From positions 37,820,001-37,884,000 of the forward strand of contig OZ076411.1 of NCBI GenBank assembly GCA_964187785.1: a stretch of DNA of 64,000 bases, read 5' to 3'. This DNA comes from Amphiscolops sp. MND2022 (taxonomy: Eukaryota). The position numbers and the translations under genes are program-made. Under the pieces are notes generated by a model, which was not told the DNA's origin, did no database searches, and worked only from the letters and a program-made list of their open reading frames with translations. Shown here in pieces: positions 1 to 64,000 of this stretch. Position 1 is the stretch's first letter. Each line of letters begins with the position of its first letter.

Positions 1-205
1 CACTCCATTCGATCCCTGCAATTCGATCAAAAGGTTCGACCTCTGTCCTTTCGACCAGAAAAATTCGACCTGTTTACAGCCACCCGTTGTTCAAGATAGT
101 TTGATAAACCAGTAACCCATTTCAGGCACTTCATGTTGAATAATTCCAATTTACGTCTGTAAATCAATGAAGGGTACCATATTTGGGAACCATATAGCAA
201 GACAC

Positions 206-238
206 TCAGTACACAAAGACGATAGTAGTCAGAGCACC

Positions 239-277
<39 letters not shown>

Positions 278-2590
278 ATAGTAAAGTAGCTTTGTACGGG
301 TACAAACATTTCGAGGCAGGTTTTGTTTCAAAAACTGGAAAGACTTCCTAGCTGCAATTAATTTAGATTGAATGTGCTTGTCCCAGGATAAGTTGTCAGA
401 AACCATGATACCCAAGTCTTTGATAGTATTTACAACTGGTAGTTCGTTGCCATCCAGGAAGAACGGGCCTATTGATTCTCTATTTTTGAAAGAGATAACG
501 TTGCTTTTGTCAATATTGAATCTCTTTAGGTTTTCGCCCGACCAGTAAAGAAAACCGTTTATATCGTGCTGCATATCAGATGTTGTCAAGACTGAATGAA
601 GTTTACTGTCATCGGCAAACAAGTAACTCGAGGATGTTTGTACTGTTTTGGGTAGATCGTTAATAAAGATAAGAAATAGAAGGGGGCCGAGCACGCTCCC
701 CTGAGGAACACCACTTGTAATTTTTGCAGAATCAGAAAGACACCCATTTACGTATACCTTTTGAGATCTTTGATTTAGATAGGATTTGAAAAGCACCAAG
801 AAGTCGGTGTCAAAATTGAAAGCAGCCAATTTCTGTAGGACTTTGTGATGAGAGACCAGGTCAAATGCTTTGGAAAAATCAAAATAGACTGAGAAGCTGG
901 GTCCATTCACATCAAGTTGATGATACAATTGGTAGAAGTAAGGGAGTAATTGCGTAACTGTTGAACGATTTCTCAAGAAACCATGTTGTTGATCACAAAT
1001 CAAGGGTCGTATTTGGGGATAAATGAAACGAAACATAATTTTTTCAAGAATTAAGGTTAGTTGAGGCAAATTGCTTATTGGACGATAATTTTCCACATTT
1101 TCGGGGTTCCCAGATTTGAGAATTGGCTTTATGGTAGAACATTTCCAGAAATCAGGCCACTGTTTTGATTTGATAATGGTATTAAAAAGCTGGGTGACAA
1201 GAGGTGCTAGTAGCCCAGGACAGGAGTTAAAAACGAACGTGGGAATGGGATCAGAGCTCGAACAATTAAAGGATGCACTGGAAAGTAATGCTTCAACCAT
1301 CGAAATTTCGACTGTCATATCCTGCAGAAACACTAGTGGATTTTCAGCTATTGGTAAGAATGTTGAGTTGCTTGTTTGGTATACAGAGCTGAAGTAGGAA
1401 TTGAAGAGGTTAGCGATGTGAATATTGGTGCTAGCTTTGATATGTTTACAATGCATCTGGTTAGGTAATTGATTAGGAGAGAAAGAGCGCAGGTACTTGA
1501 AGCAAGAGCGAGTCGAATTGGGTGATAGACTGTCAATCAAGATAGTTTTGTCCAGTTCAATAGAATTTTGTATGTCGTCCTTCAACTTCTTTTGATATGT
1601 TGGTTCATAATTGTTTTTGGCAGCTGTGCGGAGCTTATTAATCATATTTATAGAGTGAGAGGAAAAGAAATATGGAAACTCAAGTCTCCTGTTAGTTTTG
1701 CGATGACAGGATGCATTGATTGCATTCATAAGCACTTGATACCAGAAGGCAACATAATCGTCAAAAGAGAATTGAAGAAAACTGGAGTTAGGGAAGCTCA
1801 GAAGATCATTGTAGTGAGAAGAAAGATTTTGATTGAAGCAGTGAGTGGAGAATGAAGAAGCTGAATAGTTTGATGTTGTTTGAGAACTTTGGTTGGACAA
1901 GGGCTTAGGTAAGGAAAACCATGCAAAAACAGCAAAGTGATCCGAGTACAGACTATCATCCACACAAACAGTAAAAAGTTCTGGAGTTGAAGTCAACATG
2001 ATATCGAGTATGCTTCCGGACATGTCAGTTGGTTCGAAAACAAGTGGCAGGAGATTTAAACTTTCGACTTTTTCCAATATTGCTTTAGAGTAATCAGAGT
2101 GTGCAGTGATTGTTGCCCAACAGACGTCCACCAAGTTAATGTCACCAAGGATTGTGAAAGAATTCGAAGATACAAGATCGTCGTTGAAGTATCAGGAAAT
2201 GCAGTCTATTAGTGAATCTGCTTGAATACGGTATGGAGAATTTGTGGGCGGGTTATAAATCAGTAGAAACATGTGAGAGCTGTATTCGTCAAATAAGTAG
2301 ATGGCAGTTGAGTAGTCGTTTAGCTTTGAAACTTCTGAATGATTGAATTGAAGTCCTTTTTTGGTAGCTATCAAAACCCCACCATGTTCCCCGGTTAATC
2401 GATCTTGTCTGGAGATTGTTGTATAATTGCTTTTTGGTGGAAAAATTTCAGAATCGTTGATAGATGGATAGAGCCAAGTTTCAGTTAGAAAGATGATATC
2501 TGGGGAATGAAGACTGAGATAATTCAGAAGTTTGAGGCGTTGCGAAACATCGATAAGGTTTTGGACATTGATAAGGCAAGATTTGATTTG
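206..2590 (-). pseudogene. LINE ORF2 (APE endonuclease + reverse transcriptase), lightly disabled
   Basis: APE frame is in frame with the 206-2134 ORF across a TGA at 2192-2194; the C-terminus is broken by the insertion at 228-276. Confidence 0.88.
228..276 (+). repeat. 49-bp insertion: 12-bp unique head + (AGT)n tail, 7-bp TSD
   Basis: GATAGTA at 221-227 and 277-283; removing the insert and one copy restores the minus-strand reading KLLYYRLCVL. Confidence 0.8.
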
Positions 2591-2758
2591 CAGTCAATTT
2601 TGCAAGTTGACCTCAACACCATTTCTCATAAGTTTCAGACCTTTGATTCGCAGTTCTTCTTTTGGGACGTTTTCATTGTTAATCATTTGATATCTTTTTT
2701 CAAACAGTTTACGTCTCGTTGCTTGGTCTTCCTTATTTAGCGATTTAGAAAAGTAGAG

Positions 2759-3373
2759 TTACACAGGGTATGATTTCAGTTTGTACGCTTTCGATACACT
2801 TTTGCGAGCATCCCATTCAGAGGTAAAACGTACAAGCAGGGGCCTGGGTCTTTTTGAATCACGCCGAGGACGTCCAAGTCGACGGGTTGTTTCAATGGAT
2901 AACATGGGTTCACCAATAGGGGAGATCTCCTTCAATTTAAAGTCATCAGCTTCAAAAGAGGAGTGAAAGTTACCCTTATCCTCAACAAGGCCAATTATTA
3001 GAATCTCACGACAAGTGGGTTCTCCACTAGGGGGAGCTTTTGGCACTTTATGGGCAGGTTCAAGTTTTGTTTTAATTTTATCAAGAGAATTTTGAATTGA
3101 TTTAACTGAGATTTTAAGTTCTTTCTTAGCATTCAAAGAATTCAACTTAGCTTCGGATGTGAAAACATCATCGTTGTGGCAAACACTACAGATCCAGAGA
3201 CACCCTCTGATTCTGCCCATCACAGTGACATCATCTTGAGAGAGACCAGCACATGAGCAGCCATGATGCCAAACACCACAAGAGTCACAAGCAATGCCAG
3301 ACGGGTCCTCATCCTTCACCATTTTCTTGCAGGATCCACACTTGGATGTCGACGTAGATGTTTTGTTTGTCAT
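2759..3373 (-). CDS. LINE ORF1 protein with PHD finger
   Basis: CGSC..CDSCGVWHH..C...W.CSVC, then coiled region and RRLGR...RPRPLLVRF typical of CR1/L2 ORF1; upstream of ORF2 on the same strand. Confidence 0.85.
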   Translation of the reverse strand: MTNKTSTSTSKCGSCKKMVKDEDPSGIACDSCGVWHHGCSCAGLSQDDVTVMGRIRGCLWICSVCHNDDVFTSEAKLNSLNAKKELKISVKSIQNSLDKIKTKLEPAHKVPKAPPSGEPTCREILIIGLVEDKGNFHSSFEADDFKLKEISPIGEPMLSIETTRRLGRPRRDSKRPRPLLVRFTSEWDARKSVSKAYKLKSYPV

Positions 3374-3819
3374 TTCACCGGAAACTATTTATTAAGTTTA
3401 TCACAACAATTAGGATCTCCAACAAGTACTCTCGCCAGCAACTTTTTTCCCAATTCTACCATGTTGCAACTTTACACCCGAATGACCAAGGCTTTTCTAC
3501 AGATTCAACCACCAAAAAGAATTGTAGTTAGTGTTGGACCGGTTGCTAGGATAATCAGAATTGGATCGTCATCATCAATCAGCGTTTTAAAAAAACGCTT
3601 CTTTATTCATCATGTGCCCCCAGCCCGGGCGACAGACAAAAAACTCCAACCAAGATAGGAAACAAAAAGAATTGAGAAACAAGATCATGCAACCTGAGAG
3701 TTCAATGGATCGAGGACAAATCAATTCAGAAACACAATGAGGCTCGTGAAAAGGTAACGATTATGAAGCAAAGAACACATAAACTTCTTGATTAAACAAA
3801 ACGGTCATTAAACACAGAT

Positions 3820-5100
3820 TTACAAGTAGTAAAGTTCGCTTAAGTGGTCTTCGTCCCGAACCGTTCGAACTACACTGGCCGCATTGCCTTCCTAGATTGC
3901 GAGAGAGAGCCTCTGCGTGAAAAACGACCCGGCTCTATTTTCCTTGTTGAACACGCACAATTCTTTTACACAGGTTCTTCAAGAACGTGGATGTGGAAGG
4001 TCCGACTCCTCCCTGAATTTCAAAGGCTAAGGGTTGGAAGATGTATCCTTTGTCAGTCAAACAAACGTACTTAGCTGTTTTCAATTCCTCTGCATCCTCA
4101 GCGGCTGTGCCTGGGTTGGCAACAGATCCGTTCTCTATTCTGCTAGGGGCAAGAAGATCGACACTAGTAACATCCCAAACTAGTTGCTTGCCTTCCTCCC
4201 AGGGCGCAAGGGTAATTCCGTCTGGGCGCTTTCCGTCTGTTCGGATCAATCTATTTGGTTCCAGAATTGAGGGAACTTGATGGAACTCAGGGCCTGTTTC
4301 ACTAGAGTATAAAGGTTGTGGTGCCTTGAGAAAAGTCCCGCGCTTCTGGCACAGGAAAGACCATGATGGCCACCCTCTTCGACAGGTTTACCACAACGGC
4401 AAGTGTGTTTCTCGCAAATTTTCGCGCCGAGGCGAAGGGATAACGAGATGCGCAGTTGCTGATGTGTCAACTTCAGATCGAGATTTTTGCTTGGTACAAC
4501 ATTCAGTCAAGCGGAACCAAAGGGATCTTGGTAAGCGTTCAATCGTTTGACAATTTCCACATCAAGGTCTGTTATAAGTTGATCAAAAGTAGCATCACTC
4601 AAAGGAGACGTCCAATGTTTTTGGATGAAGTCCGACGGTGCTTCTGATAGGTTCGCCTTCGTCAGCCACAAATTTATTGCCTTTTCAAACGATGCATCAA
4701 CATAGTCTTCCGGAAGGATACAAGACAGAGCATATTTGGCGCCCGTTGCTGAAGCTAAAAAAGCAGGAAGAGCAATCTGGTAAGCCGATGCAATGCCTAT
4801 GCCCCCTTTGGAGACTGGGAGAATCGCCTGAGTATAGCTGCTTTCATTAAAATTGACATTACAGATTTTGGACAATGTTTGGCGTATAATGGAATCATAT
4901 TGCTGTAACAGATCCTACTCTTCAAAGCAAGGGCTGGTGCGAAGAAAGTACAGTAGTTTGGGTAGACTGAAACAGTTCTTCAACAGGTAGAAACCATAGT
5001 TGGCGTCTAATTTCGTAACAACTTCAGAGAGTCTATGCAATTCAATCAATTTTTGTTCAACAGGACTCGACGAGCATTTGCGCCCATTGGCGACCCTAAA
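3820..5100 (-). mobile_element. 5'-truncated CRE-like non-LTR retrotransposon (RT C-terminus + zinc knuckle + restriction-like endonuclease), degenerate
   Basis: QAILPVSKGGIGI; CRCG...GHHGLSC...RHH; DGKRPDG..PWEEGKQLVWDVT; terminal QRLSLAI*EGNAASV; several frameshifts. Confidence 0.85.
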
Positions 5101-5878
5101 ATTTCCAAATTCTCATGATCCTCTACTTTGACACCCGGGCAATTTTCTTCAAAAAGCGTTTTTATTCTCTTTTTGAGCTTTTGGTACATTTTCCGAGGAA
5201 TTGCATTTTCCGAGGAATTATATCATGCTACGATAAAATTATTGAATTAAAGGAAATTATTTTTGCGTGTTATGCTTTGCATTTTTGTTGTATGAATCGG
5301 TTGCTTCGCCTCTCTCGCCAAGTATTACACAGAGGACAATATTGTTAAAATAACATCAATTTTACAGCCCCAAGAAATAACGGAAGGGGTACGCATAAGT
5401 CTCGAAAACCATTTTCCCCAACTGGAAACGGTGCCGCCTTAGAACAAATGAAATAGGACTAATTGGAATAGGACTAAAACAACTTTTGGTGCGCAAAGTT
5501 TGCAATTACCTAGATCAAATTGAAAAAATCGCATGTTCAATTGTAAACATAGAACATGAAAGTAGTACAACAAAAAACGCTCAAGCGGATAAAAACATGG
5601 TACAAAAAGCAAATTGGAAACGTGGAACTCGAAAGTAGTACAAAAGTAACATAAAACAAATAATCAACATATTTTTTTCGATGCACATGGCACTTGATTG
5701 ATGACGGAGATCCATGATATCTGATAGAGAAAAAAAATCAACATAAAATTGATAGTTATATATTTTTTCCCATTGATTTTATAGAATAGTCAGATCTCAA
5801 ATAATTTCATTCAAGAATAAAATTTTACCTTTCGTAAATGTCTCACCAAGTTTTCACTACTTTACTCTTCTAATTTGA

Positions 5879-6055
5879 GGCATATTCGGTGTATGCACGC
5901 TAGCCCTCACCGTCACAAAGACACGCTCCCACTACAATCGCATCGCGATCTCCGTTCCCGCTAGGTCTTTGCTCCTGTTCGACCTCCCTCAGCAAGATGG
6001 GAACATAAGCGGCCCCAGGGGCCGCGGGGCACCAGAGAAAATGGGGCACGTTTTA
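5879..6055. repeat. Dispersed repeat family A, GC-rich core, copy 1
   Basis: CGGTGTATGCACGCT...GAACATAAGCGGCCCCAGGGGCCGCGGGGCAC also at 7979 and 11960; contains hairpin GCGGCCCC/GGGGCCGC. Confidence 0.85.
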
Positions 6056-6399
6056 TAATTTATATCACTTTTTAGTTTTAGATCCTAAACGATTCATTTT
6101 TTTCCAATTTAATTTGTTTTTACCGTTTCTCAGTCGTATTTCGATGACTTTATGATATTTTGGGCGTTTTTTCTGGATTTTTTATGTTATTCCTTTTTTC
6201 CGACGTATTTGCATAGTTTGTTGATATTTTGGACGTTTTTTTATTTAGGTACAAGTACCCATCAGACACTTAGACTTTTGCTCGTATTCCGTGGCCTTCG
6301 ATTATTTCATAGTTCATTCCTAAAAACTAGAGCAAGGGAAGAACTTTTCAGCACAAGTAGCAATATTTCCAAATCGGGAATAACATCTAAAAAACGGGA

Positions 6400-6490
6400 T
6401 TAACGTCTAAGTCTTTAGACGTTACTCCTGAAAAATGAGTAAAATTTAGACGTTATTCCTTTAGACGTTATTCCTTAGACGGTATTCCCG
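6400..6490. repeat. Short tandem array of TTAGACGTTATTCC-like units
   Basis: About five imperfect copies visible. Confidence 0.6.
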
Positions 6491-6759
6491 CCCCTAGGGA
6501 ATTTACACTTATAGCCATCGGGGAACTAATCCAAAGAAAGAAATCACAACGAGGAATACCTTTCGAACGCTCCATTATTTCTTCGATTCTCTTTTTTAGT
6601 CGGTGCTTCATGAAGTGAAACGCGACTATTATAGTGACTCTTTTTTTCTATCCACACGAACTGACCAAAATAGTTATTTAAAGTTCTACCAAATATTATG
6701 GTGTCAAATTGCACCATTTGGCCTAGCGAACTGGATCAAAAAGGTTTTCCTTGTTTTTC

Positions 6760-7285
6760 CGCGTACCATACCATACCGGGAAACACCAAAGGGTCCCCCC
6801 TTTCAATTTGTTTCGGCACTGCGAGACATTTTTTTCAGAAAATTTTTTCCCCAAAGTGTCCCCCCTGCACTTTTTTTGATGTTTTGCGACAGAATGGATG
6901 TTGAAAAATCCCAAAGGGCCCCCCTTTTCAGTTTTTTTCGGCATTCTGAGATTTTTTCCCAAAAATAAATTTTTTCTTCAATTTTTTTATGTTTTGCGAC
7001 AGAATGGATGTTGAAAAACCTCAAAGGGTCCCCCCTTTCAGTTTTTCGACATTGTGAGACTTTTAAAAAAAATTTTTCTCCAAAGGGTCCCCCTTTCAAC
7101 TGCGACAAAAATGTTGACAATTTCGGAAGTGTTCCCCGTTTAGCACGCCAGTCCCGGCGCGCCACTCGGTCCATTTTTTGCCTTTTCGATTTTCGAGTAC
7201 TGTAAATTGACACTTGGGAAGTCCTTTTGCTATTTTTGAGCCTCGGATATGGCACCGACTTGGGCCGGTCCCGGCTTGTTTTCAT
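6760..7285. repeat. Dispersed repeat family B with ~120-bp internal subunits (unclassified)
   Basis: Repeated GTTTTGCGACAGAATGGATGTTGAAAAA and AAGGGTCCCCC; reverse-complement relatives at ~9340-9790; the end at 7225-7280 matches 23886-23935 in inverted orientation. Confidence 0.75.
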
Positions 7286-7774
7286 TCTGAGATACCCGTG
7301 TTGACGTCCCATGCATTTCCAAGCATGATCATGTAAATTCCATTTTTATCATGCATGATCACCCATGGTCCATGCATGTTCCAAGCATGGAATTGTGTTT
7401 TTCGGGAAAATTTCGAAATCCAAAAAAATCAAGACGTTAAGTTTTGCGCTCCACACAGTAGGAAAACCACTCGAAAGAATGTCTGAAGCCAATATTCCGT
7501 TTGTGTGTAATATAATTCAAATTTTTATTTTAGACCTTATTCCACAAAAATACAGCGACTTTTCGGTTAGCAAGATGAGAACATAAGCGGCCCAAGATAG
7601 TATTCTTTAGATTCAGTTCTTCCCTTGGGTCTCACTCTGCATTTTAGGTCTTTTTTCCACTTTCTTAGCACTAATTCCCGTAACAAATTAGTTCTAATTC
7701 CCGTTTTTAGTTCCAATTCCCGCTACAAATTAATTCTAATTCCTGTTTGAGAAAATACGAAATTAGTGCATTAG

Positions 7775-8250
7775 GTCCAGTTTGTGGAATACCAAATTGT
7801 AGAATTCTACAAACTGGTACTAGGTGGTCCAGTTTGTAGAATTTTTTTTTACAAACTGGATCATTGAATTCTACAAACTGGATTTTTAAATGCTACGAAC
7901 TGGACATTCTTCAAGCAAGATGCTGAGAGCTCCATTGCCTAAGATCCAAAGGAATAAGATATAAAAACTGAAATGTATGGCATATCCGGTGTATGCACGC
8001 TCGCCTTGACCGTCGCAAAGACCAACTCCCACTACGATTGCTTCGCGATCTCCGTTCCCGCTAGGTCTTTGCTCCTGTTCGACTTTGCTTAGCATGATGA
8101 GAACATAAGCGGCCCCAAGGGGCCGCGGGGCACTACAGGCAATGGGGACATATCTGAGGCACGTTTTAAACTTTGCATCATTCCTTCATTATTGGTCTTA
8201 TTGTTTTTCTTCAATGCCAGAATTCTACAGACTGGTATTCTACAAACTGG
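7775..8250. repeat. Repeat family A copy 2: GC-rich core flanked by CCAGTTTGTAG/CTACAAACTGG arrays
   Basis: Core 7979-8215; 11-mer arrays in both orientations at 7775-7885, 8218-8250 and after the hAT insert at 9118-9180. Confidence 0.8.
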
Positions 8251-8257
8251 TCCTAGC

Positions 8258-9110
8258 CAGGGTTTTCGATCCCAATTCGATTTTCGATTCCGATTCCCGA
8301 TTCTCAAGCGCTCGATTCTCGATTCCCGATTCCAAACTTTTTGAATTCGATTTTCGATTCCCGATTCCGATTCACAGGGCGGCGATTCCGATTAATCCAG
8401 GGTCCAAGACAACAAACGGGTCGATTCCGATTCTTTTTTTTTGAGAAAGATGCACTACAGACTTTTTCATGGATTTGTTTTTTTTCAAAAATTAAGAAAT
8501 CACTTTGTTTAATTTGTTTTTATTTTTAAGATTCAAGAAATGTCCGAAACTGACAACCAACATGATGTGGCTGTGGTCTATGAATACAAAATTGAGAAAT
8601 GTCATTCGTGGTCGTCACAATTTTTGGTTGAATATAAAAATGGGCAAAAGACAGAATATCGGAAATGTGTGAAATGTAACAGTTGCATTAAAAGCCTCGA
8701 TTCTTCTACTTCTGCTATGACGAAGCATGCTGGGAAATGCACAGGAAAGCGAAAAGCAACAGCGGATCAGTCGCAAATTCAGTACGTCATCCAAGCCGAC
8801 TGAAAAGTTGTCGAAACCGGGATTGCCTCAAGTAGCCAAACTCGTGTACGCGGACAAAATTCCCATCAACTAATTTGTTGCTACTAAATCGCAATAAATT
8901 GTTTTCCCGCAAGTAATTCCACTTGTTTTTGATCATTTTTGCTTGATTTGAATAATTTAGGTTGTCATAATTTTTGTTTTTTGTTGCCGAGTTAATCGTA
9001 GTTATATAATTATAACCATGTTTAGGTAATAATACATTCGATTCGATTCCAATTCAGATTTGCTTGGCATTCGATTCCCATTCTGTAATGTTAAGGAATC
9101 AAAAACCCTG
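8258..9110 (+). mobile_element. Non-autonomous (internally deleted) hAT transposon, 853 bp
   Basis: TIR CAGGGTTTTCGATCCC vs reverse complement CAGGGTTTTTGATTCC; 8-bp TSD GTCCTAGC at 8250-8257 and 9111-9118; subterminal CGATTC arrays. Confidence 0.93.
8540..8803 (+). pseudogene. BED-finger-like N-terminal remnant of a hAT transposase
   Basis: W..F...CVKC....STSAMTKH...C inside the hAT element; no catalytic domain follows. Confidence 0.7.
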
Positions 9111-9847
9111 GTCCTAGCCAGTTTGTAGAACCCAGTTTGTAGAAAAAAAATCTACAGACTGGACACAGACTGGTTCCAAACCAAATTACTCCAATTTCAC
9201 ATGAACGTTTCAGACATTTTGAGCATGTTAGTCCTATTTCCATTAGTTCTATATCTTTAGTCCGATTTCTGTTTCCCCCATGGAAACAAAAAACCCTTCT
9301 TTCTCAACCGAAAACCTTTCAGAAAATAAAAAAATATTTTTTCGAAATCTTTCGAAAAAGTGTTCTGAAGAAGGTCTCCGGTAAGTTGCTTAGTCCCGAA
9401 AACCCTGCGGAGTCCTTTATGCTCGCAAATTGTTTCGTTTCTAGAAAAATTGATGTGAGGGCTTCGATGAAAACAAACAAGAAATAAGTCGCATAGAAGA
9501 AACGGTCTTTAAAAATAAAACAAAATCCGGAAATAGCGTGCTGGGCCTGAGAAAACCTACTTTTAAGACAAAAATTATGCGTTTTGAAAAATATCATAAT
9601 GCAGAAAACTGTAAAGGGGGCCTTTGAGAATTTTTAACATCCATTCTGTCACAAAATTCCCTTTCGGATTTTTTTAACGAAAGGGAAAAAAGATACCTTT
9701 TCGGATATTTCAAACATTCGTTCTGTTGCAAAACATCAAAAAAAGGAAGGAGGACTCTGGAGTTATCAAAACCTTTTCGAAAAAAAGTCTCAACAAGCCG
9801 AAAAAGTGAGAAACTCCTGGTTCGGAAGTATTGTAAAAAAATTAGCG

Positions 9848-9915
9848 AAGACGCACGGATTCGAACACGAATCCTCTGGTTTGAGAAGCCAGAATCTTAC
9901 CACTAGACAACGAAC
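9848..9915 (-). pseudogene. tRNA-derived sequence (tRNA-Glu(CTC)-like pseudogene or SINE head)
   Basis: Minus strand GTTGTCTAGTGGT (A box), CTGGC-TTCTCAA-ACCAG anticodon arm, GTTCGAATC (B box); acceptor stem does not pair; abuts (CAGA)n. Confidence 0.65.
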
Positions 9916-10329
9916 AGACAGACAGACAGACAGAGAAACTTGAAGTATGTTCATCTAAACATAACTAGAATAAGATGCACCAAATATCACATTTAACAAC
10001 AATAGCATTTCAGGAAACGAGCACAAGTGTTTCTATCATAAAAGTTCAAGAAATAGCTCCAAAAACTTTTCTTAGTTCCTTTTTGAAGTCATATTTGCTC
10101 AGCTTGAAGTTTAGATCATAGTTTGCTTGAAAAAAAGTCGCTAATTTCGCGCCTGTCGTGAAGAAAATTGTTTCGGTAGTTTGCCATCGGTTTGGTTTTT
10201 GTTGTATGAAGTAAGTTGTGAGACGAAGTTGGTAGTTGAACGTGTATTTTCTCACATCGAGCAGCTCATCAATGTTCATGCTGGAACTTGAACTCATCAT
10301 ATAGTGCAAGAAGATGATGTCAGACAGCT

Positions 10330-11420
10330 GAAACAAAAGCGAAATCGGCAAAAGAATTAAATGAATCAAACTACTTTTTAAGATGTCTCACGAGACATCC
10401 ACCTGGTAACAGAGCTCGCAATGTTTTGAGCTTCTCAATATTTGTCTTATTTGGGAACCAAATTCGAGAGCCATTTATTAGCAATGGTTGAATGTAGGTT
10501 TCGTAAGCAAAAGCTTTTTGTTGACTTGAGATAAGCTTTGGCAGACTTCTTTTGAGATTGATCAAACGGCCGTAGGCCTCATGTATCTCTTTTTTAAATA
10601 TCAGGGTCCAGGAGAAGGTTGAACCAAAACGGATACTGAGATCTTTGACCGGTTCGAAGATGAGTGAACCGTCTTCATCCTCAAAGACTAATATTGGTTG
10701 TTCTTCTACATCTGGCTTCTTCAAAGAGAACCATATGAGCTTTGTTTTATCTGCAGTAAAATCCATTTTTTTCAAATGCCTGATCATGTAGTCGAATCAA
10801 TTTGAAGTTCATAAGTGCGATTCCTTGTTATCTTTGTATCATCTGCTGATCTGAGAACGTGAGACTTTGTGCAGCATTCTGGTAGATCAATAATGAAAAC
10901 AATGGATAATAGACACCCCAAAATTGAGCCTTGCGGGAATCCACTTGTAATTTTTTTAAACTCTGAGGCATAATTATTGACGATTACCCTATTATTGACG
11001 AGCATTAATTATTGACGAGAATATTGTCTTCGATTTTGGAGGTAAAAACAGCAACTTCAAAATGTTACCACTAATGCCGAAGTTTGTAATTTTTTCAGAA
11101 GTAGTTGATGACATACTCCTTCAAATGCATTTGAGAAGACCAGATACTACGTATAAATAACTTGTCTACTTTCAAAAGCACTGAAGATGTTTTAACTGGA
11201 CGAGGAGTTGAGTTGATATAGACTTCCATTTCGGAAAACCATGTTGGTTTTCAAAAATTTGAGACTCCACAATTGGATACAGCATTGAGAACAGTAACCT
11301 CTCAAAGATAAGGGACAGTTTTGATAGACTGGCAACTCGCCTGAACCATTGGACTTGCGGGCTGAAAGTAGATAATTGTCGCGCAGAATAAAAGCACCCG
11401 CACTTTCCCATAACACTTGC
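10330..11420 (-). pseudogene. Degenerate CR1/L2-like reverse transcriptase fragment
   Basis: SKLSLIFERLL, NQHGF, TSGFPQGSILG, ADDTKI, KDLSI, YETYIQPLL.NGSRIW across several frames. Confidence 0.85.
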
Positions 11421-11839
11421 TTATCGCATGTGTATATATTGAAAAATGGCCAAATAGAACGTCGCTCTCCTTCGCTTCTGCTTTAGGGCACTAGGGTAAT
11501 GCGAACAGAGTTGACTAGGTTATATTAATTTTGAGAAAATCAGCCACGTATTTTCAACTTAGTGATTTTAGCCCAATGATGTTTAGCCCAGCGACCATTT
11601 ACAAAAGACAGTTGGCCTAAAAAACTAAGCCGTGAGCAAAAACTATAAGCCAAATGACTTTCAGTCAAGTAACAATTTACCGTAATGAACTGCGATTTCG
11701 CATCATATTCAGCGTCCTATTTGAGAACCACTGATCACATCAGGTGAGTATTCGAGAAAAAGTGTGTGTAAATAAAGCGATGTGTCCGAAATGAGGTTGC
11801 ATTTATTATCAAATTTATATGAAGTGGTGATGAAATAGG

Positions 11840-12370
11840 TACAGTTTGTAGAATATCAGTTTGAAGAATTCTTCAAACTGGACTACCTTCACACAAGATC
11901 CTGTGAGCTCCACCGCCTAATATCTAAAGTAATAAGATTTAAAGGAATAAGATATGTGGGGCAAATCCGGTGTATGCACGCTCGCCCTCACCGTCGCAAA
12001 GACCAGCTCCCACTACGATCACTTCGCGATTTCCGTTCCCGATAGGTGTTTGCTCCTGCTCGAACTTGCTCTGGAAGATGGGAACATAAGCGGTCCCAAG
12101 GGGCCGCGGAGCACTGGAGGAAATGGGGACTTATCCGAGTCACGTTTTATACCTTGCATTCCTACATTATTGGTCTTATTGTTTTTCTTCTTGAATTGAT
12201 ATTTTACAAACTCGATCCTACAAACTGTTTTTCTACAAACTGGTCGATTTTTCCACAAACTGGTTGTAAAAACAATACCATGGTCCAGTTTGTCGAAAAA
12301 AATTCTACTAACTGGACTTCTTTTTTCAACAGACTGATTCTACAAACTGGTTTACTACAAACTGGTTCCA
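11840..12370. repeat. Repeat family A copy 3 with flanking 11-mer arrays
   Basis: Core 11960-12190 homologous to copies 1 and 2; CTACAAACTGG arrays at 11840-11885 and 12205-12370. Confidence 0.8.
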
Positions 12371-12476
12371 TACCGTGGTGATGTTCAACAATGACTGACT
12401 GTTTCATCCGGGTGTACGACTTGGCAATGAGCTCTGCACTTTTAATAAAATTAGCGTAAAAATTGGTGAGTTTCGA

Positions 12477-12625
12477 TGCCTATAATGATTTATATGTCTT
12501 CATATTTTGATTCTTTATAGATGAAGTGTTGATGTCTCCTTGGTATGTCCCTTCTAATGAATACTTGCATTTATTGAAAAGCGTTTTAAGCCGCAGGAAA
12601 CAAAAGAATTGGCGTCCAGAACAGA
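12477..12625 (+). mobile_element. LTR-like segment plus PBS-like TGGCGTCC, related to the Mag-type LTR at 16853
   Basis: TGATTTATATGTC..AAGTG.TGATGTC..TTGGTATGT.CC...AATGAATACT shared with 16865-16950; TGG at 12610; integrase-like IFSRFGMPKII follows. Confidence 0.55.
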
Positions 12626-13489
12626 AATCTTTTCAAGGTTTGGTATGCCCAAAATCATTGCCACAAAATCAGTGTACAATTCCATTGAAAAACTTCACTT
12701 CAGTCTGCGTAAGCAACTACGAGAACTCGTCCACGCCGGTCCCGGATTCACCCTGAACCCAGAGTCTGTCAACAGTCAAATGACGTTTACAGCTATCTCA
12801 GGTCTGGATAACTGTTGAAGACAAGAATAATCCTGTAGCACGATCTGTTCAACAATACTGCTTTTACCCACAGAAACAACGATGAACCTCAAAATGTAAT
12901 TCAGCTATTGGTTCCATCACCAAAACTTAGAAACCTATCCGGCATAATGTATTGTCAACGAACAGGGTCACCGAAGATAGTGAAAGACTTGAGAACATTA
13001 AATTGCCCAATCATTCAAATCACTATTGACATTTTGAGCAAATCAGAGCATCGCAGTGAAGTTCTTACTGAGAAATACAGAGCTTTGCATCAATCCAGCC
13101 ACCTCGAACTTAGATCTCTCGGTGTAGTCCTACATTACAACTCGAGCTTGGGGAAGATCTTGAATGCGAGAGGCACCATGAGAAAATTTCAACGAGCAGC
13201 GCAGAGAGGATAAGAGACAAAGAGAATACAACTAAAGGTGAGCTTTTAAATTCACGGACTAAGAGCAGGAGTTTTCACCTCATAATAGCTTTCCAAGTTA
13301 AAGGTGAGCCATTGGAGTCTTGGACTCAAAGCCTCGTTAGTGATTCTGACTCATTGAAGCACTAATTGTTCGAACTAATTTTTTAAATAGTAACCATCAA
13401 ATTCATTGGGTAAACCAGAATTGAACCTCAAGGAACCCCATCAAGCACTGATAAGGCTCAAGGCGTTCGAGATGCGAGCGCGTGTTGAA

Positions 13490-16400
13490 AAGAAAAGAGA
13501 CCTGTATCTAGTGGACCGCCAGCCGTTGCTACCGTAGCAGAAAATTATCAGGCGACTGATTTCTTCAGGCGCCAATGCGGCCTCGCAGCGGTGATAATCC
13601 TCAGTAGCCTCGTCGTGCCCAGAAACAAAGAAGATATGAATTTCGTAGACAACAGTAGGGATCTCAAATTACTTGATACCACAGGAGAGACTGCTTGTTG
13701 CAGAACGTACTGGCTTCCTTTAAATGTCTCAAGGGGAAGAAGACGCAGAAACCAATTTTTTTGCTAGGCTCCGAGAGGCTTCGTGTTGTTGCAAGTTTGC
13801 GACCAGAAAGCTTCTCCACATCCTGGAGCTGAATTGATCCGATTACAACTTTTAGCCGGCGTACGAGACAGTGAAACCAAACTCAAGTTACTTGACGAAC
13901 TCAGAGCAAGCAACAACTTGACGACTGAAGAGCTGCCTCAGCTCATTCAATAAAAAGTCCAGGCCAGGAGATTTGCTGAGCACTCAGTTCATTAGTCAAC
14001 TTCAAGAGTAGTTGCCTACGCGAAAAAACGTGACCCCATTATTAGTAAAGATCAGAGTTGCCGTCAGAAACCAGAACTGTGTGAGCGATGTGGATGAAAG
14101 TCATTCCCCTCAAATTATGAGTGCCCTGCTAGGGATGAAAACTGTTACAATTGTTCGAAGCAAGGACACTACTCCAGAATCTGCAAAGCTAAAGAAAAAA
14201 AAGCCTCGCGAACTGAAGGGAAAACCTACCGAAACTCAAATGCTTCAGTGTACCACGTTTGTGAACAACAAGAATTTAAAGAGCCCTCTTCATCTGAAAA
14301 AAAAACAAGAAGTATGCAGATCAAATTGCGACTGTAAAGGATGTCCATCACATTGGAAGAGAAGTTGAATTTCATAGCATCAAGCTAAAGGATCATGACG
14401 TTCGAATGAAGAAAGACACTGGTTCTTCAGTGACCATTGAGTCAACAAAAGTTTGGCGGGGAATTGTTTCTTCAACAATGAGCAGTAACCCCCATTGATT
14501 AAAGCGTACGTTGGACATTGAATGCAGTACTTCGGTCGTGTCTAAAGGGTGAGATCCCATGGGAGAAGAAAAATCTTTGCATTGACGTTGCATTTATCGA
14601 GTCCGAGAAAGATTACGGAGCTTTAGGCAGAGTAGTACCCCAAAAAGATCGCATTCACAACGCGCCTTTATCTGTCATAAAAGTTCCGCCTGCCATCAAA
14701 AGAGTTAAGGCCACTATCAAACTGAAGCCTGACGCAAAACTTTTTTGGTTGCGCTAGGAAAGTTCAACTTGCCTTGGAAGCCTTTGTCAAGGTTGAATTG
14801 AATTCGTGAAACATCAGGCACATGGAATCACTGCTCCAGTCGATCCAGGCTTTTTTATGAATGCCTCGTCGGTCGTGTGGCAAGGGAAGAGCGCCAGACC
14901 TTTTAGGTTTTGTGCAAACATCAGAAGACTACCCGCTTCTCGACATGGAAACAGTATTTCACGAGCTTGAAGGATGGAAGTTTTTTTTGTCAAGGCTGAG
15001 GCTGACTTATCATTTGCTTATTATCAAATAATGCTAGATGATGAAGCGCAAGATATTCGACTCATCAACGCAATGCTTGGTCGCTTCAGTTACTACGACA
15101 AGGAATGAAAAACGCATCGGAAATGTTCCAGCGAACAATCAACAACTCTCTCAAAGAGTTGGTTGGAACAATTTGTCTTCGGACGACCTACTGGTGTAAA
15201 GAAGAACAAGAAGTCAATGTGAGAAGCGTTGGAGTGCAGTTCACGATCGCCTGATTTACAAGGGGTTCACCATTGATGAAATCAAGCCTGTGAATATCAC
15301 GGAGAAAATCATGTTTCTCGGTTTCACTTTTTAGGGAAGCCAGATTTAGCCCGATGATGGCCATGTCAACAAAGTCAGGAAAATCCAACCTCTTCAAAGT
15401 GTTTGGAAAATCGAACAGTTTAGTGGATTGGTAAACTTCTTTGACCGGTTCATCCCAAACTTCACATCAAAAATTGCCCCAATTCCTGATTTGATGTCGG
15501 AGGGTCAGTTCCAGTGGACTAAAAATGTCAACGTGCATTCGGAAGGTTGAAGTTGGAGTTAGTTGAAGTCGAAGATGTTGTTCAGCCCTTCACTCTGATA
15601 AAGGAGTAACGATCAACACTGTTGCGTCGGAGAGTCCCATTGAAGGAGTCCTATCTCAGGAAGAGGACTGTGTAATTGATGTACCAAAGATGTTATCTCT
15701 AGCTGAGCAAAGGTACTCTAACATTGAGCGTGAAGTCCTAGCGACTTTGTTGTGGTAAAACGCTTGAAGCACTTTTTACTTAGCCGAAAAGTTAAGTTCG
15801 AGTTTTACCATCGTCCTCTGGAATTCATATCTGCCCCAAACAAGGAACCCCCAAAAAAACATATCAGCAAGAACGACAAAGTGAGCAACTTCGCTTAAGG
15901 CCTTTAATTATGAGATTAAATACAAAGACGGTTCTTCGCTTCTTCATGCCGACTCTATGAGTCGACTGAAATTTGATCAGGCTAACGAAGAGTGCAATGT
16001 AATCAATTACTCAAGTCCCAATTTCAATGAAATCTGTTTTCACCTTGTGGAGCATCAACTCATTCCATTCGATGAGTTGAGGAGTATATGTGAACGCGAT
16101 GAATTGGCGGAGCGAATTATCAGGCGTGTAATTGATGGCAAATGGAAAGCATGTACGCAAGCATAGAGTGTTTTTGAAAAAGTTATCTGGTTTCCTCACA
16201 GTCGAGAACGTGCTGCTACACAACGGAACTAGACCTTAAATTCCACCAAGAATGCGGATCATCTTCATTGAACGTGGTCATCATACTCACGCTGGTGTCA
16301 AGGCAACTAATATTATTGTGAACCGCTTGTCTTGGTGGCCTGGGGCCAGAAAAAATTAAAAAACTTTCGTAGTTGCCAGCTCTGATTGTGCAAAAGTGCT

Positions 16401-16984
16401 CTGAACGAATTGAAAAATTGGTCGACAAGGTTGCCAGATGCACAGCCATGGGTGAGACTACACAAAGATTGGGCTAATATCCAAGAATTAGGTAACATTC
16501 TTAATTTTGTCGATGCTGGTTCTGGTTGAATAGGAGCGTTCGCTATTGCCCCGCGGAAAACGTCATACAGTGGCTGTCCGCCATGTTTGGGAGATTTGCG
16601 GTCCGATTCGTTTTCGACAACGCTAAGGAATTTATTAACGACGAAGTTGTCACGCGGTTACAGGCTCAAGGATGCACCAATTTGGAACGCCCGATCTACG
16701 ATCCGAGGAAATGGGCTTGTCGAACGGGCTGTGCAGACTGTGAAAAAATCAATGAGAGCAAAGAACTCGTCTCTTCGTGTCAGTTTCTATGCATTTCTGT
16801 ATCGAGTCCTGTTCATACACCGTAACAATTATGAAAACTCTCGGAAGGGGGATGACGTGTACACTGATTTATATGTCTTTGTATATTTCCTTATTTTATA
16901 TAAAGTGCTGATGTCAATTTGGTATGTGCCTTTCAATGAATACTCGCTTTTTTAACAGTGTTCCACTCCGCCGGAATTACGACA
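13490..16984 (+). mobile_element. Decayed Mag-like Gypsy LTR retrotransposon (gag-PR-RT-RH-IN, 3' LTR)
   Basis: Double knuckle CERC..CPARDENCYNCSKQGHYSRIC (~14080-14190); protease KDTGSSVT (~14410); RH YSNIEREVL (~15715); IN H.GV...WWP..CQLC, VDAGSGW, FDNAKEF, NGLVERAVQTVK; PPT GGAAGGGGGA 16843-16852 then TG...CA (16853-16984); many frameshifts. Confidence 0.85.
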
Positions 16985-17329
16985 ACTTTGAGGAACGCAA
17001 CTCACTGGACCCCATCCCTGAAACAAGGATGATCAATCGTCATAGTATGTGAATTAATTCCCTTTTACTATAAATAAAAGGCTCTATTAAGGACATAACC
17101 AGCACAATTCGGACAATTACAAGGAATAAACCAGGAGCATGTGTTTTCAACAGAAAATTTTTTGACGGAGGCAAAAAGAAATGACTTTGTGTTTGTTTTA
17201 AACAGACTTTCACAGTCGGTGAGTTTTACACTTTTCCAGAGGAAAGTGCAACAAAACTTCGGGAACGCTGTCTACTCATTATGCTGTGACATTTGCGCCT
17301 GGTGGTTTCACAGAAAATGAACCAATTCG

Positions 17330-17960
17330 ATGATCCAAAATATAAAAGAGGCATTGAATTTCTCTTGGAAGTGTGGTTGGTTGAAGCTCAAAGTTCGTCC
17401 AAAAAAGGCGAAGTTCGTCGTCAGGTATTTCGATTACATTCTTAGACTAGTTAAAATCTTACAGGTCAACTCCACTATAAACGCAGTAAACAAAATGCTT
17501 GTAATATCGAGTTCACTATTGACCAAGAGCAAGAAAACTCGAATCTTTTCTTGGATATGTTATTGTACTCAACACCGACCGACACTGAGATTCTTTAATA
17601 GTGTGGCTCTGACGAGGTACGAAAAGAATTTTGTCGATGGAACTGTTCATAGAATCAAGCAGACAACATCTAACTGGCAAATCTTCCGCGATGGCATAGA
17701 AAAAACAAAAAATGGGAATCGAATCACCACCATCCAACATATTTCTCCCAAAATATAGTCAAAAACCGTGACAAACGTGGTTTCCTCTGAAAAATCAACC
17801 CGAGGGTCGTGAGATATCAGACGGAACAATCGAGAAATCAATACGCCAACCTTCATGATGGTGTACAGAGGCATCGAGAGTGACCTTTCTGCGGAAAATT
17901 TACAATCGAATAAGGGTTTTTGCCATCTTCACAACGAGAAAATTCAAGTAGTGTCTCCCA
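17330..17960 (+). mobile_element. Penelope-like element remnant, RT C-terminal part (left of LTR insertion)
   Basis: VALTRYEKNFVDGTVHRIKQTTSNWQIF is Penelope-like; rejoined empty site reads CLPSGKSPF..SRVFYE. Confidence 0.7.
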
Positions 17961-19517
17961 TGTTACGACTCCTGTTAGGGTCGTTGTTCTGTACATTTCT
18001 GATTATTTTTGTTGCTTTTTTGAAGGACATTCTTCTTTTCTAGCTTCTCTTGATGAAAAGATTTTCGGAATTATCAATTTTGAATTGAAGTTTGCAGAGT
18101 AATTATTTTGACAAAGTAGAGTTTGATACAAGACAGCAGATTGAATCAGAAATTGAATTGAATACGTTTACAGGTACAAGCTATATATACCCTCCTAGCA
18201 TCATCTGTTCATACTCGCGTACTTTCATTTCCATCGAGATATTAGTCACTTCCTGTAATTTTGCGGTAAAACTTTGATCTTCGTCAGCATTTCGTCAATT
18301 TTTAAGACACGGCAATTCTAATCTAGTATTAGACATCAATCATGATCATATCATTTCATTCCGGCGTCCTTTTGTTTCCTCCCAAGCAGGAAGTAGATAT
18401 TACTTCAGTCTGTCAAACCGGAAATACTTCCCCGTTTTTCTGCTTTGGTTCGTAAGAAACCGACGCGGAGATGACGCTGACGTGAACAACTAATACCTGA
18501 TTTTGAAATTCCACTTGAAGAAAATTATGACTAATTATCTTGATTTAGGCAATTTGGTGATGCTAAGAGAGTGACTGATTTACATGAGGCTAAACAATTA
18601 TATATTTCAACAATTGATAAATATTTATCTGATTAAAGTTAGGAGCAACACCTTTGAGCAACAATAAAAGACGACGTGACATCGTCAAACAGCATATGAA
18701 CTTATGAAATTAGGTAGTCAAAACGTACATTTAAAATCCAGCTTGGACTTCACTTTATTAACACAAATTGAATATAAACTGTGACTTTTCAATGTAAATC
18801 GTATTCAAACACTGTTATTTTGAGTAAATCTGAAAAATCCAGGCTTAAATACCATGTTCCGTTCGAATTGAATCTTAGTCGACGCAATACTGACGTAGAT
18901 TCAAAATTTGGTTTGGTTAGTTAAATTTCGACGTAGTGTTGACGTTGATTCATATTCTAGCTTCGATTAGGTTTACCGTAGTAAAATAAAGCTTCTTTTA
19001 AATTTAATACAGACTAAAACGCCTAATTTTATAAAATTGGGACGTAGAGTGGACGTAAATTTGGTATTACACTTAGTCCGCCATTATAGTGGACGTAGCG
19101 TGGACGTCAATGTGGTGTTTTGGATGGATTAAAACAGCTAATTTGATGGATTTGCGACGTAACGTGGACGTACGTATTAGTATTAGACTTAGTCCGCCGA
19201 TATAGTGGACGTAAATTTGGAATGAAAATTAGCTAGCTGCCATAGCTGTGACGTCATATCGTCGTCTGATTTGGAATACTTTCTAGCTAGTTGCCAAGTT
19301 AGACGAGATGCTGACGTCACATTTTGGAATGAATTTCTCACTAGCTGCCAAGTTAGACGACATGCTGACGTCACATTTTGGAATGAAATTCTAGCTAGCT
19401 GCCATAGCTGTGACGTGGCGTAGTCGCGACGCAAATTCAATCGTATTGGCGAAGCGGTGACCTATATTAGTTTTAGTTTGCTTTTGATTCAATCCAGTCC
19501 GGGCGCGGACTGTGACA
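17961..19517 (-). repeat. 3' LTR of the non-autonomous element
   Basis: About 10 substitutions versus 21312-22868 counted by eye (~99% identity). Confidence 0.95.
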
Positions 19518-20439
19518 GGGCCACTCTCATAGGACGAATGGTTTTCAGGGGCTTGATAAAATGAAAGAGATGATGTCAGGGAAGTATTTTACCGTCAATT
19601 AATTGGTTATCAAATTGTTTTTGTTTTCTTTAGTCCTAAATTTTGACGTAGTTTCGTTCTTTTTGCGACAAGTAATTCCAATGATATGTCTCGGTTGTAT
19701 TTTTCAGGAAAATGATTAAAATTCTACTGTCATCACTACGCATGTCCGGAAATGTGTGAAATTATCTCGGAATGTTTTTAAGTTCTGAAATCATTCATAA
19801 TTTAGATTTTGATGGTTTTAACTTGTCACAGTTTATTTCAGTTTAATAAGATAGTGTAACTGTTTTCATAATGCATCCATGATTACGTCCAAACTGCGCC
19901 TCTTGGCAACCACAATCCAGGCCGGGCGCGGACTGTGACAGGGCCACTCTCATGGGACGAAGATATCTCGTGGGGTTGTCGAAACTGAAGAGAGGATTGT
20001 TTTGGTTGTACGCTTTCCCAGAGGAATGTGACATTTCCGGTACCAATCTGTAGTTCGGTATAGCACTTTTTGGGAGGTGGTAGAAGCTGTCTTTTAATTC
20101 CTTTATAGTCCCAGGTGTTGACGCTTTGCCAACGTCACGTTTTTATTGGCCTCGACTTAAATTAATTCGTTTGACCAAAGTTGTCAACGTTTTGCTGACG
20201 TCAAGTTCGTTAGCATAGCTAACTTTTGAATTTGTCACCGTTTTGATGACGTCATTATAGATTATAGGTTTAATTCTTAACCCTGATAACCTTTGTGTCG
20301 ACGTTATGCCGACGTCAATTTCGTTGGTAATTAGCCAACTTTAGGTTTTGTCACCGTTTTGATGACGTCAATTTTGTTAGCGATAAGCCAACTGCAATTT
20401 TTTGCGGTCACTGTTGACGTCATGATGACGTCGTATCAG

Positions 20440-20630
20440 TATTGGGCTGTTATAACCCTGGTCATTTGCGACGTCAATACTGCGTCGTCTTTGTATATGG
20501 GTTGTTATAACCCGGTCATTTGCGACGTCAATCTTGCGTCGTCTTTGCATATGGGCTGTTATAACCCGGTCATTTGCGACGTCAATCTTGCGTCGTCTTT
20601 GTATATGGGCTGTTATAACCCGGTCATTTT
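20440..20630. repeat. 54-bp tandem repeat, ~3.5 copies
   Basis: Unit ATGGGCTGTTATAACCCGGTCATTTGCGACGTCAATCTTGCGTCGTCTTTGTAT. Confidence 0.9.
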
Positions 20631-21299
20631 CAGATCAATTTGGTCTTAAAAGATCATGATCTGCAAAGTGATAATTAGACTCATTTTTGTTCTCTGAGGG
20701 AGATGTGCGTATCGGTGACGCCGACGCGCTGGTTATTCAACAACCCTTAGGTTTGTAACATTCCGCGTTCCATTAAGCTTTTTTGAATCATACGAAACTG
20801 CAGATAGGCCTTTTCTGCTTTTGTATGTTCATAGCTTAGATTTTCTGACTAGTCGATTCGGGAATGTGTGCTTCAGTGACTACGTCTTTGTCATCTTTCG
20901 AACGCACATCTCGGCCTCAGGAAGAGTCTAGTTTTTCTTTTTTTTATACTTACCGATGTGAGCTAATTCACCCGACTCTGGGCAAAGGTAACGCCCCAGG
21001 GGTATGTTGCCAGCTTTTGGAACCTCGTGTTGTGGTAAACAATGTCTTCGGCAGGTGTTGGATTGCATCTGACGATGTACTGGCGGGTTGAGTGTTGCTG
21101 GTGTAGTCGTCGAATTTTAACTCGTTTATCATCAGTCGGTCAACAAGTAGTCTCCATTTGCCGTTTGGGTTGCGTTGCTCAATTAGTGTATGTTCGTCTT
21201 CGTTTCTGGGGCGAAGAGTTTCCGCAATGTGCAGGGACGCTCTTTGGACGGTAGTTTAAGCTGATGTTTTCTTGGGTACATTTGTTGAAAGGTCCAAAA

Positions 21300-21311
21300 C
21301 TCCTGTCACCA
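21300..21311 (-). promoter_or_regulatory. Primer-binding site (tRNA-Leu-like)
   Basis: TGGTGACAGGAG abuts the LTR end; one mismatch from the TGGTGTCAGGAG complement of a tRNA-Leu 3' end; primer identity is inferred. Confidence 0.7.
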
Positions 21312-22868
21312 TGTTACGACTCCTGTTAGGGTCGTTGTTCTGTACATTTCTGATTATTTTTGTTGCTTTTTTGAAGGACATTCTTCTTTTCTAGCTTCTC
21401 TTGATGAAAAGATTTTCGGAATTATCAATTTTGAATTGAAGTTTGCAGAGTAATAATTTTAACAAAGTAGAGTTTGATACAAGACAGCAGATTGAATCAG
21501 AAATTGAATTGAATACGTTTACAGGTACAAGCTATATATACCCTCCTAGCATCATCTGTTCATACTCGCGTACTTTCATTTCCATCGAGATATTAGTCAC
21601 TTCCTGTAATTTTGCGGTAAAACTTTGATCTTCGTCAGCATTTCGTCAATTTTTAAGACACGGCAATTCTAATCTAGTATTAGACATCAATCATGATCAT
21701 ATCATTTCATTCCGGCGTCCTTTTGTTTCCTCCCAAGCAGGAAGTAGATATTACTTCAGTCTGTCAAACCGGAAATACTTCCCCGTTTTTCTGCTTTGGT
21801 TCGTAAGAAACCGACGCGGAGATGACGCTGACGTGAACAACTAATACCTGATTTTGAATTTCCACTTGAGGAAAATTATTACTAATTATCTTGATTTAGG
21901 CAATTTGGTGATGCTAAGAGAGTGACTGATTTACATGAGGCTAAACAATTATATATTTCAACAATTGATAAATATTTATCTGATTAAAGTTAGGAGCAAC
22001 ACCTTTGAGCAACAATAAAAGACGACGTGACATCGTCAAACAGCATATGAACTTATGAAATTAGGTAGTCAAAACGTACATTTAAAATCCAGCGTGGAGT
22101 TCACTTTATTAACACAAATTGAATATAAACTGTGACTTTTCAATGTAAATCGTATTCAAACACTGTTATTTTGAGTAAATCTGAAAAATCCAGGCTTAAA
22201 TACCATGTTCCGTTCGAATTGAATCTTAGTCGACACAATACTGACGTAGATTCAAAATTTGGTTTGGTTAGTTAAATTTCGACGTAGTGTTGACGTTGAT
22301 TCATATTCTAGCTTCGATTAGGTTTACCGTAGTAAAATAAAGCTTCTTTTAAATTTAATACAGACTAAAACGCCTAATTTTATAAAATTGGGACGTAGAG
22401 TGGACGTAAATTTGGTATTACACTTAGTCCGCCATTATAGTGGACGTAGCGTGGACGTCAATGTGGTGTTTTGGATGGATTAAAACAGCTAATTTGATGG
22501 ATTTGCGACGTAACGTGGACGTACGTATTAGTATTAGACTTAGTCCGCCGATATAGTGGACGTAAATTTGGAATGAAAATTAGCTAGCTGCCATAGCTGT
22601 GACGTCATATCGTCGTCTGATTTGGAATACTTTCTAGCTAGTTGCCAAGTTAGACGAGATGCTGACGTCACATTTTGGAATGAATTTCTGACTAGCTGCC
22701 AAGTTAGACGACATGCTGACGTCACATTTTGGAATGAAATTCTAGCTAGCTGCCATAGCTGTGACGTGGCGTAATCGCGACGCAAATTCAATCGTATTGG
22801 CGAAGCGGTGACCTATATTAGTTTTAGTTTGCTTTTGATTCAATCCAGTCCGGGCGCGGACTGTGACA
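21312..22868 (-). repeat. 5' LTR of the non-autonomous element
   Basis: Direct repeat of 17961-19517; followed on the minus strand by the PBS. Confidence 0.95.
21532..21543 (-). promoter_or_regulatory. TATA box in LTR (also 18181-18192)
   Basis: GGGTATATATAG about 220 bp before the LTR 3' end, upstream of the LTR ATG. Confidence 0.55.
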
Positions 22869-23040
22869 TCCCAAGCGGGAAGAGTCCTTTCAAACATTTC
22901 TGTGAAAGTCGCGTCTTCTACGAAAAGCAATATCCAGTATGCAACGCCTGCTATTCGTCACAGCTGAAACATGTAAGGCTGATTAATGGTTTTAATCCTG
23001 AATGCCGCAAACACTTGATGTGGAAGATTTGATAGATAAC
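22869..23040 (+). mobile_element. Penelope-like remnant, GIY-YIG-proximal part (right of LTR insertion)
   Basis: SGKSPFKHFCESRVFYE...PVCNACY resembles the linker/CxxC before the GIY-YIG nuclease. Confidence 0.65.
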
Positions 23041-23885
23041 TTTGAAGAAATAATTTCAATATTTGCCCTAGATAATTTCAATTCATGACACTATTGAAAG
23101 TCCCGTGAATGTTTCTTTCAAGATGTTTTTTTTCCATTTCAAAGGGGCAGAACACCTGTGAATATGAACCATCCCTGTGTTATTAAATACTAAATACCAA
23201 TCACACACCAAACAGGTTCCTGTCTGACGCAGTTTTGATGCAGAATTCAAGAAAACGCAAACTGTGATTGTTGTATTCTCATAAAACAGAGGATTTGTAC
23301 TAAAAGTAGTATTGTATCCTGGTATCTCAAATCTATACACGTCGAGAAGTTGGCACTGACAATTGAATTTCTTTGTAACACAGAGTCCATTGCGTTTGTC
23401 AAGTTAATCTTCAGGAAGCGCCTGCTCACATGGCATATCTCTGCCTTATCATGGGATATCTCGCTTTTTTGCGTACCCTTAGGCAGCCGTCTTTTTATCA
23501 CATAACTTCTCGACATACATCCTGCTCCGCTTCAAGTTTGACAAAAGTTCATCTACATCTGCGTGAAATCGCATCTGTTCAGGTGTCTCAAAATTGGGTG
23601 TTTTGGTCCAAACGATGGAAGTGTGTCACCTCTTTCTTGATTGTTTCTTTATATGTTTTGTCTCAGCCGAAAAATTTTGTAGTTTTCCATTTAGGTTGTA
23701 GCATTGATATGCTTCTTGCTGTTTCAAAAAAGTTCGGTCACTGATTGAATAGGGTGATTTGCCTCGATTGGTAGCACAAACACAAATTGACTGAGTTTCA
23801 TTTAGACACAGCTAAAATTGTTTCGCTTAGTTGCGATTTTGGACCAAGTTTTTGTCAATTGTGTTTTTTGTTTATGATGAACGTT

Positions 23886-24330
23886 AACAAGCCGGGAACG
23901 GCCCAAGTCGGCGCCATATCTAAGGCTCAAAAAGACTCGAAAACGAAAACCACTTTTTCTACAACTGGAGACAACAAAAGCTCTCAAAAAACTAAAAATT
24001 GAGAAAAAAAATTTCCGAATTTTTTTTTGATTTTTTTTCGAAGTTTCCGGTAAGTCGCATAGTGCCGAAAATGTAAAAGGGGGACGCTTTTTCTCATGTT
24101 AGACGCTTTGGATGCGTTGAAAATGAAGTATTAAGTACATATGGTAAAAGTTGGTAAATGTGCATTAATTGGATTGATGCATAAAAAGTGGACGTTACGC
24201 GTTGAACTGACGAAAAAAAACTAGCCACTGTAAAAGTCGGGATTTTCTTCAAAAACGCCGACTAAAAATTACGGCTTTTTAACTGTATGGATGTTTTCAA
24301 CTGTGGAATCTTCGAGATTGTGTTTGCTGT
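23886..24330. repeat. Repeat family B member
   Basis: AACAAGCCGGGAACGGCCCAAGTCGGCGCCATATC matches the inverted 7240-7280; CCGGTAAGTCGCATAGTGCCGAAAA matches ~9378. Confidence 0.7.
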
Positions 24331-24707
24331 TCTTATGTAAGATTTCGAAAAAGTAGCAGATTTGAAGTTGCCATACCTATATGCGTATCTCATGTGTGTT
24401 TAACTCAAACAATAAAAACAATAGTTACGATCAGAAAAAGAAAACCGCGTTTTTGAATTTTAGGAGCAGAAAATAACTGCGTGTTCGTTCTTTTAAGATT
24501 TTTGATCTTCAGAAAGAAAACACACCACCGTATCAACTATAAAACCAGAAGCGTCTACTTCCAAAAGTACGCCGATAAGTAGCCGTAACAATTGCTTTTA
24601 TTAGACCTTTAACAGCTCATCAATTGCACGCATTGTTTTAGTTTATGCGCTTAATGAACTCTTATAACTACATATGTATTGTATAAAGATGAAAATTTAG
24701 TTTTAAG

Positions 24708-25400
24708 TGTAAGCACTAAGGTCGTCTGTGTCTCTTAAATGAAAGGCGTACCATGAGTCCTTTTTGTAATTTTAGTTTTGAGCCCATTTGATCCTTCTCT
24801 ATCTTCCTGATTTTTGGTACCGAACCTCAGGTGGACTCAGTGTCCCTCTGTCCTGAAGACAGCGTGCCCATAGCATTTTGAATCTCTGGGATCACTCTAT
24901 CATTGATGGCAGAATTGATCGCCCTAGTTATCTGGACTTGTAGGATGTTCATAATTGAATCCGTCACATGGGATAACCTGAGATTCAATTCCTCTGATAA
25001 CATTTCCATAGACTCTGAGTGTTTATCTGACCTAGTGGTCTCAATTTTACAGCCAATGTTTCGATTCTCAATTTGCGGTGAAGGGATTTCGTAAGTAAGA
25101 GTGGCCTCGGTGTCATTTTGGCCGAAAGAATGATTTATTACAATTTCCAATTTTCTTTCTATAAAAATTGAATTGTTTCCACTAATAATCATGTCCATGT
25201 TGTTTTCATTGGACCTCATGTCCATTTCTCTAGATTTTCAAGCCTTTACTTTCTGACGTCTAGTGGAAGGCACATGAGATTATTTGCAAACAGAGTTTAT
25301 TTGAATGGTTTTAACAAATTGGGTATAACGGTATCAACGAAAATTGTGGTCCCGGGACTACGAGTCCCGGTTATTTATATGCAACACTGCATGACACTCA
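24708..25400 (-). mobile_element. LTR-like 3' portion carrying a degenerate ORF start
   Basis: Minus strand (M)PSTRRQKVKA*KSREMDM...QITRAINSAINDRVIPEIQN, ending ..GCTTACA at 24708; homologous to 51557-52143; far end not located. Confidence 0.6.
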
Positions 25401-25511
25401 AAATATAGGGTATCATCAATCTACTTTTAGAGCAAGAGTTCTAAAAATAGCTACAAAGGATTACGTGTCCTCACAAACACACAATGACGTACTTCTAAAA
25501 ATAGCAGCAAT

Positions 25512-25711
25512 NNNNNNNNNNNNNNNNNNNNNNNNNNNNNNNNNNNNNNNNNNNNNNNNNNNNNNNNNNNNNNNNNNNNNNNNNNNNNNNNNNNNNNNNN
25601 NNNNNNNNNNNNNNNNNNNNNNNNNNNNNNNNNNNNNNNNNNNNNNNNNNNNNNNNNNNNNNNNNNNNNNNNNNNNNNNNNNNNNNNNNNNNNNNNNNNN
25701 NNNNNNNNNNN
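25512..25711. other. Assembly gap (200 N)
   Basis: Run of n. Confidence 1.
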
Positions 25712-28700
25712 AGACTATAGATGTGACCCCTGGGATGAACCAACTATCTTTGACACAAATAAACTGTCTTTCAAAATCCAGGTTTTAAATCCTCAAGCCC
25801 AATCTACGGAGATCACAAACTTATCATCACCGCCGTCACCGATCCTGAAAAGAACAACACCATCTCCAACAACACCCGTCACCATCACGTCCACACCGAT
25901 AGATGCAGAGAACATCATCTGCATTGAGGATAAAACAATAAGGGCACATCAAGAAAGAGAAAAACGAGAGAATGCCGACCCTCCAGTAACACCTCCAAAA
26001 ACCGCACCCGTCACAGCAATGACAAACGACGACGTAGAAATCACTGAATCCACCTTAAAACTGCCTGAAGATTTAGATGACATCAAGGGTTTCATTTAAC
26101 ATGACCAAAATGACGACTACATTCCGTTAGTGTCCGCCATCGCTCTCAAGAAGAAAAAACGAATACTTTTCCTACCAGTTGAATTCAACAGGGACAAAAT
26201 CGACGCCCTAGTCGACTCAGGTGCGTACATTAACGCTATTAGTGAAGGGGACGCTGAAAAACTCCGCCAGATGGCTAGTCAATGTATTGTCAATGAAGCA
26301 CCCCCACCCCTTTTCAAAGTACAGTACGCTAATGCCGAATTAGAACAACCACTCGCCACGTACACCCTACGCTTCAAAATAGGGGAATACACCTTCGAAG
26401 AAACATTCATCATCATGAATCAAACGTCATTTCCCATAATCGGATTAGCGTTCCTACGTGAACACACCGCAATTCTCGACACTGCACAAGGAACCATTGA
26501 CTTCCCCAAGATCCAAATCACGATGGCACTCACAGATGAAAGACAAAAGTGCAATCCCAAACCCTTCACAATAAAGACCGAAGCCAAGCACACAATTCCC
26601 ACGCACTCTACCCGGATTATCTACGCAGCAATCCCCGTGAGTACCGAACATCCAATAACTGACACAATACAACCCTTACCGCAATTTGACGAATGCGCGA
26701 AAGTAATAGTAGCCCCAGCAATCACCACAGCGAGAGATAAAATGGTACCAATTAAAATCGCCAAAACCACGGATTTCCCATACACAAAAGGCACTGACAC
26801 CAAAATAGCCGAACTACAAATTCTGAAATTCCGAAATTCTGAAAGAAACAAAAATGATCCATCCAGTCGACATAGCCGCCCTGAATCTTCTCACCGAACA
26901 CGACGATGTGGTCACGTACATTAATGCATTAATGCAAGTAGAGCGGCCCGAAGATAATGAAGAGAAAACCTGGTTCCCAACTCCAGAACACCTAGGCAAT
27001 GAACAAGGACATTCGCCCATACAAAAGAGAATCTTGAAAGAACTACGAGATCTTGCCGAATTAGAAAAACTCGACCCAACCGAAAATGAAGAGTCCCGAA
27101 GCAAATTTCTATCCATGTTCAAATGGACAGATTCACTGATTACGGGTAATGACCGCAAAAACCTCGAAGACACCATTGTCGAATTTAACGACATCTTTGC
27201 CCGACACCGGTTAGACATCAGGATGAACACGCAAATCAAAGTCAGCATAACCCCACAGGACGACAAACCAGTCTACACACAAAACCTACCTGTCGCCATC
27301 AACCTCAAAGAAGATCTGACTGTGGAACTGACCCTCATGCATCGATACGGTATCATCACGACACTCCCCTTCTCCAAGTATGCCAGTCCCATATTTGCAC
27401 AACGGAAACCGAACGCCAAGTTGAGACTACTGGTGGATCTGCGCAAAATCAACGCACTCATAGCAGATGACTACATCAACAACAACCACCCTGTCAGCAC
27501 CCTCTCAGATGCACAACACCTAGCAGCGAAAAAACTATTTTGCAAGCTTGACTGCTCCCACGCGTACCACTGCCTTCAAATGGCAGATCAAAGGTCAGTA
27601 GAGTTACTTGCTTCCAATTTTGCTAGTGGGACGTTCGCCTACCGCCGCCTGGCACAAGGACTAAGCAGGGCTGTATCAGCCTTTTCGAGAATTATGCGTG
27701 AGTATCTGGATTCAGTCATCAAAGCAGACCAATGTGCACAATATGTAGATGACATTGGAATCAACGCAAATACAACGTAACAGCTCATAAAGAATACCAG
27801 AGCAGTCTTCAAGTGTATTAGAGAGGCAGGATTAAAACTGACCATCGAAAAACGTCACTTTGGAGTAACCCAGATCGAATTTCTCGGACGGACCATCACC
27901 CCTGACGGAGTAGCTCCGCAAAATCAAAAAGTCAAAAATTTCCTCTCCAAAGTTCACTTCCCCAAATCCAAAAAGCAGGTTCAAAAGTACATTGGCTTTG
28001 TCAACTACTACCGCAATTACATACCGCGCTTGTCAGAAAAACTCATTGGCATGTACGAACTTCTCAAAGCAGACTCCAAAATCAGAATCTCAGAGGAACT
28101 TGTAGATCACTTTAAAGAAATTAACGCCAGCTTAGCGGAAGCTTGTGGACTCGCACTCAGACAGCCCATAGCAGGAAAACAGTACGTTCTAATGACGGAT
28201 GCAAGTTTTCGTGCATCTGGTTACGCCCTCATGATCGAAGAGAACGATGAATGCAAACTACTCTGCAAACGGAAAACTTTCGCACCAGTAGCGCTCGGAT
28301 CACGAGTTTTCTCACCTGCCCAACTGAAATGTCCATTTACTGCAAGGAATTCTTGGCAATCTACCATGCCTTCCTTGAATACAGCCACATACTATGGGAG
28401 GAAACAATTCCGACCCTAGTCCTAACAGACAACCGCTCAGTCACAAGATTTTTCCAGTCAAAAACGACACCTCCTTCACTCTGGAATGCCTGTGACTACG
28501 TACTACAATTCAAGTTCCGAATCATGCACGTAGCAGGCTCCCAAAACACGGCAGCAGACTTTCTTTCACGACTTGAATTCACACCGAAAGAGAAGGTACA
28601 ACTGAAACTACGAGACGACATCCTAACGTCACCAATTGAGGTTAATCTACAATCATCAGATGTAGCCGATGAAGAACAACTTTTCTTCCTACCAGACAAA

Positions 28701-30640
28701 GAAGACGAATCCGAACAAGAAATCTTTGCACGAAAAGCACTCAGTTTGCGACGTGCTATAGACGAACACAAGAAAGAACTATCAACAAAAGTAACCGAAG
28801 TCATCAAGATACCGCTCAACTCCGCAGTCTACTCGTTCGGCGCAATTAAGGAAAATGCACGGATCAGAAACGAACAAGATGCAGAGCCTCTCCTCAAAGC
28901 ACTGAAACAACGGATCTCACACGAAGAATATGACAAACATCTTCTCAAAACTGAACGACGAGGACGAAACCTATTACGCCACGAAGAAAGAATCATTATG
29001 AAAGATGGAGTTCTAATGCGGAAGTCTACGGAGAAGACGGATCAGTTACACACAACCAAATCATAATCCCAAAACACCTAGTTCCAGAACTCTTGTCCAC
29101 CCTGCATGGAAAAACAAATACACACCCAGGAATTACCAAAATGATACGAGAATGCAGAGCGAAATAGTACTTCCAGGGTCTTGCACGCAAAATCAGAGCT
29201 TGGGGAACCAGTTGTCCAGACTGCATTGCCAACAAAAGAATTGACACGAGACAGATACGTCCCAAATTGCTAAGCAACACAGAATTCACAATGGGACCAG
29301 AAGACTGCCTAGAAGTAGACATCTTACCGAACCTACATTCCTCAAATTGATACCAACACATCCTAACGAAGATGGACGTCTTCTCTCGCTACTTTTTCGC
29401 ATACCCGACGCAGGACATGACAACAAAAACAGTGGCACGAAGCATAATTGATGTCATGACAAAGCATTGCTACCTACCAACCGTCATACTAACGGATAAA
29501 GGATCACAGTTCAGATCGGAGGTAGTCAACCAAATAGCCCAAACGCTTGACATACGGATAAGCCACGCATCAACAAAACATGCTCAAACAATCGGCATCT
29601 TAGAACGAACACATGCTTCTTTGTAAACTTCACTGGAAATATCAACGGGAGAATGCCGTTCCATGTGGCAAAAATATTTCCAAATTGCAGTCATGAACTA
29701 TAATACAAGCTACCACGAAAACTTATGGTGTGAACCCACGACAGTGTTCCACGGACGCATCCCGTACAACATCCTAGACATCAAACTTGGACTGAAGCCC
29801 AATTGGAAGAATGACAACACCGAAGAACTAACGGAACAACAACAAAAGCAATTAGCCGAAATCCATCATGCCGCTAAAGACAATCTAATGCAGTCCTACC
29901 TCAAATACAAACAGTACTACGACAAGAAAGCAACAGCTACGCCACTCAAAGTTAGCGACTACTGCTACGTCCTTAATCCGAAAGCAGACAATCAATCAAT
30001 GAAATTCGCCTTCAAGGATTGCATTTGGACTGGTCCCTACATAGTCGTCAAAGTACTCTCGAACAACAACTACGTCGTACGTCGCACAGGAACACGGTAT
30101 ACTCAATTCCTCCATAGAATTCGCCTAAGGCTATATGCGCCCAATCAGCGAGTACCTGACGTAACAGTCAGAAGGGAAGGTTACCTTCTAGATCCAGAGG
30201 TTAAAACAACCCACAATGATTGGTACGCGCAAGCTTGGGAAACCGAATTCGGAGAAGTTCTGTTCGGAAATACCACGGAAACGCCACTGAAGAAGCCACA
30301 GTTACAAAAATTACAAACGCAACAGAAAAAGACGACACTACAGCGGAAAATGACGCGGTTAAAACAGCCACAAACGAAACTACAACGGAAAATGACATGG
30401 CTCAAACAGCCACAAATGAAAATACTGAAGGGGATAAAACATCCTCCGACAACGTTACGTCTTTCAACCTAGATGTCAACAATATTCCATATATTTTGAC
30501 CCCACCACCTAAACAAAGCCCCCCAAAACACCTGAATTACCTCCTATAGTCGTTGGATACAATCCTAGGAAAGTAGGAAGATACATTTTACGACATAACC
30601 CAAGACCTAATGGCAATCCTGACTTCAGAATGCTTGACTC
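25712..30640 (+). mobile_element. Gypsy element 1: gag end + pol (PR-RT-RH-IN), decayed
   Basis: PR LVDSGA; RT FAQRKPNAKLRLLVDLRK, KLDCSHAY, YVDDI; RH LMTDASFRASG; IN HPGITKM..CPDC, DVFSRY, TDKGSQF, GILERTH; C-terminal GRYILRHNP; many frameshifts and stops. Confidence 0.95.
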
Positions 30641-30872
30641 AGTAACTACGGAAGACTCACGTCCAACTCAAGACTAGATAAAAAGGATCGATATACCAAA
30701 CCGAACCGGAATGGCTACGTCAAATTTTGCTCGGACTTTTTAAACTAAGTGTATATACTACGGATACTAGACGTACCCCAACGAAAAGATATATCAAATC
30801 ATCAGATCAACAGTACAATACACTATAACAACAAGGAGTCAGAATTCGCAATTTAATTCTTGGCAACTTTCT

Positions 30873-33800
30873 TCAGTTTATGGAATACTTCGGGATCTTC
30901 ATCTTGAGGCTGAGGATTTTTCTTCTTCTGAGACGCTTTTGGTGTTTTTCCTTTAGAAGAACATTTAACCTTTTCACCTTTTCAACAGACTTTGAACTCC
31001 GTTTTGTACTCGTCGTACTGGCTATTTCATTTTTTTCCTTCCCAACTGAACTAGAAGTGCTTCTCACAACGGAACTAGATCGTGAACCCTCATCCACACG
31101 CGCCAAACGATTGAGCCGTTTACACTCGGCATAATACTCACCACATGCTCGTCGTCACTCTTCCAGGAAATCACTATAAAGACGACAGAACGAATCGATA
31201 AAGGAATCCACACCAGGGCCACTCAAATCTGCCCACACGTTGTAGTCTGTCCCAATAAAAAAAGCTCCAGCAGTACCAAAGGCTGAACGTATTAAAGCCA
31301 GCGTATGCTCCGTGAAGAAGGATTGATGACAATAATCTGCACTTAAAATATGCGTTTGGACAATTCTGAGACACAATTGCACACAAGTTCTTCGCAGTCC
31401 ACACCCACTCAAATTCACAGAAAACGAAGGATATTTGCGATGCGGTTCTCCAACGACCAAACAACACAATTTAAAAATGCGCAGAACATGGCATCGTGAT
31501 CGGAAGAAGCAATCGTCCAACAAATAACGGCGCACATCCGAAATGTCACTAGCAGAACGTTCCAACCGACAATGCTGTCTCCTTTTCTCAATAGTGTAAG
31601 AATTATATTCATCCTGAGCAGCTTAAGCTTCGTCACTGGCAATAGCGTTGCATTTCATCAACACACGACACAGCTCGGAGAAGAACGCAAACGCAGCATT
31701 ATCGTCACCTTCCAACATGAGCTCTGGACAAAAGCTGTACAGCCCTTTCGACGCTACAGATTTCGAACTGGCACTTTCCGCAATCAGAACAGCGAGACGA
31801 TCAATGAACTCTCTACAACGAGTCCGAAACTTCGTCATCTCACTCGTCTTCACAGACAATAGGCTTCTACCGAAATCACACTGACCCAGAAAATCCTCCG
31901 GAGCCATAGCGGGAAAGCCAGCAATCTTGTCGACGTCCATGTACTCCTCCCATTCGAGGATACCAGGTAGCCCGAACAATTCTCGTGTCTTCATGAGGAG
32001 ACAATACACAAAGTTTCACATCTCACCGTAATTGTGAAATCCGTAATCGTTCCGTTTCTCTCTCAGCTGGGGCAGATGAATATGAACTGAAACATTAAAC
32101 ATTCAATACTAGCCTATATCGAGAAAAGGAAGACACAACTATGTTACAAAAACTACACCATCCCCCAAACTTGCCCGAAAAGAAAAAAATATCATAACCA
32201 TTCTACTTACAAGTATCCAGCATTAATCCAAAACTGCATTAATCCAAAACAGTACGTACGTCACCAATCCATCGGAAATCAATGTGTGGTCCATCCCTCT
32301 CAACTGAAACATAACACAAAGACGTCACCCCAACGGAACCATCGAATCAGCACCTAAGGGAAACTGAAAAAGAAGAAGAGGAAACCAGAGCCGCATATGA
32401 AAAAAACCAACAACACAAAAAAACTGCAACTAACATTATCAGGATGGTCATTCACGTGTGGTAGCCCTGTGCAGATCTTCATAAACAACGAATTCCTGAC
32501 GGACACACTGGCGGAGGAGAACCTTCCCTTCGGTCCAATCTTCATAGACAGCACATTTCAGACGAATGACAACATAATCCACTAAGCTGGTTACTTCCAC
32601 CATCCCAAAGACGTCTTGGTGGGCCTGCCTCACACACTGCAGAAAGACTTCCTCTGTAAACTGCAAATGAACAACAAAACGTTTTTCATCGTTCCAATTG
32701 TCCTCTATAACCCGAAGGAGGGAAGGACTTGCACCAGTAATACACAAGGGCAAACGCGCATTTGGCAAACTATGGACAAACTGAGCCAGAGGAACAAGTT
32801 CACACTTTGGCATGGGCTGCTCTGAAGACTCCCCACCGATGCAGATCCTATTCAACGAATTGGTTAGCCAACACATAATGAAGCATCGCTCAACGTCGGC
32901 ATCACTCTCATAGCACAGTCCATACTCGTTATTTGAACCCACAGCACTCAAGACGAGCCGTAGTACACGTGGAGCAAGCGCTTGACAAATTATCGGCTAC
33001 AATAAACAATAACAGTTATGTGGGCCGGAGAAAAAAAAGAAAAAAAACAAAAAAAACTTTCAACAAAAATATAAGAAATGAGGAATGAGGCTTACCACGG
33101 TCTCAGTTTGACTCCAACTCATCTGATACTCTGGAGCAATCGCTTTCAGAGAAGAACGAAAGTTAACCCATAATCGGCGCAATAGAGCAAAGTCGCCACC
33201 ACTCCGGAGCCACTCGCAGACACACGAGATCAACGTCATAAAGGGAACCTTTGACCCCACCTGAGAGTGTTTTGGCAGCAAATCCTCAGGGAAAGGAAAC
33301 CCTTCCGCCAGATCGACGAACTCTCGTGACTTGAAATCAGCAATTTGACCAGCTGACAGCTCCATAGGCTCTAGAAGCCTATTATACACAGGCAATCCCA
33401 TGTGCACTCGGTAGCTCACGTCTCGGTACCGGTGACCATCTGAAGAAAAATGCCTCTTGAACTCACCGGCACCATGGGCTTTCATCCGCACATCCCGGTG
33501 ACACACACGACAAAAGAAGAAAGTAGGCTTGCCGCACTTGGAACCACTGACAAAATCGGCATAAACCGGGTTCAAAGCCAACATTCGCTTTTGAAGATGC
33601 TTGCGACTACCATAAGTACGCACTCGTCGCTGATCACCAATCTTCTCCGAAAGCTGCGAAAAGCCTGCAAACAACAGAAAAAATCCCCAGCCGTAAGACA
33701 ATCGACTTTGAAACCACTAACCCCCCATACCTACGAAAACGATCAAACACCGCCTAACAATCGAAACACCAATCAGTACAAACCTGTTCCAAGGCTCTGC

Positions 33801-34950
33801 ACAATACGGCTCTCCACCTCAGCGATCAGTTGACGTCCAAAGCGCGCGAAATCACCAGGGCTCACAGGACTACCACCAGGGAAAAGAGGAAGATTGTCTT
33901 CACAATCTGCAACATTACACAACCCTTTAACAAATAGCCCAGACAATAGCGGAGTGAAAACACACGACAACATCAAGTGACAACAAACTACCGTTCAGCA
34001 GAGGATACTAACAGCTCAAGCCCCCTTCCAGAAGATCATGAAGCGTTGGAGTCCCGGACTCTATCTGACGAACGACTGGCTCAGTAAACCCAACGGTTGT
34101 TGCTCGTAATCGCCTCGTCTTCTTAGGAGTCACCGGAGTAACTCCGTCTTCCTCCCCCTCGTCATCACCATCTTTTGAGGAGGGCGGATCAACCTCGGCT
34201 CCCCGAGGCTCAATTTCAACATCTGCTTCAAGGAGGTACTGCCTACTCTCCTCAACCTGCACAGGAACGGCGACTATTGGAGACGAATCCGTGACAGTCT
34301 CGGAAGAACAGTAGATGTACTACATCCAGCCGCAGGAAGTACGGATGTCGGGAGAGTACTAAAAGCTGTGGCAGGGAGTACCTCGGAAATAGCAGGAAGT
34401 CCTCCGGAAGCCTCGGGCAGTACAGAACTCGTATCAATGGTGAACCCGGGAAGAGTAATGGGGTGAGTTACTGAAAATCAAGATCTGGTTCAGACGCGTC
34501 AGAGAAATCGGGTGAGACTACAAAGGCTGATCACCAAAACAGTAGTACAATCACCCATGAAAAACAGAAAGATTTTACCAAACCGTAGTGGGACGAGAGA
34601 TTTCCACGTCAGAATGAATCACATCATCGTCAGTGAAGTTAAATGACTTGTCATTCCGGCTAACAAACCCTGCAGAAGTACCGGGAGGAGGAACAGCATC
34701 TTCATCCGTGAATAGAGAAACCTTCAAGGCAATCTAAAAGAAAAGAAAATCAAGAAAGAGGAAAATACGCTATGTGAACGTAATTACTCAAAAGAAATTT
34801 ACAGCGCCACCCCTACGTATTCGAGGGAAATACATATTTTTCAACTTCACGGAAAGTCTATTGAGAGATTGAGGGGAACAAAACGTTTCCAAAACTCCCA
34901 CAGTTGAATAAAGTTCATCAAGAAGCTCTGAAGAAAACCCTATTAAAAAC
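30873..34950 (-). pseudogene. Multi-exon antisense cargo gene of Gypsy 1 (zinc finger + hAT-like C-terminal region)
   Basis: ORF blocks 33060-33701 (CRVC..KRH....H), 32448-32951, 31623-32009, 31155-31565, 30873-31106; phase-0 GT-AG intron 33095-32997; homologous to 61851-64000. The 5' limit is approximate. Confidence 0.75.
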
Positions 34951-35291
34951 CATCTTATAAAGTACGCTTTGTAGTCGTAATCCTATGCAGAAAATTGATG
35001 ACGTCACAACGACGCCATCAGAAGAAAAGAAGATTAAGATGAAAAATTTCCTATTTTGACCAATCACAGCGAAGATAAAAGTTCGTCGCCTTAAAAGGTC
35101 AGGACGGACCAAAACGAAAGCGGAAAATCAACCAATAAAATTGCGATAAAATTGCGAAGAAAAGGAAATTGAAACGGTCATTTGTCGTCCAAATCTTCAG
35201 CTTGACCAACTCAATGCATAGAAATTTTAGGTCTCAGTTTTTCTGCAATTCAGAACCTGAAAATTGTCACGAAAGCTCTCTGTTACCCAAA

Positions 35292-36001
35292 ATGAACAGC
35301 TACTCTTTAGTCATTGACATATCTTCTGATGAAGAAAACGCAATAACGAGCACACCACTGAAATCACTGCCCCTTAACATGATTGGCTCACTAAGTGATT
35401 CCTCAATTGAAGTATACCGCGGGAGTGATGCGGAGTTAGATTCTACTTTGAATCGCCCCAAAAGTCAGGATTATCTCCCAGGAAAAAGAAGAAACTGGGA
35501 AAAGTAACTTTCAACTTGCCCCTCACAGGGAATCCCGTCTCAGACTCGGATGAATATTATGAAGAGCCACCCACTCCGCAGAAACAACCCCTTTTAAAAC
35601 CTTCACGGAAAGTAAACGTGCCCCAAGAACTATTAAATGACCTAAATGAGCCCTCCTCTATTGGACCCATGAAAAAGTCGGCACGCGAGTATCACGAAGA
35701 ATTGTGCTCTATGGAAGAGAAGGAATACTTCGCTAAATTAGCCCTCGAGCTTGAACAAGAAGAAAAGAAAATAGCATACATGACAGCGGGAAAAGGACGT
35801 GGCCCCCATCAAGTGCGAAACTATATTAGCCGCCCCCCAGTTGTGATAAAGAAGGAGATCCCACACTGCCGCGCCCTACCACTATCTCTAGCTTCGAGAG
35901 AGGCCCCGTCACGACCCGCTCCCGGTCGTAATTTTACTTGTTGCTCGGGCATACCGGGATTCGGCAGAGGACACGGACAAGGACAAAGTAAATACTTTTA
36001 A
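35292..36001 (+). pseudogene. Sense accessory ORF (~235 aa, one frameshift near 35490), low complexity
   Basis: MNSYSLVIDISSDEE... joins KKKLGKVTFNLPLTGNPVSDSDEYYEE... via a frameshift in an A-rich run. Confidence 0.55.
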
Positions 36002-36537
36002 ACTACTAAAACTAATTTAATTCTACTTACGGTGCAACTAGATAATTGCAGATTTTTCCAGATACAGAATCTAACGTAAACGTTACGGAATATTTTCAAA
36101 AATGATTCTAAGCAAGCTAAAACTTCCGGTCAGATATTTTCACGCGCAACGCTATTTCTTATTTCCGGTTTCATCTTCTGATTTTTCCATACCAATCTAA
36201 ATATTAAAACAGAAACATTTTCTAAACGGGATCATTTTCTTAGCTGCTCCACACTGAAATGGTAACATCAAATATAAGAGTTAACTCCGAGACCCCAACG
36301 GAGTTCATACGATCGAAAATAGAAAACATACAAATAAAGAGGAGTTATTTTCTCCGGTATTAAAATAGTTGTCAAATATCTGTTTAAGACCCTAATCAAG
36401 TGATTCTAAGCAAATGTTTACAATGTTTTGACTGCGTGACTCAATTAAGCTAATAATGGGTGTTTCTATTTTTACGGACCAATAGCGTCGCTCCTTAATT
36501 GAATTATTTGAGCTCGAGCTAATAGCAACCGCGCTTG

Positions 36538-36552
36538 GTTGCCCCTAGCAAC
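36538..36552. promoter_or_regulatory. RFX X-box-like motif with nearby CCAAT
   Basis: GTTGCC-CCT-AGCAAC fits GTNRCC(N0-3)RGYAAC; CCAAT at 36479-36483. Confidence 0.3.
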
Positions 36553-37789
36553 GCCAGTTAGCTGAAAGAAAGAATGAATTCGCCTACGCTCTCCGCTTTA
36601 TCTCCGTCAGCCACCGCTGCTTGGCTATAACCAACCTTAATACGTACGGAGCAACTACGGAGCGAATTGTAAAATTGTCTTCCGCCGCTCAGCTATAGTA
36701 TATATTATTACGTACGGAGCACCTACGGAGCAATTCGTAAAATAGTAGCGATGAAGCATTAGTTTAAGAGGAAATCAAACGAGCTTTTTTTTCTGAATCG
36801 ACGCACTTAAAGGATTTTGGAAATAAGTCCTCATGTAAAAAGTTGTACCGTAAACAGAAGTTAAAACTATGGTTGAAGGGTAACGATACTGTGCTATTAT
36901 GACAATCTCGTAATCACGTTTATCTTACGTTACACTAAGGGTTTTCATGTATTCAGTAGTTAGTAACTTACAGGTAAAACATTTCACAGAACGTAACGTA
37001 AGATTAACGTCAAATCCAAACCATGTGCTATTCCTACCGAATAACCATCTTATTCATTCATATACGATGTTGATTCGGGTGCAAAGTAATTGTTGTTTGC
37101 AGGTATAATTTTTCCTACCTTTTTGTACTTTGTAGTTTGTACTTGCCACGATATGGCCATGTATAGGTCAAATTTGAGTTTACTGTAGATGCAGCTGTTC
37201 GATTTATACAATTAATTGTTGGTCGTCATTATATTTTTCCAGCATTGGTTGTTCCTCAATAATATCCAAATATCCACATTCTCAAATTCCCTTCGCTCCG
37301 TTTCAGTTCCGCTACAATTTTTGCGAGTCATTCTTTTGCTTCGAATCTCAACTTTCTTGAGTTGGGAATTGACTAATTGATCACGCCGGCGTGCCTACGC
37401 CGATGAAAATATAAGTTAGACTTTTATTTTGCCGCAATTTTGAGGCTTAGACAGGAAATGGATCGCCTGAAAAAATTGATTTCAACGAGGTTTTACGGAA
37501 TACCGACGCAACTAGGAATTTCGATACCTGATTTTATGAGGGACTGAAATAATTTGAATCATAAGCGCTTTTTGATGAACAAACCCGATTTTTACAATAC
37601 CTAGGAATTTTTAGGTGAGAAACAAATGATGCTAGGAAGGTATAAATACTTAGACAGGGCATGTAAATTTAGTTAGTTAACTTTGCTTGTTGTAATAAAC
37701 TTAAACTGTTCCGTTGCTTTAACGTTAAACAAAAATCCTCTTCGAAGAATTCACCTCTTGCCGGAAAACCTACTTTTCTAACTGCAAAA

Positions 37790-38167
37790 ATGACAATTAG
37801 GAGTCAGAAAAGGAAAGTTTTAGCTGAGTTAGTTTCTGGAGATTTTGAAACCTCTGTGACCGAAAACTCTCCGTCTGAAAACCTCGTGGCTAGTTCTAGC
37901 AAAGTTCCTAGAGTAGAACCTGAGAGTCTGGTTGAGATAAAAACGTCTCTAAGGAAAAAATCATGTCTGATTTAACAAAAATACTTGCAGAAAACCAAAA
38001 GGAAATGCCTAAATTGATAGCTCCTTTAGACAAGAAACAATCTGTCCACATGAACGTTCAAGACTCTGATTCTGAACCTGAAAATGTCTCCGTACCAAGG
38101 ACGTCCGCTCCCGTCTAGATTCACACTGCGACTAACTCTAAAACAACACCGGTAAATAGTCGTAACA
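37790..38167 (+). mobile_element. LTR-like 3' end with ORF start (probable 3' LTR of Gypsy 1)
   Basis: MTIRSQKRK...TTPVNSRN ending AGTCGTAACA, the same terminus as the 17961/21312 LTRs; LTR start not located. Confidence 0.6.
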
Positions 38168-39125
38168 CATCTATTTATTCTTGGAAAGCGAAGGGCAATA
38201 AAAGTTATTTTGCAGTTTGTGAGAAAGTGAACCAATTAAGCAAACTAGTTGAATTAGGAGGCACAGTGACATCAAGATCTTTGTATATACTGCGATTGCG
38301 TACGTAGAAGAGAAATCAGACTCTTCCCAGCCTCAATTGTTTGGCAAAAAGTATCGAATTTTTAAACACAAAAACAAGTTATTCTTGTTCTGAATATTAA
38401 ATCATGCCTTGCCTTAATTGCGCCAGATTTCCAAAATGACAACTTGAAAAGTACTTGTCTTGCCTTCGTCCTCGTATGATTGAATTTAAATCGGAAATAA
38501 CGTTAATAATTTGGATTTAGATTCAGAGGATTTTTATTCAAAGAGGATTTTTCAATGTAAGCGGTAATTATTCCATTGTTCAAAATGAAAAACTGCAACC
38601 TTGTAACATTGGTTCGAGTCGAAATCCACTCTAATTATGGCAATACCTGACATAAATTGGGTTCAGCTTGGAAAATTTATGATATAACGTCATCATTTCC
38701 TACGTCATTTTTCTGCAAAGCATTTTTAGTCCAAAAATTGTCTCGAAAAGAATTCGGCGACAAGTCGAACAATTCCGAAAACCTTCTAGGCTTGCGAAAC
38801 GCTTCATATTTGATGAGAATTAATTGGGGTTCTCAATTAAAATTAATTGGGGCTCCTTCCGGTTAAAAAATCTTGGGAAAATGTTGCACAGTTCCGTCGA
38901 AAAACCTCAATTTGGGACCCGCTCCCTTCTATTTATGCAAGCAGAAAGATTTTGGTCCTCTAGGACAAGTGCGAAGTACTTCCCAGTTTTCCACAAGCGC
39001 TTCTAGTAGTTAATAGCAGAAATAGTGGAAAAAATTTGCTCGTGCTAAAATGCTAAAACTAATTTCCCGTGCTTAAAGTTTATGTAGATTTTTGAGAAAA
39101 CAAACAATAACGAGTGAATTTCTAG

Positions 39126-40350
39126 ATTGGGCCAAGGTGGAGGTGGAGGTGCCTGGATGGCCATTTCGCCAAACTACTACGAGCAGAAGAAACGACTGAA
39201 ACAGGTGCACGAACTAACTTACTTGTTAGAAGTGGTCGAGGGGCTCCGGTGGAACTTTGCTGCACGGTTTTTCAAGACATTCAACTTCTTAACCAGATCT
39301 GATACCAAAATATCAGACGTGCTTGTCGAGAGCAGTATTCGGACTGAAAACATCATAAGCCCATTGAACGTGTCATCGCCGTTGGTAAAAGATTTTCAGC
39401 CAATAGAATTGCTTTTCCAGTGGAAAGATGGTTACATAATAATGAATAACAAGTTTATCGGAGTCACAATATGGGATGCATTTGCAATTGTTGCAAACAT
39501 GATTCTTATGCTCGAAAGGGCGTGGTTGACCTGGGGGCGTCTTTGCGCCAAACTAGTGAGAACCAGGGCTCAGTTTTACCTGGATCAGTACGAAGAAAAT
39601 TCACCGGAGTGGAAACTTGTGAAATCAATTTTGGATCGAAATGGCAACCTAATTTCAGCTGCGTGGGCCATACGCAAAATGAATAAAGTTGCTCTTCGTT
39701 TGGAAAGATTACAAGTTAAAAGAAAATTGGAGAAGGAGTCGCAAGCTCGGAAAGCAGAACATCGGAGAAGAAAGTATTTGAAGTACTCCATTTTGAGAGG
39801 CGACGTATGTGACCCAAATTTGACCAAAATCGAGGAAAAACGAATCATCGAATGGGAAACCTACAAGAAATTGTTGAAAGAAAGGGCAAAGTATCGCGAG
39901 CGATTAGATGAATTAGTGAAAACTGAAGAAATTGAAAGGATAAATCGTATTTCAACTTATATTAACAGAACCGGTTATGCAAGTACAGTGACTCAGAAGT
40001 CAGACAGTTCCAAAAGTTCTAGCACTGGCAGAAAACGGCACAGTCGGAAAGTTTCCAAAAGTTCCAGCACTTCGATCAAAACCATTTCAAGTGCTGGGTC
40101 AGACGACAGTGAGTCATATTTTGCGGACGAACAGGAGTTCAAAGGTCAAATTGTGAATGCTTCTTCTAGAGAACCAATTCTGAGGAAGACAACTCGAATG
40201 CAAAATTGTATGTTTCAAGTCAAAGAAGGGCTGGAGAAAATTAAAAGGAATGAAGACTTGGATGACGAAATTGATTTCAGTCATCAATTTACTAATCCGT
40301 GGTCTGAGAAATATCGACAAATCAAGGAGAGAACAATCCACTACTCCTGA
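39126..40350 (+). CDS. Candidate host gene exon or orphan ORF, 407 aa; coiled-coil/basic middle, Ser-rich tail
   Basis: 1.2 kb stop-free in AT-rich DNA; AG acceptor at 39124-39125; no TE motif or known domain recognised. Confidence 0.65.
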
Positions 40351-43300
40351 AACTTACAGCTTACAGGATGTGGATTCTGCAATGTTAACTGGGCATTCTT
40401 GTTTTTCTAAAACTGAAGTTGTTAAATGAGAGATTGGTGGTGCATTTTTGCTAAGAATTTATTAAAATCATATTTTGCTCGTTTTTTTGTATTGGAATAC
40501 AGAAATATTGATGGAAATGACATAAGACGGTAACAGAACTTACCACAGGTCACGTCTAACGACGAAATAATCATAAACTACTTAATTTTCAGTTTTCAGG
40601 TGGGTATAATTTCTTGTGCTGTTCAGTAGCGATCAAGTTTAAACAAAATTAGTAGGAAAATAAACTAGCCATTTGAACTACAAGATTCCCTTTGATCCCT
40701 TTGAGCGCCGGGATACTTTTCACACTGAATTATACAGTGAAAACATCTATATACATCTGTAGGGCTCGAGCTTAGCCAATACTCTACAAAACTTGCACAA
40801 AAACTTCAAAAACTGAAAAAAAACTTTGACACTTTTGGTTCATTTTAGGTTTTTTGTATAGATTTGATTCATGCTAAGCAGTTAATTGTTTTTTTTATTG
40901 CTGAACTCTTTGGGTATTCGCATTAGAATTTCGAACTGAAAGTACAATACGTTCGCAAACAACCTCGCTCGCAACTAAAAAATTGCTTCAGAACCAAAGG
41001 GGGAAGTCTAAATTGAAATAAAAATACAATGCTATTGGGGAAAACCAAACGAAGAGGTCTCTATAAATGATAAACTAAAACCATTTCTCGCAAATAAGAA
41101 ACAGTAATGGAAACGTGAAGAAGAGATTTTATGATGACAAGTCATTAATCGGCATAGATGTCCATCGCTGCCAGTTTCTTGAGCTCCTCTAACTGGGCTG
41201 CTGAGTATGTCTGTTGATTGACAGGGGTCTGATAGAACTGAGAAGACACTGATATGTGGTTTGGTCTGTTCTGTTTCGAGCGCTGATTACTTGAAGTAAG
41301 TCTATTAGATCCATGGGATATTGAAAAAGGATATGAGTTTATTTTAAAAAATACTGCATTTTTGAATGAAATTACTGGTGACTAGAGAATTGTGGAACCA
41401 TTTTCTATCGCCTGTTTGCCAAATTCTTACTTAGCTGGTTCACGAGAATTCAACTGGGGGGAGGGGTCATTAATGGGTAGATCGTGTTTCAAGGTCATTG
41501 GAAATTTCTATTTTCAAATGACCAAATGATGAATTTTTCAGAGCAAGCGGCAATTTAGTGACTGTTTTCTACTCTCAAAATTTATATCCGTAACTTCTGA
41601 TTTAGTGTACCGAAACTTTCTCGATTTTTTTGAAATGCTAAAGTAATGAATGTGGTGCACAATAACAATGGATTCAGCTGAACTGAATATCGAATAGTTG
41701 TTTTTTTTTCACATCCCTGAAGGAGCTGCCGTCTTTCCTGCTACCATCGTCATCGGACTTGGTGGGATACCAACTCGCACATATTAAGGTGATACTTAGC
41801 GAGACTACGATGAGTCCACACCCCCACAAAGCTATCATCCTCTCCCGTGACAGAAGAACGTTGCACCTGGCTGATAGTTTGAACTGTCGGGGGTTGAGAA
41901 AAACACACGTCGGTCCAATCACGAACCCGTACAAACATATTGCACCAACAGCTGAAGCCAGCAAAAATATGTGTTGTGAAATGCCAGCAATCACATCAAA
42001 CAGTTATAGTTGTATACATAAACCTCTCGGGTTGACAAGAACTTGACAAGAATTTGACAAAACGCCTGCTCTCTTCCTGTCATAGTTAATTTTTTCGTAC
42101 CAGTAAACATCGAATTAACATTACTTTTTCGCAAGTTTGTAAATCAAAAAGCTTGTAGATCGATCCAAAAAATCTTACCAAAACTCTACGTTTTAACTCG
42201 AATGAGTTTTTGAAGTCTATGAATTTATCATTAGTGTTTGTTCTCGTTAGTATTGTACGGAAGCCAATGAAGTTTTGACTGCGGGTTTGAAATCCTTCGG
42301 GGTTGGGACTTTGACGGAAAACTTGATTGAAGCCAATTGTCTTCATTATTTATATTATTCAAAATCCGTACAACGAGCGTTACTTCTAGCGCTTTGTTTG
42401 CTAGTTAAGTTCATTCACCCCACGACTTTGCGACGCCCACCATTGGATAAGAAAACAAAACACTTTACCTGTAATCCCGCAAATGACGAAGCACAAGGCC
42501 GCTGTCTTGAGATTGTCTTTGAAGGTTCGTCGACTGCTAATCCTAAACACAAAAAATTTATATTTTGATTAAAATTGTTTTTGGTTTGTTTTCTTCTTGT
42601 TTGGATAAATAATTAAAATTTTAAATCATTTGGTCATACATATTACAAACACAAATAGTATAGAAACAGAAATTGTTGACCATATAAGACATGCCAAGGG
42701 CCAATGCCCGCTTGAAGGAGGCCTTCTTTAAAGCACTTGCTAGCCCATAATTCGCACAATCAAAAATAAAATCAGGAAAGACAATATTTCGAAGAAATGA
42801 AGCACAATACAGAAAACTAGAACCAGCTTTTCAAACAAAAAGCATACACCGCTGCAACACCCATTGCTGATTGTTGCACGGAAGTTTCCAGGACACTGCT
42901 AAAAGTTAGAAAGGAAACTCGTTTTCATAGCTTAATGAAAACAAAATACCTGAAACTGATGGAATAAGATTTACAATTGGGTATCCAAAGAAAATTTGTT
43001 GACTTTTGGGGACAGCACTGTAGACTTGACAGCTTTGCAAATATTAGTTCAACGAATTGTAGTTGTCAGCAGTTAGCAACAAGTTCAAAGAGCTGTAACA
43101 AAGCATGAAATATGGCGATTTTTGACTGAAAACTAGTATCTCACACACTTGTTGATATAACTTTTATCAACCGCCTTTGCACACCTGATGCCCAAAGTTA
43201 CTGGCCCAGGACTCTTCAATTCTCACGGGGAACATAGATAAAGACACAGTAGATCTCTAACGCGGCATTTTTTGCATCGGGTGGCAGAAGAGAACGGAGA

Positions 43301-44153
43301 ATGATACATGCATCAGCTAAAGTACTCCATAATTCAGAGAAAGTACCTGTATCCTATTGTCGCTAAGCATCTTTGAAAAACGTTCGTAGCCTAAAGACTA
43401 CATGAATGAGTTGGAAAGATGACATGACCGCCAACAGGATGAAAAGCTGATTTAGTTTCAGTTGAATAAGTTGTAACGATCCCTTCTCATATCATCAAAT
43501 TATTAACATTTGTGACATGGCTGAAAAATTTGTTCAAATTCGAGGAACTACAATTTTTGGTCATATTACCCAAATACTGTCCGTGTCAGCGCAAAGATAT
43601 ATGAATTGCAGAGGTCGAGAATCACTAAAGCCACGGAACACAAAACGCAGATTGAAAATACTCTATTTTTGTGTTGAAAAATAACAATTCCCGAATTGCT
43701 AATCCAGCCAAGTCTGATTTCAAACTGAAACTTGTGCTCTTTTTAGCAGGATGTTAAAAAAATGTCCTAAATGCCTAAAATGAGTCATCCTGCCTATATA
43801 AACCTATGGTGCCAATACCCTTTCCTATTGCCGTGAAAAGTCATAAATGCTGTGAATTATCTTTTGTTTTATGTTTAGCTCGTGAGCTACCATTTCCCAA
43901 TTTGCTCTGACTAGAAGAGTTTATCGTTGACACCATCGCCCACGTTTTCAAAGGCTGTCTAAGCGATGATCTTGAAGAAAAAAGCAAGATGCCCGTTTTG
44001 ATATCAAATACAGACTGCAATAAGTCGGCAAGCACTCTTTGGAGGCGGAATTTTCTCCTAACGGGACAGGTTTTACCTCGAGAGGCAAAATGGACTTTGG
44101 GCACAATACGGGTACCTGTTGGGGCAAATACCTTCTTCTTCTTCTTATGGTAG

Positions 44154-44801
44154 TCACCCCGACGGGGTTCCCATCTGTTGTCCACAGCTCCTGAGATGTC
44201 TTCGGAGGTTTGTTGCAGCCTGCGGTACTTTACAAGAAGGGCATTCCTTCAGGGTACGGACGTGTTTCGTGGGGCTAGTTTTTCCTTGACATTTCTTCTC
44301 GTGATTCTTCAGATTTGCTTTTTGGCTAAAAGTTCTGTTGCATTTGGTACATGTATGATATGTTCTCGCTTGACTGTGCATTCTCTTCATATGTATTGCT
44401 AGTCCTGCTCGCGAGACGCACTGCTTCCCGCATTGGGCACACTTGATTTTTGCGGTTGAGTCCAGGTGTCCTTGTTCCATTCTGGTCACAGAACCTCCAG
44501 TCCACCCATTTTCTTGGGATGATTCCCACAGCTCTATGTGTCGGCTTCTTTCACGGATGAGGCCTCTCCATCTTTCACGATCTTGGGCGATGTCATTTAT
44601 TTCAAGGGGGTCCCAACCAGCTTCTCTCGCTAGCTTTATCCAGTATCTAGGCGTGCATCTGAATTTCTTCCTTTCTTTATCTGTGCACTCCAGTTTACTC
44701 AGCCAACCGAAAGTTACTTGCTTGGTTCTGCTTTCCTCTGGCATGCGGAGTACATGGCCCAACCGTTCTAAGCTTCTTTTCTCGATTTTATTTCTGATCA
44801 C
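44154..44801 (-). pseudogene. RTE-like ORF2 C-terminus with three zinc-finger-like motifs
   Basis: CAQC..HMKRMH, CTKC..HEKKC, CPSC..HLRSC. Confidence 0.8.
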
Positions 44802-45031
44802 AGTCCGTCCCTCTAGGCCCCGGGTTCGGATGAATGTCCCTCAAACACCATCTGATTACCATCTTCCGATGTCTGCAGTTCTCCTTTGTACCCCGGCCAG
44901 GTGGACAACAGTTTACGCCTTCTGGTTGTTTAAGGAGGTGCACGGTACGGCTATTTCCGGGCCACTCCCTTCCCAAAACAGTATTTGCTTCGAATGCTTT
45001 CGTCCTCGGAGCACGTCCCACAGTTTGGGGC

Positions 45032-45088
45032 GATGCTGCTTTTGTGAAATGCGCTCTCCACCACGAGAAGGTACAGCATCCGGGAAGC
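45032..45088 (-). ncRNA. HDV-like self-cleaving ribozyme candidate
   Basis: P1 GCUUCCC/GGAGAGC, P2 GAUGCUGU/GCAGCAUC, P3 ACC/GGU, L3 UUCUCGU; G1 is the first base inside the TSD; folded by hand. Confidence 0.75.
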
Positions 45089-47658
45089 TGGGGCAAATAC
45101 CCATATCAAAGGTTCCGCCATCGTCATGAACGGAGAAGCGACAGCGATACTTGCCTTTGCATGTAAATCACGCATTACGAATGAGCTATCACTCAGTAGT
45201 AATGAAAGTTGACAAGAGGAATAAAGTTTAAGGTTGAAGTAAGTGGAAAGTGTGAGGTGGCGACCTGAAAAACTACACCTGAGAAAAGAAACTAGGGTCA
45301 CTATGAAATATTCAATTTGAAACTTTCAAGATAATCATGGACGAAATACCTTTTTCAAAATGTTGATTCAACGTTGATAATGATCCACATCTGATCAACA
45401 GTTTCCAACATCGTGATGAAAAATTTGCAAGTGTCCTAAACCCAGACTTTCAAAGCAAGAATTTAATTGAGAAAAGTTTCTGTTGTAATCTGAATTCATG
45501 GGACTTCCATTATAGCTTATTTCGTCATAAAAGTATAACCGAGTGACGAACTTTCTTCATCCGAAAGTGCTTTACAAGAATCAAACTATTTTTGTTTTCC
45601 CTGGCTCAGTGCTCAGAAAATAAATACAGGTTCCAGATTAGCGCTCTTTTTATCTAGATGGTTGTATGTTCTAGACATTGCTAACAAATGTGTTTTTGGT
45701 AACCAAAAACGCTGCAAAGTACTTTTCATAACTTTAATCAGAAAAATTTATGCAAGAATTGCTTAAATTTTTCACGAGTTCAAAGACACACACTTGTACG
45801 ATATCCTTGTAGTAAGAAAGGTGTGTTGAAAACCATCGAGGGGCTATTATCAGGCGTCTATATTCACTTTGCGTTGATTATAAAACTTTTAAAGAATAAC
45901 AGCAAATCTAAATAAAGGTTGTCTTCGTTGTTTTTCGAATATCCTGATGATATCATTCCTAACGATCACCTCTGATGCTACGTTTGAAAATTCGTTCAAA
46001 GAACAAGGGAACTACTATTTTCAACCAGTTGTCGGAACTAGCGTCCGTGTCAAAAAAGGGACCTGTACGAAGTATTGGAAAGACCCAAAATCATAGCCGC
46101 GTAGCAGACCGAAAACAGCAGATCAGAAGAACGCTGAATTCTTACGAGAAGACTCATTTAGCAAATTTCTAATCTCACCAAGACGAACTGTGAACAAAAC
46201 TTGCATTTTCTTCAGCAAAATACTACCAATTGTATTGATTGCGTAAAATGAGTCTCTGCCTAATCAAGCAAACGGTGAATAAAATTGACCGTAAAATGCT
46301 GTGTTTTATCGTGTTTTCTCGATGTATTAGCTCGTGAGCTACTATTTCTCAATGTTCTGTGATTTGTAACAAATTACCTTTGTCACCACCATCTTCGTTT
46401 TTTAAGGCTGTCTAGACGGGATTGTGAAGAGAAAAAGCATAATTTACGTCACTAGCAACACCCGTGTCATAAGTTCCTCCATCTTCGTCTACGGAGAAGC
46501 AACGGCGACAGCTTGCCGTTACAAATCCTTGTCAAAAGATGTTTTTCTTCACTGAAAACTACGTAGTTTTCACACGTTACAAAAGTTCAAAATAAGTGGC
46601 AAAAATAGTAAAGTCAATACAAGAGCAAACGAATGTTACAAAGGCTAGTATAAAAAAGATGCACAAACGCATTTTTTTACGTGCTGTTAAAAATGTGTAA
46701 GTTTTCTCGTTTGGGACATATTGAATTGGCTTCTTATCTGCCTGTGGAAGTCGCTTAACTAGAACTGAAGTTGCTAAAAAATGAATTGTTTTGAATGATT
46801 TTCAAATTTTGCTGAACTTACCTTTTTTATTTGTTTTTTTTTGCACGTGAATTAGGTAATAGTTTTTTTTTCAATTTCGTCAGAATTAGATTTTCGATTT
46901 TTTCGTTACAAATCAATATATGAAACAATATATCTGAAAAATGTTCAACATTGTAACAAATTTGCAAAATCTGCGATTCTTGTACAAAGCCCAATAATGC
47001 ATAAATAATCACGAACATAAGTTATAATTAATTATTAATTTACAATTTCTTTAAATCACTAGATCAATTGACATATGCTGAACCAGTAGTTTCAAATGCG
47101 CTTGATATGCAGATTGAACAGAAAAGCATCGACACGTGTTACTTTCCAAAGCGTTCACGTTTTGTTTTTCGGTTCAGCTGTGATTTGCAGGGTCGTTTTG
47201 CTTGTGAACACATTCTTCCAGACAGGATTGGGTTGTTGCAAAGTGCGCCAGGCCCAAAGGTGACGACAATCATAAATGGGTTGGTTCCACGGCAAATGAG
47301 ACGGAAAAATAGACGGGAAATTAGGTAATAGTTGAAAAATCCATACCACCAGGATTTTTTCAAAAATTCGATCTAGTAAATGTTCAAATATTTACGAGAA
47401 ACTTTTCCGGCATTGTCAAAAAATGCCGTAAATGCTGTTTTGATTGACCAAATGATGCAGTTTTCTGGCACAATTCAGGAAACGCAATTTTCGAAAAATG
47501 GGTATGTCTCGGGCTTGTATACAAAGCCTGTATACAAAAATTGAAAAATTTACTGTAGCGAGAGTCCTCCATAAAACGAAACTCTCTTGAAAGGTATGCC
47601 GAATACTTGATCAAACTGAACAAAATTATGCTGTTTCTTCAAACGGAATGCTAATACA

Positions 47659-47931
47659 CAGAGTTGGAAGCGGGCCTAAATATCCAGGCCCGAACCGGGC
47701 CCTGCCCGCCCAGGCCACGGTCAATGCTTTTGAAACGCCTACTAATAGGCATGAAATGAATTTAATTTGGACCCTTTTTGTTCTACGCCTATCGAAACAC
47801 AGACCCGGTCCGATCCTGTCCGGTCCGGTCCGGTCCGGTCCTGTCCGGTTCGGTCCGGTCCGGTCCGGTCCGGTCCGGTCCTGTCCGGTCCGGCCCAGTC
47901 CGTTTTCAAGCCCGGCCCGGTTCCAGCTCTG
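47659..47931. mobile_element. hAT-type MITE, 273 bp, with internal (GTCCG)n array
   Basis: TIR CAGAGTTGGAA / CAGAGCTGGAA; 8-bp TSD CTAATACA at 47651-47658 and 47932-47939. Confidence 0.92.
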
Positions 47932-50156
47932 CTAATACATATTCAATGCTGATTTCTGCATAATACCTGCATCTTTCTAAATATTATTAAATGATTTGTC
48001 TGGTGGCTTTAGGAAACACTTTTTTGTTAAAAATGCAAGACTCTTGCAATAGCAAGTTTTTTTCTTCAGTCACCGTGAAACGTTCACTTTTAGAAATTTT
48101 AAGAACTTCACCTAACAACGCCGGCTGCTATTTCTCTAACTTTCTTAGCAACTAAATTGACTGAAAGCGATTGAATGTTCGCTTTTCACTAATTGTTCGG
48201 TGAAAGATTTTACAGGAGTAAATGTAAAACGGAACTTGAAAAGGAACCGACTTTCTGCATTTTTGCCTCTTGACAGGCGGAAATTGGGCATAAGAATATG
48301 GCTAATGCCGTGCTTCCATCGTTTAAGATTGGATGAAACTAACTGCATTTACTCTTTTTGGATATAACGAATATATTCAGATTCAGATTCTGCATTTTTT
48401 TGCCTCTTGCCAGGCGGAAATTGGGGTTTGAAACCTGGCTACAGCTGATACTGCTTTTTTTCAGCCTCAGGCGGGGCGCTGACTTTGGCCGTTCGCGACC
48501 TTTTAGTCGGCATTTTTGCAGAAAAAGCAGACTATAGAAATGACTTCTCTATTTTTACTGTTTGAATGACAAAATGACAAAAATTGACCATGACTTATAC
48601 GACGCCTTTGGTTGAAGAACTCATCAACAAATGGGACGAACGAACAAACATCTCAATGATATTATCTACAAGCATAGGCAATCACCAGTAAATGTACGCT
48701 CTTTGTCATGCCAATTTTGAATCATTGATGTTCAATTCATCATGATTTTATTATAGCTGAGGTTGTTAATGTGACAAAGGTCATTAGAACCAAAACAAGA
48801 AAATCATCAAACACCTGAAGGTAAAATGCAGTAATATATGTGACGTATAGCTTACTTACTTTGATTGAAACTTTATTCATGTTGGACGCGCCAATGTATC
48901 ATGCAAACAGGTGACTGACACGAGCGTTTTCCAGAATTACGTAACTTGGACGGTTATGTAGATCACCACCCATTTGAACATTTGCTCAACGGTTCTAAAG
49001 TTGGATCTAACCATTCAATTTTTTAAACAGGTGACCGACCTCTTCATGCCTGTCATGCAATTTCCCAAGTTTTTCAGCGAGCACAATGATCAGTGCGATC
49101 AACAGTTTGTAACGACAAGCTCTGGTACAGCAATATCAACCAATTTTGCAACTTTGACATGTTCAGAAATTTTGTCAAAAATTCTAATCCGATGTGTGAC
49201 GTGGCACTGAGCATGTGATTGCTCTTTTCGCTGTTTCCACGAAATTGGCAGGTACTTCGACAACAAAGAGCAAGAACGAGCAAAAATACGGGCGCGCCGC
49301 CATGACAGAAGCCAGAGACGGCAAGAACATCCGAAAATAGACTCTTTTTGAGGTGCTAACCCCGGTTTTTATCGATTTTCAGCATTATGCTACCCTACGT
49401 AGCAGAAACCGGTAAAATGAGTCTTTTTGCTTAATTGTCCTTGTTTGGTGCTTGGAGCCCCTGCGCCCCAGCTTTTTAGCTGTGTGGTTTGCCATATTCG
49501 TGCCTGTTTTCATGTGTTTTCAGTGATTTTGGCTGTATTCAGTAGCGTTAGCGCTAGTTTAGATCTTATTCCCCAATTTTAGATCTTATTCACATGTCAC
49601 CCTGGAACTGGAAATTTACCTTATTCTTGGCATTGTTTTTATATGCTAGTTAAGCGGTGGTCTTTAGAGAGTCAGAAAGATGCCCGTTACTATTAGCAAT
49701 CAAAGACTAGGACCGGTTGGACAGTATTCGTCGAAGCACCCACGGCCCCGGGACGTATTTCACCCCTGGAGGCAAAATGAATCTGTGGCGATGGGCGCCT
49801 GTCCCGAGCGATTCACCCATTCCTGCAGGTTCCTCCACCTCTGTTAACGCGTTAAGCGACCGATAACTGCTTGCCGTTACAGTTTGTTGTCTAGTACTCT
49901 CCAATTCACAACCTACACGGCGTTCCAAATTATTTAGGCAAGTACCAAATTACTAGTAAGCACCAATTTCAAGTTTCGCTGGAGCAATCCAGCTGTACTA
50001 GCGTTTTTAAAGCTTCACTGGGAAAGTACTGCAACAAACGTGGTATCTAACACTATTCAGATGAAAAGAAACAATCGAATTTTCAAGTGTTCCGATTTAT
50101 TACGCAAATTGCAAAAATTCAACAGATTATTTTATCTAAACGAGTTGAAGTTTGAT

Positions 50157-51096
50157 CTAATGATAGACATAGCTTCCCTTGTTCTTGAGTATTGTAAGAA
50201 TCCGCTTATCCATTGGTTTTTTAAGGTTTTGAAAAGTATGAGGTTCAAAATTCGAACAAATAGATTTGATCGAGTCCCAGAGATTACTTTTATTGTTGTA
50301 CTGCTTTCCACTTTCGTATAATTTTGCTTTTACGACAGCCCACAAGTTTTTTATTGGATTGAGATCCGGAGAGTTTGCTCGCCAATTCATTAGATGCTTT
50401 CCCGACAAATTATGAATGCGTAGAAAAACTCTAGCCATGAGGGACGCGTGGGATGGAGCATTGTCGTGCATGAAAACAAAGTTGTCGTGAAGGCCAGGTT
50501 GTAGAAGATGTATTTCAGGAATCAAATTTTGTTCCAGAAACTCGGTGTATGTGAAAGCGGTCGTTTTCACGCCGTCCGGTACCTTGAACGGGCCTATGAG
50601 TTTAGCCCCAAGAATAGCTGCCCAAAACATGACCCCTCCCCCGCCTTGCTGTCGTCGTAACCTAACTGGGATATCCAGCTTGTTCAATACCCAACCTCTT
50701 GAGAACACATCTGGGCCATCCAGTAAACATAACTTTATCAAAATTTTGATTCATGTACTTAACTGCAAATTCAACTCTCCTTTCCTTATGGTTCATAGTC
50801 AATGGAGGCTTTTTAATCGCTGATTTCATTTCAGTCAGGACTTGGATTGTCCTCCAGCGTCTAGTTCTAGATTCAACTAGAACATTGCTTTCATTGAAAC
50901 ACTCTCGAGACGTCGTAAGTGTGTTTCGAGCAATTGCCATCTTCAAAACCGTCATTTCCTTTTTCTTGATAATTTTAGAGTGGCTTTTGTCACTTCTACT
51001 TCTGACTTTGGATGCTTTTTGAACAAAATTTTTCATTGTACGGTGGTCTCGAGATAATATTCTTGCTATATCAATTGTAGTTATTTGATTAGACAA
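50157..51096 (-). pseudogene. Tc1-family transposase, frameshifted
   Basis: HTH IARILSRDHRT; VMFT/DGPD; GGGVMFWAAI; FMHDNAPSH; WRANSPDLNPIKNLW (catalytic E appears as K); frameshift ~50720; TIRs not located. Confidence 0.92.
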
Positions 51097-51556
51097 TAAT
51101 TTGACTATCTGATCTTATTTAAATTGTTGTCAGATCACGTTTCCTCCCCATAATGTTGCCTGTATACAAATGCGAAATATTATTAACAAAATATTGCCAT
51201 AAAATTGATGAAGGTGCAAGTATTTAATTACTCTTGTTGAAAATACTGTTTCTTGCTTAGTAATTTGAAACCGATTTGTGTTTGTCTGTTGCAATTAATG
51301 TTTGAATACAGTTTGAATGAAACCGGAAACTGCATGTGAAACGATTGTGAATGAAACTGTGTTCAAACCATTCACTTGCTTAATAATTGGAACGCACAGT
51401 GTTTTCACCAATACAAGGGTCATATTGTTCGTTGCGTTCTTCTAAAGTGAACGAAAACGAACCAAAGAAGCCGAAAAAAACATAACCAAAAATTCACAAA
51501 GAGTCATCGCTTTTCGTCAGTTTTTTTTTAGATACACCTGAACTTTTCAACATAGA

Positions 51557-52143
51557 TGTCGTAAGCTTGTTCTGTGAACTCGTCTTGAAGACGATTACGA
51601 TTAATCTCACTTGTTGATTTGCTTCTGAATTTTTTGTTCCGGTAATCATCGGTAAAAGATTCCGGTCTCTCGACCGGAACTTTCCATCCCTTTTGTGCCA
51701 CGTGTCCCGATCCGGCCTTAAGGGCTTCTTGGATTTGAGGCAAAACTTGATTACTAATTGCATCACTAATTGCCCTCTGCATCTGAACACTAACACTGTT
51801 TATCATTTCTCCTCCTCTTCTCTTGAGATTCTTGAATTGAATTCACCTAATAATCTGTTGAACTCAGCACTAAAACTTGCACCGGTAGAATTTTGGCCAA
51901 GATCGGCGCTATCACCAGATCTGCTCACCCTAGTATTTGGATGGAGATTTTCCTCATTATTCTTTGAGACGTCACCATTATCACTTCTAGGCCTCCTAGC
52001 AAGGATACTATCCTCTGTTTCCTCTCTATCAAAATAGCGTCTACCTTTTATTATACCTTCTTTATTTATAAGTTCTTTATTTCAGATAGCATTGCTTGTT
52101 CGCTAGACTTTCTTGCTTTCTTCTGTTTCCTTATGGTAGGCAT
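51557..52143 (-). mobile_element. LTR-like 3' end with ORF start
   Basis: MPTIRKQKKARKS...MINSVSVQMQRAISDAISNQVLPQIQ...QAYD ending GCTTACGACA; homologous to 24708-25272. Confidence 0.6.
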
Positions 52144-53266
52144 GGAAGACCCAATTATAAATATTTGAATTGTTTTAATCGGAAAACTGTTTTTATTAAG
52201 TAAGTACGAACGCTAGAACAATTCACAAAGTTGTGTCCTCCCAGAGAAAGTAACGGCTATATATACTCTCCCGAGGGTGACACGCGCAGTTTTTAAATTT
52301 TTTGAGGATGTTAGGCTCAATAAAAAACTCGAAACATGTGAAATCAAATTCATTTTCAATCAACGTTTCACATTCTTTAAAAATCATATGACAATCAACT
52401 ACAAAGGTCGTCAAAGTTTAAACTGCAACTTCAAGCAATTCCTACTTCATCGATGAAAACAACTATTTCAAAACTGTCAACAAATATCTTAAGATATTGC
52501 AGGAATGCAGTGTTGGCACGTGCTGCCACGTGAACGCTGCCGAGATGAGCTAAGCATAAAATACACGAATACATGTATGGTCTTGCATAATACTACTGCC
52601 TAATCTGGATAATTAATCTAAAATAGCAACAATTGTGGTAGCCCGGGTTAATTCAATATAGTTCGGCTAATATAGCACTTTACAAGGTGAGGTCTGAATA
52701 GGCTAACTGCCTCATATCACACGATCATCATTAAAGTACGAATAAATGGCTTTAACCGCCAAGTAATAACAATTCGGTGGTACTGATAGTTAATGCTACA
52801 TTGGAGGGGTTATTTATTTAACACACAAGCACAATAATGTTGGTTAATTATAAGACTAATTAACAACATAATTGCATCTCACACAAAATAGCTGGAACTG
52901 GCCATTGGACTGAATTACTTATCATAAAGAGAGGAGTTGTGTCAATTGGCCTTACTCGACCATTAATGAATGAAAGCGATAATAGAGCATCGAATGATGA
53001 AAATTGATTGGACGAGACAGCGTGCTCAAGTGACGTTTCTGCAACTGCGCTCTACGCCACTTGAGCACGTTTCCGTTACTGCCGTACAGTTGTATTCAGC
53101 TCATATTTATTTGATTTACACATACAGCGTCTTTTGACAAATCTAGCAACTTCATTTGGATTACTAAATCGTACATTCAACAGACTAAAAAAACAAATGT
53201 AAAAATAGAGTTTAAAAGATGACTTGACTAGAACGTTGATTTGGTAAAATATTCAACAGTTGCATT

Positions 53267-54341
53267 TTAATAAATAGGGAGCGTTCCGGGCGCTATTTGC
53301 TGACCAATTGCAGTTGTTGTTATCTTTGTACCATCGAAGGCGGCAGCCTGCGACACTGCAGGTGTTAAAAAGAGTAACGAACCTGCATTCAGACCATTTT
53401 CATAGGCTTCTCTTCAAAGTCTCGTGACTTGTTCCGGTTTTTCCCTACCTGTAGAGCTTCTCATGTAGAGATCTATTTTCTCCTTTGATGGCATCTGCCG
53501 TGCGACCACAAACCAGACATCCTGTATAGATGGTTTCGCTCACGTCCTGGTAGGCCCTTGTGTTCTGTATATGATAGCCTGCTCTGAAGCTCGAAACCGC
53601 GGCCAAATTGATGGGGATATCCACCGACGGGCCCCTCTCGTGAGGGGTCGGAGACATGGGTGATTCAGCGACTGGGATAGTGGTTTTGCATAGCTGAATT
53701 CTTTGCAGAGCGCTCTCCTTCTGACACACTTTTTCGTCAAAGTATTCCTGCCCTAATTCCTGCCCTAATTGGGCAGTCTCGTACATGGGCCTGCTACCAT
53801 TTCCTCTTCTTCGCCTTCGACAGTCTTTATGCGTCCGCCGCTCAGTACTGGACTTGCGTGTACTTTTCTTTCAAGACTTTTGATTAGTTTGGATCAATCG
53901 GAGTCCCAACCATCATACACTTCGCCGCTCTCGTCGAAGTTAGAATCCAAGTCATCTGTTTCAAAGAGCCTTTTGGACGAGTTGTATCTTTGCATTATTC
54001 GCTTTTTTTGCAATTTTGAACTTTCAAGGAGCAACCTGGTTAGGCGAGATTTTTAGGCAGGATGAAGCTGCTGAGATTCCTGAAGTAAACCGAGTCAGGT
54101 CTTTTCCCGGCAAAATCGTTTTGGCGGTTTACCACTTGGTAAATTACCCCGAGTCAACCTAAACTTTTCTGAATGGATTTCCACTTGCTGTCGGCGGCCT
54201 TTGGAATTCCGATGTTTTCCCCTCATTTCCATCATCATCAGAAGATGTGTTAACAGCGCTTGAGTTGTTAATATCAAATACACTTGTCTCAAGTGGGTAA
54301 TTAACTGGTTGTTTGAAGGCAATTAACGGCACGCGTGACAT
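53267..54341 (-). pseudogene. Accessory ORF (~350 aa, frameshifted) of a minus-strand LTR element
   Basis: Blocks MSRVPLIAF..TSSDDD, RLFETDDLDS, GCLVCGRTAD, NGLNAGSLLFLTPAVSQAAAFDGTKITTTAIGQQIAPGTLPIY*. Confidence 0.55.
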
Positions 54342-54699
54342 GTTTCTCTCAAAATGGCTTCAGCAAATCAAAATCCTTTATCGATTAAAATGAAAAATGA
54401 ATAACAAAATGGCGGAAAATGATAATTTTAAGTAATTCAAAATGACGGACATTCTGACGAGAAGATATAAGGGCAACGGAACAATACGGTAAAACGAAAC
54501 AGGGTAAAAGGCCATAATTGGCTCCTAAGTAACAAAGTTGTAAACAATGAAGACTCCATGGCAGACTTTATGCACAGTTTTAAAAATGTAAATAACCATA
54601 AAATATTAGTCTGGTAAACTTCTTTAGCTACGAACTCCAACTTTCTAATTTCTGATTGTTTTTTCTTCCAATTCCATTATCATTCATCGGTCTTTTTCT

Positions 54700-55772
54700 G
54701 TCTTCAATTGCTGCTGCTGACTTCATCTTTCTCAGAGCATTCCGAATCTTCTTGCCTCTTCAGCCGAAACCGGCCGATTTCCCCAACTTCGTCAACTAAA
54801 AAAAGGACTAAATCCCAGGAGGCAATCTTATCTCAGCAGAATGTGTTCAAACACAGGTTTGTTTGGATTTTTATTTTGACTAATTTAACTTGATCAGGGC
54901 TAAATTCTGTTCATAAAACGCTTTCTGTTTCCATCACTGAACACATGATAACACGTTTCATTCATTTTCTCAAAACACTTCCGGAAGATTTCTAATGCGG
55001 GAAAATGGATTTCTTTCAAGGAAGTCCACCGCTATAGTTCATCTCTTTTCGTTTAGAGAATCAACCACCTGAACCCGAGACACTGCCAAATTCTTCCCCC
55101 AGCCTTCAATCTGCCACAGCTGGAAAAATTGCCCCTGCCCCTCAAACTGCCGTTTGGCCTCTCAGCTCTTCACGAAGTGCTGATAGTGAACCGGACGTCA
55201 ATGCATACGCTGCAGCCATGGTGCGGAGTATGGAGACTGAGCGACATCTTGGCCAAGAAGGGCACGCTGTTGCAGTAACAAGAGATGAATTGAAGCTCAC
55301 ATTGCCTCAATTTCACAACTGCCCGAGCTATTGCCCACCTCAAGTCAGGATCATGAGGACACAGCCACAAACGTCCCTCAATCCGAAGACGACAACGAGT
55401 CGTCCGTCTATGAAGTTCCTGCACTGCCCAACAAAGAACCTAAAGTTCGGTTCCTGACTGACCTGAGCGAGGGGGAAAACTGTTGAGGAAGCGAGCGACG
55501 TGGGGTGTCCTTTCTTGTACGGGAGCATCCCCAGTGCAACTGAATCAGGAGCTGAAGCTGAAGAGGAATCCGGACACAACACCCTGTTCCAACAGGGACT
55601 CATTGCTTCGACCTCCAGAGGAACATAAGAACAACTCCGGGAACTGTCTGGAAGACCTCGAGCCATCCTCAAAACATTTTTTGAGGAGACAAAAGCATTT
55701 AACCTGCCAAGGGGTCATCCAACTGTGGCCTTCACTGAGCCACAAATTTATCACCTACTCCGGGTCTTAACA
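54700..55772 (+). pseudogene. 5' exons of a spliced gene, divergent from 53267-54341 (truncated)
   Basis: 41-nt intron 54857-54897 (GTTTGT..CTAAT..TCAG); acidic low-complexity ORF blocks; TVAFTEP resembles TVGFTEP near 34090. Confidence 0.4.
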
Positions 55773-55859
55773 CACAACACCCTCAGGATGTCCCATGTCC
55801 CATCACAACGATCCCATTGACACCACCCTGCCTGCAACAGAACCACCTCCCTCAGTGGC

Positions 55860-58800
55860 CGTACAAGACCCAATTTTCAGACTGGCAGGCGTCTTGACGA
55901 ATCTCCAGAACCGTCCAGCAGCCAACAGCTCACTATCCGCCCAGTCAACGCTAGTACAATGACTTTTGATGGCAAAAATGAGAAATTTGAGCTGTTCGAA
56001 GATATATTTCATACGATGATCATGATGCAACCAGAGATGTCTGAACGGGTGAAAATCAGTCACTTTCACTAACGTCTTAGGAAGGGAGCGTTACAAACGT
56101 TCAGAAACATCAGCTCGGTCAATAGACGATTTCTCGAAGACGTTTTAGTCATCTTCAGACGGAAATACGTCAAACCAGAGTCCCATCCCAAGCGACGGCT
56201 AATTTTAATTGTTACCGCTTGGTATTTAACCCGAACTCGATGAAGCTACCCGAACTTCTCGAAGAACTGAATCAAGGGGCAGAAAAGGCGTTTGGCGACA
56301 ATGCTCAAAAGGTGATTGACAGAAAAGGCAAAATTGCAACCGAAATTGAAAAGATCAGTCAACATGGCCAGTTTGCAAAACGGCTCAAACGATGAAATAG
56401 TCGCTCATTTGGAATGAGAACTCGAGTTTAACGCCCTTGAGGAGTCAGATGACCTTCCTGTGACAACGATGACTTCCGCGACATCTAAGCTCAAATGTTT
56501 TCTCTCCAATGGACTATCATCTGACATCGTCTGCAATTATTGCAAAAAAACTGGCCATATGGTCAAAGACTGTGAAAAACTTCAGAAGAAAAACGAAAAG
56601 AATTCTCAAAAAAACAAACCGACTCAGAAGAAGTTTTACCCTGAGTGTGGAAATTGTGGCAAGAAGAAACACCCTGAGGAACGATATCGGCAAGGCACAG
56701 GTGCGAATCTCAAGCCTAAACGTACCAGGCCTGAAAACTGTTCGGACAACAGCCCGGACTCTGAAGCACAAAAACCGCACAATAAAACAACATCGACTAA
56801 CTCCCATTCCTCATCCAAAAAGGACGACCCAAAAAAACTAGCTTCGCGACGACTCCAACACAACGATCTAGTATCAGTCCGACAATTCGCCCGATCTGAT
56901 CCTCCAACGAAAGTTTTCGACGACTATTAACAACAATTGATGGGGTATCCCTCTGTTGTCTGGCAGCAACAGATGGAAAAAGCAACCCTCATCACATTCA
57001 ATAACACCCAGTTGTACCAAAAACCAATTCTTGTTTGGGATCCTGATTACACCACATAATTCACAAGCCGATTCAAGTCTATTCCCGCAATTGATGACTA
57101 CAATCCAACATACATCAATCCAGACTATGGCAAAGATCCCTACTGGGATACCGAAATCTATAACCAGGACTTGCTGCAATTCCAGCACGTCCTAGATGAC
57201 ATCAACCTCTACAACAACACAGTCCACGACAATCCACTGATAACTCACAACAAGAAAACTAAGGAGCTCATTGAAAACTGGCACATGAACAATGGAACCA
57301 CCCATCCAAGGTTCTCAAACCCATTCGGGACCGAGAACACCAAAAATAACGCCGAACCGTTGCCTCAGTCGCTTTTGGATAAAAAACAGTTCCAAAACGT
57401 ACTTATCATCAAAGACGGTGAGCCTGACTGTATACCGCTCTCTACCAACATCAAACTCAAGTGCAAGAAACGTTTGTTGTGTTTCCCAATGGACTTTGGG
57501 GAAGTAACCATACTCTGTCTAATCGACACTGGGGCATTGTCCAGTGCAATTCCTGAAATGGACCTCCGGAAAATCCGTTTACTTTCTCCATAATAACTTA
57601 TCCGGGAAGGTCCGCCTCCGGACTTTCAAATAATGGTCGCCAATGGACAATTAGAAACTCCTGAAAGTACAATTGAACTGAAATTTGAGGTTGGTGATAT
57701 CGAGTTCCATGAAATCTTCATAGTAATGGAGCATCTGACCGGTCCGATAATTGGACTATTGTTCCTTCAGAGAAATCATACAGTCTTGGACATGCGACAA
57801 GTAATTCTAAACTTCCCATTTTTTTCGATGCAGCTCAAATCAGCTGAACGTCGATACTCCAATGTTCTTGAACCATTATTGAACCTAAATGAAACCACCA
57901 TTCCGCCCATTGTTATAGTCCTAATAAGGACAAATTCCTTACTATCCCCGGAGAATGCAGAAACAGGCATCCTGCAGCCAAGTGACCTCCTACATGAAGA
58001 GTGCGACATAACATTTTGCCCTGCCTTGGTCACCTTGAACGAGGGCAATGTCCAAATACCCGTGAAGAATTTCACGGATCACCCTTATAAACTCAAGAAG
58101 GGACTGCATATTGCTAACTTCTCAGTCGTGACACCGGAACAGATGAAATATGTCAAACCGGTCGACCAACACTCAACTTGGCATTTATTACAAAATGAAC
58201 AAGAAAAAGCAGCACACTATGTCAACAGTCTAATCAAATTAAATAGAAATACGAAAAATTCTGAAAACTACTGGTTCCTTACACCAGAGAATGCTGGAAA
58301 CTCCGACGAACACAAACCCATCCAGAAAAAATTTTTGGGTGAATCCCATGCCCTACAGGACCTGGAGACCCTTGACCCTACCAAAGATAAAGACTCTAGG
58401 ACAAACTTTCTAGCAAACGTCGACTGGAAGGACTCAACACTCACACCTGGCAAAATAGAGAGAGTCGATGAAATACTAGTGGAATTCCATGATATCTTCG
58501 AACGACACCGATTTGACATCGGCTTGAATGAGGTATCTAAGGTGAAACTAACACCCAAGGAGAGTTCCCCAGCTTACTGCCAAAGTCTCCCAGCCCCGAT
58601 TAACCTGAAAGAAGACATACTACTCGAACTTGGTAAGTTACACAACTATGGCACAATCACAACACTTCCATTTTCCAATTATGCCAGCCCAATCTTTGCG
58701 CAGAAAAAACCGAATTGGAAACTCCGACTACTAGTCGACTTGAGAAAATTCAACAACCCAATATCTGATGAATGATTGTATAAACAATGTTCACCCTGTT

Positions 58801-61640
58801 AGTACCCTAACTGACGCTGCCAGCACATGGGCGGGGAAAAGCCCTTTTGTAAACTTGAGTGTTCGCAAGCCTATCATTGTTTGCAAATGGCTGACCACCG
58901 TTCGATTGAAATGTTGGCCTTCAAGTTTGTTAGTCGCACATTTGCATATAGACGTTTAGCACAAGGCGTTAGCACCGCGCAATCTCCATTCTCAAGTTTC
59001 ATGGGGGAATACTTTGTCAAAGTTATCAAGGCGGACCAACGTGCCCAGTATGTGGACGGTATCGACATTGCTGCCAATGACGCCGACCACCTCATTGCCA
59101 AGCAGTGAGCCACGTTCAAATGCATTCAGGAGGCAGGTCTTAAACTGACAAATGTCAATTTGGCGCAACAGAAATTGAGTTCTTCGGACGAACCATTAAC
59201 CCTCAGGGCGTCAAATCACAGAAGCAAAAGGTACATAGTTTCCCTGAGAAAACCAATTTTGCGAAGTCGAAAAAGGCTTTGCAACACTACTTGGGATACT
59301 TGAAAGACAACCAAAACTATGTCCCAAGACTGTCTGAACGCCTAGCCTCAATTTACAAGCTGCTTAAAAGTGACGAAAACGTCTTAGTATCTAAAGAATT
59401 GGTTCAACAATTTGAGGAAATTAACAAAGCACTAGATGTTGCAACTTGGCTCTTCAACAACCTCTTCCTTGCACTTTACTTCGCATTTGAAGAGTTTGGG
59501 CAAATTTTTTGGGCAAATTCCGCGAAGATGTGCAGACCTTACCAATAGAAATCAATGTCCAATCAGCAGGAGTGTCACAAGAAGACCAAGTTTCTATACA
59601 AACGATGATGATCAAACTGAAGAACAATATAATGAGAAACGAAGCAATTAGAAGAAATCCCGCCACAACCGAAACAGCCATAACAATTCAGTCAGTTTCT
59701 ACAAATCTGATAAAACAACAACCCGAGATACAGGTCCGATTACGGAAATTAAATCAGATCATTATCGAGCCATCCAAAGACGCAGTATTACAACAATTGA
59801 ATGTAAAACTCTTTCATTAGGAATATTCAGAAATTATACTGCAACAGGTTGCCCGATATTGACACTATGCTAAGAACTTGGAACGAATTGTAATCGAGGA
59901 AGATGTCCTGACAAGGCAATACTTCGATGAAACAGGGAACGTAAAATACCATCAGAGTCTTCTTCCGCAACATTTATCTCTGGAATTGCTTCAGTTCTTT
60001 CACGGGACAGCCCATAGGCACCGTGGCATATCAAAAATGTTACAGGAGATCAGACAGAAGTATTACTACCCTAACATGGCGAAACAAGTTAAAAGGTGGG
60101 TAGAAGGGTGTGAACAATGCGAGATGGAAAAACGAGTCCCCCAATGCAACAACCACACCTGAACTACTCACCTTGCCAGAATGGGACCTTGGACTCGAAG
60201 ACGCCATGCAAATCGACCTATTGCCGAATCTTCCCCCAAGTGGAGGAGTCCTCTATGCAATTGATGTCTTTTCGCGATATCTATCTGTTTACCCACTTAC
60301 GGATGCATCAGCAATCAATTTAGCGAAAGTCATCGTTGACATCATGACAACACACGCATGTCTGCCTACAACTCTGATCACAGAAAAAGGAACTGCGTTC
60401 ACTTCCACGACAATTGCGGAAACCACGCAAATATTGGCAATTACTCTCAAATGTGCAACGACCAAGCATCCATAGACGATCGGGAAGCTGGAGCAAACAC
60501 ATGCATCTCTCAAGACGAATCTCAAAATGGCATATGTGGTGAATATCGCCGACAATGGCATAAATATTTGCCGCCTACAGTTTTGAATCATTATACAAGT
60601 TATCATGCAAGCATTGGCTGCGAACCAACTCGGGTATTCCATGGACGACTTCCATACAATATCTTGGATCACAAGCTTGGAATTAATCAAAACGAGCAAA
60701 TTACACCCACAACTGAATTTGCTGAAGAAATCCAAAACCGGACGGAACTCCTGATAGACAAAACACATCAAAATATTATGCATTCCCATCTCAAATACAA
60801 GTAATATTATGATCGCAAGACGTGAGCTGCTCCACTCAAGGAGAAAGTCTATTGTTTTGAGTAACAACCCAAAGCTGATCACCAAGGGTCGAAAATCCCA
60901 CCGAGAGATTACCGTTGGGTCGAACCATTTAAAGTATAAAAAGTGTTACCTAATGAAAACTCTTTAGTTAGCCGGCTCAACTTGAATAGGACCCAATTAC
61001 TGCACCGCATTTGCCTCGAAAAGTTTGTTCCCAATCAACGACTCTGTTCCGAGAGAAACGATTACAACCGGTTGAAGAAATGATTATTCAGCAAGATGAT
61101 TTATATACAATTTCGTGGGAAACGACCTTCGGAGAATAGCTAGCCACACGAGGCAGTGAGCCTATTCCGACTAGCTTGCCGAACGGCGAACAACGGGTTA
61201 CATTCAAACACCGATGCAAGTGATACACACGAGATTGAAACTGATTACATAATAACAAGAGACAGTCCGAATAACGTTGACGAGAAAGCGCAATAGCAAA
61301 GTGAAAGATGCCCTGATGACGTCGGCAAAAGAAATGAAGCTTTTGATGCTGAAAGGTCTGAAAACTCTGATTGGTTGGATTCTGCCGTTTACCTCAAAAA
61401 TCGAGAAAAACTTTGAAGGATCTGTCTGAAAGACAGGAAAACGATGCCAATTTTTAGAAGAAAATTCTTCTAATGAAAAAGATGCAAAAGACTCTCCAAA
61501 AAGGAGGGATGATATTATCGTGCCCGAAAACTCCCAAATCGACAAAAAAATAGAAAATCTGAGCCCTGGAGGAGGGAAATACATTCTCAGGCCTAACGGC
61601 CTAACCCTCATCCAAACTACTCAGAAGACTTCAGATACTA
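55860..61640 (+). mobile_element. Gypsy element 2: gag-pol, decayed, same family as element 1
   Basis: gag TFDGKNEKFELFEDIF; CNYCKKTGHMVKDC; PR LIDTGA; RT FAQKKPNWKLRLLVDLRK, YVDGI; IN H...HRGISKM..CEQC, DVFSRY; C-terminal GKYILRPN; RNase H core missing. Confidence 0.95.
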
Positions 61641-61850
61641 GGAAAGAATTGAATATCACCCGGAAACCAGCGATACCTCTTTTTTTCTTTCCTTTTTTTC
61701 TTTTTTTTCTTTCTCCATTTAGTCCCACTAAGGATTAGTTTTTTGAATAAACGATGGGACAACAAATGAAACAATCCCTTTCAAGCAAATATTTACAGGG
61801 AATGAAAGCCAAAGAAGGAACCAATAATTGCAAACAAAAATAATCAAAGT

Positions 61851-64000
61851 TTACAGTTTGAAAGTACATAAACACATATGTGACTCATCAACAGCTGACT
61901 CATCAACAACTGAAGAATTTTCTCTAGCATCTATACGTTGAGAACGAACTGCTTTTGAGCCCAGATCTAACCGACCGATACGTAGACAGTAGTAACTTAA
62001 AGTTTTTTGTCCGGCGAAAGACATCGACGGTCTCCCAGGGATCGTAGCTTGGAGAAAAGGCAATACGCCCAAAGGAAGCAGAGAGAAGAGAGCAATTTGC
62101 GAGGTTGACATCATTTTCACAGAATGTAACAGATCCAGAAACCCCAGACAAGTAACTCTGAACTTGAAGAATGACGTCAGTGAATCGGCCTCGATGACCA
62201 GATGTATCGATACTCCCAACTACTACTCCAGGATGAGAAGGGCTTGCGGTCGTGATGCATAAACAACATAGCAAGAACAGGTAAAGGAGGTGTTCTTTAG
62301 TCTGCAGGAATTCCAGACTCATTAAGAAGTTTATAAAATCTTCTGCAGCTTCGGTGACGTCAAAGTTGGCAGAATAAATGGATCGGAGATAGTCAAGAAG
62401 TTCAACATAATAGTCTCGGCATGCCGATTTGTTTGCGGGACTGACCCAAGATCGACGTTGGAATGTGCTGAACAGCACGTCGAAACGTCGGAGTGCCACC
62501 TCAGTAGGACCCTTTAACATGGTGGATGGGTCGATTGCAGCCAACCCCTTGACTATATTGGAGCTAAGTTCAGTTTGTCGAAGCGCCTCACTGATCACAA
62601 ACTGTATATAAGGCTGGCCATCTTGAATAAACTCGGACTTGATAGTGTCGGCCGTCTTTTGAATCAAGGCTAGTTCTGTCCTCTTACCGGAGTGGACCCC
62701 TTCGGCTTTCCGCTTGCTAGCGGAAGCCACCTTGTTCATCATTCTGACTTGGACTCGGAGAAACTCCTCTGCTGCCATGAAGGTTCCATCACCGACCCGG
62801 GAACTTAAAAGGAGGAACCACGCGCTAGGAAGGGGAACACTTTCACTTGTGTACGTTCTGAAGCACAGCTGATAGATGTACCGAGAAACCTCTCCACACA
62901 GATAGAATGAGGCATCACGCCTTTGTTGCAAGTTGGTGAGAAAACTGGACTTGTCTACAAACAGAACAATGAACCAACTAGGATCATTAACAAATACTTG
63001 AGGGCAACACTAATGGACTAACAATCAGTGGCAAGCCTGTAGAAGAGCTCCAGTTTGACAAGGAAAAACTCATCACAAATGAGCGTTTATTCGAAGCTTT
63101 GCACCTCAAACAAGAAAATCCCGGTTGCCACTTATGATCTTAGGAACCTACCCTCTGCAAACTGACGAACTGAGTCAAAACAAGCGTGAATGGAACAGGC
63201 CTGATACAGTTACTTACCCTGGTTCGGACTCCCTGCTCTTGTTGGTGTGTGGGAAGAACACTTACTCGGGATAGTTCAGGGCTCCGCTGAACCCAGTCTT
63301 CAGAGTGTGATCCACCCAGAGAGATCATCAGCCAGCGTAAGACACAGAAGATGTCTAATTTTCCAAAGACACTGTAACAGGTCCTATGCATCAATCTGGG
63401 CAAGTTCATCTGTTCAAAACGGAAGCAACTCTGAATGCCCCCGAGAGAAGGTGGGAGCCTGGTCAATAGTGCGGATCAAGTTTGTGGGACCACAGAACAA
63501 GCCACGAAGTCCGCCTTAGTTAACACAACTGATTGCAGTCGAGACAGTGACCCCAGCTCCCCTGTAAATTCTGTGGTCGGCAGTTCACTTCGGCAGACGA
63601 GTACCTTGTACAAACTCTGGCCTTTCCAGAAACGGACCGACATGAAACGGTTGGGCCCTTTGTCCTCGTTTTCAATGGCGATACACGGCTCTGCGGCAAC
63701 GTGTTCAGCAATATCTGACAAAACACAGTTCAAGAAATGTTGGAAGATGGCCTGGAAGAAGACCCAATTCTGAAGAACTGAAAATACCCATAGAAGGCAG
63801 TTAACAAAAAGAACTTTCTGTCGTATGTTCTTCATTCCAGTCGAAATCACAGAGACGGGCTTGGTGGTTAGTGAAGGAACTGATTCTGGCCCATATATCT
63901 CGTAAAAAAGAGAAAATACCCTGAGTCTGCAGGAAAGGAAGTCAGCTACAATCATCAGTTGGGTCTTGGCTCAAGTCTCGGGCGTGACTAGGGCAGTAGT
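61851..64000 (-). pseudogene. Multi-exon antisense cargo gene of Gypsy 2 (runs off window)
   Basis: 335-aa ORF 61924-62931 homologous to 31155-32009; phase-compatible introns 63022-62955 and 63217-63170. Confidence 0.78.

Follow-up and report, generated by a model that had tools for sequence, protein, structure and literature searches.

A candidate 57-nt HDV-like ribozyme without a P4 helix at the 5' end of a 2A-carrying LINE family in an animal genome

The first 57 nt of a LINE family, here called family A, probably constitute a minimal, P4-less member of the HDV-like class of self-cleaving ribozymes. HDV-like ribozymes are an established route by which promoterless LINEs free their RNA from host transcripts. 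One copy of family A lies on the minus strand of the window (the whole stretch of DNA that was analysed, 64,000 nt), and the HDV-like interpretation of its head, put forward in an earlier sequence-only reading, is now supported on comparative grounds, by sister folds at the exact 5' ends of related LINEs and by covariation. Very probably, it is by this head that the element's RNA acquires its exact 5' end, the trick already known from R2, RTE, and L1Tc; what is new is the host family and the unusually small form.

The window insertion measures 956 bp (45088-44133, minus strand). It is flanked by a target-site duplication (TSD), and G1 of the ribozyme candidate is the first base inside it. The TSD had been read as 13 bp; this length was confirmed, with the proviso that it is 12 or 13 bp because the first G may equally belong to the (AAG)5 tail, as that tail's final base. 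The description of the insertion as a short retroelement did not hold: by blastn comparison with longer copies, the insertion derives from a ~3.8-kb single-ORF APE/RT LINE by internal deletion and is non-autonomous, rather than being a separate kind of element. Its 5' ~290 nt and 3' ~667 nt are 97-99% identical to the ends of longer genomic copies (98.8% for the LINE 3' part), and ~2.9 kb containing APE and RT are missing (blastn against the longer copies L010-L013); the leader ORF stops just past the deletion joint. Splicing was ruled out as the origin of the deletion, since there are no GT..AG ends and the joint has a 2-3-nt overlap. The features of the element are as follows.

45089-45101, minus strand: upstream copy of the TSD, GGTATTTGCCCCA; the same 13 nt are found at 44132-44120
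44788-44862, minus strand: leader ORF with a 2A-like peptide (ATG at 44862-44860, NPGP codons at 44826-44815); the same peptide heads the ORF of longer copies
44797-44798, minus strand: deletion joint, from element position ~290 to ~3169 of the longest copy (blastn against L010-L013)
44154-44797, minus strand: LINE 3' part, comprising the end of the RT-downstream region and C2H2 zinc fingers (Pfam zf-C2H2)
44133-44146, minus strand: (AAG)n 3' tail, from the sequence
44120-44132, minus strand: downstream copy of the TSD, GGTATTTGCCCCA, from the sequence

Seawater metatranscriptome contigs from two runs match window positions 44135-44754, in the 3' part of the element, with 90-99% identity. The family, or the organism that hosts it, therefore occurs in RNA samples of marine plankton. 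The contigs found cover 44135-44754 only, with none over the element head, and contigs of this kind are unable to show RNA ends.

Read on the minus strand from 45088 to 45032, the head of the element is a 57-nt nested double pseudoknot in the HDV order P1-J1/2-P2-P3-L3-P3'-P1'-(P1.1)-(P4)-J4/2-P2', exactly as the sequence-only reading had it. (Base number i of the candidate lies at coordinate 45089 - i.) Its parts are listed here; unless another source is given, each was taken from the sequence.

45032-45088, minus strand: P4-less 57-nt HDV-like ribozyme candidate, whole (sequence, strict descriptor, and layout of family F; see below)
45088-45082 / 45059-45053, minus strand: P1, GCUUCCC / GGAGAGC
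45081, minus strand: J1/2
45080-45073 / 45039-45032, minus strand: P2, 8 bp including one U.G
45072-45070 / 45062-45060, minus strand: P3, ACC / GGU
45069-45063, minus strand: L3, UUCUCGU
45052-45051, minus strand: G37 and C38, directly after P1'; one P1.1 pair, with C 45067
45050-45045, minus strand: 6-nt linker in place of a P4 helix
45040-45044, minus strand: J4/2, candidate catalytic C 45044 and then AAAA directly before P2' (sequence and sister families)

A published descriptor of HDV-like ribozymes comprises a G1-Y closing pair, U..C-G in L3, and C-R-R-A in J4/2 (PMC6326823). Family A keeps the G1-Y pair (G1 at 45088 closes P1 with C 45053), the L3 signature (a 5' U and a C-G near the 3' end, the reverse-wobble U/G of the core), the catalytic C followed by purines, which fits C-R-R-A, and both P2 and P3. 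P2, at -11.1 kcal/mol, is its strongest helix. The deviations are an imperfect P1, a P1.1 with one pair of two, and a missing P4. P1 has five Watson-Crick pairs, one G.U, and the single C.A mismatch that had been noted before; RNAduplex and the covariance model both prefer an alternative register with six Watson-Crick pairs and one bulged G. The energy of P1 is -5.0 kcal/mol, versus -5.6 in family E and -6.4 in family B, and neither P1 nor P2 of family A falls outside the sister-family range of duplex energies. In P1.1 a single pair is possible, C 45067 with G 45052, and the second position would set U opposite C. As for P4, earlier called nearly absent, no helix was found when the sequence of family A was read, and the 6-nt linker stands in its place. 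According to PMC6326823, HDV-like ribozymes without P4 occur naturally and depend on metal ions as full-length forms do (Riccitelli 2014, cited there), and P4 is dispensable in minimal natural forms; the absence of P4 is therefore not disqualifying.

The longest copy of family A (L011/L014) is 3,835 bp long. The single long frame of the longer copies runs from a 2A-like peptide (MVIRWCLRDIHPNPGP) through an APE endonuclease and a reverse transcriptase to C2H2 fingers at the C-terminus, and the element ends in (AAG)n. Nine copies bear the head. Seven of them start at the same G1 (GCTTCCC) within unrelated flanks and the remaining two are 5'-truncated by 5-12 nt. Divergence from the majority base among the nine is 0.4% in the ribozyme versus 1.5% in the next 125 nt, a difference that is not significant (p = 0.08). 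A genome search with a model of families A and F (R3) returned nine A and five F copies and no further P4-less family among the 150 candidates scored. Older A-like copies L015, L019, and L020 are without the head.

All nine head-bearing copies are internally deleted, each differently; because deletion-bearing copies were retrieved with the head as query, the retention of the head in them is a matter of ascertainment. The deletion-bearing loci include the window copy, L002, L004, L007, L009, L010, L012, and L013. In four family A copies the left breakpoint falls at element positions 285-297, just past the 2A codons, and a template-switch hot spot is possible there. In L013 an inverted 103-bp piece of the 3' end sits between head and body.

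A six-frame search with the family A protein identified many LINE families at 24-37% identity, those bearing HDV-like folds being at 29-37%. Several of these related families have intact frames of ~1,300 aa, nearly all have an NPGP 2A motif before APE, and the sister families have in common an architecture of 2A, APE, RT, and C2H2 fingers. HDV-like double pseudoknots at the exact 5' end occur in no fewer than seven sister 2A-LINE families of this genome; wherever a comparison of copies could fix the 5' end, the element begins with such a fold. In family B a 75-nt ribozyme fold lies at the exact 5' end of 6-7 copies. Family D has the fold at the exact 5' end of three copies, with P1 GCUGGGC/GCCUAGU, a G.U at the cleavage site, the HDV string UCCUCGC in L3, and a P4 that is a 4-bp stem. 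The fold is likewise at the exact 5' end in two copies of family E (plus a variant) and in six diverged copies of family H, all of which have an A.A mismatch in the middle of P1. Two copies of family C have an HDV-like fold; their 5' end cannot be fixed to G1 because the sequence they share starts ~85 nt upstream. Families I, J, and K are single copies with an HDV-like fold. Family F likewise has a 57-nt form without P4, and its 7-bp P1 is perfect; four of its five copies start at G1, and its 3' half has the same layout as that of family A (GC, six bases, CAAAA(A), P2'). A model built from P4-bearing families only located the family F fold precisely (19.7 bits, E 0.002). Nearly every sister sequence has, ahead of P2', a C and then AAA or, in one copy (L076, CAAG), AAG, in keeping with the earlier proposal that the C before AAAA, C 45044, is catalytic. 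The exceptions are decayed copies (L066, L069, L073) and two variants, L071 (CGAAG) and L042 (CACAG).

With 150 candidates scored, a canonical model of the B/C/E type has at least 57 sites in the genome, and 28 of these 57 lie 270-960 nt upstream of an APE/RT match on the same strand. At one locus (G000:C4:11202735-11217277) four canonical matches on one strand are spaced by ~4.7-4.9 kb, which looks like a head-to-tail tandem array of a ~4-kb LINE plus spacer. Both copies of family G (L041:~1280-1400 and L043, minus strand) start at the same base and have P2, P3, L3, and P2', with an L3 region (ACC UUCCCGA GGU) close to that of family A, and the 5' strand of P1 is absent; either both copies are truncated at one point or the family is a variant with another 5' end. 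Many insertions of these LINE families, whose elements end in (AAG)n, lie just downstream of runs of GAA, GAT, or GAC triplets (flanks of L004, L036, L054, L057, L063, L070, and L072); no such run adjoins the window copy. In family E (L053), a PHD/C1-like zinc finger occupies ORF residues ~112-147, between the 2A peptide and APE; such a finger is known in some 2A-bearing LINEs of lancelet and sea urchin (PMC3708506).

To what extent the fold of family A exceeds chance was judged with a strict descriptor: a 6-7-bp P1 in which one mismatch is tolerated, a J1/2 no longer than 4 nt, a P2 of 6 bp or more, a 3-bp P3, an L3 that opens with YYC and contains a G, a P1.1 of one pair or more, and C-(N)-AA ahead of P2'. 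(A first, looser descriptor gave hundreds of matches and was far too unspecific.) In 128 kb of window there is a single match, at 45088 on the minus strand, on the first base of the element. Dinucleotide shuffles of the window give 1.15 matches per 128 kb (82 in 71 shuffles), and for this reason no significance is claimed for the fold alone. The probability of a match at one given base is ~9e-6, and what is non-random is that the fold begins on base 1 of the element, both in this copy and in the sister families.

Searches with covariance models, which the sequence-only reading had named as a check, did not recover family A convincingly. Rfam returned no match in the whole window at gathering scores, none in 44900-45200 at E<=10, and none for sister families B, D, E, and F. 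Since Rfam also misses canonical sister ribozymes, its silence on family A means little. Family H gave an end-to-end but sub-threshold match to RF02682 (27.4 bits, E 0.15, gathering score 44 bits). Of the two models made from sister sequences, R1 (families B, C, and E) and R2 (17 sequences without family A), both nested-only so that the P2 pseudoknot cannot be scored, R1 placed family A at the right coordinates with 8.4 bits and E~1, and R2 did so with 10.5 bits and E 1.4, its second-best match in the window. The best R2 match in the window, at 10190-10311 (minus strand; 11.4 bits, E 0.9), starts with U, leaves P3 unpaired, and has a 73-nt insert; it was taken as noise. Family D was found by neither model, although, judged by eye and by the descriptor, it has a textbook fold.

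These numbers bear on the idea that an ordinary 5' UTR satisfies a loose descriptor by accident. The shuffles do yield about one match per window, Rfam is blank for family A, and an unrelated site outscores it slightly at a model E of ~1; nevertheless, accident would have to put the match on the element's first base, would have to do so again in family after family, and would have to leave the strict descriptor with no match outside LINE 5' ends in 265 kb of LINE loci, where all of its matches are at such ends. Chance resemblance is thus very improbable, and a ribozyme head, shared with the sister families, remains the preferred reading.

Covariation was examined in a model-guided alignment of 21 sequences, families A and F included, against 500 shuffles; model-guided alignments were used because MAFFT, applied across all families, misaligned the helices. 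Standard pairs fill 90.2% of cells versus 81.5% in the shuffles, 12 of 25 pairs are changed on both sides versus 5.1 in the shuffles, and none of the 500 shuffles reached any of the covariation measures. When the 3' partners are slid, pairing falls to 24-51%. P1, P2, P3, and P1.1 all covary between families, the sequences of P1 and P2 differing yet staying complementary. P2, with double changes in five of six pairs, and P1.1, in which family F replaces a C-G pair by G-C, provide an independent check, as neither is in the model that made the alignment. The commonest closing pair is G1-C (13 of 21, with G.U in 4 of 21), so the G1-C of family A is normal here. The sequence-only reading had looked to covariation across copies; it is present between families and absent inside family A, where the 57-nt head is nearly invariant and the nine nearly identical copies contain no compensatory changes.

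In families A, B, D, E, and F (five of six families), the 2A-peptide frame is open from element base 2 or 3, inside the ribozyme, for 83-102 codons (L011:101-372, L052:76-360, L054:94-342, L053:73-380, and L055, minus strand, from element base 1), and the other two frames have 1-5 stops over this leader stretch. No start codon is conserved in the leader frame across families, and families E and F are without any usable ATG. Translation consequently seems to start inside the ribozyme or close to it; the sequences suggest that initiation there is independent of AUG and that the 2A step sheds the leader peptide.

Such an arrangement would also suit a structured 5' RNA with another job and no self-cleavage, whether binding of the element's own protein, a start-codon-free start of translation, or a DNA-level promoter like Pr77; according to PMC3383444, the same 77 nt of L1Tc serve as promoter and ribozyme. 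In R2 and L1Tc, however, roles of this kind are known as additions to cleavage and not as replacements. Moreover, the covariation reflects selection on an RNA fold and not on a DNA motif alone, and the fold is specifically that of HDV, with the catalytic C and the L3 core conserved and with the end-to-end match of family H to RF02682. We consider a non-cleaving role of this kind improbable, and self-cleavage by the family A head is still favoured.

Somewhat less improbable, though still unlikely, is that the head of family A is a relic, descended from an HDV-like ribozyme and cleaving very poorly or not at all, its 5' ends arising from an internal promoter (which could produce a precise 5' end) or from a few master RNAs. 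This would fit the P1 mismatch, the one-pair P1.1, the lack of P4, the noise-level covariance-model scores, the small number of copies (~9, all internally deleted), and the older A-like copy L049, whose head is degenerate, with a scrambled, unreadable P2/P3 region. With ~9 head-bearing copies, family A may be dying out, its ribozyme weakened. Weighed against this are several observations. The consensus core nucleotides are all kept except for one P1.1 pair, and one P1.1 pair is enough for L1TcRz to cleave in vitro (PMC3185411). Family F, equally P4-less, has clean helices and exact 5' ends, and the P1 mismatch of family H has been maintained over its six diverged copies. Finally, family A copies are 96-98% alike and carry TSDs, which argues that the head was in use recently.

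Taken together, these comparisons favour a working ribozyme, and the following mechanism is proposed for it. As in R2 and L1Tc, transcription would start outside the element, which would thus be part of a longer read-through transcript. During transcription the RNA would fold into the nested double pseudoknot (P1, P2, P3, and the one-pair P1.1), C 45044 would act as the general acid, and the RNA would cut itself immediately 5' of G 45088. Given this proposed cut, the retrotransposition template would start at element base 1 and carry no flanking sequence. Reverse transcription of this RNA at a new site, with priming on the (AAG)n tail, would yield a TSD-flanked copy. Cleavage, its rate, and any second role in the start of translation are what we infer here. 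By analogy, the layout of the window copy, which keeps the candidate ribozyme, the 2A leader, and the 3' end required by RT, is comparable to that of RIME or NARTc.

More tentatively, and with rather less confidence than the ribozyme assignment itself, an active 57-nt P4-less form, the AUG-free open leader, and the 2A peptide might be parts of one conserved LINE expression module. If so, the ribozyme would be the smallest HDV-like one known from a eukaryotic retrotransposon; an uncapped RNA starting at G1 would be translated from a non-AUG start in or next to the ribozyme, with 2A 'StopGo' shedding the leader; and the same three-part logic, present in trypanosome L1Tc and in these LINEs, would be either very old or convergent. 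This would suggest a rationale for the ribozyme and the 2A peptide travelling together.

The window LINE has the properties of a ribozyme-terminated non-LTR element: base 1 of the ribozyme candidate is base 1 of the element, a TSD flanks it, and APE and RT are found in the longer copies. The present families would add a group of 2A-carrying single-ORF LINE families in an animal genome to the ribozyme-headed LINEs. The work on 2A-bearing metazoan LINEs, which places them in the Rex1, CR1, L2, Crack, and Ingi clades, has no occurrence of the word ribozyme (Odon 2013, PMC3708506), and the literature searched yielded none that links HDV-like ribozymes with the CR1, Rex1, L2, or Crack clades. Membership in the Ingi clade is not supported for the present elements, because Pfam identified APE, RT, and C2H2 domains in full-length relatives, plus a PHD-like finger in family E, and no RNase H domain. 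The two natural P4-less 57-nt versions (A and F) would set a minimum size for the fold in a eukaryotic mobile element. For annotators, the exact 5' boundary allows copies with a full-length head to be told from truncated ones, and the small ribozymes, if active, would be usable as compact self-processing tags.

Ribozymes of the HDV type were reportedly described by Ruminski in 2011 at the 5' ends of R2, R4, R6, SART, Baggins, and RTE elements of insects, nematodes, and chordates. As in R2, the first base of the candidate ribozyme is the first base of the element, and, as proposed for R2, it would release element RNA from a co-transcript and help translate an ORF that has no proper start codon. 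Unlike family A, R2 and its relatives are site-specific, have an REL endonuclease or belong to other clades, and carry no 2A peptide, and R2-type ribozymes have a P4 and often large inserts in J1/2 or P4.

In size (~50-60 nt), in the short linker that takes the place of P4, and in sharing the same catalytic core, the family A candidate resembles the minimal P4-less HDV-like ribozymes (Riccitelli, Delwart & Luptak 2014) and the theta ribozymes of gut phages. These are from microbiome and phage sequences and have other functions, such as the processing of tRNA trailers, in contrast to the LINE 5' end seen here. Of the Rfam models, RF02682, the HDV ribozyme of Faecalibacterium prausnitzii, is alone in aligning end to end with a sister ribozyme (that of family H).

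Closest in architecture are L1Tc/NARTc and ingi/RIME of trypanosomes, with L1TcRz contained in Pr77. In both L1Tc and family A, an HDV-like ribozyme (a candidate in family A) lies in the first bases of a single-ORF APE-type LINE whose product carries a 2A peptide N-terminally and C2H2 fingers C-terminally, and both have a single P1.1 pair (PMC3185411, PMC3383444, PMC5814959, PMC3708506). The likeness is one of layout, and there are differences: no RNase H domain was detected in the full-length relatives of family A, the host here is a ~1-Gb, presumably marine animal genome and not a kinetoplastid, the family A tail is (AAG)n and not poly(A), and P4 is missing. The deleted copies of family A are one-off deletions, unlike NARTc, which is an amplified family; in both, nevertheless, short non-autonomous derivatives retain the ribozyme head.

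Follow-up and report, generated by a model that had tools for sequence, protein, structure and literature searches.

At the right-hand end of the window (the whole stretch of DNA analysed here, 64 kb in length), the minus strand carries a second copy of a multi-exon gene lying antisense to, and directly downstream of, the pol of a Gypsy-type element. Taken as a whole, we are fairly confident that it is a dead copy of such a gene, which is likely cargo of the element, likely encoded a nuclear zinc-finger regulator and possibly descends from a hAT transposase. The basis for this reading, at the sequence level, is the exon–intron anatomy, the homology and the two introns shared with a first copy, the position of both copies relative to pol, the conserved family to which they belong, and the lesions. 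Judged from its letters, copy 2 is a dead relic, with stops, frameshifts, a non-canonical donor and an internal deletion.

Exon–intron structure of copy 2

Copy 2 enters the window with the 3′ end of a zinc-finger exon (exon B, 63819..64000, minus strand), which has a stop at 63973 and changes frame near 63937, and which is matched by residues 1–140 of the homologue P0345 at 59% in two frames (tblastn, E 6e-15). Because 64000–63819 matches the 3′ end of that exon, the zinc-finger exon likely continues beyond 64000. Intron B/C (63752..63818, 67 nt, phase 0) is placed by the read-through ORFs P0343 and P0345, and has the non-canonical donor. It is followed by exon C (63266..63751, 162 codons), with 63 homologues at 44–67% and two compensating frame changes around about 63490–63437, recognised from second-frame matches. 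Exon C ends at a phase 0 donor (63265), where V is found in 55 of the 57 homologues parsed (of 63); this donor and the junction 63818–63752 go beyond the exon model of the first-pass annotation. In copy 2 (63218..63265) the donor is joined to what remains of exon D, its final ~10 codons. Since P0349 reads through intron C/D into exon D and matches 63247–63218 in the same frame (frame 0, score 49 vs 22), we infer an internal deletion in copy 2 that removed the beginning of exon D together with most of intron C/D.

An intron of 48 nt, GTAAGT..CAG, had been described at 63217–63170. Its motif and length are literally in the sequence and the donor is real, but the acceptor at 63170 was rejected as a chance splice-like motif: P0051, P0212, P0228 and P0238 have matching starts at about 63110–63104, and against P0247, which lacks this intron, a 63217–63105 model scores 96, with 11 residues of alignment gained upstream, and the 63217–63170 model 75. 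With these homologue starts and alignment scores, intron D/E is placed at 63105..63217 (113 nt, GT..AG). The coding frame upstream of 63217 makes its donor phase 0, contrary to the earlier assignment of both junctions to phase 1. The GAG acceptor is rare and counts against our model; it is possibly one more lesion of copy 2. The 147 nt previously taken as an exon do contain two TAA codons in frame with the splice RLATD-Y-KSSFLTNLQQRR, and the conclusion that the copy is dead stands, but the exon is of 82 nt (exon E, 63023..63104, matched by the four proteins above and P0247 at 45–68%). With the acceptor at 63105 the first TAA therefore lies in the intron, and exon E keeps one in-frame stop, at 63089.

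The second intron of the earlier description, GTTAGT..TAG (intron E/F, 62955..63022, 68 nt), is present as given, and homologues confirm it, in phase 1. The read-through ORFs P0228, P0247, P0324 and P0328 are conserved on either side of it, unalignable between, and in frame, and the subfamilies P0212, P0218 and P0282 lack the intron and have the exons joined as predicted. The start pattern of exon F is matched by 100 of the 403 proteins examined, a set that includes near-identical cluster members and whose rows are not independent, and the codon at the acceptor is G-initial in 91 of these 100, as an AG at phase 1 demands. Exon F (61851..62954) has 342 open codons counted from the acceptor; the 335 aa reported for this ORF correspond to the database call P0001. 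Its model is all-helical (pLDDT 60), and relative to the homologues its C-terminal ~40 residues are shortened and frame-changed.

Copy 1 and the homologue family

Copy 1 (30873..33665, minus strand) comprises exons B to F, is also broken, and has a C2H2-type finger at about 33520–33435; low-complexity 5′ exons were seen as well. Pairwise comparison of the two proteins is marginal (21% over 239 aa, E 0.007), and their homology is firm by profile (E 3e-24 for exon F, with a profile built without the window rows), with E 5e-9 for exon B (tblastn) and 7e-4 for exon C (hhalign). These three exons are in collinear order, which bears out the proposal of a second, diverged copy of the same spliced antisense gene. 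Two introns are shared by alignment, namely B/C in phase 0 (63818–63752 in copy 2, 33095–32997 in copy 1) and E/F in phase 1 (63022–62955 and 32210–32087, respectively). The phase-matched introns noticed earlier are thus real, but are these two and not the one of 48 nt. Exons B to F sum to about 790 residues, the low-complexity 5′ exons of copy 1 being extra, and the predicted gene has five or more introns and 790+ residues. The motif TV[AG]FTEP occurs both in a 5′ exon of copy 1 (~34100, minus strand) and in the N-terminal part of the gag of element 2 (~55730, plus strand), which may be chance.

Exon F has 109 homologous database proteins, most of them at 45–67% identity, and a profile search with it gave 633 clusters at 50% identity, of which the best 150 are listed; for exon C, a search with the frame upstream of 63217 gave the 63 homologues mentioned above. 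All 109 + 63 proteins are unnamed, share one source type and have the look of multi-copy repeats, and no significant Pfam family was found in exons B, C, F or their homologues. The homologous ORFs were called without splicing and many run into flanking introns, so that their ends mark exon ends. There are clusters of 30–99 members at 90% identity, and the C-terminus is reached by 58 of the 70 listed members of five clusters, which shows recent amplification of open copies; this count is biased, as gene callers report ORFs only, and cluster members perhaps stem from several assemblies of one species. Exons are conserved across families that are 25–65% identical and introns are not, in agreement with the past purifying selection suggested before. 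In addition to the subfamilies without intron E/F, P0247 has no intron D/E, and neither has P0385 when its other frame is read by hand. Just ahead of exon D, P0349 has residues similar to the end of exon C, a hint that an intron was gained by duplication.

The two Gypsy elements and their surroundings

The window consists of eukaryotic DNA rich in repeats, and its plus strand holds two distantly related, decayed elements of Gypsy type, which may resemble elements of acoel worms. Their context was read from this window and from database ORFs. Pfam identifies protease, RT, RNase H and the integrase C-terminal domain, in the Ty3/Gypsy order, in the pol of element 1 (26100..30677), whose own 5′ end is lost at an N gap (25512–25711). 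The gag-pol of element 2 (about 55038..61641) is decayed, and a Pfam scan of its own ORFs matched a zinc knuckle alone (56418–56927). It is collinear with element 1 and homologous to it in RT and integrase DNA, the RT DNA being 64% identical over 564 nt. No flanking LTR pair was found within the 64 kb, where element 1 starts at the N gap and element 2 leaves the window.

Both gene copies are antisense, directly downstream of pol, and end about 200 bp past its stop, convergent with it. In element 2 the pol-type stop is at 61641 and the TAA of the gene at 61853–61851, so the separation of ~210 bp given previously holds (spacer 61642..61850). The tail of the homologue P0038 resembles 61879–61730 (42%, E 0.002), and a long purine-only stretch is seen on the minus strand at 61670–61720. 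A terminal inverted repeat (TIR) with an 8-bp target-site duplication (TSD) was not found around copy 1, comparing 30640–30900 with 34700–37500 by exact 8-mer seeds, although decay could hide them; the comparison covered copy 1, copy 2 being cut by the window end. Given the same distance past pol, the antisense orientation and no TIR/TSD found, inheritance as cargo of the Gypsy lineage is the best reading, and we consider it probable for this predicted gene, on the strength of two elements in one window.

Several other features accompany the elements. A decayed ORF at 53400–54340 (minus strand) diverges from the gag of element 2 at its 5′ side, and on the 3′ side of element 1 a mirror arrangement is seen, with an ORF at 35292–36001 (plus strand) diverging from copy 1; both ORFs begin with Ser/Asp-rich stretches, and tblastx between them gave no significant similarity. 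Gag-like N-terminal fragments of other elements were recognised by eye on both sides of element 1, at 24800–25230 (minus strand) and 37790–38170 (plus strand). A 1560-nt direct repeat (17958–19517 and 21309–22868, 99.4% identical, with 54-nt tandem units nearby) represents either a duplication of recent date or a small pair of LTR-like repeats, and an open frame of 410 codons at 39118–40350 (plus strand) has no credible Pfam match. On the minus strand, 206–3388, 50157–51114 and 44154–44840 hold what we take to be remnants of LINE-like RT and ORF1, ORFs of Tc1/mariner type, and an RTE-like end bearing C2H2 fingers.

Origin and role of the gene

As cargo, the gene would travel within the Gypsy element and would be transcribed from its own promoter near the 3′ end of the element. 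Its introns would survive retrotransposition because the packaged sense RNA contains them in reverse orientation, in which splicing would not remove them. The protein of 790+ residues may bind nucleic acid through its C2H2-type finger, enter the nucleus by means of a basic Ser-rich tail, and control the expression or silencing of its own element.

In hAT transposases an N-terminal C2H2-type finger is followed by a three-strand segment, acidic residues ending strand 1, a conserved Trp pair and a long helical region. Copy 1 has a CxxC..H..H finger (best Pfam match KIN17 C2H2, E 0.045; PF02892 absent), and exon C is predicted as helix, three strands, helix (low-confidence model, pLDDT 43), with conserved acidic columns at the end of strand 1 and an invariant CFRF without His; no reliable alignment to a hAT protein was obtained. 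A Hermes-like fold and PF05699 appear as sub-threshold matches, with low-confidence models. No scan gave a Pfam hAT or BED family, the PDB gave no sequence match under E 0.1, and nothing came up among 733–2090-aa proteins, a result that the tool itself notes to be weak evidence. The likeness to Hermes and Kat1 (accessible text of PMC4763223) would lie in this order of parts; the differences are that neither sequence nor fold gave a significant match, that CxxH and a full DDE are not recognisable, and that TIR/TSD were not found. With this motif order and the sub-threshold hints, we regard an origin from a hAT transposase whose catalytic function was lost as slightly less likely than not. A fuller scenario is put forward more tentatively: an intron-bearing hAT DNA-transposase gene would have been captured by a Gypsy lineage and retained in antisense downstream of pol as a regulator or anti-silencing factor without catalytic activity, and would have reached hundreds of families while introns came and went inside an active retrotransposon.

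Alternatively, the cargo could be a gene transduced from the host, with no relation to transposases, that was retained in an accessory role; this differs from our preferred explanation in origin only. It would account for the intron-rich structure, as found in host genes, and for the lack of a significant transposase match, and is distinctly possible if somewhat doubtful, given that the homologues are all unnamed, of one source type and repeat-like, and that no named host relative is among the best 150 of the 633 clusters. DNA transposons typically have intron-rich genes, an N-terminal finger and many copies, and an independent hAT-like or other transposon, inserted downstream of pol twice, or once long ago as a passive passenger, would fit these traits as well as the weak hAT hints and the window in which no LTRs were seen. 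Nevertheless, two independent insertions would hardly share both distance and orientation, the pol stop and the gene end lie only about 200 bp apart, no TIR/TSD was found, and a passive passenger would not keep its exons conserved across such diverged families; we consider this origin unlikely.

The cargo could also be an active enzyme, a nuclease or an alternative integrase, rather than a regulator. Exon C is tightly conserved, with near-invariant acidic E32, E34, E70, D86, D102, D138 and E156 (A2 numbering), and its three-strand start is like an RNase H fold in the low-confidence model. However, the elements already encode an integrase, no D-D-E or CxxH arrangement can be recognised by eye, and there is no fold match, which renders an enzymatic role similarly improbable. 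That the structure arose from a chance ORF and splice-like motifs on the antisense strand, of which the acceptor at 63170 was one, has a negligible probability, considering the hundreds of open homologues, the conservation that starts and stops at GT/AG positions, and the intron-less homologues that reproduce the splice; for exons C, E and F it is refuted.

Antisense extra ORFs after pol are already known in plant and fungal Gypsy elements. The plant elements Retand, Grande and RIRE2 have antisense additional ORFs downstream of pol, with TRP28 (PF04195), and gene23 of Grande was proposed to be a nuclear or DNA-binding regulator with its own promoter (accessible parts of PMC11963269 and PMC7264820); the plant antisense ORFs are described as being without similarity to other TEs (PMC7264820, same part). 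They resemble the present gene in being antisense, downstream of pol, conserved across copies and of unknown function, whereas Pfam scans found no PF04195 in exons B, C and F or in the homologous proteins, and 'intron' occurs 0 times in the available portion of PMC11963269, against five or more predicted introns and 790+ residues here. The Boty-like Gypsy of Botrytis has an additional antisense gene, brtn (PMC8365987, in part), which is likewise found in a Gypsy family outside plants but is fungal. The Vesta/Juno LTR elements of bdelloid rotifers carry captured ORF3 cargo (GDSL, DEDDy or env-like) expressed from spliced messages (PMC5408684, in part). These, too, are Gypsy elements of animals that have captured non-env genes downstream of pol; they differ in that ORF3 is sense-type, in that 'intron' and 'transposase' occur 0 times in that part of the text, and in that no GDSL, DEDDy or env-like domain is present here. 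A literature search, with Repbase and subscription papers outside its scope, found no account of this family's gene of 790+ residues and at least five introns.

The origin and function of the antisense accessory genes of LTR retrotransposons are open questions (PMC7264820, accessible part). The present family is large and unannotated, with young open copies and with intron presence or absence differing between subfamilies, and thus origin, intron turnover and function are directly testable in it. Should the transposase origin hold true, a Class I element would have domesticated a Class II gene, a rare instance of mobile elements of one class putting the core gene of another to their own use.
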